Shown here piece after piece: positions 1 to 64,000 of a stretch of DNA of 64,000 nucleotides (position 1 is its first letter; each line of letters starts with the position of its first letter). The stretch spans positions 8,732 to 72,731 of the forward strand of contig JAFQPR010000103.1 in assembly GCA_017411605.1 (NCBI GenBank), given 5' to 3'. The notes beneath the pieces are model-generated. The model ran no database searches and had not been told where the DNA came from. It worked only from the letters and a program-made list of their open reading frames with translations. A program made the translations under genes and the position numbers. The DNA comes from Clostridia bacterium. Its GTDB lineage: Bacteria > Bacillota > Clostridia > Oscillospirales > CAG-272.

Positions 1-2154
1 ATAGAAATCACGGGAAACATAGCCGTTTCTCCAAAGCTCCTCTACCTCGGGCGTATTAAGACCGAAGATATATATATTATCTCTTCCCGTAGCGCCGAGT
101 ATCTCAACGTTTGCACCGTCAAGCGTACCGACGGTGAGAGCTCCGTTCATCATAAGCTTCATACAGCCTGTTCCGCTCGCTTCCTTACCCGCAAGAGATA
201 TCTGCTCGGATATATCAGCCGAAGGAATAAGCACCTCTGCAAGAGATACGTTATATTCCTCCATAAATACGACCTTAAGTCTATCACGAGTCAAAGGATT
301 CTTTTCAAGCTCCTCTGACAAGAACCAGATAAGCTTAATAAGCTTTTTCGCCATCGCATAACCGGGAGCTGCCTTGCATCCGAAGATGAATGTCTGCGGA
401 GGAATATCGGCATTGGGATTCTCAAGAATCTCATTGTATAGGGAGATTATCTTAAGAACGTTAAGGAGCTGACGCTTATATTCGTGCATTCTCTTGATCT
501 GCACGTCAAATATTGACGAGGGGTCAATTCTCTTACCTGTCTTCTCATAAGCGTAGTAAGCGAACGTTTCCTTATTATAATGCTTTATCTCTTCGATCTG
601 TTTAAGAACGCTCTTATCATCCTTGAAGGCTTCAAGCTTGATAAGCTGACTTGCATCCTCGCGGTACTCCGTACCTATCAGCTCATCAAGGAGCTTGCAG
701 AGTCTGGGGTTAGAATAATTGAGCCATCTGCGGTGAACTACGCCGTTCGTTACGTTTGTAAACTTCCACGGAGTCATCTTATAGAAATCGTGGAAGATAG
801 TCTTTTTAAGAATATCGCTGTGAAGCTCGGAAACACCGTTAACGGTATGAGAACCTACCACAGAAAGGTTTGCCATTCTAACCTGGTTATAAGCTACGAT
901 AGCCATTCTCGAAATTCTATCCCAATCACCGGGATAAAGATTCCAAAGATCTGCAGTAAATCTACGGTTTATCTCATTAACTATCATATAAATTCTCGGA
1001 AGCTTCATACTGAAAAGATCGACTCTCCAGCATTCAAGAGCCTCGGGAAGAACCGTATGGTTGGTATAAGAAACAGTCTTTACAACAACAGACCAAGCAT
1101 CATCCCATGAATATGAGTATACATCCATAAGTATGCGCATAAGCTCGGGAATACAGAGCGCAGGATGTGTATCGTTGATATGGATAGCAACCTTTTCATC
1201 AAAGCCTTTGAGCGATCCGTGCTCTGCGAAATAATCACTGATAATGCTCTGCAAGGAAGCGGAAACAAGGAAATACTGCTGAGTCAGACGAAGAAGCTTT
1301 CCTTCATCGTAATTATCGTTAGGATAAAGCTGCTGAGTAATGACTTCTGCATTATTGCTGTTCGTCAAATTCTGCATATAAGAGGACTGCGACGTATAAT
1401 GCGCAATGGAAGAATATGCCTGACGCGCTCTCCATAAGCAGATCTTATTTACAGCATTGGTGACAGTACCGGGAATAAGAAGATCGTAAGGAACCGCTTT
1501 TACCTCGTCATAGTCATAGTTCATAAACTTAACTTCGCCGTTTTCCCACTTCTCTTCTATTCTACCTCCGAATCTGACAGTGAAGCTCTTTTCAGGACGA
1601 GGTACTAACCAAGCTCCGCCGCTTCCAAGCCAGCTATCGGGAAGCTCAACCTGCTCTCCGTCAATGATCTTCTGCTTAAAAAGACCGTTTTCATAGAGCA
1701 AGGAGTATCCGTTTGCAGCATAATCAAGCGCAGTAAGCGAGTCCATAAAGCAGGCAGCAAGTCTACCGAGACCTCCGTTTCCAAGTCCGGGGTCTACCTC
1801 GCATGCATATATTTTATCAAATGAAGAACCAAATTCCGAAATTATTTCACATAGGTCATCGTAAATACCTAAATTCATTGAATCGTTCTTAAGAGCTCTT
1901 CCTACCAAAAATTCCATACAAAGATAGAATACCTTCTTACCGTCAACAGCTCTGATACGTTTTCTGAAAGCAGAGCGGTACTCAAGCATAATATCCTTAA
2001 TGGCGAGAACAGTTGCCTGATAAAGCTGATCGTCAGATGCATTTTTTGGATCGTATACACCGCGAGTTATAAGCTTTGCTTCTATTCTTTCTTTAAGTTC
2101 TGATTTCGAAATTTTATTCTTTGCTCCCGCAACAGGACTAGAGTTATTCACCAT
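1..2154 (-). CDS. glgP: Glycogen/starch phosphorylase (runs off the left edge)
   Basis: Not in the ORF track. Manual translation from ATG at 2154 gives MVNNSSPVAGAKNKISKSELKERIE...FYLCMEFLVGRAL...GLGNGGLGRLAACFMDS, plus IFDVQIKRMHEYKRQLLN and EASGTGCMK motifs. Last gene of the glg operon. Confidence 0.95.
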   Translation of the reverse strand, partial: MVNNSSPVAGAKNKISKSELKERIEAKLITRGVYDPKNASDDQLYQATVLAIKDIMLEYRSAFRKRIRAVDGKKVFYLCMEFLVGRALKNDSMNLGIYDDLCEIISEFGSSFDKIYACEVDPGLGNGGLGRLAACFMDSLTALDYAANGYSLLYENGLFKQKIIDGEQVELPDSWLGSGGAWLVPRPEKSFTVRFGGRIEEKWENGEVKFMNYDYDEVKAVPYDLLIPGTVTNAVNKICLWRARQAYSSIAHYTSQSSYMQNLTNSNNAEVITQQLYPNDNYDEGKLLRLTQQYFLVSASLQSIISDYFAEHGSLKGFDEKVAIHINDTHPALCIPELMRILMDVYSYSWDDAWSVVVKTVSYTNHTVLPEALECWRVDLFSMKLPRIYMIVNEINRRFTADLWNLYPGDWDRISRMAIVAYNQVRMANLSVVGSHTVNGVSELHSDILKKTIFHDFYKMTPWKFTNVTNGVVHRRWLNYSNPRLCKLLDELIGTEYREDASQLIKLEAFKDDKSVLKQIEEIKHYNKETFAYYAYEKTGKRIDPSSIFDVQIKRMHEYKRQLLNVLKIISLYNEILENPNADIPPQTFIFGCKAAPGYAMAKKLIKLIWFLSEELEKNPLTRDRLKVVFMEEYNVSLAEVLIPSADISEQISLAGKEASGTGCMKLMMNGALTVGTLDGANVEILGATGRDNIYIFGLNTPEVEELWRNGYVSRDFY

Positions 2155-2169
2155 CGTATTTATTATTTC

Positions 2170-3594
2170 CTACCATTCTAACAGTTTATTGTATATATTC
2201 ATGTATTTTTTAGCCGAAACACCCCAAGAAAAGTCCGAAGACTTAGCCTTCATTACAAGGGCATCCCATTCTTTTTTATCTTTGTAAAGATCAATAGCTC
2301 TCTTTACCGTGAACAATAGCTCATGAGCATTATAATTATCAAAGGTAAATCCGTTTGCATCATCCGATCCGTACGGCTTTATCGAATCATAAAGACCGCC
2401 TACGGCACGTACAACAGGCACAGTACCGTAAGAGCAGGCTATCATCTGCGCAAGACCGCAAGGCTCGCTTCTTGACGGCATAACAAATATGTCCGCAGAA
2501 GCATACATCTTCTTCGAGATCACTCTGTCAAACTTGATTAGCGCTCTGACGTTTGTATACTTCTTCTCGAGCGCACGAAACATTTCTTCGTACTCCGCCT
2601 CACCCGTACCTAGAATAACGAACTGAATATCCTCGCGTAAAAGCTCGTCGATAATTCTCGCAACAAGGTCAATTCCCTTCGCCGTTGCAAGTCTTGTTAT
2701 CATAACAACGAGGGGAATATCGGCATTTTCGGAAAGTCCGACTTCCTTTTGGAAAGCAAGCTTATTCTTCTTCTTACCTTCTTTAACATCGGCTTTACCG
2801 TACGAGAAATAAATATCGCCTCCCTGCTCTGGAGAGAAATATTTATAATCAATGCCGTTAATAACTCCCTTCATCTTTGCGCTTGCGTGATTAATAACGT
2901 CAGCAAGACCAAAAGCAAAGAAATCATGATGAAGCTCAAACGCGTAATTCGGGCTGACCGTAGTAATATAATCGGAAACCGAAATAGCGCCCTTCATAAG
3001 ATTGATGCATCCGTTATACTCAACAACGTTTGAATATCCGTCAAGTGCGAAAACATCTCCGAGAATAGCTAAATCAAATTTTCCCTGATATTCAATATTG
3101 TGAATCGTATAAACGGTTCTGATTTTGGATAGAGAGCTGACGGACGAAAACTTAGTTTTAAGATATACAACAGTGAGCGCCGACTGCCAATCGTTTGCAT
3201 GAAGTATATCAGGGATATTTCCCGTCTGTATCATAAACTCAACAACAGCAAGCGAGAAGAACGCAAAGCGCTCGGCATCATCATATTCGCCATAAAGAGT
3301 TTTTCTGTCAAAATAATAATGATTCTCAATAAAATAATATGCAACCTTGCCGTTTTGAATTTTATATATCGAAGCTCCCGAATCTCTCCAAGAATATTTA
3401 AAGGTTATATCCTTAACCTTTGTAAGCATTGCTCTGTGTTCCGGTTTCATAGAACCGTAGAGAGGCATTATAACCTCAACCTCGGCATCGGGATTATCCT
3501 CCGCAACGGTGATTGGAAGCGCGCCGAGAACATCTCCGAGTCCGCCGCTGGCAGCATACGGATTAGCTTCACTTGTTACGTAAAGTATTTTCAT
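2170..3594 (-). CDS. glgA: Glycogen synthase (GT5)
   Basis: ASGGLGDV, HANDWQ, TIHNIEYQG and SRSEPCGL motifs; glg operon context. Confidence 0.95.
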   Translation of the reverse strand: MKILYVTSEANPYAASGGLGDVLGALPITVAEDNPDAEVEVIMPLYGSMKPEHRAMLTKVKDITFKYSWRDSGASIYKIQNGKVAYYFIENHYYFDRKTLYGEYDDAERFAFFSLAVVEFMIQTGNIPDILHANDWQSALTVVYLKTKFSSVSSLSKIRTVYTIHNIEYQGKFDLAILGDVFALDGYSNVVEYNGCINLMKGAISVSDYITTVSPNYAFELHHDFFAFGLADVINHASAKMKGVINGIDYKYFSPEQGGDIYFSYGKADVKEGKKKNKLAFQKEVGLSENADIPLVVMITRLATAKGIDLVARIIDELLREDIQFVILGTGEAEYEEMFRALEKKYTNVRALIKFDRVISKKMYASADIFVMPSRSEPCGLAQMIACSYGTVPVVRAVGGLYDSIKPYGSDDANGFTFDNYNAHELLFTVKRAIDLYKDKKEWDALVMKAKSSDFSWGVSAKKYMNIYNKLLEW

Positions 3595-3608
3595 GCTTTC
3601 ACCTCGAC

Positions 3609-4739
3609 CTAAACTCTTCTGTACTTCTCAACGAAGAAAGGCATTGTTTCGTTGCCAGAAAGCTTAACACCCTCGGTTATTGTAACGCTCTTATCCGTAA
3701 CAATGCAGTTAAGCTCAGCGTTCTTCTCTACTTTCGTCTGCTGGAAAAGAATTGAGTTTTTAACAACTGCGCCCTTTGCTACGTGAACGCCTCTTGAGAG
3801 TATCGAATTAATAACAGTTCCCTCTATAACACAGTCATCAGCAATAAGAGAATTTTTAACACTTGCGGTCTTCGTATAAACTACGGGAGCTGAATTATGA
3901 ACTCTTGTGAAAATAGGACGTGACTTTTCATTAAGCAATGAATTACGCGATTTTTCATTGGTTGCGAGCTCTATCGAATACTTGTAATAATCTAGGAAGC
4001 TCGAAACTGAAGCCGCATATCCGCTATAACAATAGGTTCTGTAGTTAGAATGCGAATACTTTCTGCGAAGCATCTCCGTATAGCTGTTAAGACCGTAAGC
4101 TTCAGCCTCGTTTATAAGAGTTCTGAGATAGCTCGTCTTCATAACGAATATGTTAAGTGCAAGCTCGGGATTCGAATCGCTGGCAACTGTATTCATAGCA
4201 ATATCGGTAACCTTACCCGCAACAGAAGATATAAACATTCTTGGATTCTTAGAGGTATAATCCTTCTCTGCAATTTTGGTTACTATAGTAATATTGGCAT
4301 TTGTTTTTTCATGAACTCTGATAACGTCGGCAATATCAATATTAAGTACAAAGTCGGAATCCATAAGAACAACGTGCTCTTCCTTGAATTCGTCGATATA
4401 TTCCTTCATGCTCTTCAAAGCTTCCATATGAGTTGCAAAAACCTTTGCAGAAGATGTCGTAGCAGTCTGGAAAGGTGAAATAACGTTAATACCGTCTTTT
4501 CTTCTTGCAAGATCCCAGTCCTTACCGCTACCGATATGCTCAATCATAGAACGGTAATTATAGTTAGCAACAACGTGTATTTTGGAAATATTTGCATTGA
4601 CAAGGTTTGATAAGCAGAAGTCAATAAGCCTATATCTGCACGCAAACGGAATAGCCGCAACCGTTCTGTCTCTCGTTAGTCTTGAAAGCGTATTGTTATT
4701 TAAATTGGAAAATATAATTCCTGCTGCACTAATAGCCAT
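3609..4739 (-). CDS. glgD: Glucose-1-phosphate adenylyltransferase subunit GlgD
   Basis: AAIPFACRYRLIDF, HIGSGKDWDL and a C-terminal hexapeptide beta-helix; follows glgC. Confidence 0.93.
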   Translation of the reverse strand: MAISAAGIIFSNLNNNTLSRLTRDRTVAAIPFACRYRLIDFCLSNLVNANISKIHVVANYNYRSMIEHIGSGKDWDLARRKDGINVISPFQTATTSSAKVFATHMEALKSMKEYIDEFKEEHVVLMDSDFVLNIDIADVIRVHEKTNANITIVTKIAEKDYTSKNPRMFISSVAGKVTDIAMNTVASDSNPELALNIFVMKTSYLRTLINEAEAYGLNSYTEMLRRKYSHSNYRTYCYSGYAASVSSFLDYYKYSIELATNEKSRNSLLNEKSRPIFTRVHNSAPVVYTKTASVKNSLIADDCVIEGTVINSILSRGVHVAKGAVVKNSILFQQTKVEKNAELNCIVTDKSVTITEGVKLSGNETMPFFVEKYRRV

Positions 4740-4752
4740 TACACGTTCCTCC

Positions 4753-5907
4753 TTATGCCTTTATATGTTTAATCACAGAGCCTTTTGCAACTACCGTGAT
4801 CTCGGATTTATCAGCGCCCTCTTTACCAACGACAGCACCCTCGGTCACCTCTGTATCGGTGTCAATAATAGAGGTATAAACAGAAGCGTTCTTACGAATG
4901 ATAACGTCATCCATAATTACGGAATCGTAAACCGCAGCGCCCTCTTCGATAATCACTCCGCCCGAAAGAATAGAATTAACAACCGTTCCGTTGATAGCGC
5001 ATCCCTCGGATATCATTGAGTTTACCATTTTAGCATTTGCACCTACAAACTGAGGAGCTCTTGCCTGATTCTTCGAATAAATGCGGAACTGACTGTCACG
5101 AAGATTAAGAACAGGATCGTCACCGATTAGGTCCATATTTGCTTCCCAAAGCGAAGAAATAGTTCCAACGTCCTTCCAATATCCGTCAAATCTGTATGCC
5201 ACGATCTTCTCACCGTTAGCGAGAATGTTTGGAATTATATTCTTACCGAAATCATTGCTCGAGCTTTCATCAGCTTCATCTAGCTCAAGATACTCTATCA
5301 ACGCCTTTGTATTGAAGATATAGATTCCCATAGATGCCTGGTTATTCTTCGGCTTCTTGGGCTTTTCTTCGAATTCATAGATGGTATCGTCCTCGTTGGT
5401 ATTGCAAATGCCGAAACGGCTTGCCTCCTCTATAGGTACGGATATCGTGGCTATTGTACAGGTTGCACCTGTTTCTTTATGCTTTGCAAGCATATCCGAA
5501 TAATCCATTCTGTAAATATGGTCACCGGAAAGGATAAGCACGTAATCTGGATCATACTGCTTAATAAACGTAATATTTTGATATATCGCATTGGCGGTAC
5601 CTTTATACCAATCCGACTTTTTGTTTCCCTGATAAGGCGGAAGAACCGAGAGACCTCCTCTTTCTCTATCAAGATCCCAGGTTGCTCCGTTGCCTATGTA
5701 CTCATTAAGAGCCAAAGGCTGATACTGAGTTAAAACACCAACCGTATCAATACCCGAATTGATACAGTTTGACAGAGGAAAATCAATGATCTTATATTTA
5801 CCTCCAAATGAAACTGCAGGTTTTGCCGTCTGCTTTGTTAAGTCGTAAAGTCTCGAACCCTGGCCTCCGGCAAGAAGCATCGCTATGCATTCTTTTTTAC
5901 AATACAT
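4753..5907 (-). CDS. glgC: Glucose-1-phosphate adenylyltransferase
   Basis: [26 protein letters not shown] and YWKDVGT motifs. Confidence 0.96.
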
Positions 5908-5908
5908 C

Positions 5909-7804
5909 TTAGTTCTCCTTTAGTGTTTTAATATTTTTATTTCTTTTTTCTTTGAGTATGAGTCCGGAAAAAGCGGGAACGATAATATCGGCAATATACT
6001 CCCTTCCGCTCTTTCTTACGGAAACAATCCGCTCAAGTTCTCCGACGTTTCCACTGTCGAAAAGCTTTTCAAGATTTTGATATTTTATAGGTAAAGATAA
6101 TCTCTGATCGCACCCCGAGAAGCTAAGAATTACAATAACGCTGCTACCTCTTATATTCTTACGCCTGAATGCAACAAGGTTCTTTTCATTTTCGTCCGCG
6201 AGGATCCACTCAAATCCCTGCGGTGAAAAATCCAAGTCCCAGAGCTCGGAGCTTTCGAGATAAAATCTGTTCAAGGACGCTACATATTCTCTCATCGCCT
6301 TATGCTTGGGATAATCAAGCATAAACCATTCAAGTGAGTTCTCGTAATCCCATTCTCTGAATTGACCGTATTCCGTACCCATAAACAGCATTTTTTTACC
6401 GGGATAAGTCATCATAAGAAGAAGCGCCGTGCGCATCTGAGCAAACTTGTCCTCATACGAGCCGTACATTTTGTCTATAAACGAAAGCTTTCCGTGAACT
6501 ACCTCGTCGTGAGATATAGGTAATATATAGTTCTCGGTATAAGCATACATAAGCGGAAAATTAAGCGCGGTATGCTTATACTTTCTGAATAAGGGATCGG
6601 TCATCACATATTCATAAAAATCGTTCGCCCAACCCATATTCCATTTCAAGTTAAATCCAAGTCCGCCTTCATATACGGGGTGAGTTATCTTTCCGTGCGC
6701 CGTGGATTCCTCCGCAATCATAAGAACGTCGGGAATCTCTGAGAAAACGGTAAGATTGAGCTTTCTCAAGAAAGCTTCCGCCTCAAGATTAAGATTAGTC
6801 CCGTAAGCATTCGGCACCCACTCGCCGGGATCTCTGTCATAATCCAGATACAGCATAGATGCCACGGCATCTACTCTTAGACCGTCTATATGAAATTCTC
6901 TGAAGAAATACATTGCATTCGAAACAAGGAAGCTCTGGACCTCTTCTCTTCCGAGGTCAAAAAATCTTGTTCCCCACGAGCGTGATTCCTGCCTGTCCTT
7001 CCCCTGATATTCATAAAGGGGCTGACCGTCAAACTCGTAAAGTCCCCATGCATCCTTCGGGAAATGCGCGGGCACCCAATCCATAATAACGCCAATTCCG
7101 TTTTTATGGAATTCATTTATCATATATCTTAGGTCGTCGGGATCTCCGAATCTTGATGTGGGAGCATAAAATCCGCACACCTGATATCCCCACGATCCGT
7201 CATAAGGAAATTCAGCCAAAGGCAGAAACTCCACGTGAGTATACCCCATAAACTTCAAGTATGGAACCATTACGTCCGCTATCTCTCTGTAGGTATAATA
7301 CGAATTATCCTTGTGGCGCATAAAGCTTCCGAGATGAGTTTCATATATATTTACGGGGGTTGACAGATAGTTGCCTTTTTTTGAAGTAACTGTCTTTTTC
7401 CTCTTCTTTAGCCAAGCGTCATCCTCCCATATAAAGCTATCCGAAGTAAAAATAAGCGAAGCTCCGTCAGCAAGTCCGCGCGAAAAACGCGCGTACGGGT
7501 CTCCCTTATCAAAAACTCTGCCGCCGGACGTTATCCTAAATTTGTATGCCTTTTTTTCGAGTGACACCTCGGATTTGATTACGCATTCCCAAATACCCAT
7601 ATCCGTTATCTTTTCTAACGGATATGGAGAGGTCCATCCGTAAATATCGGAAACAAGCTCAACCTTTTCCGCATGAGGAGCCCAGGTTCTGAAGCTGTAA
7701 CAGTACTTCCCGTCTTCTATTTGCATATTGCAACCGAGGTATTTATAAGCGCTGAAATTAGTTCCTTGATGAAAATAGTATGATGCAAGATTATTATCAT
7801 TCAT
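5909..7804 (-). CDS. glgB: 1,4-alpha-glucan branching enzyme (GH13)
   Basis: [28 protein letters not shown] and SHDEVVHGK motifs. Confidence 0.96.
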
Positions 7805-7905
7805 TTCGTCATCCTCCTTTGCTATTTTACCTCATTTGCTACGTCGAATTTTGTAAAATCAAGTGTACGCTATATATTTACATAAAATTTAAAATATCTA
7901 ATAAT

Positions 7906-7934
7906 ATTTTAGCACGGCAAAGCATATTTGTCAA
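7906..7934 (-). promoter_or_regulatory. sigmaA-type promoter of the glg operon
   Basis: Minus strand TTGACA-N17-TAAAAT with extended -10 TG. Confidence 0.75.
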
Positions 7935-7984
7935 GAAATTTTGAGAGTATTTTAAGGTATGTAAAAAATAGCAAAACAGAAAGA

Positions 7985-8551
7985 TTATGTAATTCTTTTT
8001 TCTTTTGCTTTTTTAGTTATTTTGCACAATTTGCGTTCTTTTTTATTCTTTAAGATTTTTATTACATAATTGCTTATTGCTCTTAGAGCTTTGCGCAACG
8101 GAAATATCAATAGCGATAAAAACAGAGCTATCACCGAATATATATGCATTATGGCTTTTTCAAAAACTAAAGCCGTATGATTTCCAAGATACTTAATGAA
8201 TAGGTGCGCAAGTGTAAAAGCTATTACAAAAATGTATAATCGGAACACTCCGTCGGCCGTTACGTACAGCAACAAGCTGAATAGAATCCCATTTATTACT
8301 ACATAAAAAAAGTCAAATAAAAAATTTTTTATTTTATTTTTCGGATATTTGAAATTTCTGTTATTCGCGAATGTATCCTTTATTTTCGAATACGAGTCCG
8401 AAGTTTGGTAAATTATTTTAGGCAATCTTATAAATCCATCAATTGTGTATATTAGGACTCGCAAACCTACAAAAAGTATTCCCATAACGATTCCGAATAA
8501 CGCAGAATAACATACGGAAATAAAAATATCATTAAAATCTGCGTAAAGCAT
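7985..8551 (-). CDS. yabQ: Spore cortex biosynthesis protein YabQ-like membrane protein
   Basis: Multi-TM protein with FLFDFFY...DGVFRLY pattern, directly downstream of yabP. Confidence 0.7.
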   Translation of the reverse strand: MLYADFNDIFISVCYSALFGIVMGILFVGLRVLIYTIDGFIRLPKIIYQTSDSYSKIKDTFANNRNFKYPKNKIKNFLFDFFYVVINGILFSLLLYVTADGVFRLYIFVIAFTLAHLFIKYLGNHTALVFEKAIMHIYSVIALFLSLLIFPLRKALRAISNYVIKILKNKKERKLCKITKKAKEKRIT

Positions 8552-8818
8552 TTATGAGAAAAACCTTCCGAGTAATCCCTTCTTTTTTTCATTGTTACCT
8601 GCAACAAAAACACCGCTGACATTTCCGCTGATAAATATACAACCGCCGTCTTTGGTTAAGCTTTCGATTTTCAAATCGCTCCCCTCTACCGTTATTTTGC
8701 CCGACACTGTATCAAGTGAAACGTACCCTTCGTCAAATCCTCTTATATCATTTACACCTTCCATAGAAAATGATTGGCCGATAGTCAGAATAATTTTAGT
8801 CTTTACGTTTGTTTCCAT
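8552..8818 (-). CDS. yabP: Sporulation protein YabP family
   Basis: EGVNDIRGFDE...VEGSDLKIESL...KGLLGRFF. Start moved to ATG 8818, which has GGAGG upstream. Confidence 0.85.
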   Translation of the reverse strand: METNVKTKIILTIGQSFSMEGVNDIRGFDEGYVSLDTVSGKITVEGSDLKIESLTKDGGCIFISGNVSGVFVAGNNEKKKGLLGRFFS

Positions 8819-8829
8819 ATTTCCTCCGT

Positions 8830-8881
8830 AAAAAAAGATGCATACTCGGTTAAGAATATGCATCTCTAAAATTATTTATTC
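8830..8881 (-). promoter_or_regulatory. Terminator after yabO overlapping a sigmaE-like promoter for yabPQ
   Basis: Hairpin AGATGCATATTC-ttaacc-GAGTATGCATCT plus T run; GAATA-N16-CATATTCT with the -10 in the 5' arm. Confidence 0.6.
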
Positions 8882-9130
8882 ATCTGTTTCGGACACTACT
8901 TCATACATTCCGGCTGATTCTGCCTTTTTCGTTGTGTCCTTAATCTCAAGCACACGAACAGTAACTGATTTAGTTCCAAAGGCAATTGTAATCAAATCAC
9001 CGCACTTAACGTTATAAGAAGCTTTTGCAATTTTTCCGTTAACGGTGATCCTCGACGTATCGCACGCATCGTTTGCAACCGTTCTACGCTTTATTAAGCG
9101 AGAAACCTTCAGATACTTATCTAAGCGCAT
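8876..9130 (-). CDS. yabO: S4-domain RNA-binding protein (YabO/RqcP, Hsp15 family)
   Basis: [19 protein letters not shown] signature. Confidence 0.92.
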
Positions 9131-9135
9131 AAGAA

Positions 9136-9411
9136 TTACTCGTTAACAGCGTCCTTAAGAGCCTTGGATGCGGAGAATGAGGGCTTCTTGCAAGCAGCGA
9201 TCTCGATGGTCTCGCCGGTCTTGGGGTTACGACCTTCTCTGGCGCCAACTTCCTTAACCTCAAATGTACCGAATCCGATAAGCTGAACCTTATCGCCTGC
9301 CTTGAGAGCTTCTGTAATAGCATTAACAGTAGCACCGATAACTGCCTCTGCATCTTTCTTAGATACCTGAGCCTCAGCAGCTACAACATTAATAAGTTCT
9401 GTTTTGTTCAT
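9136..9411 (-). CDS. hup: DNA-binding protein HU
   Basis: MNKTELI...IGFGTF...GRNPKTGE signature. Confidence 0.97.
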
Positions 9412-9450
9412 TGGTTTATACTTCCTTTCAAAATTTTGATTTGTGTAGTG

Positions 9451-9479
9451 ATTATAACAATATTCCGTGATAATTGCAA
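9451..9479 (-). promoter_or_regulatory. sigmaA-type promoter of hup
   Basis: TTGCAA-N17-TATAAT with extended TG. Confidence 0.7.
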
Positions 9480-9542
9480 TAGGAAATACGGCTTTTTTGA
9501 TGTTTTTTTATTTTTTTTCGTCTTATTCCATAACGCGATTTG

Positions 9543-11117
9543 TTAGTTTTTAGCAATTTTGACAAAATTACACACCGAAACAAGCTTTTTTCGCATAAAA
9601 ATACAGACTAAAAATAGATAAAAAAGTGCCGAAAGCGCAGCAAATACAAGGAAAATCTTTGGATCGGAATATCCTTTTGTCAAATAATTATACATCAAAA
9701 ATGCAATCCCGATGGAGAAAAACGAAGATATAAATGGAATAAAAATAATACTTGTTAAATCGATCTTTATTTTCAAGCCCCATATCAGGTAAATGGAAGA
9801 AATCAAAAAAGAAATCGAGTAGCCAATTCCTGTTGATATCGGCGCTCCGATTATTCCGTACTTACCTATCAAAAAATATGCGGAAATAAGCTTTACGACA
9901 GCACCTACAGTCATAGACATCAAGGATACTCGTTGGTAAAAAACAGATTCCAATATGCTGTTTATAACGGTTAATAAGCAAAAAGGAATAACCGACACAG
10001 AAAGAAGTGAAAGCAACGGAGCTCCAATCATGGCTGAGCTGTCGTTAAATAAAAGAACAAGAATGTCCTTTGAAAAGAAAAGATAAGCGGCAAAAGCAGG
10101 AAAAGATACCGTTGAAGTTAGGATCAGTACCGAGTGACATATCTCATTAAATTCCGTTTGATTTCCGGATGCGAATTTTTCGGTAAGGTGAGGAATCGAT
10201 GCCGTACCTAAAGGTGTTATCAATGCTATAATGAGATTAAGCATAGGCACGGCAAGTGTCGTAAAATTACCGTATAACGCTATCGCCTCGGAGCTTGACA
10301 TTCCAAAATTCAAAAGTCTTTTCATTATAAGTCCAAGGTCAATGATATTCGTCATTCCCATTATAGCGGAGCTGAGTGTGATAGGTATTGATATTCTAAC
10401 AACCTTTTTAAACAATTCTGATGATTTTATATCACATCTCTGCCCTGTTTTTTCTTCCTTATTCTCACGTTTGGTGCAAATCGATAAAAAAACAACGCCA
10501 ATAAAAGTTCCAAGAGTAACTCCCAGCACAGTAAATGCCGACACCATATGAACGGGCAAGCTTTTTCTCACGGCAAGCAACGCAAAGCTTAGTCCGAAAA
10601 CGAACTTGATCACGCCTTCAATCACCTCGGATATCGCAATATCACGCATTCTATGCCTACCGTTTAAATAACCACGCAAAACACCTGAAGCCGAAACGAA
10701 AGTCAATGATGGCGCAATACAAAAAAGTGAAAAGGAAGATAATGAGTTCCCGATCACATCTGCAAAAAAAGACGAAAACAACATCAAAAGACCGCTAAAT
10801 ATTACTCCGATAATAACGTAGACTTTTAATGACGTTGATAATATTCTGTTTACTGCTTTTTCTTCTCCTTTTGCCATTGCTTCCGTAACAGTTATAGAAA
10901 CAGCCCGCGGTACACCACTCGTACACAACATATAAAAGAAAGCAAAAACAGAATATGCCGAATTGAAGTAACCCATTCCCTCGTCACCCAGAATGTGAGA
11001 TAAGGGCATCTTATATATAAAACCTATAATCTTTACTATTATGACCGAAAGAGTCAGAGCAAATGCTCCGCCAATTAAACTGTCTTTTCTCTTTTCCTCA
11101 TTATTTATTTTAACCAT
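9543..11117 (-). CDS. Polysaccharide biosynthesis/MurJ-type flippase, YabM/SpoVB family
   Basis: VKIIGFIYKMPL..LGDEGMG, LRGYLNG, about 14 TM segments; yabM position upstream of hup. Confidence 0.85.
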   Translation of the reverse strand: MVKINNEEKRKDSLIGGAFALTLSVIIVKIIGFIYKMPLSHILGDEGMGYFNSAYSVFAFFYMLCTSGVPRAVSITVTEAMAKGEEKAVNRILSTSLKVYVIIGVIFSGLLMLFSSFFADVIGNSLSSFSLFCIAPSLTFVSASGVLRGYLNGRHRMRDIAISEVIEGVIKFVFGLSFALLAVRKSLPVHMVSAFTVLGVTLGTFIGVVFLSICTKRENKEEKTGQRCDIKSSELFKKVVRISIPITLSSAIMGMTNIIDLGLIMKRLLNFGMSSSEAIALYGNFTTLAVPMLNLIIALITPLGTASIPHLTEKFASGNQTEFNEICHSVLILTSTVSFPAFAAYLFFSKDILVLLFNDSSAMIGAPLLSLLSVSVIPFCLLTVINSILESVFYQRVSLMSMTVGAVVKLISAYFLIGKYGIIGAPISTGIGYSISFLISSIYLIWGLKIKIDLTSIIFIPFISSFFSIGIAFLMYNYLTKGYSDPKIFLVFAALSALFYLFLVCIFMRKKLVSVCNFVKIAKN

Positions 11118-11146
11118 AACTTACCTCAAATAACTTATGCTATTAA

Positions 11147-11176
11147 AACTTATTTTTACGGTTAAAAAAATATGAC
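11147..11176 (-). promoter_or_regulatory. sigmaE-like promoter of the yabM/spoVB-like gene
   Basis: GTCATA-N16-AATAAGTT just downstream of the hemZ terminator. Confidence 0.5.
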
Positions 11177-11189
11177 CAAAGGAAATTAC

Positions 11190-11234
11190 AAAAAATACGG
11201 TAGAGATACTGTGCAGATACACGATCTCTACCGT
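11190..11234 (-). terminator. Intrinsic terminator after hemZ
   Basis: ACGGTAGAGAT...ATCTCTACCGT inverted repeat followed by a T run on the minus strand. Confidence 0.75.
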
Positions 11235-11269
11235 TCTTATTTATTATATAATACTACTCAAGCTTTTGA

Positions 11270-12790
11270 CTATTTGTCTTCAGATAAAAAGAACTCCATT
11301 ATTTTTTCTCTTATAGGAGGCTTTGCCTCGGGACTTCCCGCTGCCGCGAGCTCATGCTCTCTTAAATATTCATAAGGATATTTAGGAGAAAACAGACGTT
11401 CAATGCGCTTAGGCTTAATTCCATCCTCATCTGTTATTACAAGCTTTGTGACTGCGCCTGCTCCAACCGCAAATATAGTTTGCGTTTCTTCCATCATATA
11501 GACGTTGTAGAGTCCCTCGTGTCCTTCTTTGGCAAATCCTACGTTTTCGAGATTACCGACTGTATTCTTTTGCCTGTACATATAGTAGGGCTTGTAACCC
11601 GCAAATTTTGTTTTTATCTGCGAATACGAAACAGATTTTACCGCATCACCGCCCGAAACAGAATATATATTCGAATTATTCTTCAGCGCATCAGATGCTT
11701 TTTTAACACAAAACGTATGTACGGTAATATTTGTAGGATCAAGTTCTATGATCTTATCAACAGTTTCGGAAAAATTACGGAAATCATCCCCCGGAAGTCC
11801 TGCAATAAGATCTACGTTTATATCCTTGATTCCGCTTTCTTTTGCAATTTTATATGCTTTAAAGAAGTCCTCGGTCGTATGACGTCTTCCGATTTCTCTG
11901 AGAACGTCATCGTTAAGAGTTTGCGGATTTACGCTGATTCTGGTAACACCGTATTTTTTAGCAACAGCGAGCTTTCCCTCAGTTATAGTGTCGGGGCGTC
12001 CTGCTTCAAGTGTAAATTCAGCAAGCGAAGCCGTATCTATCCTTGAAGAAATTTTCGACAAAAGCTTATCAAGCTGCTGCTCCGAAAGAGTCGTAGGCGT
12101 GCCACCGCCAATATAAACGGTTGAAAGCTTCATTCCGAGCTTTGCAATGGTATCAAAGGTATCATCAAGATCAACGCAAAGCGCATCTATATAAGGATCA
12201 ATCAAGGAAAGCAATCTCGGTGTTGTATATGATACAAAGCTGCAATACGAGCATCTTGTAGGACAAAACGGTATTGATACGTAAAGCGAGCATTCATTGT
12301 TCGAAGAGCGCTTCAGAATCTTCATCTCAAGAGAAGCAACAGAAACCGCCAGCGCCGCTTTTTGAGGATTCAGAAAGTACTCATCTCTGAGTATTCTTTT
12401 GCTCTTGGTTATACCGTTTCCCTCGCGGATAAGCGCGCTTGCAATCTTCGCAGGACGAACACCCGTCAAAATTCCCCACGGCGGTATATGCCCGAGCAAC
12501 TCCTTACCTGCGGAAAACAATGCCCTGCCAACGGCAATTCCCTCGTGCGTTGCTATAGATACATTCTCATCCGCGGAAACGCTTGCGGTAGCATCGCAAA
12601 CCTTATCGTTAAGCTTCATTGAAACGTATGCCGTGACTCCGCCGTCAGCATCGGGATATACGTTAACGCTTACTTCCGGAATTCCCTCACCGCCTTCTTC
12701 GTTCTCGCCGAACGTAGCTCCCGGGAAAAAGACCATGCAAAGCGTTTGCACGTAATACCTGTTTATATTTCCGTCTATTTTAAGAACCAT
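11270..12790 (-). CDS. hemZ: Radical SAM HemZ (coproporphyrinogen dehydrogenase-like)
   Basis: PWGILTGVRP, CPTRCSYC, EAGRPDT and PYYMYRQKN motifs; relA-dtd-hemZ synteny. Confidence 0.9.
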   Translation of the reverse strand: MVLKIDGNINRYYVQTLCMVFFPGATFGENEEGGEGIPEVSVNVYPDADGGVTAYVSMKLNDKVCDATASVSADENVSIATHEGIAVGRALFSAGKELLGHIPPWGILTGVRPAKIASALIREGNGITKSKRILRDEYFLNPQKAALAVSVASLEMKILKRSSNNECSLYVSIPFCPTRCSYCSFVSYTTPRLLSLIDPYIDALCVDLDDTFDTIAKLGMKLSTVYIGGGTPTTLSEQQLDKLLSKISSRIDTASLAEFTLEAGRPDTITEGKLAVAKKYGVTRISVNPQTLNDDVLREIGRRHTTEDFFKAYKIAKESGIKDINVDLIAGLPGDDFRNFSETVDKIIELDPTNITVHTFCVKKASDALKNNSNIYSVSGGDAVKSVSYSQIKTKFAGYKPYYMYRQKNTVGNLENVGFAKEGHEGLYNVYMMEETQTIFAVGAGAVTKLVITDEDGIKPKRIERLFSPKYPYEYLREHELAAAGSPEAKPPIREKIMEFFLSEDK

Positions 12791-12814
12791 ATAAACTTTA
12801 CCTTTCGATCTTAA

Positions 12815-13276
12815 TCAGTTCTTTTTTGTATAAAGCACTTTTGAATTCATAACGATGGTTACAGGACCGTCAGTTGACATCTCCGTTCTCATATCAGCTC
12901 CGAAAACACCGCTTTCACACTTTTTCACCTTGCTACCCATAAGTTTAAGAAAATATTCATAAAGTCGGTTAGCCTCATCGGGAGCTGCGCCGCCAAAATA
13001 ATCGGGACGATTTCCGTGCGCGTAATTTGCATTAAGAGTGAAGTTGGATACTACTAACGCTTCTCCGCCTACATCATTAACGGAAAGGTTCATTTTTCCG
13101 GCTTCGTCGGAGAATATTCTCAGCTTGGAAATTTTATCGGCAAGAAGCTCCGCATCCTTTTCGCTATCGTCCTTTTCAACACCGAGAAGGATATATAGAC
13201 CGTGTCCTACGCTTCCCGAGAGTACGCCATCGGCATAAACTGTGGCATTATTAATTCTTTGAAGAACTGCAATCAT
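12815..13276 (-). CDS. dtd: D-aminoacyl-tRNA deacylase
   Basis: MIAVLQR, VSNFTL, FGADM and DGPVT motifs. Confidence 0.95.
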   Translation of the reverse strand: MIAVLQRINNATVYADGVLSGSVGHGLYILLGVEKDDSEKDAELLADKISKLRIFSDEAGKMNLSVNDVGGEALVVSNFTLNANYAHGNRPDYFGGAAPDEANRLYEYFLKLMGSKVKKCESGVFGADMRTEMSTDGPVTIVMNSKVLYTKKN

Positions 13277-13291
13277 AATTTATTCTCACTT

Positions 13292-15523
13292 TTAATTTGA
13301 AAATCCTCTGCTGACAGAAACAACCGATTTAAGCGAACGAAGCTTTGAAACGATCGATTCATAGTGAGCAGTATTCTTACATCCGACAGTAAGATTTACA
13401 AGCACGTTACCGTTTTTCTGCATCTGTGTATTAATAGAAGTGATCGATACTTTCATATCCGCTAAAGCGACGGATATTGATGCGATAACACCGATTCCGT
13501 CCTCAACGACGATCTGAAGCATAGCTTCATAAATATCTGACGATTGCGCACTTTGAGTAGCGGGGGTGTCCCATTCTGCTTTAACCCAACGAGAAAGATT
13601 CTCTTCATTCCTCCTCGAAAGCGTTACGTTGGGACAGTCGGATTTATGAACCGAAACGCCAAATCCTCTCGTAATAAATCCAACTATCTTATCACCCGGT
13701 AATGGGTTACAGCACTTCGAGAACTTAACCTGACAACCGTGCTCGCCGTCAATAATAATACCGCCCGTCGAACGAAGTCTATTACTCTTTGTAGCAAGCT
13801 TAACCTGAGAAACCTCATCCTCTGTTGTCATCTGAGCGGCAGAATCGGCTGCGGTGATCTTTTCAAACTCTTCTCTCATCTTTGGCAAAAATCTCGAAAG
13901 TGAGATTCCGCCGAAGCCGATAGTATTATAGAAGTCGTCGGGATCCTGAATACCTACTCTCCTTGCAATAAGAGTGATAACCTCTTCTATCTGCTCTTCG
14001 GTAAAGTTCTTACCGATCTTACGAATTTCCTTTTCAACCTCAGCCTTGCCGACCTGAATGTTCTCTGCTCTTTTTTCTTTTTTAAACCATTGACGGATCT
14101 TGCTTCGTGCAGCGCCCGTCTTAACTATCTTAAGCCAATCTCGGCTGGGGCCCTTTGATGACTGCGACGTTATTATTTCGATAATGTCACCGTTTTGGGG
14201 AACCTTATCTATCGGAACGATAACTCCGTTTATCTTAGCTCCCATCATCTTATTACCTACGGCAGAGTGTATTGCATAAGCAAAATCTATCGTAGTAGAG
14301 CCGAGAGGCAGAGATATAACGTCACCCTTTGGAGTGAAAACAAACGTTTCATCGTGGAAAATATCCGTTTTGAATGAGCGCATAAATTCATCGGGATCTC
14401 TGGTATTCTCATCCGATTCGAGAAGCTGAGCTATCCAACGAAGCTTCTCATCAATTTCAGCACCCGATTTGCTTCCTGACTTATATTTCCAATGCGCGGC
14501 AAGACCGTATTCAGCTTCCTCGTGCATCTGCGTTGTTCTTATCTGCACCTCGAAGGGAATACCGTTATTTCCTATAACCGTCGTATGAAGAGAGCGGTAA
14601 AGGTTAGGCTTAGGAGTCGAAATATAGTCCTTGAATCTTCCCGGAACAGATTTAAACATTTCATGCACAAGTCCGAGCGCCGTATAGCATTCAAGCTCGT
14701 TATCAACGATAACTCTTACTGCATAAAAATCATATATTTCATCAAAAGCTTTACCGAACGTATACATTTTACGGTAAAGACTGTAAACCGATTTTATTCT
14801 GCCCTCGAGAGTAAAATGAATATTATTTTCAAGAAGCTTTTCCGAAAGCTCTTTTTTAGCGTCGTGCAAAAAGTCGCGGCTGATACCGTACTTTGTTTTA
14901 ATCGCTTCCTCTACCTCGGAATAGCCGACGGGATCAAGATAAAACAAGCTCAAGTTTTCAAGCTCTTGCTTAATTCTCTGCATACCGAGGCGGTGAGCCA
15001 AGGGCGCATAGATATACATTGTTTCAAGAGCAATGGCTCTTTGCCTGTCCTCTTTCTTTGCTGAAAGCGTACGCATATTATGAAGTCTGTCGCACAGCTT
15101 GATAAAGATAACGCGGATATCCTTATTCATCGCAAGAAGCATCTTACGTATATTCTCGATATGCGCCTCTTCCTTATCTGCGACCTGAACCTGTATAATC
15201 TTCGTCAGACCGTCAACGAGCATAGCAACGTCTTTACCGAAAAGCGTTGCCAAAATATTGAGATCCGTCTTATCAGCGCAATCCTCTACCGTATCGTGCA
15301 AAAGAGCTGCCGCAATAGAATCGGTATCAAGTCCCAGCTCGGCAACTATCGTCGCAACCGCAACGGGATGACTTACGTACGGCTCGCCGCTCTGTCTGTA
15401 CTGTCCCTCGTGCATTTCAGCGGAATAAAGGAAAGCTTTATTAATTTTTTCGTAATCGTAATTTCTGTCGTTACCGCGAATAACGTCAAGTAACGGCTTT
15501 ATCAATTCATTCAAATTATCCAT
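13292..15523 (-). CDS. relA: Bifunctional (p)ppGpp synthetase/hydrolase Rel
   Basis: HD domain (LLHDTVED), synthetase (YRSLHT, EVQIRT), TGS, CC and ACT domains. Confidence 0.96.
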   Translation of the reverse strand: MDNLNELIKPLLDVIRGNDRNYDYEKINKAFLYSAEMHEGQYRQSGEPYVSHPVAVATIVAELGLDTDSIAAALLHDTVEDCADKTDLNILATLFGKDVAMLVDGLTKIIQVQVADKEEAHIENIRKMLLAMNKDIRVIFIKLCDRLHNMRTLSAKKEDRQRAIALETMYIYAPLAHRLGMQRIKQELENLSLFYLDPVGYSEVEEAIKTKYGISRDFLHDAKKELSEKLLENNIHFTLEGRIKSVYSLYRKMYTFGKAFDEIYDFYAVRVIVDNELECYTALGLVHEMFKSVPGRFKDYISTPKPNLYRSLHTTVIGNNGIPFEVQIRTTQMHEEAEYGLAAHWKYKSGSKSGAEIDEKLRWIAQLLESDENTRDPDEFMRSFKTDIFHDETFVFTPKGDVISLPLGSTTIDFAYAIHSAVGNKMMGAKINGVIVPIDKVPQNGDIIEIITSQSSKGPSRDWLKIVKTGAARSKIRQWFKKEKRAENIQVGKAEVEKEIRKIGKNFTEEQIEEVITLIARRVGIQDPDDFYNTIGFGGISLSRFLPKMREEFEKITAADSAAQMTTEDEVSQVKLATKSNRLRSTGGIIIDGEHGCQVKFSKCCNPLPGDKIVGFITRGFGVSVHKSDCPNVTLSRRNEENLSRWVKAEWDTPATQSAQSSDIYEAMLQIVVEDGIGVIASISVALADMKVSITSINTQMQKNGNVLVNLTVGCKNTAHYESIVSKLRSLKSVVSVSRGFSN

Positions 15524-15526
15524 ATA

Positions 15527-17710
15527 TTAATTATTTTGCTGAGTTCTCAGCCTTCTTAAAAGATTAGATTTTTCAAGCTCCGCCTTACCGGATCTGTATT
15601 GCATGCTGAAGCGGTAAACGTCCTCACCGACCTCGACTATTCCGATTATATTCAGCTCCTGCATTACTTTAATAATTACAAGAAGCTTTATGTAACCAAT
15701 ACTGCTTCCTCTAAATCCGGAAAGCTTATACAAAATATCGCGCACAGACAGAACCTCATTGCCACATCTTACAGATGAAACGAGGAATCTGTATACATTC
15801 GCAAAATCCTCTCTTGACGGAATCACGTTTTCGCTTTGCTCAAATCTTGCTCCGCTCCATATTTCCGAAAATCTTTGAATTTCGGCATTCATACGCGAGC
15901 GCAAAGCTTCGGATTGCTTGATATCTCTGATGATAAGCTGAGCATTTCTTCTGCCCGACCATTCGTTGACATCAAGATTGAAAAGAACGTCTACCTTATC
16001 GCCGACGTATATATCAAGCGTATCGGGATTGCAAGAGAAGAACATTCCGACAACAACGTTTTTTCCATCGGTAAACGCAAGTCTGGTATGCTTTCCTTCA
16101 CTCACGGGAGCAATCTCGGTAAGAGTAATATCCTTTAAAACGAAGCTCGGAACGGGGTTGCTCACACCGTAAGGCTCAAGTATTCTCAAGTCATCGGCAA
16201 GCGAAAGATTTACGTCTGAAAGAGATATCTCTATGTCAGCTTCTACAGTTGGAATCATATTTTCTTCACTGAGCGTTTCTTTTGCGTACTCATTTATTTT
16301 GCGTCTGAATGCATCGAGATTAGCTCTCGTTACCGAAAGTCCTGCTGCAAGCTCATGCCCACCGAACTTAACAAGCTCATCCTGACAATGGCACAACGCA
16401 TCAACAAGATTCATTCCCTTAATGCTTCTTCCCGAGCCCTTTCCAATATCATCGGGCATTGGAACGTCACCCTCGTTACCTTCGAAGGATATGAGAATAG
16501 ATGGCCTTGAATACTTTTCGGTAATTCTTGAAGAAACTATACCGATAACTCCGTGATGCCAATTATCGGCATCAAGCACGATTACAGGCATTTTGTCGTA
16601 TCCGAATTTTTCTATCTTTTTGTATGCTTCCTCAATTATTCTGTTTTCTTCATTCTGACGCTCTCTGTTTGCATCGCAAAGATCGTTTGCAATTCGGTAT
16701 GCCTTCTCGTAATCTTCGGTCAAAAACAGTTCGACAGCCATTCCCGCCGTTCTGATTCTGCCCGCAGCATTGATCCTCGGAGCAAGAGTAAAACCTATAT
16801 AGCTTGAGGATATTTTGATTTGCTTTCTTTTATTTGCAAAGCGTTGCGCCTCGTTTTTACCCGATGATGCTTCTATAAGTGCCGCAAGTCCAAGTCTCGG
16901 TGATTTTTCCATCTTTTTCAAACCGTAGCTTACGATAAGACGGTTCTCTTCTTTTATTGGCATGACGTCTGCTATTGTTCCGATAGCAACGAGATCTGCA
17001 TATTCGGAAACGATAGAAAGCGCCGATTCCGCTCTTGATTTACCCGTGAATCTCTCCTCACAGGCGCACAAAAATTTAAATACTACACCGACGCCCGCCA
17101 ACTCCTTGAACTTTGATTTACAATCGGGACGGTGAGGGTTAACGACAGCGCACGCTTCGGGTAGCACCTGACGGCATTCATGGTGGTCGGTAATGAGAAA
17201 ATCAACACCGATACTCTTTGCAAAAGCCACTTCGACATCTGCGGTAATACCGGTATCAACGGTGATGATAAGATTTGTTCCAGACTCCGCAATCGCAGAA
17301 ATCGCCGTTTCTGAAACACCGTAACCTTCGCCTATGCGGTTCGGGATATAGTAGTCCACCTCAAGACCAAGAGATCTGAGGTACAGATAGAGTGTACATA
17401 CTGACGTTACTCCGTCAACGTCATAGTCCCCATAAACTGTGACCTTCTCTTTTCTTTCGACAGCTAATGCCAATCGTTCAACCGCCTGTGACATATCTGC
17501 CATTTCATACGGATCAGTGAGAATTTCCGATTCCATATACAAAAATTTCTTTGCGGAAGCTACGTCACGGTAACCTCTGCAATAAAGAAGATTTGCTATA
17601 ATAGCGTTTATACCGAGTTCCTCAGAAATCTTACTGACAGATTCAAGAGTATCTTCGGTAGCAGCATTTTTAATCAGCCATTTCTTCTCCTTCATTTTGT
17701 TTTTTTTCAT
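15527..17710 (-). CDS. recJ: ssDNA-specific exonuclease RecJ
   Basis: GDYDVDG, TDHH, PRINAAGR and GGHELAAG motifs. Confidence 0.96.
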   Translation of the reverse strand: MKKNKMKEKKWLIKNAATEDTLESVSKISEELGINAIIANLLYCRGYRDVASAKKFLYMESEILTDPYEMADMSQAVERLALAVERKEKVTVYGDYDVDGVTSVCTLYLYLRSLGLEVDYYIPNRIGEGYGVSETAISAIAESGTNLIITVDTGITADVEVAFAKSIGVDFLITDHHECRQVLPEACAVVNPHRPDCKSKFKELAGVGVVFKFLCACEERFTGKSRAESALSIVSEYADLVAIGTIADVMPIKEENRLIVSYGLKKMEKSPRLGLAALIEASSGKNEAQRFANKRKQIKISSSYIGFTLAPRINAAGRIRTAGMAVELFLTEDYEKAYRIANDLCDANRERQNEENRIIEEAYKKIEKFGYDKMPVIVLDADNWHHGVIGIVSSRITEKYSRPSILISFEGNEGDVPMPDDIGKGSGRSIKGMNLVDALCHCQDELVKFGGHELAAGLSVTRANLDAFRRKINEYAKETLSEENMIPTVEADIEISLSDVNLSLADDLRILEPYGVSNPVPSFVLKDITLTEIAPVSEGKHTRLAFTDGKNVVVGMFFSCNPDTLDIYVGDKVDVLFNLDVNEWSGRRNAQLIIRDIKQSEALRSRMNAEIQRFSEIWSGARFEQSENVIPSREDFANVYRFLVSSVRCGNEVLSVRDILYKLSGFRGSSIGYIKLLVIIKVMQELNIIGIVEVGEDVYRFSMQYRSGKAELEKSNLLRRLRTQQNN

Positions 17711-17874
17711 TATTTTTTAACCATCAGCTGAGCAAAAGCTCACCTTTCAATTTAATAATCAACATAAGGAGCAGTATCAAATTCTATTTGATGCCGCCCT
17801 ATTTATACGAAGTCAGATTTATGCCGTAAGGACGAATTTGACTTCTAAAAATTCGGTCTTGATTTCACCCGATA

Positions 17875-19494
17875 TCAGTTAGACGATTTGTATTTTTTCA
17901 TTATTGCCAAAGCTGTGCGGATGCCGTCAATTGCGGCACTTGTAATTCCACCCGCATAACCTGCGCCTTCACCTGCAGGATAAAGATTATCATATCCTAT
18001 TGCAAGACGTGTTTCATCGTTTCTTAAGATGCGGAGGGGGGCGCTGGTACGTGTTTCAGCGCCTGTAAGTATAGCATCACGGTCTGCAAAACCGTGTATT
18101 TTTCTGTCAAAATCATAAATTGCGTTCTTTATAGAATCGCAAACGAGTGACGGTAAATAATCATATGGTGAAGCAAGCTTAACGCCGCAACCTCCCATAT
18201 ATGTCGGCAAAACGCCGCTCGGCTCACGCGAAAGCTTCCCCTCGGCAAAATCACCGAAGGTTATTATAGGCGCGGAATAGTCTTTTCCTCCCGCGGCAAA
18301 AGCGGCTCTCTCGATTTTTCTCTGAAATTCTATAGCCGAGCGAGGGTCGCTTCCGTAATCCTCACGGAATATTGAGCATACAACGGCGCTGTTGGAATTT
18401 CTTCCGTCACGCCTACTTTCACTCATGCCGTTTACAACGACTCCGCCCGTTTCACTTGCAGCGGCAACAACTTCACCGCCGGGACACATACAAAAAGTAT
18501 AAACGCCGCGTTCCTTGGTGTTATACGAAAGAGCATATTCGGCATGACCGAGATTCTTATCCCCTGCCATTTTTCCGTACATACCTTTATCAATGGTTTC
18601 GGTAAGATGCTCAATTCTCATTCCTACCGAAAAATTCTTTGCTTCTATCGCAAGATTGTTTCCGATCAAGATTTCATAGGTATCTCTTGCGCTATGTCCT
18701 AATGCCAAAACAAGCGCTCCTACGTTGAGCTTTCCGTTAACCGTCGTTATTGAGGAAATATTGGTCGACTTAAAGTCCGCACCTGTAAACGCCGTATGGA
18801 ATCTTACCTCTCCGCCAAGCTCCTCTATCCTTGCGATCATTTTATCTATAACGCCGCAAAGCACGTCTGTTCCGATATGAGGCTTTGCTTGATAAAGTAT
18901 TTCCTCCGGAGCTCCGAATTCAACGAACTTGCCCAGAACGTAAAGCGACATACCGTCATTAATTCTGGTAATCAGCTTTCCGTCGGAGAACGTTCCTGCG
19001 CCGCCTGCCCCAAACTGTATATTGGTATTTGTATTAAGAATACGCGTTTTCTTGAATTTTTCGATTTCTTGTACTCTCTCGGAAACAGATCCGCCTCTTT
19101 CGATCACTATCGGTGCATATCCGTTTTCTGCAAGCATTAAAGCACAGAAAAGACCGCAAGGTCCGGATCCTACGACAACGGGACGCGCTTTTAACGGTTC
19201 ATTACCATATATAGGCTTGGGTATCTCGCTTTTTTCAACGCATGCCCCTGCAGCAGAAAGACATTTTTCGGTGACGTTAGAAAAAACAGCCGATACAAAA
19301 ACAGAGTAGACAAATTTAATGTTATCCCTCATCCTTGCATCAATACTTTTTCTGTAAATTCTGAAAGCCGCATCGGAAAATTTTATACCCGCTTTCCGCA
19401 GTCTGCTCTCAGCAACTGAAAACGCCTCTTGAACAGAGGCGTCAGTTGGCAATTTTACATTGTTAATGATTAAATTCTGAGTTTTTGAACTCAT
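17875..19494 (-). CDS. FAD-dependent oxidoreductase (uncharacterised COG2509-type flavoprotein)
   Basis: VVGSGPCG, GAGTFSDGKL, FCMCPGG and GEGAGYAGGITSAAIDG motifs. Confidence 0.85.
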   Translation of the reverse strand: MSSKTQNLIINNVKLPTDASVQEAFSVAESRLRKAGIKFSDAAFRIYRKSIDARMRDNIKFVYSVFVSAVFSNVTEKCLSAAGACVEKSEIPKPIYGNEPLKARPVVVGSGPCGLFCALMLAENGYAPIVIERGGSVSERVQEIEKFKKTRILNTNTNIQFGAGGAGTFSDGKLITRINDGMSLYVLGKFVEFGAPEEILYQAKPHIGTDVLCGVIDKMIARIEELGGEVRFHTAFTGADFKSTNISSITTVNGKLNVGALVLALGHSARDTYEILIGNNLAIEAKNFSVGMRIEHLTETIDKGMYGKMAGDKNLGHAEYALSYNTKERGVYTFCMCPGGEVVAAASETGGVVVNGMSESRRDGRNSNSAVVCSIFREDYGSDPRSAIEFQRKIERAAFAAGGKDYSAPIITFGDFAEGKLSREPSGVLPTYMGGCGVKLASPYDYLPSLVCDSIKNAIYDFDRKIHGFADRDAILTGAETRTSAPLRILRNDETRLAIGYDNLYPAGEGAGYAGGITSAAIDGIRTALAIMKKYKSSN

Positions 19495-19524
19495 TATTCC
19501 TCCAAAATCTAAAGCAAGCTAAAT

Positions 19525-20556
19525 TTATAGATTAAGTCTCGAAAGCATTGAAAGAGTCACCGTCAATACCTCTCGGGATACAATGTTAACGTAAAGCCAA
19601 AAGATGGTTGCGCACAAAAGGCTGAGCAAACCTATAAGATAAGTTCCTATCCTGATACCAAATATTTTTTTGCCATATGTGCTCGAGGAAGGAACTACCG
19701 TATCGCGCTCAGATTTGTCCTTAACCCATGCGCGAAGAAGAAAGCTTCTTAAAGTATCGGGTGTATAATTTCTTGTAAGAGTGCAATCGGAGGCAACGGA
19801 AATAACACCTGTTTCCTCGGATACAACGATAATAACCGCATCACTTATCTCACTCATTCCTATCGCGGCTCTGTGTCGCGTACCGAGATCACCGTCGATA
19901 TCCTGACGCCTTGTCAGCGGTAAAAGACATCCCGCGGCAACTATTCTTGCCTCGTCGATCACTACAGCACCGTCGTGAAGAGGGGCCTTGTTAAAGAACA
20001 AATTACGTACTAAAAACGAATTAACATCCGCATTTATTGAAACACCCGTTTGAACAACGTCGTCAAGAACCGTATTCCTTGAAAGAACGATCAATGCACC
20101 CGTCTTGGTTCTTGAAAGATCGCTGACCGCGGCGCAAATATCGTCAACAGCCTTATAATATAGCTGCTGCTTTTTCTTTTGATCGCCAAAACTAAGTATG
20201 CTCTTAAGAGGACCCGATCCAATACGTTCAAGCGCCTCTCGCAACTCCGGCTGGAAAATAATGATAAGAGCTATTACTCCAATCTCAAATATTTTAGAGA
20301 ATATAAACGAAGTTCCGTTAAGCGCAAAAGCCGTCGAAACAAACCATATAACAAGACATATGCCTATGCCCAAAAGAAGAGCTCCGCCTTTTTTGCTCTT
20401 AAAAAATCTGAAAACGCAAAGAAACAAAAATGACAGAACGAGTATATCTATCGCATCCGAAATACCAAATGAAGAAAACGAATTCTTTATGTTTGCCCAA
20501 AGCTCGCTAAAATTCATTCCGTTCTTCGGTGCGGCAGTATCAAGTAAAAAATTCAT
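19525..20556 (-). CDS. cdaA: Diadenylate cyclase CdaA (DacA) with an extra C-terminal TM segment
   Basis: 3 N-terminal TMs, FQPELR, HDGA and GTRHRAA motifs. Confidence 0.93.
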   Translation of the reverse strand: MNFLLDTAAPKNGMNFSELWANIKNSFSSFGISDAIDILVLSFLFLCVFRFFKSKKGGALLLGIGICLVIWFVSTAFALNGTSFIFSKIFEIGVIALIIIFQPELREALERIGSGPLKSILSFGDQKKKQQLYYKAVDDICAAVSDLSRTKTGALIVLSRNTVLDDVVQTGVSINADVNSFLVRNLFFNKAPLHDGAVVIDEARIVAAGCLLPLTRRQDIDGDLGTRHRAAIGMSEISDAVIIVVSEETGVISVASDCTLTRNYTPDTLRSFLLRAWVKDKSERDTVVPSSSTYGKKIFGIRIGTYLIGLLSLLCATIFWLYVNIVSREVLTVTLSMLSRLNL

Positions 20557-20610
20557 ACCGACCTCAATATTTTATATCTAAACGCAAGCATGCGAAATTT
20601 TTATATATAA

Positions 20611-20639
20611 AGTATAACACACATTTTTTATAATTGCAA
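20611..20639 (-). promoter_or_regulatory. sigmaA-type promoter of cdaA
   Basis: TTGCAA-N17-TATACT with extended TG. Confidence 0.65.
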
Positions 20640-20733
20640 TGCCTTTTTTTGAGTTTTTTGACTTTTTTTCAGACTTTTTTTAGCACGGTGTCGGGTCTAA
20701 CGGATATTTTTTTTGCATTTTTCTCGATATCTA

Positions 20734-20779
20734 TTGACTTATTGCAAATAATCTGTTATAATCTGTCCCAGATGATACA
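20734..20779 (+). promoter_or_regulatory. sigmaA promoter of the Crp-ABC operon with a candidate Crp/Fnr-type operator
   Basis: TTGACT-N17-TATAAT followed by TGT-N10-ACA (20764-20779) over the expected start site. Confidence 0.6.
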
Positions 20780-20800
20780 CTTTTCAAAAGGCGGTGAATA

Positions 20801-21472
20801 ATGAATTCCGAGATAATTAGTTTTGCAAAAGAACTTTTTCCTTTTAAGAATATGAAAGAAAAAAACTTACAAAGCGTCCTATCCGAAATAGACGCTTCCG
20901 TATGTTCTTTTCAAAAGGGAGAAACCGTTTTCTCCAAGGAAAGCTACCGTAAGACCGTCGGTTTTATTATGGACGGAGAATGCGAGGTTGAAAGGGAGCG
21001 AGCGGACGGTGACTGCATTTCACTGAATACTCTTGGAAAGTATGCTTCATTCGGGATACTCTCTGTTTTTTCTAAGGAAGCTGAATTTCCAACGGTAATT
21101 AAAGCCGTCAAAGCTTCAAGGGTTATGTTCATTAGCGGAGATGATATGATCGCTATCATAAAAAAATACCCTACCGTTTCGATGAACGTTATCACCTTTC
21201 TTTCGGGAAGAATTGCCTTCCTTAATAAAAAGGTGGAAACCTTCTCGGGAAAAAGCACGGTTGATAAGCTCGCAACTTATCTTTTAACCAAATACAAGGA
21301 GCTCGGCAACGAGATCACCGTCACCAGAACAAAGCTTTCTGCCGAGATCGGCGTAGGAAGAGCTTCGCTTTACCGCGATCTTGATTGCCTTGAAAGTAAA
21401 GGTGTTATCAGAACAGAACAAAAAAAGATTATTATAATTTGCCCCGAGGGGCTCGAAAGGATGCTAAAATGA
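20801..21472 (+). CDS. Crp/Fnr family transcriptional regulator
   Basis: cNMP-binding-type N-domain and HTH (TRTKLSAEIGVGRASLYR). Confidence 0.9.
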   Translation: MNSEIISFAKELFPFKNMKEKNLQSVLSEIDASVCSFQKGETVFSKESYRKTVGFIMDGECEVERERADGDCISLNTLGKYASFGILSVFSKEAEFPTVIKAVKASRVMFISGDDMIAIIKKYPTVSMNVITFLSGRIAFLNKKVETFSGKSTVDKLATYLLTKYKELGNEITVTRTKLSAEIGVGRASLYRDLDCLESKGVIRTEQKKIIIICPEGLERMLK

Positions 21473-22401
21473 AAAAGATTATTGCACTTGTACTCACACT
21501 CACATTCACACTCCTCTCTCTTGCTTCCTGTAAAAGAGACGATACAAAAATCAACATCGGCGTTATGAGCGGTCCTACCGGAATGGGTATGGCGAAGCTT
21601 ATGAATGACGAGGGCGCAGAGAGCGAAAAATACGAATTTGAAATTTACTCGGATCCAACCAACGGCACAACCGACCTTATGTCAAAAAAGCTCGATATGC
21701 TTTGCCTTCCCACTAATGCTGCCGCAAATCTTTTCACTAAACAGAAAAACATATCCGTAATAGCAATAAACTGCCTCGGTTCACTTTATCTCCTTGCAAA
21801 TAACGAAACAGAGATAAATTCTATTAAAGACCTCGAGGGAAAAACCATTTATTCCAGCGTTGCAACATCTACAACAAAGCCAATTATTGATTTTATCCTT
21901 AAGGAAAACGGCGTAAACGCAACGGTTGAGATCGAAAAGGATCACGATACCCTCGTTGCAAAGCTTGCGTCAAAGGAAGTTAACATTGCCGTTCTTCCCG
22001 AACCCAAAGTTACCGCAGCTCTTATAGCTAACAAAGATTATTCGGTCAAGCTCAATCTTTCCGAAGAATGGAGCAAGGTTTCCGATACGCCTCTTACAAT
22101 GGGTTGCATCGTCGTAAGAAATGATTTTCTTGAAGAACACAAATCGGTCGTTGATTCGTTCCTTAAGGATTATAAAGCATCTATTGACTTTATCAATGAT
22201 AAAAACAACAATGCAAACGCAGCCGAGATGATAGTAAGCGCGGGCGTTCTTCCCAAGCTTCCCGTAGCAAAAGGTGCTTTGAATAATCTTTACGGTTCGA
22301 TCGTTTATATAGAAGGTGATGAAATGAAAAACGCGCTCAAGGCATTCTATACTGCTATAGGATTGGCTCAGCCCGATGAAGCTTTCTATTATGAAAAGTA
22401 A
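21469..22401 (+). CDS. ABC transporter substrate-binding lipoprotein (NitT/TauT/SsuA-like)
   Basis: Signal peptide with LASC lipobox; SGPTGMG and AVLPEP motifs. Start at ATG 21469 (ATGA overlap with the regulator). Confidence 0.85.
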   Translation: MKKIIALVLTLTFTLLSLASCKRDDTKINIGVMSGPTGMGMAKLMNDEGAESEKYEFEIYSDPTNGTTDLMSKKLDMLCLPTNAAANLFTKQKNISVIAINCLGSLYLLANNETEINSIKDLEGKTIYSSVATSTTKPIIDFILKENGVNATVEIEKDHDTLVAKLASKEVNIAVLPEPKVTAALIANKDYSVKLNLSEEWSKVSDTPLTMGCIVVRNDFLEEHKSVVDSFLKDYKASIDFINDKNNNANAAEMIVSAGVLPKLPVAKGALNNLYGSIVYIEGDEMKNALKAFYTAIGLAQPDEAFYYEK

Positions 22402-23158
22402 GAAAAAAGTAATTTTCACTGTCTTATCGATATTATTTTGGTTTCTTGCTTGGGAGTTACTTGCTCTTTTAATTGATATTTCGATTGTACTGCCCGGTCC
22501 TAGCGAGGTTATAGTATCACTCGGTAATCTTGTTATAACCTTATCGTTCTGGAAAATACTGCTTTTTTCGTTTATCAGAATAATAATCGGTTTTATTATA
22601 GGAGTCGTTTTGGGTATTGCCCTTGCGATCCTATGCAACAGCAGCTCGGTAGCGATGCATCTGTTTTCTCCTGTTATGACGATTATAAGAGCGACACCTG
22701 TTGCATCGTTCATTATGGTGCTCTGGCTTATTATCGGAAGCAATCTGGTTCCGTCTGCCATTACCGTTCTAATGGTCACGCCTATAATCTGGCAAAATCT
22801 TATAGACGGATTTTCCGCGATAGACAAAAATCTTGACGAGGTATGTACGTCATTTGAGATTTCGGCGGCAAAGCGATTCAAAATACTCATTGCTCCGACA
22901 CTGACAAGATTTCTCATCCCCGCGATAATCACCTCGGCGGGCTTAGGCTGGAAATCCGGTATTGCCGCTGAAATAATAGCCTACACGAGTAATTCCATCG
23001 GAAAAGAAATATTCCTTTCTAAGAGTTTTCTCGAAAGTGCAGAAATGCTCGCTTGGACTCTTGTTGTTATTATCCTTAGCCTCTCATTCGAATTTGTTAT
23101 TTCTTATTTAGGAAAGAAGGTGTCGAATAATGCCGCTTATGCTGAAAAAAATAACTAA
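22391..23158 (+). CDS. ABC transporter permease (NitT/TauT type)
   Basis: LPGP, RATPVAS and WKSGIAAE motifs; multiple TMs. Confidence 0.88.
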   Translation: MKSKKKVIFTVLSILFWFLAWELLALLIDISIVLPGPSEVIVSLGNLVITLSFWKILLFSFIRIIIGFIIGVVLGIALAILCNSSSVAMHLFSPVMTIIRATPVASFIMVLWLIIGSNLVPSAITVLMVTPIIWQNLIDGFSAIDKNLDEVCTSFEISAAKRFKILIAPTLTRFLIPAIITSAGLGWKSGIAAEIIAYTSNSIGKEIFLSKSFLESAEMLAWTLVVIILSLSFEFVISYLGKKVSNNAAYAEKNN

Positions 23159-23717
23159 AAGCTTCGAACAAAAAATTCTTTTTTCCGATTTTAATTATAC
23201 GTTCGGTGAAAACGGAATTTACGCAATTACCGGTGAAAGCGGTATAGGAAAAACAACACTTTTACGAATGATTGCAGGTTTGGACAATGATTACAGCGGA
23301 GAGATCTTCGGCGGCGGTTTTGCCAATACTTCATTCTGCTTTCAAGAGCACAGACTATTCCCGACGCTGACCGCGATTGATAATATTCTTGAGGTTTCAT
23401 TTAAAGAAAAAGATGACAAAGCAAAATCAAAAGCATACGAAATTATGAAAAGACTTCGCTTCACCGAGGATGATATGAAGCTGTATCCACATGAATTATC
23501 GGGCGGTATGCGGCAAAGGGTTGCTTTCGCCAGAGCAATACTGAGGGATTCAAAAATATTGATTCTCGATGAGGCAACAAAGGAGCTTGATCCCACTCTT
23601 GCGGATATCGTGCTCGATATTATCAAAGAACAAAGCAAGAGCCGACTTGTTATTATTGTTACTCATAAGGAAGCGGAAATAACCGAGCTTGGAGCAACAA
23701 GAATTCATTTAAACTAA
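23130..23717 (+). CDS. ABC transporter ATP-binding protein
   Basis: GESGIGKT, LSGGMRQR, ILDE and VTH motifs. Confidence 0.92.
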   Translation: MPLMLKKITKSFEQKILFSDFNYTFGENGIYAITGESGIGKTTLLRMIAGLDNDYSGEIFGGGFANTSFCFQEHRLFPTLTAIDNILEVSFKEKDDKAKSKAYEIMKRLRFTEDDMKLYPHELSGGMRQRVAFARAILRDSKILILDEATKELDPTLADIVLDIIKEQSKSRLVIIVTHKEAEITELGATRIHLN

Positions 23718-23764
23718 AGTCAAAAACTATATTTTCGAACTTCGAAGCATAGAATTTTAAAAGC

Positions 23765-23815
23765 AAAAAATGGGTAGACGTACTGATTTTTTCAATACAT
23801 CTACCCACTTTTTTT
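23765..23815. terminator. Bidirectional terminator between the ABC operon and dinB
   Basis: TGGGTAGA...TCTACCCA stem flanked by A and T runs. Confidence 0.8.
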
Positions 23816-23839
23816 GATGTTTTTTTAAAACGTTAGCTC

Positions 23840-25063
23840 CTATTTTTTATCACTTTTTTTGCTGCTGATACCAATATCATTTTCGATAATAGAAGCACGA
23901 ATAATCGACTCTGTACCAAATTTCTGCCTTATTTTATCAACGGCAATTTCCTTTTTCTCGATTTTCTTGCGTTCTTCTCGCTTCTCGGAGCCAAAGAAAT
24001 CCATTTGCTCAAAAACAGAGTCTGCGCGAACCAGGTTTGTTGCCGTTACGGTGATCATTCGTATTGGTCTTTCCGCACTCCATTCACGGCAAAGTATCTT
24101 ATACGCAACGTCGGCTATCTCGGATGAGATATCGGTAGGTGCATCTGTCGGCGCGTTCCTCTGAATCGTCCTCAAATACTCGTCCTTGATACTTAGCTGA
24201 ACGGTGGAGCACTTTAACCCCCGTATACGAAGCTTAGTTCCGATCTCCTCGGAAAGATATTTTATTCCCGTCAGGCATTCTTCTCTTCCGACAAGATCAT
24301 GCTTGAAAGTAAAGCCGTTGCCTATGCTTTTCGCGTCAGCTCTGTCGGTCGCTTCTACGGGTGAAGAATCCTCCCCCCTTGCATACTCGGAAAGCATTCC
24401 GCCCATTTTACCGAATTTTAAGATTAAAAGCTCACGGCTAGCTTCTGCAAGATCTCCAATAGTTTTTATACCAAGGTGAAAAAGCGCATCTGCCGTCCTT
24501 TTTCCGACGAATAACAAATCCGATACAGACAATGGATAAACTATTTCCTTATAGTTATCTCGGCTTATAACCGTAGTTGCATCAGGCTTTTTGTAGTCAC
24601 TTCCAAGCTTGGCGAATACCTTGTTAAAGGAAATGCCGACGGAAACGGTAATCCCCAGCTCGCGTTTTATATCACTTCTGATTTTCTCCGCGATTTCAAA
24701 CCCATCGCCGAAAATACCGCTTGCCGTAACGTCGAGCCAACTTTCATCTATTCCAAACGGCTCTATCATATCCGTATATCTTGAATATATTTCATTCGCC
24801 TTTTGCGAATACTCAACGTATTTGTCATAATGTGGCTTAGCCAAAACTAAATTCGGACATTTTTTCTTCGCTGCAAAAACGGTTTCCGCAGTTTTTATAT
24901 CGTATTTTTTTGCAAGCTCATTTTTCGCGAGAATTATACCGTGCCTGTTTTCAATACTACCCGAAACAGCCATTGGAACGTTTCTGTATTCCGGATTAAG
25001 CACAGTTTCCACCGAAGCGAAAAAAGAATTGCAATCACAGTGCAAAATAATTCTGTCTTTCAT
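23840..25063 (-). CDS. dinB: DNA polymerase IV (Y family)
   Basis: HCDCNSFFAS, GIDESWLD, AKLGSDYKKP and clamp-binding-like QMDFF. Confidence 0.93.
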   Translation of the reverse strand: MKDRIILHCDCNSFFASVETVLNPEYRNVPMAVSGSIENRHGIILAKNELAKKYDIKTAETVFAAKKKCPNLVLAKPHYDKYVEYSQKANEIYSRYTDMIEPFGIDESWLDVTASGIFGDGFEIAEKIRSDIKRELGITVSVGISFNKVFAKLGSDYKKPDATTVISRDNYKEIVYPLSVSDLLFVGKRTADALFHLGIKTIGDLAEASRELLILKFGKMGGMLSEYARGEDSSPVEATDRADAKSIGNGFTFKHDLVGREECLTGIKYLSEEIGTKLRIRGLKCSTVQLSIKDEYLRTIQRNAPTDAPTDISSEIADVAYKILCREWSAERPIRMITVTATNLVRADSVFEQMDFFGSEKREERKKIEKKEIAVDKIRQKFGTESIIRASIIENDIGISSKKSDKK

Positions 25064-25064
25064 C

Positions 25065-26564
25065 TTAAATATCTCTCGGACGTTCCTTGTGCGAAGCTAC
25101 GCCTTCCTTAAGAGAAAACCAGAATTCCGCACCGCTTTCACCGGGTGAATCGGCACTTATCTGTTCGCCGTGAGCGTCAATTATCGTTTTGCAAATATAA
25201 AGACCAAGTCCGACACCGCTCTTATCGAGTCCGCGGCTCTTGTCCGTTTTATAAAATCTGTCAAAAATAAACGGTAATTCTTCTTTTGGAATGCCCTGCC
25301 CTTCATCATAAACCGAAAGCCTGATTTTTTTATTTGAAGTTCTTGTTATATGGATCGCGAGCTTTCCGCCTTCCCTTGAAAACTTTATTGCGTTATGCAT
25401 CAAATTATAAACCACCTGGTGGATAGCATCCTTATCTGCTACGACAAACATAGAATCTTCATCGGTTTCGAAAATTACGTCGAGATTTTTATCTCCTATC
25501 TTTTGCTCGAAGGATATAAGGATGACTCTCGCCATTTCAGCAATATCGAAGCTTACGAAGTTAAACTTACGTTCACCCGACTCAAGTCTTGAAATGTCAA
25601 GAAGATCTGCAACAAGCCTAGAAAGTCTGTGCACCTCCGCGGAAATTACCCCAAGATAGTAATCATGCTTCTCGGGAGGAATGGCTCCTGAAGTAATACC
25701 GTCTATAAATCCCGCTATCGTGGTCATTGGAGTTCTTAAATCGTGAGAAACGTTCGCGAGGAAGGAGTTTCTCATTTTTTCAAAGTTATCAAGCGACTCA
25801 GCCATATTATTAAAAGCTTCGCCCAGCTCGGCTATTTCGTCATGACCGCATACTGTTACTCGGGTGCTGAAATCACCCTTTGCAAACTTCTTCGTCGCTT
25901 TGGTCATATTCTTAAGAGGGTTTATTACACGCTCTGTAATAAGATACAGCGCAACAACGGCAGCAAGCATTACCCAAAGAGAGCTGTTTATAATAGTTTT
26001 TCTTGCCGCCAGCACCATCGAATCCTCTTGAGTTGTGGATATAAGCGATATTGCGTATCCCGTATGCTTATCCCCCGAAAAGATTTCTTTGGCACACATA
26101 CGGTAGTTCTCATTACCTATAACCTCGGCTCTTCCGTTATAAAGAAGGTAATCTCGCCCTTCCTTATCTTTTTGGTGCGTAAAGTTCTCTTTTATATTGA
26201 GGCTTCCGAGATCTTCATCGTGCCATAGCATCGGAAGTACGTCATCGCCCACTTTATGAGTTTTGACGGTCGTTAAAAGTATCTTGCCGTCAACGTCGGT
26301 AAGCAATATTTTTACATTTTTATACTCCAACAATATCGGCGCCAAAATCTCCATTGTGATCGGTGCTTCAAGCGCCGTATCGATTTCACCGTACGTAGAA
26401 CATTGCTTGGATATTTTTACTATAGCATTGACAAGCGACTCCTGCTTGCTATCCATTACGTACGCTCTTATCGTAGTTGTTATTATGCTGGATAAAATGA
26501 CAAAGCTTATTAACAAAATAATAACGAAAGCGGTTAAGTATTTCGCAAACGTGCTTTTAAACAA
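25065..26564 (-). CDS. Membrane sensor histidine kinase (HAMP-HisKA-HATPase)
   Basis: 2 TMs, HAMP, SHDLRTP, NAIKF and GLGL motifs. Start re-called at TTG 26564 (AGGAG 7 nt upstream). The longer ORF start overlaps a TTGACT-N18-TATAAT promoter. Confidence 0.92.
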   Translation of the reverse strand: MFKSTFAKYLTAFVIILLISFVILSSIITTTIRAYVMDSKQESLVNAIVKISKQCSTYGEIDTALEAPITMEILAPILLEYKNVKILLTDVDGKILLTTVKTHKVGDDVLPMLWHDEDLGSLNIKENFTHQKDKEGRDYLLYNGRAEVIGNENYRMCAKEIFSGDKHTGYAISLISTTQEDSMVLAARKTIINSSLWVMLAAVVALYLITERVINPLKNMTKATKKFAKGDFSTRVTVCGHDEIAELGEAFNNMAESLDNFEKMRNSFLANVSHDLRTPMTTIAGFIDGITSGAIPPEKHDYYLGVISAEVHRLSRLVADLLDISRLESGERKFNFVSFDIAEMARVILISFEQKIGDKNLDVIFETDEDSMFVVADKDAIHQVVYNLMHNAIKFSREGGKLAIHITRTSNKKIRLSVYDEGQGIPKEELPFIFDRFYKTDKSRGLDKSGVGLGLYICKTIIDAHGEQISADSPGESGAEFWFSLKEGVASHKERPRDI

Positions 26565-26643
26565 TTTTTTGCTCCTGTCTTTGTGTTTTTTTCTATTATA
26601 CAACAAATCATATCAATAAGTCAAATATTTTTTGTTAATAACA

Positions 26644-26672
26644 TTGACTAAAATATTTTTTTGTGCTAAAAT
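26644..26672 (+). promoter_or_regulatory. sigmaA promoter of gltX
   Basis: TTGACT-N17-TAAAAT with extended TG. Confidence 0.65.
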
Positions 26673-26716
26673 ATAATTTGCTATAAATTTTAGATATTTG
26701 AAAGAGGTAAATTACT

Positions 26717-28159
26717 ATGACAGTTACAAGATTTGCGCCCAGCCCCACAGGCTATATGCATATAGGTAATCTCAGAACAGCGCTCTACTCATACCTCATC
26801 TCTAAGCACGATGACGGTAAATTCATCTTAAGAATCGAGGATACCGATCGCGAGCGTCTTGTTGAAGGTGCTACCGATATTATTAAATCTACTCTGGCAA
26901 TTACCGGTCTTGGATATGACGAGGGTCCGGACGTTGGCGGTGATCACGGTCCTTACGTTCAGAGCGAGCGTAAGCCTATCTATATGGAATATGCCAAGAA
27001 GCTTGTTGACGCAGGACATGCTTACTATTGCTTCTGCACGAAGGAAAGACTTGAGGAGCTTCACAACGAGGATGCTCTCGGCGGATATGACAGACATTGC
27101 AGAAATCTTTCCAAGGAAGAGATTGAAAAGAATCTCAACGCAGGCGTACCTTACGTTATCAGACAAAAAATGCCTCTTGATGGCGTGACAACTTACTACG
27201 ATTCTGTATTCGGTGAGATTTCAATGAACAATTCCGAGCTTCAGGATCAAATCCTTATGAAAGCAGACGGTTATCCTACTTATAACTTTGCTCACGTAAT
27301 CGACGACTACTTGATGGGTGTTACTCACGTTGTAAGAGGTTCGGAGTATCTTACGTCAACCCCTAAATACGTGCTCCTTTACGATGCCTTCGGTTGGGAA
27401 CGCCCGAACTATGTTCATCTTCCCCTTCTTATGGGTAAAAACGCAGACGGTACAGTGTCCAAGCTTTCAAAGCGTCACGGCGCTGTTTCATTCCAAGATC
27501 TCATCGATGACGGATATCTCCCCGAGGCTATCGTTAACTATATCGCGCTTCTCGGCTGGTGCCCCAAAAATTCCGAGAGCGAATTCTTTACTCTGGATGA
27601 GCTTAAAGCAGTATTCACGATTGACGGAGTTTCTAAATCTCCCGCGGTTTTCGACTTTGAAAAGCTCCTTTGGTTCAACGGTGAGTATATCCACAAGCTT
27701 GATGATGAAGAGTTTAAAATGCTTTCCGCAAGATTTATAAAAACCGAGATTCCCGCAAACATCAACAGAAACAAGATGCTTGAGCTTCTTAAAACACGAA
27801 TTTCAAAGTTCACCGAGCTTGATGAAAAAATGGAATTCTTTATCACTCTTCCCGAATACGATACCGAATTATTCTACAATAAAAAGAACAAGATCGCAGA
27901 CCTTGAGGTAGTCAAAACCGTCCTCGAAGCTGCCAAGGAAACTCTCTGCTCTGTAAATTCGTTTGACAACGACAGTTTATTTGCTGCGCTTATGCCCCTT
28001 TCCGAAAAACTCGGTCTTAAGACAGGTGCTATTATGTGGTGCATCCGAATCGCCGTTTCCGGAATGGCTGCTACTCCCGGAGGAGCTACGGAAATTATGG
28101 AAGTTATCGGCAAGGAAGAATCTCTTGCGAGAATTGATAAGGCGTTGGCAAAGCTTTAA
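26717..28159 (+). CDS. gltX: Glutamate--tRNA ligase
   Basis: RFAPSPTGYMHIG and KLSKR motifs. Confidence 0.97.
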   Translation: MTVTRFAPSPTGYMHIGNLRTALYSYLISKHDDGKFILRIEDTDRERLVEGATDIIKSTLAITGLGYDEGPDVGGDHGPYVQSERKPIYMEYAKKLVDAGHAYYCFCTKERLEELHNEDALGGYDRHCRNLSKEEIEKNLNAGVPYVIRQKMPLDGVTTYYDSVFGEISMNNSELQDQILMKADGYPTYNFAHVIDDYLMGVTHVVRGSEYLTSTPKYVLLYDAFGWERPNYVHLPLLMGKNADGTVSKLSKRHGAVSFQDLIDDGYLPEAIVNYIALLGWCPKNSESEFFTLDELKAVFTIDGVSKSPAVFDFEKLLWFNGEYIHKLDDEEFKMLSARFIKTEIPANINRNKMLELLKTRISKFTELDEKMEFFITLPEYDTELFYNKKNKIADLEVVKTVLEAAKETLCSVNSFDNDSLFAALMPLSEKLGLKTGAIMWCIRIAVSGMAATPGGATEIMEVIGKEESLARIDKALAKL

Positions 28160-28198
28160 TTATTATTATTATTTTTAAATGCTCTATGAGGTAAAAAG

Positions 28199-29056
28199 AT
28201 GGCATTTGATATTTCCGATAAAATCAGAGATTATTTCCCTACTTTTTCAAAGGGACAAAAGAAGATTGCTGCTGCCATAATCAGTGATTACGACAAGGTT
28301 GCTTATATGACTGCGTCTAAGCTCGGCCGCTTCGTCGGCGTCTCGGAATCGACGGTAGTAAGATTTGCAACCGAACTTGGTTATATCGGTTATGCAGATT
28401 TTCAAAAGGCAGTTCAGGAGCTTGTCAGAGCTAAATTGACGCCTAATCAAAGAATTGAAATTACTAAGCAAAGAATGTCTCGCGGAAATATCCTCGAGAA
28501 CGTAGCGGATGCTGATATAGCAAAGATACGAACAACTTTCGATAAGCTTGATAAGGAAGCTTTCTACAACTCTATAGATGCTATTCTTTCTGCTAAAAGA
28601 ATATACGTTATGGGCGCGAGAAGTTCCGAGTCATTGGCTATGATATTAAAATACAACCTTTCGCTCATATTTGATAATATTACCCTCGTTGCTCCAAAAT
28701 CTACCGCGGAAGTCTTTGAACAAATGTTTTCTATCGGAGAGAATGATCTTTTGATAGCATTCTCCTTCCCCCGCTATTCATCAAAAATGGTTAATGCTGT
28801 AAAATTTGCTAAACAGAACAAGGCGAAGGTAATAGTATTTACAGACTCGTATCATTCTCCTCTCGCAGAGCATGCTACATATCTTTTGACAGCGCAAAGC
28901 GATATGGCTTCGTTTATGGATTCACTTGTTGCGCCTATCAGTATAATTAACGCTATAATTGTTGAAATAACAGCAAGACGCGAAGGACGTATTCGCGACA
29001 GGTTCGACAGACTTGAAAAAATCTGGGACGAATATCACGTATACACGAAAAAATGA
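28199..29056 (+). CDS. MurR/RpiR family regulator (HTH + SIS)
   Basis: VSESTVVRFA..LGY, SFPRYS and TDS..SPL motifs. Confidence 0.92.
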   Translation: MAFDISDKIRDYFPTFSKGQKKIAAAIISDYDKVAYMTASKLGRFVGVSESTVVRFATELGYIGYADFQKAVQELVRAKLTPNQRIEITKQRMSRGNILENVADADIAKIRTTFDKLDKEAFYNSIDAILSAKRIYVMGARSSESLAMILKYNLSLIFDNITLVAPKSTAEVFEQMFSIGENDLLIAFSFPRYSSKMVNAVKFAKQNKAKVIVFTDSYHSPLAEHATYLLTAQSDMASFMDSLVAPISIINAIIVEITARREGRIRDRFDRLEKIWDEYHVYTKK

Positions 29057-30291
29057 TTGAAAACAATTTTAAAAGAATTGCAATTATAGGCGGCGGTCCT
29101 GCCGGTATGATGGCAGCCGGAACCGCTCGGAACATGGGTGCTTCTGTTACAATATTCGAACAAACCGACAGGCTAGGTAAAAAGCTTGCTATCACAGGAA
29201 AAGGCAGATGCAACGTTACAAACAATTGCTCTATCAACGATTTTCTTGAGAACGTTACGAAAAATCCACGATTCCTTTATACCGCTTTATACGCCTTTTC
29301 TCCCGAACGAACGATTGAGTTTTTTGAAGAGCTTGGCGTTGAACTCAAAACCGAACGCGGTAACCGAGTATTCCCCGCGGACGACAAAGCAAAGACCATT
29401 GTTGATGCAATGAAGCGTTATGCTTCAAACGCCAACGTAATATACGAAAAGGTTACCTCAATATCCAAAAACGCTGACGGAAGCTTTACCGTAATCGCAG
29501 ATGATGCATACAGTTTTGATGCGGTTATAATCGCTACGGGTGGAAAGTCCTATCCAAAAACAGGCTCCGACGGATCGGGATACCGACTCGCTATGAAGCT
29601 TGGTCATTCCGTGACGGAATTAAAACCATCGCTTATTCCTATTGAATCCAAGGATAAGATCTGCGCAAAAATGATGGGCTTATCACTCAAAAACGTAGCA
29701 ATCAAGGTTTTGGATGCTTCTAATAAAGTTGTCTATACCGATTTCGGAGAGATGATGTTCACGCACTTTGGTGTTACAGGTCCTATGATTCTTTCCGCTT
29801 CGGCAAGAATAAAGGATACGGACATTTCATCATTAACGTTATCAATTGACTTGAAACCCGCTCTTGATGAAAAAATGTTGGATGCAAGAATTCTTTCCGA
29901 TTTCAAGGAAAACGCAAACCGCGATTTTGCAAATTCTCTTTCCGCGCTTCTTCCTTCTAAAATGATCGAGCCGTTCATTGAGCGGACCGGCATCCCACCG
30001 CACAAAAAAATCAATTCCATAACGAAAGAAGAACGTCACATAATTCTATCCACATTAAAGGATTTCAGAATTAAGCTCTCTGCATTGCGCCCAATTGACG
30101 AGGCAATAATAACGTCGGGCGGAATTGAGGTCAAAGAGATCAATCCAAAGACAATGGAGTCGAAGATCATCCCCGGTCTTTTCTTTGCAGGAGAGATTAT
30201 TGACGTAGATGCTTATACAGGTGGATTTAATTTGCAAATTGCCTACTCAACCGGATATATCGCAGGAAAATGCGCGGCAGAAAGTTGGTAA
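29053..30291 (+). CDS. HI0933/BaiN-like NAD(P)/FAD-dependent oxidoreductase
   Basis: GGGPAG, GKGRCNVTN, ATGGKSYP and TGGFNLQ motifs. Confidence 0.92.
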   Translation: MIENNFKRIAIIGGGPAGMMAAGTARNMGASVTIFEQTDRLGKKLAITGKGRCNVTNNCSINDFLENVTKNPRFLYTALYAFSPERTIEFFEELGVELKTERGNRVFPADDKAKTIVDAMKRYASNANVIYEKVTSISKNADGSFTVIADDAYSFDAVIIATGGKSYPKTGSDGSGYRLAMKLGHSVTELKPSLIPIESKDKICAKMMGLSLKNVAIKVLDASNKVVYTDFGEMMFTHFGVTGPMILSASARIKDTDISSLTLSIDLKPALDEKMLDARILSDFKENANRDFANSLSALLPSKMIEPFIERTGIPPHKKINSITKEERHIILSTLKDFRIKLSALRPIDEAIITSGGIEVKEINPKTMESKIIPGLFFAGEIIDVDAYTGGFNLQIAYSTGYIAGKCAAESW

Positions 30292-30302
30292 AGGAGATTA
30301 AT

Positions 30303-31616
30303 ATGATTAGAATAGCAATTGACGGCCCCGGCGGTGCGGGCAAATCCAGCCTTGCTAAAGCGGTCGCTAAAAGGCTTGGAATTATATATGTCGATACGGG
30401 CGCGCTTTACCGTACAATCGGCGTTTATATGCTCGGCAAGGGCATTAACCCTTCCGATGAAGAAAAAGTAAGCGCAAATTTACCCGATCTTAAGCTTGAG
30501 TTAAAATTTATCGACGGTAACCAAGTAATCCTTTTAAACGGTAAAGCTGTCGGCGACGAGATAAGAACGCCCGAGGCTTCCATGGCAGCTTCCGCTGTCA
30601 GCGCGCTCGGATCGGTCAGAGAGTTTCTTCTTATGACACAAAGAAACATTGCCGAGAACAACAGTGTTATAATGGACGGACGCGATATCGGCACTGTCAT
30701 TCTCCCCTATGCCGAGGTTAAGATATTCCTGACAGCAAGTCCCGAAGCAAGAGCAAAAAGACGCTTTGCTGAGCTTACCGCGAAAGGTATCGAAACAACT
30801 TACGAAAAAGTTTATACCGAAATGGTGGAGCGTGACAAAAACGATTCCACAAGAGCTCTCGCTCCTTGCGTCCCGGCAGACGACGCCGTACTGCTTGACA
30901 ACTCCGAGCTTACCGCCGAAGGAACAACAGATGCGGTTTTAAAAATCGTTAACAAGGAAATCAAGCAGAGAAAGAAAAAGTTCAATCCTTTTTACAGAGT
31001 TTGCAGAATTCTTATAACGGTATTCATGCGTTTAACTATGATAATTAAGGTGACCGGGAAAGAAAATATTCCTGCCGAAGGCGGCGTAGTTCTCTGCTCC
31101 AATCATATAGGAATTCGTGACGTATTCCTTATTGGAATAACCTATCCCAGGCAACTCTTTTTCCTCTCAAAAAAAGAATGGTTCAAAATTCCCGTTATGA
31201 GCTCTGTTATGAGAGCTTGGGGAGCAATACCGCTTGACAGAGGCGGAAAGGACGTCGGCGCTTTAAAAAATGCCGTTGTTGTCGCTAAAAAAGGAAAAAC
31301 ATTGGCGCTCTTCCCACAGGGCACAAGAAAACCCGGAATCAATCCGAAGGATACTCAGGTCAAAAGCGGCGCAGGCATGATAGCGTATCATTCGCATGCC
31401 GATATGCTGCCCGTTTGTATCAAAACAGACGGTGTCAAATACCGTTTTATGCGCAAGATCGAGGTCATTTACGGCAAGCCGATAAAGTACTCTGAGCTTG
31501 GATTTGAGAGAGGCAGTGTCGGTGAATTTAAGGATGCAACAAGCAAAGTATTCGATGAAATCTGTGAGCTTGGCGGATATAGTTCGCTTCCTTCCGACGA
31601 AGGTGAGCAAAGCTGA
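30303..31616 (+). CDS. cmk: Fused cytidylate kinase / 1-acyl-sn-glycerol-3-phosphate acyltransferase (Cmk::PlsC)
   Basis: IAIDGPGGAGKS, DTGALYR and DGRDIGT, then NHIGIRD and FPQGTR in one frame. Start ATG 30303 after AAGGAG. Confidence 0.9.
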   Translation: MIRIAIDGPGGAGKSSLAKAVAKRLGIIYVDTGALYRTIGVYMLGKGINPSDEEKVSANLPDLKLELKFIDGNQVILLNGKAVGDEIRTPEASMAASAVSALGSVREFLLMTQRNIAENNSVIMDGRDIGTVILPYAEVKIFLTASPEARAKRRFAELTAKGIETTYEKVYTEMVERDKNDSTRALAPCVPADDAVLLDNSELTAEGTTDAVLKIVNKEIKQRKKKFNPFYRVCRILITVFMRLTMIIKVTGKENIPAEGGVVLCSNHIGIRDVFLIGITYPRQLFFLSKKEWFKIPVMSSVMRAWGAIPLDRGGKDVGALKNAVVVAKKGKTLALFPQGTRKPGINPKDTQVKSGAGMIAYHSHADMLPVCIKTDGVKYRFMRKIEVIYGKPIKYSELGFERGSVGEFKDATSKVFDEICELGGYSSLPSDEGEQS

Positions 31617-33682
31617 TGATCATTCTGTCAAAAAACGCCGGATTTTGTCCCGGTGTTAAAAGAGCTGATCTGACAGTAAGAGAGCTTATCAAGAATCGAA
31701 CCGACAACGACGCAATCTATACTCTCGGCGAGCTTATACACAACGGAATTTATACCGCGGAGCTTTCTTCCATGGGTGTTCGTACCGTAAGCTTTGAAGA
31801 GGTCGAAAAATGCATAATCGCTCAGCCCGAAGTAAAGCATACTTTGGTTATCCGAACACACGGTATTTCCAAGGAGCAGCACGAGCATCTTGATTTCCTC
31901 AGCAAAAAATACGGCAATTTTAAAATTGTTGATATGACCTGTCCTTCCGTAAAAAAAATCCATCGTATTGCCGAAGAAAATACTTCGGACAATACTTGTT
32001 TTATTCTCTTTTGCAACCCAAATCACCCCGAGGCAATCGGTATTATGAGCTACGCAAAAGGAGAAAAGCATGCGATTTCCTCCCCCGAGGAGCTTGAAAA
32101 CATTGATTTTACGGAAAAAATCCCTATTTTATGTTCCCAAACTACAGAAAATTTGGAACTTTTTGCAAAAATTAAAAAAAATTTAAAAAAACTATGTACA
32201 AATGCAATTTTTTTTGATACAATATGTAGTGTCACTGAAAATCGTCAGAATGAAGCAATAACAATTGCAAAAAACTCCGACGCGATGATAGTCATAGGCG
32301 GAAAGGAAAGTTCGAATACGCGTAAGCTCTACGAGCTATGCTCAAAAGAATGTTCCAGGACGGTATGGATTGAATCTGCGAAGGACTTGTTAGCTGATTT
32401 TCCTGACCCCGCAAAATGCGTAGGAATAACCGCAGGCGCTTCCACACCTGACGGTATAATAACGGAGGTTAAAAAGAAAGTTATGGAAAACAAAGAACTG
32501 GACTTCGAGGCACTTCTCGAAGACACACTCAAAACTTTACATACAGGAGATACAGTTAACGGTATAGTTTGCACTATCGGCGATAACGAGATCAAGCTTG
32601 ATCTTGGCGTTAAAGTTACCGGTGTTCTTACCAAAGAACAGATTACCGATGACCCTACAGCAAATCTCCATGATATGTTCAAGGTTGGAGATGAGGTTGC
32701 CGTATTCGTTATCAGAGTTGACGATAAGGCGGGCCTTGCTACCGTATCCAAGAAGAGAGTTGACGCTGATAATAGCTGGGTAGTTCTTAAGGACGCTCAC
32801 GATAACGGCGATATTCTTGAGGGTAAGGTTGTATCTGCAAACAAGGGCGGTGTTATCGTATCCGCACTTAACAACTCTATTTTCGTTCCCGCATCTCAGA
32901 CCGGTGTTGCAAAGGGTGGAGATTTATCCGTTCTCGTCGGAACAACTCAGAAGGTAAAGATCATCGAGTTTGATACCTCAAAGAAAAAGGCGCTTGGTTC
33001 TATCAAGGTAGTTCTCAATGCCGAAAAGCAGGCTCGTGAAGATGCTATCTGGGCTACTCTTGAGGTTGGTAAGCACTACACAGGTACTGTTAAGAATCTC
33101 ACAACCTACGGCGCATTCGTTGATATCGGCGGCGTTGACGGTATGGTTCACAACTCCGAGCTTTCCTGGAGAAAGATAAAGCATCCTTCTCAGGTCGTTT
33201 CAGTTGGTCAAGAGATCGAAGTATTCATCAAAGAGCTCGACGTTGAAAAGAGAAGAATTTCTCTCGGATACAAGACCGAAGAGATGGATGTTTGGTCTCA
33301 GTTCGTTAAGGCTCACGAGGTTGGTGATATTGTTCCCGCCAAGATAGTTTCTCTTACTCCCTTCGGTGCATTTGCCGAAGTTAGCGAGGGCGTTGACGGT
33401 CTTATTCACATTTCCGCTATATCTACTCAGAGAATTGCTGCCCCCTCAGATGTTCTTAATATTGGTGATGTTGTTGACGTTAAGATAATTAATATCGATA
33501 ATGAAAATCGCAAGCTTTCCCTTTCTATTCGCGCTATCACCGAGGCCGCTGAAAAAGCTGCCGCAGCAGAAGCTCGCGCTGCCGAACTCGCTGCAAAGAA
33601 GGCTGAAGAAGAGGAAGAGGCTAAAAGACTTGAGGAAGAAAGAGCTGCTATGGCTCCCTACATTGTAGGTTCTATCGACTAA
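31616..33682 (+). CDS. ispH: Fused IspH (LytB) / ribosomal protein S1
   Basis: GFCPGV, DMTCP, DTIC, SSNT and TAGASTP motifs, followed by four S1 repeats and an Ala/Glu-rich tail. Confidence 0.93.
32195..32223 (+). promoter_or_regulatory. Internal sigmaA-type promoter inside ispH for the rpsA moiety
   Basis: TGTACA-N17-TACAAT with extended TG and upstream A-tracts. Confidence 0.55.
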
Positions 33683-33684
33683 TT

Positions 33685-34065
33685 ATGAAAATTGCTTTGA
33701 TCGCTCACGATAAAAAGAAAAACGATATTATAGAGCTCGCAAAAAGATACAAAGACGTTCTTGCAGACCACACTCTGTATGCAACGGGAACTACGGGAAC
33801 ACTTATTATGGGTGAGACCGGACTTCCCATTCACCGTATGAAAAGCGGCCCGCTTGGCGGAGATCAGCAAATCGGCGCTATGCTTGCAAATGGAGAGCTT
33901 AACTTAATCATATTCTTGCGTGATCCTCTTACGGCTCAACCTCATGAGCCTGACGTATCGGCTCTTTTAAGGCTTTGCGACGTTCAGAGTATTCCGCTTG
34001 CTACTAATGTAAGCAGTGCAATAATAATGCTCGAGGCAATAAAAAATAAAATTTATTTTAAATAA
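33685..34065 (+). CDS. mgsA: Methylglyoxal synthase
   Basis: [24 protein letters not shown] and PHEPD motifs. Confidence 0.96.
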
Positions 34066-34071
34066 ATAATT

Positions 34072-34112
34072 AAGGAAGAATGTTGGTTTTGAATCCTTCA
34101 TTCTTCCTTTTT
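34072..34112. terminator. Terminator between convergent mgsA and esterase genes
   Basis: AAGGAAGAATG...CATTCTTCCTT plus T run. Confidence 0.75.
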
Positions 34113-34118
34113 ATTTTT

Positions 34119-34769
34119 TTAATTGTTATTTATTCTGTTCGATGCGATCAGCCATTCAATAAGCTTTGTATCCTCATAGGCAGATTCCCATGAATTATGC
34201 CCTACACCATGAAAAACCGTTAATTTAACGTTTCCGCCATAAGACTTTAATTTATCGCACATTTCATAAGAATTACTTATTGGCACAACGTTATCTGCAT
34301 CACCGTGAAACGCCCAAACGGGCGTTTTGCCAATTTGATGCGATAGCCAGGATATTCCGCCTCCGCAGATTGGAGCGAGAGCCGAGAAAAAACCGGGATA
34401 GGTCATTCCCATTTCCCACGTACCGAAACCGCCCATAGATAGCCCGGTAATCGATACTCGGTCTATATCAACGTTATATTCTTCTATTATATTATCTATG
34501 AGTTCTTTCAACTCTGCCGTTAACCGATTCCATATAAAGTTCTCAGGACATTGCGGAGCGATAACGATAGCATCTATTCTCTCCCCCGCTTCAATATATT
34601 TCGCTATACCGTGAACAGAAATTTTATCAAAATCATCTCCGCGCTCACCGGCGCCGTGAAGCATTACTATTAGCGGAAGCTTTTCATTGTCGGAAAGCTT
34701 TGGTAAATGAATAAGATAATTAAACTTCTCTATTCTTTTATTTTCAAATTTGTATACTTTTCTTTCCAT
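34119..34769 (-). CDS. Alpha/beta hydrolase (carboxylesterase/phospholipase, predicted peptidase)
   Basis: LHGAGERG, GLSMGG, FHGDAD and GHNSW motifs. Start ATG 34769 after AAGGAG. Confidence 0.88.
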   Translation of the reverse strand: MERKVYKFENKRIEKFNYLIHLPKLSDNEKLPLIVMLHGAGERGDDFDKISVHGIAKYIEAGERIDAIVIAPQCPENFIWNRLTAELKELIDNIIEEYNVDIDRVSITGLSMGGFGTWEMGMTYPGFFSALAPICGGGISWLSHQIGKTPVWAFHGDADNVVPISNSYEMCDKLKSYGGNVKLTVFHGVGHNSWESAYEDTKLIEWLIASNRINNN

Positions 34770-34779
34770 TATTTTCTCC

Positions 34780-36750
34780 TTAGTCAAGTTCTTTAAGTCC
34801 CTTATGCAATTCAAAGTAACGTCCGCCAAGTGCTACGAGATCATCGTGAGTTCCTCTTTCTATAATCTCGCCCTTTTCAAGAACCATTATAGCATTTGAA
34901 TTTCTTACGGTGGATAGTCTGTGAGCTATTACAAAGGTGGTACGGTTCTGCATAAGTCTGTCCATTCCTTCCTCTATATGGCGTTCTGTTCTCGTATCAA
35001 CCGACGATGTAGCCTCGTCAAGCACGAGAATAGGCGCTTTTGAAAGTGCTGCCCTTGCAATATTCAAAAGCTGACGCTGCCCTTGAGAAAGGTTTGCTCC
35101 GTCGCCTTCAAGAACGGTATTATAACCGTTTTCAAGTCTTGTTATAAAGCTATGAGCACTTGCGGTTTTAGCAGCCTCAATAACTTCATCGTCAGTTGCA
35201 TCTAGCCTTCCGTAACGAATATTCTCCATTACCGTTCCCGTGAACAAATGCGTATCCTGCAATACCATTGCAATATTCTGTCTTAAAAAATCTCGTTTAT
35301 AGCTCTTTATATCCTTACCGTCTATCGTTATTTTACCCGAATTAATATCATAAAACCTATTCAACAGATTTGTGATCGTGGTTTTTCCCGCGCCCGTCGA
35401 GCCAACGAAGGCTATCTTTTGACCGGGGTGAGCATAAAGAGAAATATTTTTAAGGACGGTCTTATCGGGTACGTACCCAAAGGTAACGTCTTCGAGAACA
35501 ACATCTCCGACGATTTTATCCGTATGAGCATCAAGAGCATCAAGCGCCTCAGGATCACTATCCATTACGGCGAATACTCTTTCAGCGCCCGCAAGAGCCG
35601 CAAAAACAGCAGACATCTGATTGGATATTCTGTTTATTGGCATAGAAAAATGCCTTGCATAGTTTGCAAAAACGGTCAAAGAGCCTGGCGTTAGTCCCGA
35701 CGTGAACATCAAAATACCGCCAAGACCTACGGTTATACCGTAGCTGATCTGACCTATATTTCCCATAATAGGTCCCATAACGCCTCCCCAGAACTGCGCG
35801 TTAAACTGTTTATCGCGAAGATCCTCATTGAGCATTACAAATTCTTCAACGCACGTATCCTCGTGATTAAATACCTTTACTACCTTCTGACCGCTAACGG
35901 TTTCCTCTATATATCCGTTCACAGCGCCGATAGCAGCCTGCTGAGATACGTAATACTTTGAGGAAAGCTTTCCGATAATTGCTCCTCCTTTAATAAAGAT
36001 CGGAACAAACACCACGGTAACAAGAGTAAGCCATACGTTAGTCGTCAGCATAAAAACAAAAGTACCGAGTATCGTAATGCTTCCCGAAACGACGGAAGTT
36101 AAAGAGTTATTCAGCATAACGTCGATATTATCGATATCATTTGTAAAACGGCTCATTATCTCACCTGTCGGGTGGGAATCAAAGTATTTAATCGGAAGAG
36201 CCTGAAGCTTGCAAAATAGGTCGTTTCTAATCTTTTCAACAGAGTTCTGCGATACGGATAACATCAATCTTGCCTCTATATAAGAGCACACAATTGATAG
36301 GATATAAATAAATGCAAGTATAGAAACAGCTATAACAACGTAGAAGCTTACAGCGGTAAATCTGTTTGCAAGAAGCTCCTTTACAAATCCTATCTCCGTT
36401 ATTGCAACTATGACCTTATCAACCATTTTCTCCGCTGCGCTCATTTTTATTTCCGAACCCGGAAACAGCTCTACCGTTATTCTATCTATAATTGGAGCGA
36501 TCATATAACCGCCAACAAGAGAGGTTATTGCCGTTACCAGCATACAAATAAAAACTAATGCAAGCTTTAATTTATGCTGACCTACGTATGACAACAGTCT
36601 TTTGACTGTCTTTTTTAGCTCCTTCGGCTTTCCTTTCATTGAAGGATCGCGTCGCATAGGTCCTCTCGGATTTATGGGAATTGCGCGTCTTGCGCCATGA
36701 GAGGAAGAGCTGTTATATCTTTTTCTGAGTTCATCAAGTGTTCTTGCCAT
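34780..36750 (-). CDS. ABC exporter, fused permease/ATPase (heterodimer subunit, consensus site)
   Basis: TMD plus GSTGAGKT, LSQGQRQ, LDEATS and IAHRL. Confidence 0.93.
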   Translation of the reverse strand: MARTLDELRKRYNSSSSHGARRAIPINPRGPMRRDPSMKGKPKELKKTVKRLLSYVGQHKLKLALVFICMLVTAITSLVGGYMIAPIIDRITVELFPGSEIKMSAAEKMVDKVIVAITEIGFVKELLANRFTAVSFYVVIAVSILAFIYILSIVCSYIEARLMLSVSQNSVEKIRNDLFCKLQALPIKYFDSHPTGEIMSRFTNDIDNIDVMLNNSLTSVVSGSITILGTFVFMLTTNVWLTLVTVVFVPIFIKGGAIIGKLSSKYYVSQQAAIGAVNGYIEETVSGQKVVKVFNHEDTCVEEFVMLNEDLRDKQFNAQFWGGVMGPIMGNIGQISYGITVGLGGILMFTSGLTPGSLTVFANYARHFSMPINRISNQMSAVFAALAGAERVFAVMDSDPEALDALDAHTDKIVGDVVLEDVTFGYVPDKTVLKNISLYAHPGQKIAFVGSTGAGKTTITNLLNRFYDINSGKITIDGKDIKSYKRDFLRQNIAMVLQDTHLFTGTVMENIRYGRLDATDDEVIEAAKTASAHSFITRLENGYNTVLEGDGANLSQGQRQLLNIARAALSKAPILVLDEATSSVDTRTERHIEEGMDRLMQNRTTFVIAHRLSTVRNSNAIMVLEKGEIIERGTHDDLVALGGRYFELHKGLKELD

Positions 36751-38483
36751 TATTCAGCTTCCCCTTCCTCTTTTTCATTCTGTGACCAATATATCTCGCT
36801 GTATTCTTTATTCTTATCAAGAAGCTCACCGTGCGTTCCGATGCCCGTGATGCGCCCGTCATCCATAACAATTATCATATCCGCATCCTGAACGGAAGAC
36901 GTTCTCTGAGCGATAATTATTTTTGTGCAGCCCTCAAGCTCATTGTATAAAGCATTCTTTATACGTCTTTCGGTTGCTGTATCGACCGCGCTCGTTGAAT
37001 CGTCAAATATCAATATCTTAGGCTTCTTTATAAGCGCTCTTGCTATACAAAGTCTTTGCTTCTGACCGCCTGAAAGATTATTTCCGCCCTTATCAAGAAC
37101 GGTATCATATCCTTCCTTGAAGGAATCTATAAAGATATCCGATGCGGAATAGGCCGCGGCTGTCCTAAGTTCCTCGTCTGTTGCATCTATATCGCCCCAT
37201 CTTAAATTCTCGGCAACCGTTCCCGAGAACAAAAGATTCTTCTGAAGCACCATACCAATGCCGTCACGCAAATTCTTCAACGTATAATTCTTAACGTTTT
37301 CACCGTCGACAAGGACCTCGCCCCTGTCAACGTCATATAGTCGAGGTATCATCGAAACAAGGGTGGTCTTACCGCATCCCGTCGAGCCGACTATTCCAAC
37401 GGTTTTACCGGCCTCTATTGTGAAACTTATATCACTCAATACCTCTTCATCATTGTTTTTGTAATAACGGAAGCCTACGTTTTTGAATTCTATCTTTCCG
37501 TTTTCTACTCTCTTATCGGGGGCTTTTGCATAAACGTCGGTAATATCTATCTTTTCATCGAGCACTTCGGCAATTCTTCTTCCCGAAGCTATAGCTCTTG
37601 ATGCGCTCGTAAAGAGGAATGATACCATTGCCATCGAATGAAGAATCTGGTTTACGTATGTAATAAAAGCGCTGAGATCTCCAATATCCATTCTGCCGCT
37701 AAGAACGTCCGCGTGACCCGACCAAACGACGATAACGATAGTCGTATACATAAATAAATTCATTATAGGGGTCATCATTATCATCAGCTTTGTCGCTCTC
37801 AACGATGCGCTCTTAAGATTGGAATTTGCTCTGTTAAACTTCTCAATTTCGCATTCTTCACGCACGAAAGACTTAACAACTCTTACATTGGTTACGTTTT
37901 CCTGAACTGTCGAGTTGAGCTTATCTATTTTAACTTGAACGCGTGAAAATCTTGGAAGCGCAGAAATGATAAGACCGAGTATCGATATTAACATTAACGG
38001 AATTGTTACTGCCAAAACTACCGATAGAGGGGGATTTATCGTTATTGCCATTATAAACGCACCAATCATAATTCCGGGGGACCTTAGTGCCATTCGAAGA
38101 AGCATATTAACAAAGTTCTGAAGCTGAGTAATGTCATTTGTAAGTCTTGTAACAAGTGAGCCCGTTGAAAACTTATCTATATTTGCAAAAGAATATTTCT
38201 GTATAGATTTATAAGCATCACTTCTGACGTCAGTTGCAAAATTGACAGAGGCCTTTGCGCCAAAATATGCGCCGCCGATTCCTCCTGCCATCATAAGAAT
38301 AGCGCACAGTATCATAGCAAGACCGACACCAATTCCTACGCCAACACCGTTTGCGCCGTTATTTATGACTATGGAGAGAAGCTTTGGCATAAAAATCTCA
38401 CCCAAAACTTCAACGAGCATACAAAGAGGTCCTAGAATAAAAAACGGAAGATACGGCTTTACGTATTTAAACCATCTCTTCAT
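36750..38483 (-). CDS. ABC exporter, fused permease/ATPase (heterodimer subunit, degenerate site)
   Basis: TMD plus GSTGCGKT, LSGGQKQ, FDDSTS and IAQR. Confidence 0.93.
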   Translation of the reverse strand: MKRWFKYVKPYLPFFILGPLCMLVEVLGEIFMPKLLSIVINNGANGVGVGIGVGLAMILCAILMMAGGIGGAYFGAKASVNFATDVRSDAYKSIQKYSFANIDKFSTGSLVTRLTNDITQLQNFVNMLLRMALRSPGIMIGAFIMAITINPPLSVVLAVTIPLMLISILGLIISALPRFSRVQVKIDKLNSTVQENVTNVRVVKSFVREECEIEKFNRANSNLKSASLRATKLMIMMTPIMNLFMYTTIVIVVWSGHADVLSGRMDIGDLSAFITYVNQILHSMAMVSFLFTSASRAIASGRRIAEVLDEKIDITDVYAKAPDKRVENGKIEFKNVGFRYYKNNDEEVLSDISFTIEAGKTVGIVGSTGCGKTTLVSMIPRLYDVDRGEVLVDGENVKNYTLKNLRDGIGMVLQKNLLFSGTVAENLRWGDIDATDEELRTAAAYSASDIFIDSFKEGYDTVLDKGGNNLSGGQKQRLCIARALIKKPKILIFDDSTSAVDTATERRIKNALYNELEGCTKIIIAQRTSSVQDADMIIVMDDGRITGIGTHGELLDKNKEYSEIYWSQNEKEEGEAE

Positions 38484-38932
38484 TATTTTTCCTCCTTTTT
38501 AGTAAGCTCTTTTAAATTATTTTGTATTTTTTCAAAGCAAACAGACAAGCACGATAGCTCCTCTTGTGTCAGTCCTGCCAGTGTCTTTCGGTCAATTACA
38601 GTGAAATATTCGCGTGATTTCTCTACTATCTCCCTACCCTTTTCCGTAATGGATATCTCGTTATAACGATTATCCTTGCCGGTAGTTCTTGCTATAAGAC
38701 CGTCGCGTTCAAGCTTCGATAAAGAAACCGTCATAGCAGCTTGGGTTATTCCAAGCTCCTCCGCAATTTCCTTCTGCGACCTTACCGTTTCACGCTTTGC
38801 AAGCTTCATAAGAACCTGATGCTTACTTCTGTGAATACCTATATCGTCAACTACGGTTTCTATTGCGCGTTTATGCATTCTGTTAACCGATATCATTTGT
38901 CTTATAACGTTGATTATTTCATTATCTTTCAT
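38483..38932 (-). CDS. MarR family regulator
   Basis: wHTH SQKEIAEELGITQAAMT...LERDGLI.R...DNR..I..TEKG. Start ATG 38932 after GGAGG. Confidence 0.9.
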   Translation of the reverse strand: MKDNEIINVIRQMISVNRMHKRAIETVVDDIGIHRSKHQVLMKLAKRETVRSQKEIAEELGITQAAMTVSLSKLERDGLIARTTGKDNRYNEISITEKGREIVEKSREYFTVIDRKTLAGLTQEELSCLSVCFEKIQNNLKELTKKEEK

Positions 38933-38946
38933 TTTTACCTCCATTA

Positions 38947-39004
38947 CTTAACCGTTTAATAATTAACTACTTAATCATTATATCATATTATCGGTAAAAT
39001 GCAA
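38947..39004 (-). promoter_or_regulatory. marR operon promoter and tandem palindromic operators
   Basis: TTGCAT-N16-TATAAT (extended TG) followed by ATTAA-gtag-TTAAT and ATTAA-acgg-TTAAG. Confidence 0.6.
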
Positions 39005-39079
39005 TAGGATTCAAAAAATATATGCAAAATATTGTTTTTTTTATTAATATGTGGTAAAATAATGGCACGAGGTGATAAT

Positions 39080-39538
39080 ATGAAACACACAACAGTTTGC
39101 TACATAGAAAAAGACGACTCTTATCTTATGCTGCATCGTATAAAAAAAGAAGCCGATGAAAACAAGGACAAATGGATTGGCATAGGCGGTAAGCTTGAAG
39201 CAAGCGAATCCCCTTTTGAATGCGTCAGACGCGAAGTATTCGAAGAGGTTGGACTAACTCTGAATTCGATACGATACGCAGGCTTTATTACGTTCGTTTC
39301 GAACGTTTTCGGTACAGAATATATGCATCTTTTCCATTGCACTGATTTCTCGGGGACTCCGGACGAAAATTGCACCGAGGGCGTACCGTCCTGGGTTAAG
39401 AAAAGTGATATTCCAAAGCTTCCTATCTGGGAGGGAGATAAAATTTTCCTCGAGCTTCTTGAAAAAGAAAGGCGCTTTTTCTCGCTGAAATTCGAATACA
39501 ACGGAGATACTCTTATATCACACACGCTTGAATTCTGA
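39080..39538 (+). CDS. NUDIX hydrolase, 8-oxo-dGTP diphosphatase (MutT/MutX-like)
   Basis: GGKLEASESPFECVRREVFEEVGL Nudix box and LPIWEGD. Start ATG 39080 after GAGGTG. Confidence 0.88.
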   Translation: MKHTTVCYIEKDDSYLMLHRIKKEADENKDKWIGIGGKLEASESPFECVRREVFEEVGLTLNSIRYAGFITFVSNVFGTEYMHLFHCTDFSGTPDENCTEGVPSWVKKSDIPKLPIWEGDKIFLELLEKERRFFSLKFEYNGDTLISHTLEF

Positions 39539-39569
39539 GTATTGATTAACTTATATTTGTAAAAACAAT

Positions 39570-39648
39570 AACTGCAGTTGAACAAATCTGAAGTGAACCA
39601 CAAAATTCAGACACTTTTGGAGGTACATATCAATCTTCAACTGCAGTT
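39570..39648. terminator. Bidirectional terminator interrupted by an IS scar
   Basis: Perfect 13-bp arms AACTGCAGTTGAA / TTCAACTGCAGTT between convergent genes. Confidence 0.7.
39589..39632. mobile_element. 44-bp IS3-family-like internally deleted remnant (MITE/scar)
   Basis: TG...CA ends, imperfect IRs TGAAGTGAACCACAAAA / TGATATGTACCTCCAAAA, flanked by an ATC direct repeat. Confidence 0.65.
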
Positions 39649-39652
39649 TTAT

Positions 39653-40165
39653 TTATTTAGTTTTTAACAGTTTTCTTCTGTCTTTGTAATCGGGAAGATA
39701 TCTTTCTATGATTGCGTAAAACCTCGGCGAATGATTCATTTCGACAAGATGAGCAAGCTCGTGGACTACTACGTATTCTCTTGCTGCCTCGGGATAAAGC
39801 ATAAGAAGATACGAAAAGCTTATATTTTTTGAGGAAGAGCATGAACCGAATCTTGTTTTAGCAGAAGTTATGGTTATACGGTTATATGACAACTTCATTA
39901 TAGCGGCGTAGTGCTCGCAAAGCGCTCCTAAATATATTCGCGCTTGTTTTTTTAACTGCTTTATCTGCTCGTCAGAGAGTATTTCATACTTTTCTCGTTT
40001 GCGCTTTTCTCTTTCGAGAGCTTTTTCAATCCATTCCGTATGCTTTTCAACTATAGCTTTAATCTCCCGCTTAGACATTTTCATGGGAGCTTTTACAATA
40101 ACGCAGCCATTTTCAATTTTTATGGCAACGCTTTTACGCTTTGAATATCTTACCTCGTAGTCCAT
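39653..40165 (-). CDS. YgjP/DUF45 (M48-like) zinc-dependent hydrolase
   Basis: RFGSCS and YVVVHELAHL..NHS..FY motifs. Start ATG 40165 after GGAG. Confidence 0.88.
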   Translation of the reverse strand: MDYEVRYSKRKSVAIKIENGCVIVKAPMKMSKREIKAIVEKHTEWIEKALEREKRKREKYEILSDEQIKQLKKQARIYLGALCEHYAAIMKLSYNRITITSAKTRFGSCSSSKNISFSYLLMLYPEAAREYVVVHELAHLVEMNHSPRFYAIIERYLPDYKDRRKLLKTK

Positions 40166-40237
40166 ATTATCTCCAAAATACTTTTTGCTCATATTTTATC
40201 ACAGGATCGTGTTATTGTAAACCCCTTGTAATAAAAA

Positions 40238-42646
40238 TTATTCACCGTGTATAAAACAATACGAATTAAATTGTTTTTTGCGTTTTCCTCTGCCTACATA
40301 ATCTCCTTCTTCTATATAATTATAATAGAATGGTACATCGTAGCTCTCCGGCATTGGCAAGCTACCGTCGGTTTTCATATAGACGTAATCCGCATCGCTA
40401 ATTATAATTTCTTTCGGAAAATGGCGGTCGTTTATTAGAAGAAGCGCAATATCCTTAACATCCTCCTCGGGGCAGCTTTCATTTGCCATCCCCTCAGCAA
40501 AAACATCGTATTTGCAAATAATATGCCTTTTGCAATCACCTTTAGGCTCAGTTCCTTTTATAAAAAAGCCGTAATCGCACCTATCTCCTCTGGGGTCTTT
40601 TTTACACTTTTCTGTAAAACATTTACCCGAATCACAACAAAAATCTCTTTTGATTAAACCGATTTTAGAAAAGCTTTTGATTTCGCTATCTTTTTTATTT
40701 TTTAATACACTATCGTGAACATCCTTCATTATATCGTCCCAAATCTTCAGATGAGTCGGATACACGCTGCCCACAGAACTATCCGAGTTTATATATCCGC
40801 ACCATATACCCGCCGTATAATACGGAGTGTATCCTATAAATAATCTATCCTTATCATCTCCCGAGGTTCCTGTTTTTCCTGCGGTGTCAACTGTGTTTTT
40901 CAAGGTGATTTTTGATGCCGTACCGTTCTCTGTTACGTTCATAAGCATCTGATTCATCACTCGCATCGCTTCTTTTGTAAACAACTCTTTCTCTGCAGGA
41001 GAATTATCAATAATCAAATTACCGTCAGAGTCAAACACCGCAATAAAGCTGCGACCTTCTGTAAACAGTCCTTCGCGAGGAAAAACAGTATATGCCTCGG
41101 TCATGCGCCTAAGACTGACTCCATAGCTTAATTGACCAAGAGCAAGTGGCGCAGCTGCAAGGTCGGTCAATTTATTTCCGTTCTTATCATAGGCACTTAA
41201 TGTCAGTGTATCAAAATTGAAATCATTTTTAAGATTTTTATATATTTTTTCAGCTCCAAGCATTTTATAAAGTCTTATAGCGACGGTGTTTTTGGATAAC
41301 CTGAGGGCATCGTTTACAGTTGTTAATCCATCATAAACCGATGGATAATTCTTAGGGTATTCTACGTAACCGTTACCAATCTTATTAAACTCAATCGGCA
41401 CGTCATCAAATACCGTAGCCCAAGTGATTCTTTTCTCGTTTATTAATGGAGCATATAATGCCAAAGGCTTAAGTGAAGAGCCCGGAGTATGAGGACAGGT
41501 CGCAAGATTAAGCAGACGATTCCCTCTTTTTTCTCCCATCGAGCCCACTATTCCAACAAGATTTCCCGTTACGGAATCACAAATAGCCATTGCATAATTG
41601 AGTCCATAAGCAGTTTTTCCTGAAAAGTTTTTTTCGTTTTCAAAATAATCCTCAAGCTTTTCCTGAATATAAGGATCTTCGGTCGTATATATTTTCAAGC
41701 CGCCGTTTATCAAGAGTGCCTCAGCAGAAGCTCGTGATACAGAGTATTTTTCCGAGATAGCTTCAATAACGTCATTATTTACAGTTTCAATAAACCACGA
41801 ATTGTATTCTTGTTCAACATTTTCTTTTTGTGTTATTTTCAATTCGTCCTTAATAGCTTCTTTATATTGCTCCGCATTGATAACACCGAAATCAAGCATT
41901 GCGAACAAAACGTCATTTCTTTTTTTTAAGCAAGCTTCGGGATTAATTCGCGGATTATACTTAGTCGGCGCATTGGTTATTCCGACAAGGGTTGCCGCTT
42001 CCGAAAGGTTTATTTCGTCTATATCTTTACCGAAATAATTTTCCGCAGCAAAGGAAACTCCTGTAATGTTTTCGCCAAAAGGTATGATATTTAAATATAC
42101 CTCGAGAATTTCATTCTTAGTATGAGTTTTCTCAATATTGTACGCTCTTATTATTTCATTAAACTTACGCTTCAGCGTTACCTCGTTATCTCCACTTATA
42201 TTTTTAATGACCTGCTGAGTTACAGTAGAAGCTCCAAAAGTATTCTTTACGTGAAAAACCGAATTAAAAAGTGCATATAACGTTCTTATAATATCAACAC
42301 CCGAATGCGAATAGAACTTTCTGTCTTCCATGGCTAAAAAGCCATTTATTAAATTTTGCGGAACAGCTTTTAATTCCACCCACCGTTTTTTATTCTCACC
42401 AAGAACAACACTTTTATATAAAACAGGATCGTATTCCGACAAATAGTATGCATTTGCGCCTCTATCGTAATAATACTCGGTTACAGTGCTCCCCTTCGCA
42501 AGAGAAAACATAAGTTCGTCGCTGTTTAAATCTATATTCTTTTTTGAATAAACTACTGTAAATATGACAGCTGCAAGCGCGGTAAGTGAAACCGATAGCA
42601 GTAAAATACAAGTAATAACAATTATTTTTCCATTTCTTTTTTTCAT
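40238..42646 (-). CDS. Class A penicillin-binding protein (transglycosylase + transpeptidase)
   Basis: EDRKFYSH.G, GASTVTQQ, RKFNE and YLN motifs; SSLK, SKN and KTG motifs. Confidence 0.93.
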   Translation of the reverse strand: MKKRNGKIIVITCILLLSVSLTALAAVIFTVVYSKKNIDLNSDELMFSLAKGSTVTEYYYDRGANAYYLSEYDPVLYKSVVLGENKKRWVELKAVPQNLINGFLAMEDRKFYSHSGVDIIRTLYALFNSVFHVKNTFGASTVTQQVIKNISGDNEVTLKRKFNEIIRAYNIEKTHTKNEILEVYLNIIPFGENITGVSFAAENYFGKDIDEINLSEAATLVGITNAPTKYNPRINPEACLKKRNDVLFAMLDFGVINAEQYKEAIKDELKITQKENVEQEYNSWFIETVNNDVIEAISEKYSVSRASAEALLINGGLKIYTTEDPYIQEKLEDYFENEKNFSGKTAYGLNYAMAICDSVTGNLVGIVGSMGEKRGNRLLNLATCPHTPGSSLKPLALYAPLINEKRITWATVFDDVPIEFNKIGNGYVEYPKNYPSVYDGLTTVNDALRLSKNTVAIRLYKMLGAEKIYKNLKNDFNFDTLTLSAYDKNGNKLTDLAAAPLALGQLSYGVSLRRMTEAYTVFPREGLFTEGRSFIAVFDSDGNLIIDNSPAEKELFTKEAMRVMNQMLMNVTENGTASKITLKNTVDTAGKTGTSGDDKDRLFIGYTPYYTAGIWCGYINSDSSVGSVYPTHLKIWDDIMKDVHDSVLKNKKDSEIKSFSKIGLIKRDFCCDSGKCFTEKCKKDPRGDRCDYGFFIKGTEPKGDCKRHIICKYDVFAEGMANESCPEEDVKDIALLLINDRHFPKEIIISDADYVYMKTDGSLPMPESYDVPFYYNYIEEGDYVGRGKRKKQFNSYCFIHGE

Positions 42647-42699
42647 AAAAAAACTCCGTGCGGTTTTTTAAATCTTGCCACACGGAGAATTTTTTATTA
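42647..42699 (-). promoter_or_regulatory. truA terminator sequestering the PBP RBS, overlapped by a sigmaF-like promoter
   Basis: CTCCGTGTGG/CCGCACGGAG stem + T7 + ATG; TAATA-N15-GGCAAGATT. Confidence 0.55.
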
Positions 42700-42725
42700 T
42701 ATAAATAATATGGTAACTTTGGAAA

Positions 42726-43484
42726 TTATAATAATTTATCGCCGTAGTCAACACGGTTAAGATAAAGACCGTCTGCAGGAGCTGTCATTCCCGCTTTTGA
42801 TCTGTCACGTGAATCAATAATGGTTTTAATATCTTCGGGGGTAAATCTGCCAAACGCGACCTCTGTAAGAGTACCCGTAATTATTCTTACCATATTGTAT
42901 AGAAAACCATCGGCGTGAATGCGAAGCTCTATTATATCTCCGTTTCGTTCTATTTTGATGTAATCAACATTACGCAAGGTATCTTCGGTATCTGACCCTG
43001 CCGCCATGAATGCAGAAAAATCATGTTTTCCCAAAATATACTTTGCTCCGGATCTCATAAGGTCGAGTCCTTCATCCGATATAAGGCGTGGTAAAAACCA
43101 CGCTCTATGAGTTTCGAAGGGATTTTGTACTCTCGTATTAAGTATTCTGTAAAGATATTCTTTTCCGACGGCATCGTAACGCGGATGAAAGCTATCATCA
43201 CACTCTTTTGCGTAAAACATAGATATATCTTCGGGCAGAAATCTTGCAATTGCCAACGGAAGCTTATCAGCAGGTACTGTTCCGCCTTCGTTTTCGATGG
43301 TCAAGCAAAACTCATTTGCGTGAACTCCGCCATCGGTTCTGCTGCATCCTGTAACGCGGCACGGAACTCCGAATACTGCATCGGCAGCAGCGCATAGCTC
43401 CCCTTGAACAGTCCTCTTATCGGGCTGTACCTGAAAACCGTGAAAGTCAGTTCCGAGATATTTTATTTTTGCAAAATATTTCAT
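42726..43484 (-). CDS. truA: tRNA pseudouridine(38-40) synthase
   Basis: SRTDGGVHA and FLYNMVRI motifs. Confidence 0.96.
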   Translation of the reverse strand: MKYFAKIKYLGTDFHGFQVQPDKRTVQGELCAAADAVFGVPCRVTGCSRTDGGVHANEFCLTIENEGGTVPADKLPLAIARFLPEDISMFYAKECDDSFHPRYDAVGKEYLYRILNTRVQNPFETHRAWFLPRLISDEGLDLMRSGAKYILGKHDFSAFMAAGSDTEDTLRNVDYIKIERNGDIIELRIHADGFLYNMVRIITGTLTEVAFGRFTPEDIKTIIDSRDRSKAGMTAPADGLYLNRVDYGDKLL

Positions 43485-43502
43485 ACAGCCCCCATAAAAG
43501 AA

Positions 43503-44369
43503 TTATATCTTATAGAAAAATACGTTGTATACCGTTTCGGGTAAGATTCCCGTAATGTGCGATGGGATTATCATAAGCGCAATAACTGCAGCGAGGAACA
43601 CAAGACCGATACCGAACCAAGCATAATCCCTGCCGCGGAACTCGAGTTTAACGAGCTTCGTTCTGTTTTTATCACCTCTGTAGCAACGGCACTCCATAGC
43701 TACCGCCAATTCGTCCGCGCGCTTAAACGAAGAAACGAAGAGCGGGATAATTATAGGAATCAATGCTTTCGCCCTCTTTATAAGCGATCCCGATGAAAAA
43801 TCAGCGCCTCTTGATTTTTGAGCGTTCATTATTTTTTCGGTTTCCTCAATAAGAGTCGGTATAAATCTCAACGCTATCGTCATCATCATTGCGAAAACGT
43901 GAACGGGAATTTTTATCTTCTTTAGCGGTGAGAGCAAGCTCTCTATTCCATCCGTCAATGATATAGGTGACGTCGTATACGTCAAAAGAACGCTTGTACC
44001 GATTATAAGAAGAATAACTCTCAATGCCATAAACACAGCCCTTATTATGCCCTCTTTGTATATTTCTATAAAGTAGAAATCAACAAGAGGCTGACTCTCG
44101 CCTTTAGTCATAAATAAATTAATGAGCGCTGTAAAAATAAGAACGTAAATTATCGGCTTTACACCCTTCAAAATAACCCTGATTGAAATTCTGCTAAGTA
44201 GGATAAGAGATATAACCGACAGAAGAATGGTTAAAAATCCCAAAGGTGTATTAACAAGAAATACAGTAACTATAAATAACACCGTAAGAATTATCTTCGT
44301 TCTCGGGTCGAGCTTATGAATGCAGGAATCCCCCGGAAAGTACTGACCTAAGGTAATGTCTGAAATCAT
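43503..44369 (-). CDS. ecfT: ECF transporter transmembrane component T
   Basis: LDPRTK, ALRFIP, AQKSRG and AMECRCY motifs. Confidence 0.93.
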   Translation of the reverse strand: MISDITLGQYFPGDSCIHKLDPRTKIILTVLFIVTVFLVNTPLGFLTILLSVISLILLSRISIRVILKGVKPIIYVLIFTALINLFMTKGESQPLVDFYFIEIYKEGIIRAVFMALRVILLIIGTSVLLTYTTSPISLTDGIESLLSPLKKIKIPVHVFAMMMTIALRFIPTLIEETEKIMNAQKSRGADFSSGSLIKRAKALIPIIIPLFVSSFKRADELAVAMECRCYRGDKNRTKLVKLEFRGRDYAWFGIGLVFLAAVIALMIIPSHITGILPETVYNVFFYKI

Positions 44370-45226
44370 TTTGCATTACCTCCAAGATAGTTTATTATCG
44401 CATCCCGAACACCGCCTACCGTATAAAGCTTTCCTTCAAGCTCTATACCGCACGCCTTAAGTCTTGATGCTATTTTCGAAATAACGGGAACGTCAAGACC
44501 TATAGCTTCAAGCTCGGTAGCAGATGAGAAAATTTCATCCACCGTTCCCGCTTTATATACTTTTGAATCGCTCATAACGACAACGTTATCGCAATAATAA
44601 GCCATATCCTCCATAGAATGACTTACCAAAATAAGCGTAACACCGCTTTCCTTAACGTAATCGGAGAGTCCTCCGAGTATTTCCCTTCTTCCTCTCGGGT
44701 CAAGTCCCGCCGCGGGTTCGTCAAGAACGAGAACCTCGGGACGCATTGCCAGAATACCCGCTATTGCTACTCGGCGCTTCTGACCTCCCGATAATTCAAA
44801 CGGAGATTTTTCAAGCAGATCTTCGGTTATTCCGGTAAATCTTATAGCTTCGTTTACGCGCTCGTTAATCTCCTCATCGGAAAGCCCCTGATTTCTTGGC
44901 CCGAATTCAATATCACGTCTTACCGTTTCGTCAAAAAGCTGGTATTCGGGATACTGCATTACAAGACCGACTCTGAATCTTATTTTGCTGATTTCCGAAG
45001 GCTTTTGCCAAATATTCACTCCGTCAAGTAAAACTTCGCCTTCTTCGGGCTTATAAAGTCCGTTAAGCAAGCTTACGAGAGTTGATTTTCCCGAGCCCGT
45101 ATGCCCTATAAGTCCTGTGATTTTTCCTTTTTCAAAGGAAACGGATACGTTATCAAGCGCTAATTTCTCAAACGGTGTTCCTTTGCCGTAAAGGAATGAC
45201 ACTCCTTTAACTTCAAGCTTTGTCAT
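44366..45226 (-). CDS. ecfA2: ECF transporter ATPase A2
   Basis: GTPFE, GHTGSGKS, QYPEYQLF and SPFELSGGQ motifs. Confidence 0.93.
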   Translation of the reverse strand: MTKLEVKGVSFLYGKGTPFEKLALDNVSVSFEKGKITGLIGHTGSGKSTLVSLLNGLYKPEEGEVLLDGVNIWQKPSEISKIRFRVGLVMQYPEYQLFDETVRRDIEFGPRNQGLSDEEINERVNEAIRFTGITEDLLEKSPFELSGGQKRRVAIAGILAMRPEVLVLDEPAAGLDPRGRREILGGLSDYVKESGVTLILVSHSMEDMAYYCDNVVVMSDSKVYKAGTVDEIFSSATELEAIGLDVPVISKIASRLKACGIELEGKLYTVGGVRDAIINYLGGNAK

Positions 45227-45227
45227 C

Positions 45228-46127
45228 TTACAGCCTACCTCCCTTCTGCGAAAGAAGAGCCTTTAATGCATCAAAGCACTCATCCTCGGTTATCGCATCC
45301 GAAGGAACGTCATAACCCAGTTTTGATAATTCTGCTAAAAGCTCAGTTCCTTGAGGTGATTCAAGACCTATGCTATGAAGAAGATCTACTTTTGAGAATA
45401 TTTGCTTTGCAGTACCGTCAGCGAGAAGCTTACCGTCGTTGATAATCAAGACTCGATCTGCTCTTGCCGCCTCTTCCATATAGTGAGTGATATTAATAAC
45501 CGTTATGTTTTCCTCTCGGTTAAGCTTCTCCATAATGTTCAAGACCTCACGTCTGCCAAGCGGATCAAGCATTGCAGTCGATTCGTCGAATATTATTACC
45601 TCGGGGTGCATCGCTATGATACCCGCTATAGCAACTCTTTGTTTCTGACCTCCCGAAAGTTTATGAGGAGCGTGACGCGCGTAATCCGTCATATCAACGA
45701 CCTTCAACGCCTCGTCCACTCTTTTTCTAATTTCAGAGCGTTCAATTCCGAGATTTTCAGGTCCGAAAGCAACGTCTTCCTCAACGATGGTAGCAACGAG
45801 CTGATTGTCGGGATTTTGGAAAACCATTCCGATCTTGCTTCTTATATCAAAGATGTCATCCTCAGTCATTTCCTCAGAAGTTATGTCTTTTCCGTTAATA
45901 TAGATTTTGCCGTACGTCGGCTGCAATATTAAATTAAGCAACTTAGCAAAAGTCGATTTTCCCGAGCCGTTATGACCGAGTACCGCAATATACTCGCCTC
46001 TATTTATTGATACGGTGACGTTATCAAGTGCGGGAGGCGGAAGGATAACCTTTTCCTGCTCTGCGTCATCATCGTAAACAAAGCTCAGATTTTCACATCT
46101 TAATGCTCTTATGTTGTAATTATCCAT
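45228..46127 (-). CDS. ecfA1: ECF transporter ATPase A1
   Basis: GHNGSGKS, FQNPDNQ and LSGGQKQ motifs; likely start ATG 46127. Confidence 0.92.
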   Translation of the reverse strand: MDNYNIRALRCENLSFVYDDDAEQEKVILPPPALDNVTVSINRGEYIAVLGHNGSGKSTFAKLLNLILQPTYGKIYINGKDITSEEMTEDDIFDIRSKIGMVFQNPDNQLVATIVEEDVAFGPENLGIERSEIRKRVDEALKVVDMTDYARHAPHKLSGGQKQRVAIAGIIAMHPEVIIFDESTAMLDPLGRREVLNIMEKLNREENITVINITHYMEEAARADRVLIINDGKLLADGTAKQIFSKVDLLHSIGLESPQGTELLAELSKLGYDVPSDAITEDECFDALKALLSQKGGRL

Positions 46128-46146
46128 TTTAAATCCAATTCTTATC

Positions 46147-47010
46147 TTAATCAAATACTACTCTTACACTCGAACCGCAAGGTAGATGCAAACCGCTGTC
46201 CTTAACGGGAATTCCGATTTCATCTGCCATACTTGTACCTTTATTATGATCGAGTAAACGTATATTTGTAATATACTTCATAGTTGAAGCAGAAAGTCCT
46301 GTAGTGTAGGAATTCAAAAGGAAGAATAAAGGCTTATCCGAAAGAATACTAGCAGTTAACTTTACAAAATCGTCAATACTCTCTTCTATTTTCCATACCT
46401 CACCCGTGGGTCCTCTGCCGTATGATGGAGGATCCATTATGATCGCATCGTATTTTTTACCTCTGCGTATTTCACGCTCGATAAATTTTTTACAATCGTC
46501 AACGATATACCGAATAGGAGCATCTTCCAGCCCTGAAAGTCTTGCATTCTCTTTAGCCTGCGCAACCATTCCCTTAGATGCGTCAACGTGACATACGGAA
46601 GCTCCTGCTTTTGCGCAAGCGACGGTTGCTCCGCCTGTGTATGCGAAAAGATTCAGTACGTTGATCGGACGTCCCGCATTTTCAATAAGCTCACGCATCC
46701 AATCCCAATTCGTTGCTTGCTCGGGAAAAAGCCCCGTATGCTTAAATCCCATCGGCTTTATACGGAAAGTTAAATCGCGATAATTGATCGTCCATGATTC
46801 GGGAAGTTTATTTTCACTCCAGGCACCGCCGCCCGAATTACTTCTTCGATAGCTTGCATCGGCGCGTCGCCACAACGGATTCTTTTTTTCACTTTTCCAT
46901 ATTACCTGCGGATCGGGACGAATCAAGCTGTATTTTCCCCAAAGCTCAAGCTTCTCGCCGCAAGAGGTATCAAGTATTATATAGTCTTTCCATTTATCTG
47001 CAATCCACAT
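46147..47010 (-). CDS. Class I SAM-dependent methyltransferase (RlmI/COG1092-like)
   Basis: HTGLFPEQ, LNLFAYTGG and DPPSY motifs. Confidence 0.88.
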   Translation of the reverse strand: MWIADKWKDYIILDTSCGEKLELWGKYSLIRPDPQVIWKSEKKNPLWRRADASYRRSNSGGGAWSENKLPESWTINYRDLTFRIKPMGFKHTGLFPEQATNWDWMRELIENAGRPINVLNLFAYTGGATVACAKAGASVCHVDASKGMVAQAKENARLSGLEDAPIRYIVDDCKKFIEREIRRGKKYDAIIMDPPSYGRGPTGEVWKIEESIDDFVKLTASILSDKPLFFLLNSYTTGLSASTMKYITNIRLLDHNKGTSMADEIGIPVKDSGLHLPCGSSVRVVFD

Positions 47011-47018
47011 AAAGAGTC

Positions 47019-47519
47019 CTACCTCTTATTAAAATATTTTCCCATAGCCGATCCCGCACACTGTGCATGACAAAGTGCTATGGCAACCGCATCTGCCGTA
47101 TCATCCGGTTTTGGCGGTCCCGGCAGCTTAAGTATCGAAGTGACCATCGCGATTACCTGATGCTTTTCTGCCTTTCCGTATCCGACAACGGCCTGCTTTA
47201 CCTGAAGCGGAGTATATTCGCTGATTTTTATATTGCGCTTATATGCCGTACAAAGGATAACTCCTCTTGCCTCGGCTACCGCTATACCCGTTGTGATATT
47301 AGTATTAAAGAACAGCTCTTCTATTGCCATTTCATCGGGTTTATATTTATCTATTATCTCACAAAGATCGCTCTCTATCATAGCAAGCCTGGATTCAAGC
47401 AAAGTATGAGCGGGAGTTCTTATGGCACCGTATGCAACAGGCCGCGTATTTCCTCTATGACTTTCGATAACCGCCCATCCAACAATGGCAAATCCCGGGT
47501 CTATTCCAAGAATTATCAT
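47019..47519 (-). CDS. ruvC: Holliday junction resolvase
   Basis: ILGIDPG, IEELFF and DDTADAVA motifs. Confidence 0.96.
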   Translation of the reverse strand: MIILGIDPGFAIVGWAVIESHRGNTRPVAYGAIRTPAHTLLESRLAMIESDLCEIIDKYKPDEMAIEELFFNTNITTGIAVAEARGVILCTAYKRNIKISEYTPLQVKQAVVGYGKAEKHQVIAMVTSILKLPGPPKPDDTADAVAIALCHAQCAGSAMGKYFNKR

Positions 47520-47553
47520 ATACTCCTCCCTTCAAATACTTTTTTATCATTCT

Positions 47554-47648
47554 ATTGTATCATAAATTTAACTTTCAGTCAATCATTTCTCAAAAAAATA
47601 TAAAAATATATAAAAATTCTTTACTTTTAAAATATTTTGTGTTAATAT
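47554..47648. promoter_or_regulatory. Divergent sigmaA promoters for ruvC and DUF951-ruvAB
   Basis: Minus: TTGACT-N17-TACAAT (47582-47554). Plus: TTTACT-N17-TAATAT (47620-47648). Both have extended TG. Confidence 0.55.
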
Positions 47649-47682
47649 ATATATTGGATATTTTTTTACTTTGGAGGGCGTT

Positions 47683-47898
47683 ATGTCGATTATAAAATTT
47701 TCGGTCGGTGATATTCTGGTTTTAAAAAAGAAACATCCTTGCGACTCACATAATTTTATGGTGCTCAGAATGGGAAGCGACGTCAGAATAGTTTGCTGCG
47801 GTTGCGGCAGAGATATGACCATGCCTCGCGAAACGCTCGAAAAAGCTATAAAAAAGGTTATCCCGAGTGAAGACAGTAACAAAAAGGACGGAAACTAA
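47683..47898 (+). CDS. DUF951 family small protein
   Basis: VGDI..LKKKHPC...RMGSD.RI.C.GCG. Start ATG 47683 after GGAGG. Confidence 0.85.
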   Translation: MSIIKFSVGDILVLKKKHPCDSHNFMVLRMGSDVRIVCCGCGRDMTMPRETLEKAIKKVIPSEDSNKKDGN

Positions 47899-48510
47899 AT
47901 GTTTTATTATTTATGCGGCGAGCTTACTTATAAAGATCTCAGCACCTGCGTTATTGATTGCACAGGGGTCGGATATAAGCTTACCGTCAGTCAGATAACC
48001 TCGGAGTCCCTTGCATCCTCCGTAGGAAAAAGGGTGAAGCTTTTTACATATCTTGCGGTAAGAGAGGACGGAATTGAGCTTTTCGGATTCGGATCGGATG
48101 AGGAGCGTTCCTGCTTTAACAGACTTATATCTGTCAGCGGCGTTGGTCCGAAAGCGGCTATGAGTATTCTTTCTATTATGACACCTGCAGATTTATCTGT
48201 TGCTATTTGTACGGAAAACACAAAGGCAATAGCAAAAGCTTCGGGTATAGGCGCAAAAACCGCCGCAAGAATTATTCTTGAGCTTAAGGATAAAATATCA
48301 AAAGATATTTCCATTCCCGATGCAAATACGCTTAACGCGGGATCCTCTGCGTCAATCAAAACAGGCGGAAAGAATCTTTCAGAAGCAACCGAAGCCCTTA
48401 TGGTACTTGGATACGATAAAAGCACTATTCTTAACGTTCTTAAGGATATAGATACCAATATGGACGTTGGCGATATAATAAGAACGGCTCTTAAAAAGCT
48501 TGCGAGATAG
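47899..48510 (+). CDS. ruvA: Holliday junction branch migration protein RuvA
   Basis: GVGY, VRED..LFGF and VSGVGPK motifs. Confidence 0.95.
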   Translation: MFYYLCGELTYKDLSTCVIDCTGVGYKLTVSQITSESLASSVGKRVKLFTYLAVREDGIELFGFGSDEERSCFNRLISVSGVGPKAAMSILSIMTPADLSVAICTENTKAIAKASGIGAKTAARIILELKDKISKDISIPDANTLNAGSSASIKTGGKNLSEATEALMVLGYDKSTILNVLKDIDTNMDVGDIIRTALKKLAR

Positions 48511-48525
48511 GAGGGATAGAGACTT

Positions 48526-49563
48526 ATGATGGATGAAGTAAATGAGTTTGACTTTGAAAACAGAATAGTTTCAAACGAATACGACTCAAATCAGGATTAT
48601 GAGGTTGAAAATTCCCTTCGCCCCAAAACATTAACCGATTATATCGGTCAGGTAAAAGCAAAATCCAATCTTGAAGTTTATATAGAGAGTGCAAAAAGGC
48701 GCGGCGAGCCCTTGGATCACACACTTCTTTACGGTCCTCCCGGTCTTGGTAAAACGACTCTCGCGGGCATTATAGCTGCAGAGATGGGCGTTAATATCAG
48801 AACGACCTCGGGACCTGCTATCGAAAAGCAAGGCGATCTTGCGGCTATTCTCACAAATCTGGGTGAGGGTGACGTTCTTTTTATTGACGAGATACACCGC
48901 TTATCTAAGGCCATCGAAGAGATACTTTATCCCGCAATGGAGGATTATTCTCTCGATATTATCATCGGAAAAGGCCCAAGCGCACGTTCTATAAGACTTC
49001 CTATACCCAAATTTACTCTTATCGGAGCAACGACAAGAGCAGGTCAGCTCACCTCTCCTCTGCGTGACAGATTCGGTGTTCTTCTGAAGCTTGAGCTTTA
49101 TACCCCCGAGGAGCTTGCAAGCATCGTTAAGCGCTCTGCCGGGATACTTGAAATTGATATTACCGATGACGGCGCGCTCGGTATTGCTACCCGTTCTAGG
49201 GGCACACCCAGAATTGCAAACAGACTTCTCAAAAGGGTCCGAGATTTTGCATTGGTAAAGGGCAATGGAACTATTACGTCGGAGATTGCAAAATATGCAC
49301 TCGAAGCGCTTGAGATAGACGATCTCGGACTTGACAACACCGACAGAAAAATGCTTGAAGCAATTATCAAATATTACGGCGGAGGTCCCGTCGGACTCGA
49401 TACCTTATCAGCAACAATCGGCGAAGAAGCCATAACGATCGAGGACGTTTACGAGCCTTATCTTATGCAGATAGGTTTTCTCTCGAGAACACCTCGAGGC
49501 AGATGCGCAACAAAGCTTGCGTACGATCATCTCGGTATTCCTTTTATAGTTCAAAACAACTGA
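48526..49563 (+). CDS. ruvB: Holliday junction helicase RuvB
   Basis: [17 protein letters not shown] and RTPRGR motifs. Confidence 0.97.
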
Positions 49564-49680
49564 TTTATTAAGTTTTTTCGACATATAATGAAGCAGAAAA
49601 CGCCAGCATAGATTTTATCTATATAATATTCTTCTTATTTTCACGATTTAAAACTTAATATTTTCTTGTTTCAAATAACA

Positions 49681-49731
49681 AAAACTCTTTCGATTTTCGG
49701 ACTATAATACCACCGATCGAAAGAGTTTTTT
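49681..49731. terminator. Bidirectional terminator
   Basis: AAAACTCTTTCGAT...ATCGAAAGAGTTTT perfect 14-bp arms. Confidence 0.8.
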
Positions 49732-49745
49732 GTTTACTTTTAAAT

Positions 49746-50567
49746 TCACTTTTTAACTTCCTTAAATACAAAAACAGATCCTTCTGCTTGCCAATCATAT
49801 GCCAAACGGTTTGAATTAACTTCATTGCTCACATAGGCAACTATCTCACTGCCTTTGTATTCAAAGTACATATCTACAAACGGAGATAATGTATTTTCTC
49901 TCAGATTATTTGTTATTCCGTTTTCTATAGAAATAGTATAATATTCACCGTTTCCGATTTCGATTGCGTGAATATAATGAGGAATATTATCGATAATTAT
50001 TTCGCCTTTATAATAGCCGTCAATATATTTTGCAAGATAGAGATCAAGCTCCTCGCAATACCATTCGGAAATAGGCGTATCCGAGATTTTGCACTTTTGC
50101 TCGAACGTTATAGTGTCACCACTATATGTCCACAGTTCGGTATCAGAATTTGTTATTTCGCAACTGATAACACCATCTTTATATATGTACTCCGTAACCA
50201 AAAAGCCTGCTTCTATTCTTTCTAATTCTGCATATCCGAGCGGGTAATCATTTATCGTAACACTTGTTGAAGAATAAAAATCAAAACTCATTTGACTATA
50301 AAAGAAGTGGGCGTCTACACGATATATTCCGGAATCTGTTTTTAATTCTCCTATCATACCGCCTTCGTATGCCGTCATATAAATAGTCATATCAACTTCT
50401 CTGCATACCCACACGGTATCGGGGAAATCAGCAGTATCGGGATAAAAGCCCTGCTCTTTCATTTTGATAAATTCATCAGAAGGGCCGAAACGAATGCAGG
50501 AAATCAAATTAAATCCGATAAAAATACAAACCATTATTAAAGCTGTAATTTTAAATAAACACTTCAT
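49746..50567 (-). CDS. Hypothetical lipoprotein with an internal two-fold repeat
   Basis: Signal peptide with LISC lipobox, GAGGT RBS, duplicated W-x-C-x-E-x-D domain. Confidence 0.7.
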   Translation of the reverse strand: MKCLFKITALIMVCIFIGFNLISCIRFGPSDEFIKMKEQGFYPDTADFPDTVWVCREVDMTIYMTAYEGGMIGELKTDSGIYRVDAHFFYSQMSFDFYSSTSVTINDYPLGYAELERIEAGFLVTEYIYKDGVISCEITNSDTELWTYSGDTITFEQKCKISDTPISEWYCEELDLYLAKYIDGYYKGEIIIDNIPHYIHAIEIGNGEYYTISIENGITNNLRENTLSPFVDMYFEYKGSEIVAYVSNEVNSNRLAYDWQAEGSVFVFKEVKK

Positions 50568-50582
50568 AGCATTACCTCAAAG

Positions 50583-51041
50583 TTAACACGCAAATATTCT
50601 TATTACATAATATAAAATGTTTTTGCTCTTTTCAAAGGTTAAGTCTTCTATAAACTCAGAAACGCATTTTTTATTAGAATCATCTACGGTTATATAATAC
50701 TTTTTTGAATTGTATTTAAACGATATAAAATGCAAATCCTCGTCTACGCAATCATATACAAGCTTAAGATCTTTTATATTTTCTTTCTTGACCGCATCAA
50801 TCGACTTGCCTTTTCTTACTATAAGCAATTCATCTTCCGAAAAGCTATACTCATTGTAACCGATAAAAGCTTCTTTTACAAAAAAATATACAAAACAGAC
50901 CGTTCCAATGATCCCTATAAACATCGGAGGCAAAAAAACGTAATCTTTATCAAAAATTACATAGTATCCGAACACTGCTCCAATTGCCGCAAAGGTTATT
51001 GTTAAACCGATTAAGCCCAATAGCTTGAATGACTTTTTCAT
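50583..51041 (-). CDS. Hypothetical membrane protein (2 TMs + soluble beta-rich domain)
   Basis: Start ATG 51041 after AGGAG; own promoter TTGACT-N17-TATACT (51119-51091). Confidence 0.7.
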   Translation of the reverse strand: MKKSFKLLGLIGLTITFAAIGAVFGYYVIFDKDYVFLPPMFIGIIGTVCFVYFFVKEAFIGYNEYSFSEDELLIVRKGKSIDAVKKENIKDLKLVYDCVDEDLHFISFKYNSKKYYITVDDSNKKCVSEFIEDLTFEKSKNILYYVIRIFAC

Positions 51042-51120
51042 AAAAACTCCTATATTGATCAGTGCAAACAAACTTTCTATTATTATTTTAAGTATAGCAC
51101 TTAATATATTAAAAGTCAAT

Positions 51121-51155
51121 AAAAACTCCGTGCCTATATAAAACACGGAGCTTTT
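51121..51155 (-). terminator. Terminator after rpe
   Basis: CTCCGTG...CACGGAG stem with flanking T runs. Confidence 0.65.
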
Positions 51156-51190
51156 ATGTTATAAGTATCGTTTTTGTAAAATATTTAAAA

Positions 51191-51835
51191 TTATCCTCTC
51201 AGGAGGTCTATCGCAAGCTTTCTATCCTCTGCTTTGAATACCGAGCTTCCTGCAACAAGAACGTTCGCGCCCGCGGATATTGCATCCTTTGCATTTGCGG
51301 GAGTTATGCCGCCGTCAACTTGGATATCGAGTTCAAGTCCTCTTCTTGCAGCCTCGTCTCTTATTTCCCGTACTTTGGTAAGAGTTTCCGGTATAAGTGC
51401 CTGGCCGCCGTAACCGGGTTCAACCGTCATAACCAATACCATATCGCATTTTTCCAAATAAGGGAAAACGGCTTCTGCAGGTGTATTAGGCTTAATGGAT
51501 ATAGAAGATTTTGCTCCAAACGCTCTTATATTATCTAAAAGTTCTCCGGGATTTTTCTCTGCTTCAATATGGAAAGTAAGGATATCTGCCCCCGCTTCTA
51601 TAAACCTTTTAGCATATCGCGAAGGAGACTCTATCATAAGATGAACGTCAAAGACCATATCGCTCTTTTTACGCAATGCTTCAATTACCGGGAGTCCAAA
51701 TGAAATATTCGTAACAAACATTCCATCCATAACGTCAAGGTGAACCATATCGGCTCCGCATTTTTGGATATCCGAAACCTCTTCTCCCAGTTTCGTAAAA
51801 TCACAAGCCAAAACAGAAGGTGATATTTTTATCAT
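51191..51835 (-). CDS. rpe: Ribulose-phosphate 3-epimerase
   Basis: ISPSVL, HLDVMDG, DVHLM, MTVEPG and VDGG motifs; start ATG 51835. Confidence 0.96.
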   Translation of the reverse strand: MIKISPSVLACDFTKLGEEVSDIQKCGADMVHLDVMDGMFVTNISFGLPVIEALRKKSDMVFDVHLMIESPSRYAKRFIEAGADILTFHIEAEKNPGELLDNIRAFGAKSSISIKPNTPAEAVFPYLEKCDMVLVMTVEPGYGGQALIPETLTKVREIRDEAARRGLELDIQVDGGITPANAKDAISAGANVLVAGSSVFKAEDRKLAIDLLRG

Positions 51836-51909
51836 ATTATTTCTCTCAATCTTATTTATAGTTATATTTATAATTAGTATCTTATTATTTATAATTACAT
51901 AAAATATTA

Positions 51910-52040
51910 ATGGCAAGGTTCGGTATATACGTTATCGCAGACATCAAAGTTAAGGAAGTGCGAGAGGTAAACGATAGCGTCAATGTACCTGATAATAAAT
52001 AGAATTGCGGGCGGAGCTCTAATCTGCCCGTTTACTATTT
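51910..52040 (+). ncRNA. Candidate structured small RNA (or 30-aa sORF transcript) with its own terminator
   Basis: 16-bp stem with G-U pairs that work only on the + strand, a 34-nt purine-rich loop, then a GC-rich hairpin + T-rich tail. Confidence 0.4.
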
Positions 52041-52520
52041 ATCTATCTGCAGCATTGCAACCGCGTGCGCGCTGATTCCTTCTTCCCTTCCCGTAAAACC
52101 CAGATGCTCTTCTGTTGTTGCTTTAACGTTGATTCTGGCTTTATCACAAGATAATGCAAACGAAATATTTTCACGCATTTTTTCGATATGCGGAGCAAGC
52201 TTCGGCTTCTGCGCTATTACGGTCGCATCAATATTAACGATTTTTCCACCCGAGTCCATAAGCATTTTATTTACGCAAGTCAATAAATGCATACTGCTGA
52301 TTCCCTTATATTTATTATCACTATCGGGAAAATGCTTTCCAATATCGCCGAGTCCCAACGCGCCTATAACCGCATCCATCACGGCATGAAGAAGCACATC
52401 TGCGTCCGAGTGACCGAGAAGCCCTAGCGTATGAGGAATCTCAACACCGCCGAGAATCAGTTTTCTTTCGGGCACCAGCTTATGAACATCGTATCCGTGT
52501 CCGATTCTGAATTCCGTCAT
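52035..52520 (-). CDS. ispF: 2-C-methyl-D-erythritol 2,4-cyclodiphosphate synthase
   Basis: GHGYDVH, GHSDADV and KATTEE motifs. Confidence 0.96.
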
Positions 52521-52521
52521 A

Positions 52522-53223
52522 TCATATCTCTCCTTTTCTTTTTAATAGGATGAATTCTGCAAATTCAAGATCATAGCTTGTTGTAATTTTAATATTAGAA
52601 GGGAGTGTTTCGACACAATACGGAGAAATTCCCATATTCTCAAGCAACATATTGTCATCAGTAATTGTTTCGTCAATTATGGGCGCGCAAGCCAATGCGC
52701 GGCTATAGAGATCACGCTCAAAAGCCTGCGGTGTCTGAACAGCTCGAAGATCCTTTCTTGGAACTGTTTCTGCGATCCTTTTACCGTTACATCGCTTCAA
52801 AGTATCGCTTACAGCAACCGATGCCGTCGCAGCCTTATACTCATAAACCGCTTCTGCAACAAGGTCAATTTCATACGGTGTTATAAGGCAACGTGCTGCA
52901 TCGTGTATCATTATATACTCAATATCATCGGATATCTGATAAAAACCGATGGAAGCAGATTCCGCTCGGCATTTTCCGCCTGTTACAATCTTGGAGCATT
53001 TACCAATACTTTGTAACTCATTGTTTACAAAATTCTGCTCTCCATCACGGCAAACAACTACTATTTCCGAAATACTTTTTGCCGCTTCAAACGCCAAAAG
53101 AGTATGTTTCAATATACTTTTTCCATCGATTTCCAGCATTTGCTTTGTCTTATCGGCACTCATTCGGCTTCCCGAACCCGCTGCAAGAACAATTGCGGCG
53201 GTTTTTTTATATTTTTTTTCCAT
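52522..53223 (-). CDS. ispD: 2-C-methyl-D-erythritol 4-phosphate cytidylyltransferase
   Basis: [21 protein letters not shown] and NIKITT motifs. Confidence 0.94.
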
Positions 53224-53226
53224 TTT

Positions 53227-53565
53227 TCACTTCCTGTAATAAACGAAATGAACGGTAATAGTACGTTCTTTTCCGTCTTCAAGCTTGTTTTTGCCCTTAA
53301 TTATAACACCGTCACCACTCATCAAGTAATTTGCTTCAAGATCAGAAACATCAGTAACAAAAAGTCTGTCTCCGGAGGAATCAACAATAAATTCATCCCC
53401 CTTCAAGCACATGGCTCCACCTCTGCCTACTACGTCCTCGTTTCCGTTTCTGTGCTCGGTGACATATTTAACCGGCTGACCGTGAAGCTCACGCGCTCTT
53501 TCAAGCTTGAACGCATAGCTATCCGTAGATTTATTCTTACCAAATATTTTCTTCAAAAAAGACAT
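53227..53565 (-). CDS. Hypothetical 112-aa protein, first gene of the ispDF operon
   Basis: GGAGG RBS, 3-nt gap to ispD, no recognised family. Confidence 0.75.
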   Translation of the reverse strand: MSFLKKIFGKNKSTDSYAFKLERARELHGQPVKYVTEHRNGNEDVVGRGGAMCLKGDEFIVDSSGDRLFVTDVSDLEANYLMSGDGVIIKGKNKLEDGKERTITVHFVYYRK

Positions 53566-53689
53566 ATTGCCTCCACAAACAAATCTCTTTTAGATATTTT
53601 AGCATAAAACGCAAAAAAATGGAAGACTTTTGTTTAAAAATAATTTTTTTGCTGATTTTTAATTATATTTTCCACAAAAACTTCGCTTT

Positions 53690-53850
53690 CCCCACTTTCC
53701 CCCACCACCTCGAAAAAAACTTTAAATTTTTTTCATTTTTTTGTAAAAAAAGTATTGACATTTCCCTTTATATGTATTATAATATTTACAAAGTGGGGCA
53801 TTGTGGAGCAAGATGTAGCAATTTCCCCACAAAATACTTCAAAAGTGGAG
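53690..53850 (+). promoter_or_regulatory. mraZ/dcw promoter with MraZ-binding GTGG(A/G)G repeats
   Basis: Perfect TTGACA-N17-TATAAT (53755-53783). GTGGGG-N4-GTGGAG at 53793-53808, GTGGAG at 53845, and inverted CCCCAC at 53690, 53700 and 53825. Confidence 0.8.
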
Positions 53851-53896
53851 TAGCAAGTTCAAAAGTGTAAAAAAATCTGAGAAAGGAGAGGTTATC

Positions 53897-54319
53897 GTGT
53901 CATTCGTAGGTTCATTTCCCCATTCACTTGATGCAAAAAAGCGTGTTTTCATACCTTCAAAGTACCGCGAAGAGCTGGGAAATGAGTTTTACATAACGAA
54001 AAAGTTTGACCCTTACCTTTCTGTTTACACTGCGCAGGACTGGGAGGAATATTCCGCAAGGATATCCGCGCTACCCGAAGCAGAGGCATATCACTTACAG
54101 GAATACATTCTTGGATCTGCTCAAAAATGCACCCCCGACAGCAGCGGACGAGTCATAATAGATGAAAAGCTGTTGAAGCATGCATCAATCAATAAAAACG
54201 TCGTTTTTGTCGGTGCGGGAAAACAGATTAAAATCTGGGCTGAAGAACTCTGGACAGAACGTGAAAACACTCGTGATCTTGAAAACATCAAGAATCTTAT
54301 GATTAAGTACGGCTTATAA
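53897..54319 (+). CDS. mraZ: Division/cell wall cluster repressor MraZ
   Basis: LDAKKRVFIP and DSSGRV motifs; upstream of rsmH. Confidence 0.93.
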   Translation: MSFVGSFPHSLDAKKRVFIPSKYREELGNEFYITKKFDPYLSVYTAQDWEEYSARISALPEAEAYHLQEYILGSAQKCTPDSSGRVIIDEKLLKHASINKNVVFVGAGKQIKIWAEELWTERENTRDLENIKNLMIKYGL

Positions 54320-54345
54320 TTTTCATCAAGAAAGGAAGCTTCGAT

Positions 54346-55290
54346 ATGTCATCTATCCCCTTTTCTCATGTATCGGTGCTTCTCTCTGAATGCATCGAAG
54401 CGCTTGATATTCGTGACGGTTACACCTATGTGGACTGCACTACCGGCGGTGGAGGCCACTCGCTTGAAATAGCTAAAAGACTCGGTCCGAATTCAAGACT
54501 GATATGCTTCGACAGAGATGAGAATGCAATTACGGCAGCTAAAGAGCGACTTAAAGATCATCTTGATAAGATAACGTTTATAAATAGTAATTTCTCCGAA
54601 CTCGACAAGGTTATTGAAGAGTACGGTATCACCAATTTAGGCGGCGTTCTCGCCGATCTCGGCTGCAGCTCGTTTCAGTTCGACTGCCCCGAGCGCGGAT
54701 TCAGCTATATGCACAACGCAAGGCTTGATATGAGAATGCAGATAGATGCTCCCCTTTCGGCTTACAACGTTGTAAACGAATATTCTGAATCGGCACTCAG
54801 AAAAATCATTTACGACTACGGCGAAGAAAGATTTGCACCGCGAATTGCATCGGCAATATGCAAGGCGCGCGCGGACAAGCCTATTGAAACAACATTCGAA
54901 CTTACCGACGTTATAAAGAGCGCCATTCCCGCTGCAGCAAGAGCGGACGGCCCTCACCCTTCAAAGAGAACATTCCAGGCAATCAGAATAGAAGTTAATT
55001 CCGAACTTGATACGATACGCCCGATGATACAAAGCGCTGCAAAGCATATGGTGTCAAGCGGCAAAATTGTAATTATTTCTTTCCATTCGCTCGAGGACAG
55101 ACTGGTTAAGCTTTCGTACAAAGAGCTTGCATCGGGATGCACATGCCCGAGAGATTTCCCTATATGCGTATGCGGAAAGAAACCGATTTTAAAAGAAACA
55201 AACAAAAAACCAATTCTTCCCACGGAAGAAGAACTAATAAACAATCCACGCTCAAGAAGCGCGAAGCTTCGTGTAGCTGAAAAGATATAA
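54346..55290 (+). CDS. rsmH: 16S rRNA m4C1402 methyltransferase
   Basis: DCTTGGGGHS, LDMRM, SFHSLEDR and NPRSRSAKLR motifs. Confidence 0.97.
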   Translation: MSSIPFSHVSVLLSECIEALDIRDGYTYVDCTTGGGGHSLEIAKRLGPNSRLICFDRDENAITAAKERLKDHLDKITFINSNFSELDKVIEEYGITNLGGVLADLGCSSFQFDCPERGFSYMHNARLDMRMQIDAPLSAYNVVNEYSESALRKIIYDYGEERFAPRIASAICKARADKPIETTFELTDVIKSAIPAAARADGPHPSKRTFQAIRIEVNSELDTIRPMIQSAAKHMVSSGKIVIISFHSLEDRLVKLSYKELASGCTCPRDFPICVCGKKPILKETNKKPILPTEEELINNPRSRSAKLRVAEKI

Positions 55291-55315
55291 ACAGGAATAA
55301 AAGGAGAAAACGTGT

Positions 55316-55780
55316 ATGAACTCGACAATGACATATGAAATGCTTTACAACAACATGGTAAAGAAATTTACTGTTGAAAAAGATAATACAGATTACAACC
55401 TCGGCGACTTTATGCTTATGAAAGCTAAAGCAAAAAAGAATGAAATGGTTGCCGCCGCAAATTCAAATCTCCCCGTATCGCGTGACACCAAAGCAAATGC
55501 TATAACGACCGTTTTCTCGTACGTAAATGATAAGCTTACCGTAAAAGAGGCGCCCGTACGCAATAAAACAATCCGTTCCTTCCCCTTCCGTACCTCCTTC
55601 ACAGCATTTTGCTCTGCGCTCGTAGTTTGCGCACTTGTTGTTTCCTGCTGCTTCTTCGGACTTTCAAAATCCGGTACAGGAAACGATAATATCGTTACCG
55701 TTACGGAAAGCGAACAGGAGTCTACAGAAAAAGACACTCAGGAAACCGCAATGTATACTGCTGATTTCAAAAACAATTAA
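55316..55780 (+). CDS. Single-pass membrane protein in the ftsL position (not recognisably FtsL)
   Basis: AAGGAG RBS; one Cys-rich TM at about aa 95-116; short acidic C-tail. Confidence 0.75.
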   Translation: MNSTMTYEMLYNNMVKKFTVEKDNTDYNLGDFMLMKAKAKKNEMVAAANSNLPVSRDTKANAITTVFSYVNDKLTVKEAPVRNKTIRSFPFRTSFTAFCSALVVCALVVSCCFFGLSKSGTGNDNIVTVTESEQESTEKDTQETAMYTADFKNN

Positions 55781-55790
55781 GGACAAATTC

Positions 55791-55862
55791 TCATAAAAAA
55801 AACAAACCCGTAATATTATGTATTGAGGCTTTTGCCGATACATCGTATTACGGGGTTTTTTT
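55791..55862 (+). promoter_or_regulatory. Long terminator/anti-RBS hairpin overlapped by a sigmaE-like promoter of spoVD
   Basis: About 20-bp stem 55807-55854 + T7 + ATG; TCATA-N16-AATATTAT. Confidence 0.65.
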
Positions 55863-58121
55863 ATGCAAATTTCCACTCAAGGTAAAATAGGACCTTACGC
55901 AAAAACGAGAAAGAGAATAACTGTAACAGCTATTTCCTTTTGCGTTTTTCTTACATTTTTGTTTTACAACTTGTTTTCTCTTCAGTTTCTCGGCTATGAT
56001 TATTACAAAAATAAGGTTTACGACCAGATAACAACAAGCTCAGCTCTCAAAGCTAAGCGCGGAAACATATACGATTCAAATATGAATCTGCTTGCGACCG
56101 AAAAGACCGTCTGGCGAATTTTTGTTTCTTCCCGCGAAATAAAAAAGCAGGAAAAATATCAAAAAAAAGAATACTCGAAAATTATAAGCTCAGGACTTTC
56201 ATCAATTCTTTCTATTGAGTACGAGACTGTTTTAGAAAAGATCAGCAACTCTAACGTACTCGATATTACGCTTAAGAAAAACGCAACTGAAGAAGAGTAT
56301 AAAAAGGTTATTGAGTTCATAAACGACGAAGCGCTTAGTGAAATGGTTTTTACGGAAGCCCAGACGTCAAGATATTATCCCGAAAATACACTTGCAGCAC
56401 ACGTTCTCGGATTCGTTGGAAGCGATCTGCAAGGATTATACGGACTTGAATACTCATATGATGACGTTTTATCAGGGACGGACGGCTATTACCTTTACGG
56501 AAAGGACGCGAACGGAAATTCTCTGCCCTCCGAATATTCGACCTACATTCCGCCAACCGACGGATACAGTCTCGTCACAACCATCGATTCATATTTACAA
56601 CAAGAGCTCGAAAACCAGCTTGAAACGGTAAGAATAAATCATTCTGTGGAAAACAGAGTCACCGGTATAGTAATGGACACAAGCAGCGGAGCTATTCTTG
56701 CTATGGCAACAACGACACCTTTTAATCCTAATTCTCCTTACGAGCTCGATACATTATCATACGCAAAACTCGCAGAATCGGGTTTTCCCGAAGGTTCAGA
56801 TGAGTATAAATTATTAAAAAAAGAGCTTCTTGAAGAAATGTGGTCAAACAAAGCGGTAAGTGAAACGTATGAACCCGGATCAACATTTAAAATTGTCACC
56901 GTTTCCGCCGCGCTTGATGCGGGAACCTCAAAAGTTACAGACAGATTTTCATGCCACGGCTATCTGAGTGTCGGCGGCTGGAATATCAGGTGCCATAAGG
57001 CAGGGGGGCACGGATCGGGCTTTGACCTTGCCTACGGTCTGCAGATGTCCTGCAACCCTACAATGATGACGGTAGCGGAAAGACTTGGGGCTAAAAAATT
57101 TTATGAATACGTTGAACGATTCGGATATTTCGAAAAGACAGGGATAGACCTTCCAAGCGAAGCCGGAACAATATTCCATAAGCCCGAAAACATAGGAACT
57201 ACCGAACTCGCAACAGCGTCATTCGGTCAACGCTTCAAGGTATCAATTATTCGTCAGCTGACTTCAATTGCCGCTGTAGCTAACGGCGGTCAGCTTGTAA
57301 CTCCGTACATCGTTGAAAAAGTCGTTGATTCTGAAGGAAAAGTTATTCGTGAGCACGAAGCCAAAGAAAAAGAGCGCGTGATATCGGCAGATGTTGCACG
57401 CACTGTTTCTGACATTCTTGAAAAGGGCGTCAGCGGAGACGGTGGCGCTAAGAATGCAGGTGTTGACGGTTATAAAATAGCCGCAAAAACAGGTACTTCA
57501 CAAAAATTCGATATCCTTGACGAAAACGGAAACTCTTATCTTCGAATAGGGTCTACCGTTGCTTATTCAATATCCGATGACGGAGGTATAGCAATGATAA
57601 TCGTCGTTGACGAACCCACCTCTGCGGTCAAATACGGAAGTGTTGTAGCCGCACCGTACGTATCGGCTTTTTTAACTAAAGCTCTTCCCTATCTGAATTA
57701 CAAATCCGATGCGGAGATCAAGCATATTACAATTGATAATTATGTTGGAAAAGATATAAACGAAGCTGCAAAGCGCCTCAAGGAATTTGGGATATCATAT
57801 GAAGTTATAGGTAACGGGAAAACCGTTCTAAAGCAGACTCCGACAGAAAACGACAGTATTATATATTCAAATTCGAAGGTCATCCTTTATACCGAAAAGG
57901 ATACGGACTTATATGCGGTAGTACCAAAGGTGCTCGGTTTGGATATATCGGAAGCTAATAAGCTTATCACCAATTCGGGATTAAATATTAAAATTAAGAA
58001 CTTATCCTCGTCTGCTGCGGGCGGAGCCGTTGTAAGCACTCAATCTTTGGCGTACGGAACTGTAGTTCCAAAAAACACAGTGCTGGAGCTTGAAATACTA
58101 TATCTTGATTTTGAGGACTGA
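55863..58121 (+). CDS. spoVD: Class B PBP with 2 PASTA domains, SpoVD-like
   Basis: RGNIYD, YEPGSTFK, IRCH..SCN (Cys pair typical of SpoVD) and KTGT motifs. Confidence 0.8.
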   Translation: MQISTQGKIGPYAKTRKRITVTAISFCVFLTFLFYNLFSLQFLGYDYYKNKVYDQITTSSALKAKRGNIYDSNMNLLATEKTVWRIFVSSREIKKQEKYQKKEYSKIISSGLSSILSIEYETVLEKISNSNVLDITLKKNATEEEYKKVIEFINDEALSEMVFTEAQTSRYYPENTLAAHVLGFVGSDLQGLYGLEYSYDDVLSGTDGYYLYGKDANGNSLPSEYSTYIPPTDGYSLVTTIDSYLQQELENQLETVRINHSVENRVTGIVMDTSSGAILAMATTTPFNPNSPYELDTLSYAKLAESGFPEGSDEYKLLKKELLEEMWSNKAVSETYEPGSTFKIVTVSAALDAGTSKVTDRFSCHGYLSVGGWNIRCHKAGGHGSGFDLAYGLQMSCNPTMMTVAERLGAKKFYEYVERFGYFEKTGIDLPSEAGTIFHKPENIGTTELATASFGQRFKVSIIRQLTSIAAVANGGQLVTPYIVEKVVDSEGKVIREHEAKEKERVISADVARTVSDILEKGVSGDGGAKNAGVDGYKIAAKTGTSQKFDILDENGNSYLRIGSTVAYSISDDGGIAMIIVVDEPTSAVKYGSVVAAPYVSAFLTKALPYLNYKSDAEIKHITIDNYVGKDINEAAKRLKEFGISYEVIGNGKTVLKQTPTENDSIIYSNSKVILYTEKDTDLYAVVPKVLGLDISEANKLITNSGLNIKIKNLSSSAAGGAVVSTQSLAYGTVVPKNTVLELEILYLDFED

Positions 58122-58122
58122 T

Positions 58123-59589
58123 ATGAATATTAAGCAATTGATTCCCGAAAAAGAATTTACGGGAAACCAAAACATTCCCGACATTGAAATTTATAATTGC
58201 ACGTCAAACTATAAAAAAAGAGGAAAGAACACTCTGCTTTTCTTGCTACCCGGTGTAAACTTTGATACATATGAATTAATTCCCTTTTATCTTAAAAGCG
58301 ATGCAGCGGCAATAATAACCGAAAGCAAAGATAAATTCCCTAAAACAAAAATCCCGATAATCGAAGTAAAATCGGCAAGGCGAGCTTATGCATTTGCAAT
58401 GTCCAAAATATCCGAAATTAATTATGAAAAACTGACTTTCATCGGCGTTACGGGAACTAACGGAAAAACCACGACAGCAACGATGATCCGCAAAATACTT
58501 GAGTATAACGGAAAAAGAGTTGGATTTATCGGAACGGGTAAAATTGAATTTGAAGATAAAAAATATATGGATGCTTATTATTCCATGACTTCTCCCGACC
58601 CCGATATTCTCTATCCAATCATAAAGGATATGCAGAGCCATGGCTGCGAAATAATCGTTATGGAAGCTTCGAGTCATGCGCTTACACTCGAAAAGCTTGC
58701 TCCGATAAACTATAAAATCGGAATATTTACAGGACTATCACACGAGCATCTTGAGTTTCACGGAAGTATGGAAAAATACTACCTTGCTAAAGAAAAACTG
58801 ATAAAGAATTGCGAGTTGGCAATAATAAACTTTGACGATCCGTGGGGCAAGCATCTTTATGAAAAATACGAATCTAAAGCAACCGGTATCGGAGTTGTCT
58901 GGAGAAGCGACGTAAGCGCTACCGAGGTTGAAAACTACGGACTTTGCGGAATAGGCTACATTTATAAAGGGAAAAACTTTATTACACGAATAAAACTTCC
59001 TATCCCGGGATTATACAATATCTATAATTCAATGCTTGCATTCGATGCTGCATATAAGCTGAATATTACGCCTAAGGATATTAAGCTTGCTTTCGAAAGC
59101 ATTGACCATATAGACGGCAGGTGCGAATGTATTTTTGATGAAATAACCGTCATAATAGATTATGCGCACACGCCTCTGGCGCTTGAAAGTGTACTGAAGA
59201 CAATTATCGCGGATAAGGATTATTTACAAAAATTAATTCTTGTTTTTGGGTGCGGCGGTGAAAGAGATCCGTCAAAGCGCCCAATTATGGCAAAGATAGC
59301 GGAAAAATACGCGGATAAAATTATAATTACCAATGATAATCCAAGAAGAGAAGACGAGGGCGCGATAATCGACGCTATTGTATCGGGATTCACTCAAAAA
59401 AAATATGCCGTGATCAGGGATCGTGCGGAAGCTATAACCTATGCGGTTAAAAGCGCTTCCATCGGCGACATCGTGCTAATCGCGGGAAAGGGTCACGAGA
59501 AGTATATTATCGACAAGGACGGATATCATCATTTTGATGAAAAAGAAATAATAACCGACGCCTTAAAGCTTCGTAAATGCGAGGAATAG
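58123..59589 (+). CDS. murE: UDP-MurNAc-dipeptide--meso-DAP ligase
   Basis: GVTGTNGKTT, MEASSH, DYAHTP, DNPR (DAP specificity) and AGKGHE motifs; start ATG 58123. Confidence 0.93.
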   Translation: MNIKQLIPEKEFTGNQNIPDIEIYNCTSNYKKRGKNTLLFLLPGVNFDTYELIPFYLKSDAAAIITESKDKFPKTKIPIIEVKSARRAYAFAMSKISEINYEKLTFIGVTGTNGKTTTATMIRKILEYNGKRVGFIGTGKIEFEDKKYMDAYYSMTSPDPDILYPIIKDMQSHGCEIIVMEASSHALTLEKLAPINYKIGIFTGLSHEHLEFHGSMEKYYLAKEKLIKNCELAIINFDDPWGKHLYEKYESKATGIGVVWRSDVSATEVENYGLCGIGYIYKGKNFITRIKLPIPGLYNIYNSMLAFDAAYKLNITPKDIKLAFESIDHIDGRCECIFDEITVIIDYAHTPLALESVLKTIIADKDYLQKLILVFGCGGERDPSKRPIMAKIAEKYADKIIITNDNPRREDEGAIIDAIVSGFTQKKYAVIRDRAEAITYAVKSASIGDIVLIAGKGHEKYIIDKDGYHHFDEKEIITDALKLRKCEE

Positions 59590-59590
59590 T

Positions 59591-60967
59591 ATGCGAATAA
59601 AGCTTGATATACCTATCTCAGTCTATGAAATAGCTGCTTATTTACCTTCAATAAAAATCAGCGCAATGAAAGCAGGCCTAATAGATCATATTTCTACAGA
59701 TACAAGAGAGCTCGAAAAAGGTGACCTGTTCTTTGCTTTACCGGGAGATAATTTCAACGGCGAGGACTTTATTGCTGAAGCAAAAAGAAAAGGAGCTCAT
59801 ACAGTTGGCACCCGTTTAAAAAACGCAGATTATTGCGTTAAGAACACCTTATCCGCACTGAGCTCATTGGCAAATCACTATAAAAACAAGTTGCAAATCA
59901 GAACAACGGTTGCAATTACCGGTAGCGTTGGAAAAACTACAACAAAAGATATGACACTAGGCTTGCTTTCAAAAAAATACAGGGCTCACGGCACGTACAA
60001 AAATTACAATAACGAGATTGGCGTTCCGCTTACTCTTTTATCCGCAAAAAAGGATACCGAAATACTTGTTATCGAAGCCGGAATGAATCATATGGGAGAG
60101 CTTGAAAAGCTTTCGAGGTGTATCGTGCCGGATATATCGGTAATTACAAAAATAGGATCATCACACATAGGTAATCTCGGAAGCAGAGAGAATATTGCAA
60201 AAGCAAAAGCTGAGATTTTTCTAGGCATGGAAAAGCCCTATGCTTTAATTCCCTACGGCGAAAAGCTCCTGGATAAATACTCTTTTGCAAAAACTGTATC
60301 TGCAGACGGTTCCGATGCTGACTTTTCCCTCTCCGTTAAAAGCACCCACCCCGGTAAAACCGTATTCGATTATAATTCCAAATATAATTCTCTGCGTTCA
60401 GCAGAGATCAAAGCATCTTCCGCGCATATTCCGGAATGCCTTGCATTCGCCATCTCGGTCGCATCAATGCTGAATATGACGAACGATGAATTGTATTCTT
60501 CCGTTTCTACACTTGAACTTACGGAAAAATCAAAAGTATTCAAAATCGGCAGCTTAACTATATTGGACGATTCCTATAATTCTTCCTATGAATCGGTAAA
60601 AATGGCACTGAAAACTCTCAATTTACACAAAGAAAAACGTAAAAGCGCTGTTATCGGAGATATTCTTGAGCTTGGAAATGAAACAGAGAGAATACACTTC
60701 GAATTGGGCAAACTGGCTGCAGGAGCAGGACTGTCAAAGCTTTACGTTTTCGGAAAAAACGCAGAAATTGTAAAAGCAGGTGCCGTAAAAAACGGTATGA
60801 CTCAAGATGCGGTTTTTGTTAACGTAGACACCGACTATCCCGAAACGACCGCAAATCAGATAATCAATAATTCTTCTAATGAAACGATTCTTTTTAAAGC
60901 ATCACACAATCTGAAGCTCGAACGAATTATCGATATCCTAAAAGTTAAATTAAGCGAGGCAAATTGA
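59591..60967 (+). CDS. murF: UDP-MurNAc-tripeptide--D-Ala-D-Ala ligase
   Basis: ITGSVGKTTTK, NNEIGVP, DDSYN and GDILELG motifs. Confidence 0.92.
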   Translation: MRIKLDIPISVYEIAAYLPSIKISAMKAGLIDHISTDTRELEKGDLFFALPGDNFNGEDFIAEAKRKGAHTVGTRLKNADYCVKNTLSALSSLANHYKNKLQIRTTVAITGSVGKTTTKDMTLGLLSKKYRAHGTYKNYNNEIGVPLTLLSAKKDTEILVIEAGMNHMGELEKLSRCIVPDISVITKIGSSHIGNLGSRENIAKAKAEIFLGMEKPYALIPYGEKLLDKYSFAKTVSADGSDADFSLSVKSTHPGKTVFDYNSKYNSLRSAEIKASSAHIPECLAFAISVASMLNMTNDELYSSVSTLELTEKSKVFKIGSLTILDDSYNSSYESVKMALKTLNLHKEKRKSAVIGDILELGNETERIHFELGKLAAGAGLSKLYVFGKNAEIVKAGAVKNGMTQDAVFVNVDTDYPETTANQIINNSSNETILFKASHNLKLERIIDILKVKLSEAN

Positions 60968-61951
60968 ATGGCTGATGAAAACATAGTATTTTATTTATTA
61001 ATTTTTGTTCTTGCCTTTTTTGTTACGGCTGTAAGTGTCAGAAGTCTTATTCCTAAACTGAGAAAGAGCGCAGAGCAACCGATATACGAAGAAGGGCCGA
61101 TCTGGCATCTTAAGAAACAAGGCACTCCCACAATGGGCGGAATTGGATTTGTCATAGCTTTAACTGTTTCATTTTTGATTTCAGCGCTATATCTTTTCGC
61201 AAAACAAGAATACTATTTTGCTACTTCTCTGCTCCTCACCTTGCTCTTTGCGCTCTCAAACGCTTTGATAGGAATTATTGATGACTACGCAAAAATAAGA
61301 AAAAAAGAAAACGCAGGTCTTACACCTATTCAAAAGCTCTTGCTCCAAGCAATAGTTGCAACTATTTTTCTAATAGCAAGAAGGTTGATACTTTTAACAT
61401 CAACAACAATAATTTTCAGTTTCGGTACAATTGAGCTCGGTATTTTCTATTACCCTATCGCATTAATAATGCTTCTCGGAACAGTTAACTCAGCAAATTT
61501 GACCGATGGAGTTGACGGAATCGCCTCGGGCGTTGCTTTTGCGATTGGTATATCTCTTGCTTTCTTATCCTCGGGTGCGAATTACGAGGTCGAATTTATA
61601 GCATTCACCGTTATGGGTATCGCTGTTGCATTTCTGATATTTAACCTTCATCCCGCAAAAATATTTATGGGTGATACGGGATCTCTGCTTTTCGGATCTC
61701 TTGTAGCTGCGGCTTGTACCTCACTTGGCAATCCTCTCATTATTCTATTCGTTGGCGGAGTCTATCTTGTCGAAAGTCTTTCGGTTATTCTTCAAGTTGT
61801 ATTTTTTAAATTTACCAAAAAAAGGCTTTTTAAAATGGCGCCGTTTCACCACCATCTTGAGAAATGCGGATGGGCAGAAAACAAAATTGTTATTTGGGCA
61901 ATAATTATGACACTCGTCTTCTCCCTTCCTGCTATCTTCTTATTTGTATAA
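60968..61951 (+). CDS. mraY: Phospho-MurNAc-pentapeptide transferase
   Basis: GTPTMGG, NLTDGVDG, FMGDTGS and MAPFHHH motifs. Confidence 0.96.
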   Translation: MADENIVFYLLIFVLAFFVTAVSVRSLIPKLRKSAEQPIYEEGPIWHLKKQGTPTMGGIGFVIALTVSFLISALYLFAKQEYYFATSLLLTLLFALSNALIGIIDDYAKIRKKENAGLTPIQKLLLQAIVATIFLIARRLILLTSTTIIFSFGTIELGIFYYPIALIMLLGTVNSANLTDGVDGIASGVAFAIGISLAFLSSGANYEVEFIAFTVMGIAVAFLIFNLHPAKIFMGDTGSLLFGSLVAAACTSLGNPLIILFVGGVYLVESLSVILQVVFFKFTKKRLFKMAPFHHHLEKCGWAENKIVIWAIIMTLVFSLPAIFLFV

Positions 61952-63118
61952 ATGAAAAAAACTTTTTTACATCATTCATCTGATAAAGAGATATTTTTAA
62001 AGGGAAAAATACCTTTATTCGATATCCCGTTTCTTATACTATCGTTACTTCTTTCCGTTTTTGGAAGCCTCATGGTTTTTTCTGCGGGAAGCGCATACGC
62101 AGAGTTCCGATACGACGACCCGTTCTTTTTTACAAAAAGACAGATTTTGTGGCTGATCTTAGGAATAGCCATAATGCTCGTTGCGTCAAGGATCAAGCCC
62201 GAGTTTTATTTTAAAATCACACCGTTTCTGTACGGCATAACTCTCATACTTTTACTTTTGGTGCTCGCCGTAGGATTCGTCGGTAACGGAGCTCAGCGTT
62301 GGATAAGCATCGGACCTTTGACGATACAGCCCTCGGAGATAGCAAAAATGACTATAGTAATGATGCTTGCGTATTATTTCTCTAAATGGGGCAAAAAAGC
62401 GCTAGATATCAAAATTAAAAAGAACGCATTCATCTACGGAACATTCATACCTTGCATTATAATGGGTATTCCGATAGTTCTTGTTATGCTCCAAAAGCAT
62501 CTGTCCTGCATAATTATTCTCGGCTTGATAGGACTTATAGTTATTACCGTATCGGGAATCGACACAAAATACATAGCGGGCTTTACCGCGCTCGGCGGCG
62601 TCGGTGTCACTTGTCTTGCATTGTTTACCGACTATACCAAGGACAGAATAACCGTCTGGCAAGCTCCCGAAAAATATAAGCTGACAGGAGGTTGGCAAAC
62701 GCTTCAAGGTCTTATGGCGATAGGCTCGGGCGGTCTTTTCGGACGTGGATTCGGCAAATCGATTTTGAAATACTGCTATGTTTCTGAGCCTGCAAACGAT
62801 ATGATTTTCGCAATTCTCTGCGAAGAGCTTGGTTTTTTGGGAGCGCTGTTTATCATTCTTTTGTTTGCGCTTTTGGTTGTTCGCGGATATAAAATATCCG
62901 TTCTTGCTGAAAACGTTTTTGAAAGACTCGTGATTTTCGGAGTATGCACGAAAATTGCGCTTCAGGTACTTCTAAATATAGCCGTTGTTACAAACACGAT
63001 CCCGAATACCGGAATTTCACTTCCGTTTTTCAGCTATGGCGGTTCATCGCTGATAATGATATTTTTTGAAATCGGTATGATACTATCGTTTTCACGCAAT
63101 GCTAAAATCACAAAATAA
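61952..63118 (+). CDS. ftsW: SEDS glycosyltransferase FtsW/SpoVE
   Basis: GAQRWI, QPSEIAK, IGSGG and LPFFSYGGSS motifs. Confidence 0.9.
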   Translation: MKKTFLHHSSDKEIFLKGKIPLFDIPFLILSLLLSVFGSLMVFSAGSAYAEFRYDDPFFFTKRQILWLILGIAIMLVASRIKPEFYFKITPFLYGITLILLLLVLAVGFVGNGAQRWISIGPLTIQPSEIAKMTIVMMLAYYFSKWGKKALDIKIKKNAFIYGTFIPCIIMGIPIVLVMLQKHLSCIIILGLIGLIVITVSGIDTKYIAGFTALGGVGVTCLALFTDYTKDRITVWQAPEKYKLTGGWQTLQGLMAIGSGGLFGRGFGKSILKYCYVSEPANDMIFAILCEELGFLGALFIILLFALLVVRGYKISVLAENVFERLVIFGVCTKIALQVLLNIAVVTNTIPNTGISLPFFSYGGSSLIMIFFEIGMILSFSRNAKITK

Positions 63119-63134
63119 TTATAGGAGCGCCTAT

Positions 63135-64000
63135 ATGAATATAGTATTTTGCGGCGGGGGTACTGTGGGACACATATCACCCGCGATAGCAATAGCCAAG
63201 GAATTTGAAAAACGAAATCCAGATTGCAAAATAGCTTTTATCGGAAGAGCTTCGGGCGCAGAAAACGAAATAATAAAAAAGAACGGCTACAAGCTTTATG
63301 AAATACAGGTTTCCGGTCTTATAAGAAAATTGACTCTTAAGAACTTAGGAGTCATTAAAAAACTGTTCACGGCGGAAAAGGAATCAAAGAAAATTTTAGA
63401 GGACTTTTCGGCAGATGCCGTCATTGGTACCGGAGGATACGTTTGCTTTCCCGTAGTGCGCGCGGCAAAAAAGCTTGGAATTTTTACCGCGATACATGAA
63501 TCAAACGCTTCACCGGGGCTATCCGCAAAGCTTCTCTCAAAAAAATGCGATATAGTTTTTTACGGTACAAAAACGGATAACAACGATAAAAACTCGATTT
63601 ACAGCGGAAATCCCGTAAGGGAAGATTTTTACAAAATACAAAAAAGTGACGCAAGAAAAAAACTCGGTATTCCTTCGGATAAGCTTTTCGTTCTTTCGGT
63701 TGGCGGAAGCATTGGAGCATGGGCGCTGAATGATGCATCTCTTGAAATGATGAAAGATTTTTCTTCAAAAAGAAACGATATTTTACATTGTCATTCGACG
63801 GGAAAGCGTTATTTTGAAAGCGTAAAAGAAACCCATCCTGAGCTTTTCCCCGCTAAGAACGGCTGTTCCGTAGTTCCTTTTATAGACGAAATGCCTCTAT
63901 ACCTTGCGGCTGCGGATATAGTAATAAGCAGATGCGGAGCTATGACTCTTTCTGAAATTTGCGCCTCCGGCTCCGCATCAATTCTTATTCCTTCTCCAAA
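63135..64000 (+). CDS. murG: MurG glycosyltransferase (runs off the right edge)
   Basis: Manual translation MNIVFCGGGTVGHISPA...GTGGYV...HESN...GNPVR...GGSIGA. Confidence 0.93.
   Translation, partial: MNIVFCGGGTVGHISPAIAIAKEFEKRNPDCKIAFIGRASGAENEIIKKNGYKLYEIQVSGLIRKLTLKNLGVIKKLFTAEKESKKILEDFSADAVIGTGGYVCFPVVRAAKKLGIFTAIHESNASPGLSAKLLSKKCDIVFYGTKTDNNDKNSIYSGNPVREDFYKIQKSDARKKLGIPSDKLFVLSVGGSIGAWALNDASLEMMKDFSSKRNDILHCHSTGKRYFESVKETHPELFPAKNGCSVVPFIDEMPLYLAAADIVISRCGAMTLSEICASGSASILIPSP

Follow-up and report, generated by a model that had tools for sequence, protein, structure and literature searches.

A candidate sigmaE-type promoter nested in a terminator-type hairpin upstream of a SpoVD-like gene in a clostridial dcw cluster

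Results

Gene order around the spacer

The window, by which we mean the whole 64,000-nt stretch of DNA analysed, carries a dcw cluster on its + strand. mraZ (53897-54319; MraZ, 88.2 bits) and rsmH/mraW (54346-55290; Methyltransf_5, 385.3 bits) are followed by an ORF of 154 aa (55316..55780, stop codon 55778-55780) that occupies the ftsL slot; Pfam and NCBIfam searches gave no family for it, and in relatives the slot holds a variable ORF of 100-350 aa. The sole perfect sigma-70-type site between 52000 and 64000 (TTGACA-17-TATAAT, 12/12 matches; 53755..53783, + strand) lies 5′ of mraZ and is presumed to be the vegetative promoter of the mraZ operon.

A spacer of 82 nt (55781-55862) separates the ftsL-slot ORF from the gene of a 752-aa class B penicillin-binding protein (PBP; 55863..58121) with PBP_dimer, Transpeptidase and two PASTA domains. 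SpoVD is the top family for this protein, with 480.9 bits to TIGR02214 against a cut-off of 688, while the pbp2 and FtsI models gave 280.4 and 137.9 bits; the ATG at 55863 is the only in-frame ATG, GTG or TTG 5′ of the membrane segment. The genes that follow are as tightly packed as the original prediction had described. murE (58113..59589 including its Shine-Dalgarno sequence (SD); NF001126, 432.9 bits, exceeding the cut-off of 373) has its own SD, GAGGA at 58113-58117, five nucleotides before an ATG at 58123 that stands next to the PBP stop at 58121. Next come murF (59591-60967) and mraY (60968-61951), both profile matches, a SEDS gene of the FtsW/SpoVE type (61952-63118; 323.2 bits to the ftsW and 300.4 bits to the spoVE model, both below cut-off) and murG (a profile match from 63099 onward, truncated by the end of the window and contig). 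The gaps are 1 nt between murE and murF and 0 nt at murF/mraY and mraY/ftsW, and the ftsW and murG coding regions overlap.

A terminator-type hairpin and a promoter-like motif share the spacer

A hairpin of 20 bp on the coding strand (55807..55854) begins 26 nt 3′ of the ftsL-slot stop codon. Its pairs fall in blocks of 10, 7 and 3 between a 5′ arm (55807-55829) and a 3′ arm (55834-55854) that flank a TTTT loop (55830-55833), and a T7 tract (55856..55862) abuts the stem and runs directly into the ATG. Positions 55807-55862 fold at -25.6 kcal/mol (z -5.91), a stability equalled by 0/200 shuffles, and positions 55781-55880 at -34.4 kcal/mol (z -7.56); coordinates and folding thus agree with the roughly 20-bp hairpin, T7 and ATG first proposed. 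Internal mismatches in the stem explain why a simple terminator scan did not pick it out. Together with the T7 tract the hairpin has, in sequence terms, the anatomy of an intrinsic terminator. An Rfam search of 20 loci matched no family, and an alternative antiterminator fold was not evident in the 82-nt spacer.

The same spacer holds a -35-like element, TCATA (55791..55795, + strand), 16 nt 5′ of a -10-like element, AATATTAT (55812..55819), which lies within the 5′ arm exactly where it had been predicted. Taken alone the motif is not above chance, its loose form occurring 39 times on the two strands of the 64-kb window, and its significance rests on conservation. From promoter geometry only, transcription is predicted to start at 55825..55827, 6-8 nt 3′ of the -10-like element; G55825 matches an invariant G in the alignment of relatives described below. 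With such a start, just 3 nt of the 5′ arm would remain in the transcript. RNAs beginning at 55824, 55826 or 55828 lack the hairpin, and their folding is no more stable than that of shuffles (z 0.1-1.3), which supports the proposed escape from the hairpin by an RNA starting near 55826. The consensus -10 of sigmaE starts with C, whereas the first base here is A, as it is in 11/15 relatives, which counts against a sigmaE assignment, and the same bases can also be read as a sigmaA promoter (TTCATA/CTCATA, 18 nt, TAnnnT).

Conservation in close relatives

We compared the spacer with 15 metagenome loci whose PBPs are 53-71% identical (51% for the same-genus genome), giving an alignment of 16 sequences; because these relatives are kin with several nearly identical spacers, the counts below overstate independence. 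All 15 loci carry the arrangement (T/G/A)(C/A)AT(A/T), N16, (A/C)ATAnnn(T/G), hairpin and T-run. In the -35 element A-T at the core never varies, and conservation of the C and A on either side is 90% or more; in the -10 element ATA is invariant and the final T is found in 15/16 loci, with G in the remaining one (L058). The spacing is 16 nt in 16/16 loci while the letters between vary freely. Conservation in relatives had been set beforehand as a test of the promoter proposal, and ATA-N16-(A/C)ATA is kept in them. Hairpin geometry was parsed by script in 13 relatives. In each of them the first base of the 5′ arm falls between -3 and +1 nt relative to the end of the -10 element, and the hairpin (-10.8 to -29.6 kcal/mol) is followed by T5-T7; the other two relatives (L010 and L052) were judged by eye to have the same design.

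The covariation that had been proposed as a check on orthologous spacers was found in the hairpin of the relatives, where both partners change in 4 of the 13 pairs (9 cells) and 93.8% of cells are paired; the score was reached by 0/500 shuffles, and slid controls were at most 54% paired. One position is mostly U-G, consistent with RNA from the + strand. The hairpin sequence of the window is unlike that of the relatives, yet its position and T-run are retained, and it is therefore the structure that is conserved.

One could suppose that the element serves mraZ-rsmH-ftsL only, as a terminator or 3′-end stabiliser, with the motif an inactive piece of AT-rich spacer and all downstream expression due to read-through. 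The canonical terminator anatomy and the frequency of the loose motif in AT-rich DNA (39 in the window; 0.55 per kb in intergenic DNA of this genome) fit this account, as does the fact that 10/17 strict matches in the genome precede genes without a sporulation link. We nevertheless consider it quite unlikely, given a core and an exact 16-nt spacing kept in 16/16 loci across freely varying letters, a 5′ arm that stays within 4 nt of the -10 end in 13/13 loci, and an enrichment upstream of PBP genes in other genera that is described next.

The motif class elsewhere

Across this genome, a strict form of the motif occurs at -130 to -10 of 17/2089 ORFs. These include spoIVA, sipL, spoIIIAH, two SpoVB/MurJ-like genes and the PBP gene, with one further match before an FtsK/SpoIIIE-family gene that we left unclassified; spoIIID and sigK have close variants upstream. 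Within the window itself, a SpoVB-like flippase gene (9543-11117, - strand) is preceded by TCATA-N16-AATAAGTT at 11147-11175. The proposed sigmaE-class reading thus matches, at sequence level, motifs upstream of sigmaE-regulon orthologues in the same genome. The SpoVB-like gene and spoIVA have the usual order, in which the terminator comes first and the promoter motif after it.

The same motif, searched for as a regular expression, occurs 5′ of spoIVA in 17/30 relatives (4.5 per kb) and 5′ of the PBP gene in 19/29 other genera (2.95 per kb). The background is 0.135 per kb over the remainder of those loci, or the intergenic 0.55 per kb given above; the PBP-upstream enrichment across the 29 genera is 22-fold over the first and about 5-fold over the second. 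The motif was present in 10/17 spoIVA-positive and 3/7 spoIVA-negative genomes, and its presence does not track that of spoIVA.

These data also bear on the sigmaA interpretation, in which the motif is a weak vegetative promoter (TTCATA/CTCATA, 18 nt, TATTAT/TAAGAT) that restarts transcription after the terminator and keeps the PBP and mur genes on in growth. In 15/16 loci its -10 hexamer begins with T-A and ends in T (G in L058), the single-copy murF and mraY must be expressed during growth, and two distant loci have clear sigmaA-like promoters in their spacers (TTGACA-17-TATCAT in L011 and TTGACT-17-TATAAT in L017). The conserved -35 core is CATA, however, not TTG; the window -35 agrees with TTGACA at 3/6 positions, and the two leading T are absent in 5/16 loci that retain C/A-A-T-A. 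A core-to-core spacing fixed at 16 nt and the presence of the same motif class 5′ of sipL, spoIIIAH and spoIVA, the last in 17/30 relatives, likewise argue against this interpretation, which we regard as unlikely.

At least eight genera that are more distant carry a conserved hairpin (TGAGRGT ... ACTCTCA plus T4) positioned 10-35 nt 3′ of the -10 element; there it would sit inside the promoter's own transcript, so that escape by a truncated arm is not universal and, going by these sequences, the hairpin may also serve another purpose. Accordingly the hairpin might be mainly a leader of the promoter's own transcript, acting as an mRNA stabiliser or attenuator, with the block on upstream transcription a side effect. 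The expectation that the entire hairpin would be transcribed in those genera and the sigmaA-like promoter 5′ of such a hairpin in L011 fit this view, but neither the window nor any of its 15 closest relatives has a stem beginning beyond the -10 end, which means that this promoter's transcript cannot hold the 5′ arm. With no Rfam family among the 20 loci and no evident antiterminator fold as further points against it, we judge a leader function to be very unlikely as the main one.

The ribosome-binding site

The only SD-like run for the PBP gene is GGGG (55852..55855, + strand), 7 nt 5′ of the ATG; most of it belongs to the 3′ arm of the stem, where CCC at 55807-55809 pairs with three of the four G. 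The original prediction had taken the hairpin as an anti-RBS lock. Pairing in the window would fit this, but the lock is not conserved: the 13 script-parsed relatives have a free SD 10-20 nt 3′ of the T-run. The window thus resembles SD-sequestering hairpins in having its only SD-like run paired in the 3′ arm, and differs from them in that this pairing is specific to the window. Since the occlusion is not conserved, it probably arose in this lineage alone, as a by-product of a spacer that had become shorter.

Cell-wall and sporulation gene inventory

By tblastn, murF and mraY are single-copy in this genome, which is 81.8% complete; murC and murD are located elsewhere in it. A second MurE-subfamily ligase lies on contig C80 and a second murG on contig C95; the latter is at a contig edge and may stem from bin heterogeneity. 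The search for paralogues gave these two candidates, and found none for murF or mraY. In relatives, murG gave a single match in 28/30, was split across contigs in one and gave no match in one. The genome has one class B and one class A PBP, the latter (Transgly plus Transpeptidase; 40238..42646, - strand) in the window. In a relative of the same genus (99% complete) we counted one SEDS, one strong class B match and one class A PBP, along with one weak match of 18 bits. Sporulation genes comprise spoIIGA-sigE, sigK, spo0A and spoIVA, with SigE (336 vs 339 bits) and SpoIIGA (128 vs 209.55) below curated cut-offs; spoIID was not found in the 81.8%-complete genome.

This inventory speaks against the earlier suggestion that the lipid II genes are dedicated to sporulation. 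Under such a complete block, murE-murG would be expressed and lipid II made only in sporulating cells, and growth would take place with a reduced wall or rely on paralogues. The strong hairpin with its U7, the second MurE-subfamily ligase and murG, and the lack of a convincing sigmaA promoter from the hairpin to murG (matches of at least 9/12, 30 vs 28.1 expected) would suit this scenario. Against it, no second murF or mraY was found in the 81.8%-complete genome, the class A PBP, murC and murD would be pointless without lipid II, murG is mostly single in relatives, the murE SD would permit translation from read-through RNA, and occlusion of the PBP ribosome-binding site is confined to the window. 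To our knowledge, intrinsic terminators are rarely complete. We therefore hold full dedication to sporulation to be extremely improbable.

Discussion

The best explanation of our results, to which we give a little better than an even chance, is a sigmaE-type promoter nested in an intrinsic terminator, combining read-through in growth with a boost in sporulation. From the observed structure, motif, conservation and geometry we infer termination, a start site, a sigma factor and read-through, as follows. The hairpin and U7 would end most mraZ-rsmH-ftsL transcripts from the sigmaA promoter; those reading through would keep the hairpin and, in this organism, have the weak GGGG of the PBP gene buried as well, while murE and later genes would retain their own ribosome-binding sites, so that growing cells would express the lipid II genes at a low level. 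In the mother cell, the sigmaE-class promoter would fire from inside the 5′ arm, and a start near 55825-55827 would yield an mRNA without that arm, escaping termination, exposing the SD and carrying PBP-murE-murF-mraY-ftsW-murG. Sporulation would thereby bring a separate boost of the SEDS/class B PBP pair and the lipid II genes. Of 12 loci, only one has a sigmaA-like site of at least 10/12 in the final 400 nt of its PBP gene, which is in line with this reading. If this is true, the downstream cell-wall genes could probably be turned on separately in spore formation, and one DNA segment would halt one class of transcript and begin another.

Intra-operon partial terminators offer a parallel, with a stem-loop and U-run on the coding strand between co-directional genes and downstream genes that need read-through; they differ from the present case, where a promoter -10 lies within the 5′ arm. 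A narrow phrase search of the literature returned no description of such nesting and cannot exclude one in print.

The B. subtilis spoVD promoter, in the dcw cluster, is sigmaE-dependent and SpoIIID-repressed. Daniel et al. reportedly placed, in 1994, a vegetative pbpB between ftsL and spoVD in that species, with spoVD said to be a separate unit and murE expressed on its own. The window is alike in having a SpoVD-type class B PBP after mraZ-mraW-ftsL with a sigmaE-class promoter motif before it; it differs in that pbpB is absent, the promoter motif overlaps the terminator instead of following it, and murE-murG follow unbroken. PMC517825 puts B. subtilis spoVD, spoVE, spoVB and spoIVA under common sigmaE control, and their counterparts here have the motif in common.

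In C. difficile, Table 3 of PMC7438776 assigns spoVD a SigH promoter, not a SigE one, which counts against the sigmaE reading, and PMC10693644 describes its expression at sporulation onset, a dcw SEDS/class B PBP pair of SpoVE/SpoVD type that serves sporulation while vegetative division depends on a class A PBP, and the absence of FtsW/FtsI orthologues from many Clostridia. The window shares with C. difficile a clostridial dcw cluster with a SpoVE/SpoVD-type pair, here in a genome with one class A and one class B PBP. C. difficile also retains RodA-PBP2 and its spoVD is of the SigH type, whereas the motif in the window belongs to the sigmaE class and no second SEDS/class B PBP pair was found in the genus; a second SEDS is present in 17/30 members of the family sampled.

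Organization of the locus and the spacer hairpin

The window derives from a 73-kb contig of a 2.8-Mb bin (104 contigs, 81.8% complete), and from position 53755 onward it carries a sigma-70-type promoter match, mraZ, rsmH, an ORF in the ftsL slot, an 82-nt spacer (55781-55862), a class B PBP gene, murE, murF, mraY, a SEDS gene of the FtsW/SpoVE type and murG. This site (TTGACA-17-TATAAT, 53755-53783) matches the consensus at 12 of 12 positions and lies 114 nt upstream of mraZ. The mraZ operon is thought to be autoregulated by MraZ, and for such an operon a match of this strength is unusual. The ORF in the ftsL slot encodes 154 aa without a family match. Directly 3′ of the spacer lies the gene for the 752-aa class B PBP (55863..58121, + strand), which is situated in the dcw cluster and encodes PBP dimerisation, transpeptidase and PASTA domains; the ATG at 55863 is its sole possible start ahead of the membrane segment. 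The SpoVD equivalog TIGR02214 is the top-scoring family for this protein (480.9 bits, compared with 280.4 for pbp2), but because this score lies below the curated cut-off of 688 we refer to the protein as SpoVD-like rather than SpoVD. The order rsmH, ftsL-slot ORF, PBP and murE was recovered in 28 of 29 loci of the family, the exception being L017, where rsmH had no match, and in those metagenome loci that extend far enough to reveal it.

The spacer contains a 20-bp hairpin with a TTTT loop (55807-55854), a run of seven T directly 3′ of the stem (55856-55862), and a promoter-like motif, TCATA (55791-55795) followed after 16 nt by AATATTAT (55812-55819), that overlaps the 5′ arm. The positions originally predicted for both motif elements, the hairpin, the GGGG, the T-run and the ATG were confirmed in every detail. 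Folding likewise confirmed the hairpin, at -25.6 kcal/mol (z -5.91), a stability equalled by none of 200 shuffles; the 100-nt region around it reached -34.4 kcal/mol (z -7.6), with an upstream A-run pairing with the U-run. The stem-loop is thus stable, lies on the transcribed strand and is directly followed by a U-run of at least five (here seven), as is typical of an intrinsic terminator. A simple terminator scan of positions 52000-64000 returned 11 sites compared with 12.5 expected, which is at chance level, and did not list this hairpin because its stem has mismatches. Searches against Rfam at gathering thresholds gave no matches in 104,356 bases from 20 loci, one of which (L009) is that of the window.

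A metagenome scan provided 18 loci with PBPs 53-71% identical, 14 of which include the upstream spacer, and together with a same-genus genome (L010) these gave 15 relatives. In all 13 relatives parsed by script, the 5′ arm begins at -3 to +1 nt relative to the -10 end, and stems of -10.8 to -29.6 kcal/mol are followed by five to seven T; the same arrangement was judged by eye in L010 and in locus L052. Stem sequence is largely common to the relatives, with compensatory changes: pairing holds in 93.8% of cells, both partners have changed in 4 of 13 pairs, the covariation score was reached by none of 500 shuffles, and slid controls gave pairing of 54% or less. Covariation across orthologous spacers therefore indicates conserved pairing at the RNA level, although this result is supportive only, given that the sequences are related. 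At one position U-G is the commonest pair, which fits an RNA of the coding strand. The window's own hairpin has a different sequence from that of the relatives, is longer, and extends back over the -10; as it keeps its place and T-run despite this, it is, by this comparison, the structure of the hairpin rather than its sequence that is conserved.

The hairpin had also been proposed to lock the RBS. The candidate SD (GGGG, 55852-55855) is mostly paired in the window's hairpin, but this feature is not conserved: the 13 script-parsed relatives have a free SD 10-20 nt past the T-run, and any RBS lock would be special to the window.

Conservation of the promoter-like motif

The sigmaE consensus comprises an ATA core at -35, a spacer of about 16 nt and a -10 of the form cATAnnnT. 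The motif in the window agrees with it in the -35 and the spacing, but its -10 starts with A rather than C; C is the first -10 base in 4 of the 15 relatives. Within the window alone the motif is not above chance, its loose form occurring 39 times on both strands. Nevertheless, the motif, whose absence from relatives would have spoken against the original prediction, is kept in them, all 15 having a -35 core of (C/A)AT(A/T), exactly 16 nt, and (A/C)ATAnnn(T/G). An alignment of these relatives with the window (16 sequences) shows no variation in the A-T of the -35 core or in the -10 ATA, while the sequence between them varies.

Across the genome, the strict motif occurs at -130 to -10 of 17 out of 2089 ORFs, which include spoIVA (TIGR02836, 577.5 bits), sipL, spoIIIAH, two SpoVB/MurJ-like flippase genes and the PBP gene; ten others have no sporulation link, and one further ORF, an FtsK/SpoIIIE-family gene, is left unclassified. 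Close variants of the motif lie upstream of spoIIID and sigK. At the family level, the same regular expression matches ahead of spoIVA in 17 of 30 relatives, a density of 4.5 per kb, and ahead of the PBP gene in 19 of 29 other genera, a density of 2.95 per kb. The background density is 0.135 per kb for the remainder of those loci and 0.55 per kb for the intergenic DNA of the window's genome. Presence of the motif showed no clear link to sporulation capacity, with 10 of 17 spoIVA-positive and 3 of 7 spoIVA-negative genomes carrying it.

In the window, a SpoVB-like flippase gene on the minus strand (9543-11175; TIGR02900, 210.9 bits, below cut-off) has a terminator hairpin upstream of it, followed by TCATA-N16-AATAAGTT. 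A second SpoVB-like gene, on contig C70 of the same bin, has GCATT-N16-CATATAGT upstream. In the PBP spacer, the sequence GGACAAA (55781-55787) lies right after the stop codon and ahead of the -35, and we take it to resemble a SpoIIID box; spoVD of B. subtilis is repressed by SpoIIID. As the 15 relatives do not keep GGACAAA, its occurrence is probably due to chance.

Proposed sigma factor and mechanism

The genome encodes a putative spoIIGA-sigE pair (contig C82), sigK, spo0A and spoIVA, with SigE (336 bits, cut-off 339) and SpoIIGA (128 bits, cut-off 209.55) both scoring under their curated cut-offs; spoIID was not found in this 81.8%-complete genome. In B. subtilis, spoVD, spoVE, spoVB and spoIVA are under sigmaE control (PMC517825). 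Given this control, the putative sigE, and the three comparisons (among relatives, within the genome and across the family), we interpret the motif as a sigmaE-class mother-cell promoter. Two alternatives are that the motif is a sigmaK promoter or a weak sigmaA promoter. Clear sigmaA-like promoters are present in the spacer of some relatives (L011, L017). The two T required in a sigmaA -35 are absent in 5 of the 16 loci. A simple sigmaA scan of 52000-64000 returned promoter-like sites at chance level (30 compared with 28.1 expected). A SigH promoter was also considered, since GAATA runs in distant relatives resembled SigH -10 boxes, as known for C. difficile spoVD; this reading was rejected, as most of these runs fit better as the -35 of a sigmaE-type motif and the window lacks GAAT. 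It remains a caveat for the sigmaE reading that C. difficile spoVD has been assigned a SigH promoter (PMC7438776) and that its expression begins when sporulation sets in (PMC10693644).

If the motif is a sigmaE-class promoter, transcription would be predicted to start at 55825-55827, 6-8 nt past the -10, and just 3 nt of the 5′ arm would remain in the transcript. At G55825 the relatives have an invariant G. When the RNA is made to begin at 55824, 55826 or 55828, its folding does not surpass that of shuffles. At spoIVA and the SpoVB-like gene of the same genome the usual order is found, with the terminator first and the promoter after it, which makes the nested order at the PBP gene a distinct, conserved design. 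A sigmaE-driven spoVD after a terminator in the dcw cluster is a known kind of arrangement, whereas here the promoter would be nested in the terminator, and a limited literature search found no relevant description of such a design. Overall, the comparative evidence supports the mechanism as a whole, in which a terminator stops vegetative transcripts and the nested promoter escapes it, and we lean slightly towards accepting it.

Two runs hold the stretch, both as assembled contigs, and one of them is an RNA library from one study of a strain ~96% identical. The RNA library has contigs at 53805-54632, 54634-54836 and 55323-55873, the last of which crosses the hairpin and stops 11 nt beyond the T-run, although assembled contigs cannot show transcript ends. 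None of its contigs lies over PBP-murG, while the other run covers everything. As ends, strand and level are not readable from these contigs, DNA was possibly in the library and the data come from a single study, they count neither for nor against the mechanism.

Supply of the lipid II genes and the PBP/SEDS inventory

The original prediction further proposed that murE-murG may be dedicated to sporulation. This sporulation-only reading is not supported: no second murF or mraY was found in the 81.8%-complete genome, a class A PBP gene lies at 40238-42646, and murE has its own SD (GAGGA), its ATG at 58123 lying 2 nt past the PBP stop (58121). The genes murC, murD and folC are located elsewhere in the genome, and murG is single in 28 of 30 relatives sampled. 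The search for second copies gave a mixed result; murF and mraY have none, but the bin contains a second MurE-subfamily ligase (contig C80:60967-62418, L041:1468-2919; TIGR01085, 348 bits, above cut-off) and a second murG. The C80 ligase is 29.7% identical to the dcw MurE and adjoins an ATP-grasp-like ORF. The second murG sits at the edge of contig C95 (C95:40065-41399, L040:5832-7367), together with a C-terminal fragment of ftsW and followed by ftsZ; the ftsW fragment has 80.7% aa identity and murG 51% identity to the window copies (61952-64000), and these copies may represent bin or strain heterogeneity or a real duplication. The window's own contig terminates inside murG.

Vegetative expression of murE-murG would come from read-through of the terminator by transcripts of the consensus mraZ promoter. 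We infer that this is the most economical supply because no conserved sigmaA-like promoter lies near the 3′ end of the PBP gene, a candidate in its last 400 nt being present in only 1 of 12 loci.

Work on C. difficile (PMC10693644) reports that dcw SEDS/class B PBP pairs of Clostridia can be sporulation-specific, as are the dcw-encoded SpoVD and SpoVE of C. difficile, where a class A PBP drives vegetative division, and that FtsW/FtsI are missing from many Clostridia. The PBP set of our genome consists of one class A and one class B protein, and a relative from the same genus, 99% complete, encodes one SEDS, one strongly matching class B PBP and one class A PBP, with one further weak match of 18 bits. 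Across the family, one SEDS is present in 13 of 30 genomes and two in 17. By a Pfam search, roughly half of the sampled family genomes also have a second class B PBP, which refuted our initial assumption that each member has no class B PBP other than the SpoVD-like protein (one match each, E <= 1e-30). In 40 genomes sampled for spoIVA, 7 gave no match. This split in SEDS and class B PBP number and in spoIVA presence would provide a natural set for studying how division machinery and sporulation co-vary.

One may postulate a scenario in which the genus's only SEDS/class B PBP pair and murE-murF-mraY-murG are insulated by the terminator and driven by the nested sigmaE promoter, with the single class A PBP building the whole vegetative wall; we consider this unlikely. 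The class A PBP would then build the septum too, fed by a trickle of read-through lipid II expression, an arrangement more extreme than that of C. difficile in lacking even a RodA-PBP2 elongasome. 

The locus offers a conserved, sequence-level and testable signature of the sporulation specialisation described for C. difficile, here in an uncultured gut lineage: a promoter of the sporulation type keeps a fixed position at the 5′ arm of the terminator with which the vegetative mraZ operon closes. If the proposed mechanism holds, one 80-nt element would compactly run one gene block under two regimes. It would then be easier to tell from sequence alone in which Clostridia the dcw synthases serve spores only, and one would have to ask how a terminator can be compatible with the supply of essential lipid II genes. 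Should the promoter prove vegetative, the locus is an ordinary terminator-promoter junction.

Spacer hairpins in other genera of the family

A different hairpin, TGAGRGT ... ACTCTCA followed by T4, is common to the PBP spacer of at least eight other genera of the family (loci L011, L014, L016, L018, L023, L025, L026 and L027), where it follows the sigmaE-like -10 at a distance of 10-35 nt and has no Rfam match. In those genera it would sit within the promoter's own transcript, which implies that escape by a truncated arm would be a feature of the window's lineage. In the other genera the hairpin may also have a role as a leader element, and it may be a leader or attenuator of the dcw PBP gene that has no name as yet. 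A repeat family was considered and rejected: the pattern TGAGRG...ACTCTC was found in 22 of 61 genomes, with a reversed control about equally frequent and only five matches upstream of the PBP gene, so the pattern lacks specificity and the hairpin is tied to this locus. In one locus (L015:1299-1430), the spacer contains a tandem duplication of ~64 nt, and the promoter-like motif is thus doubled.
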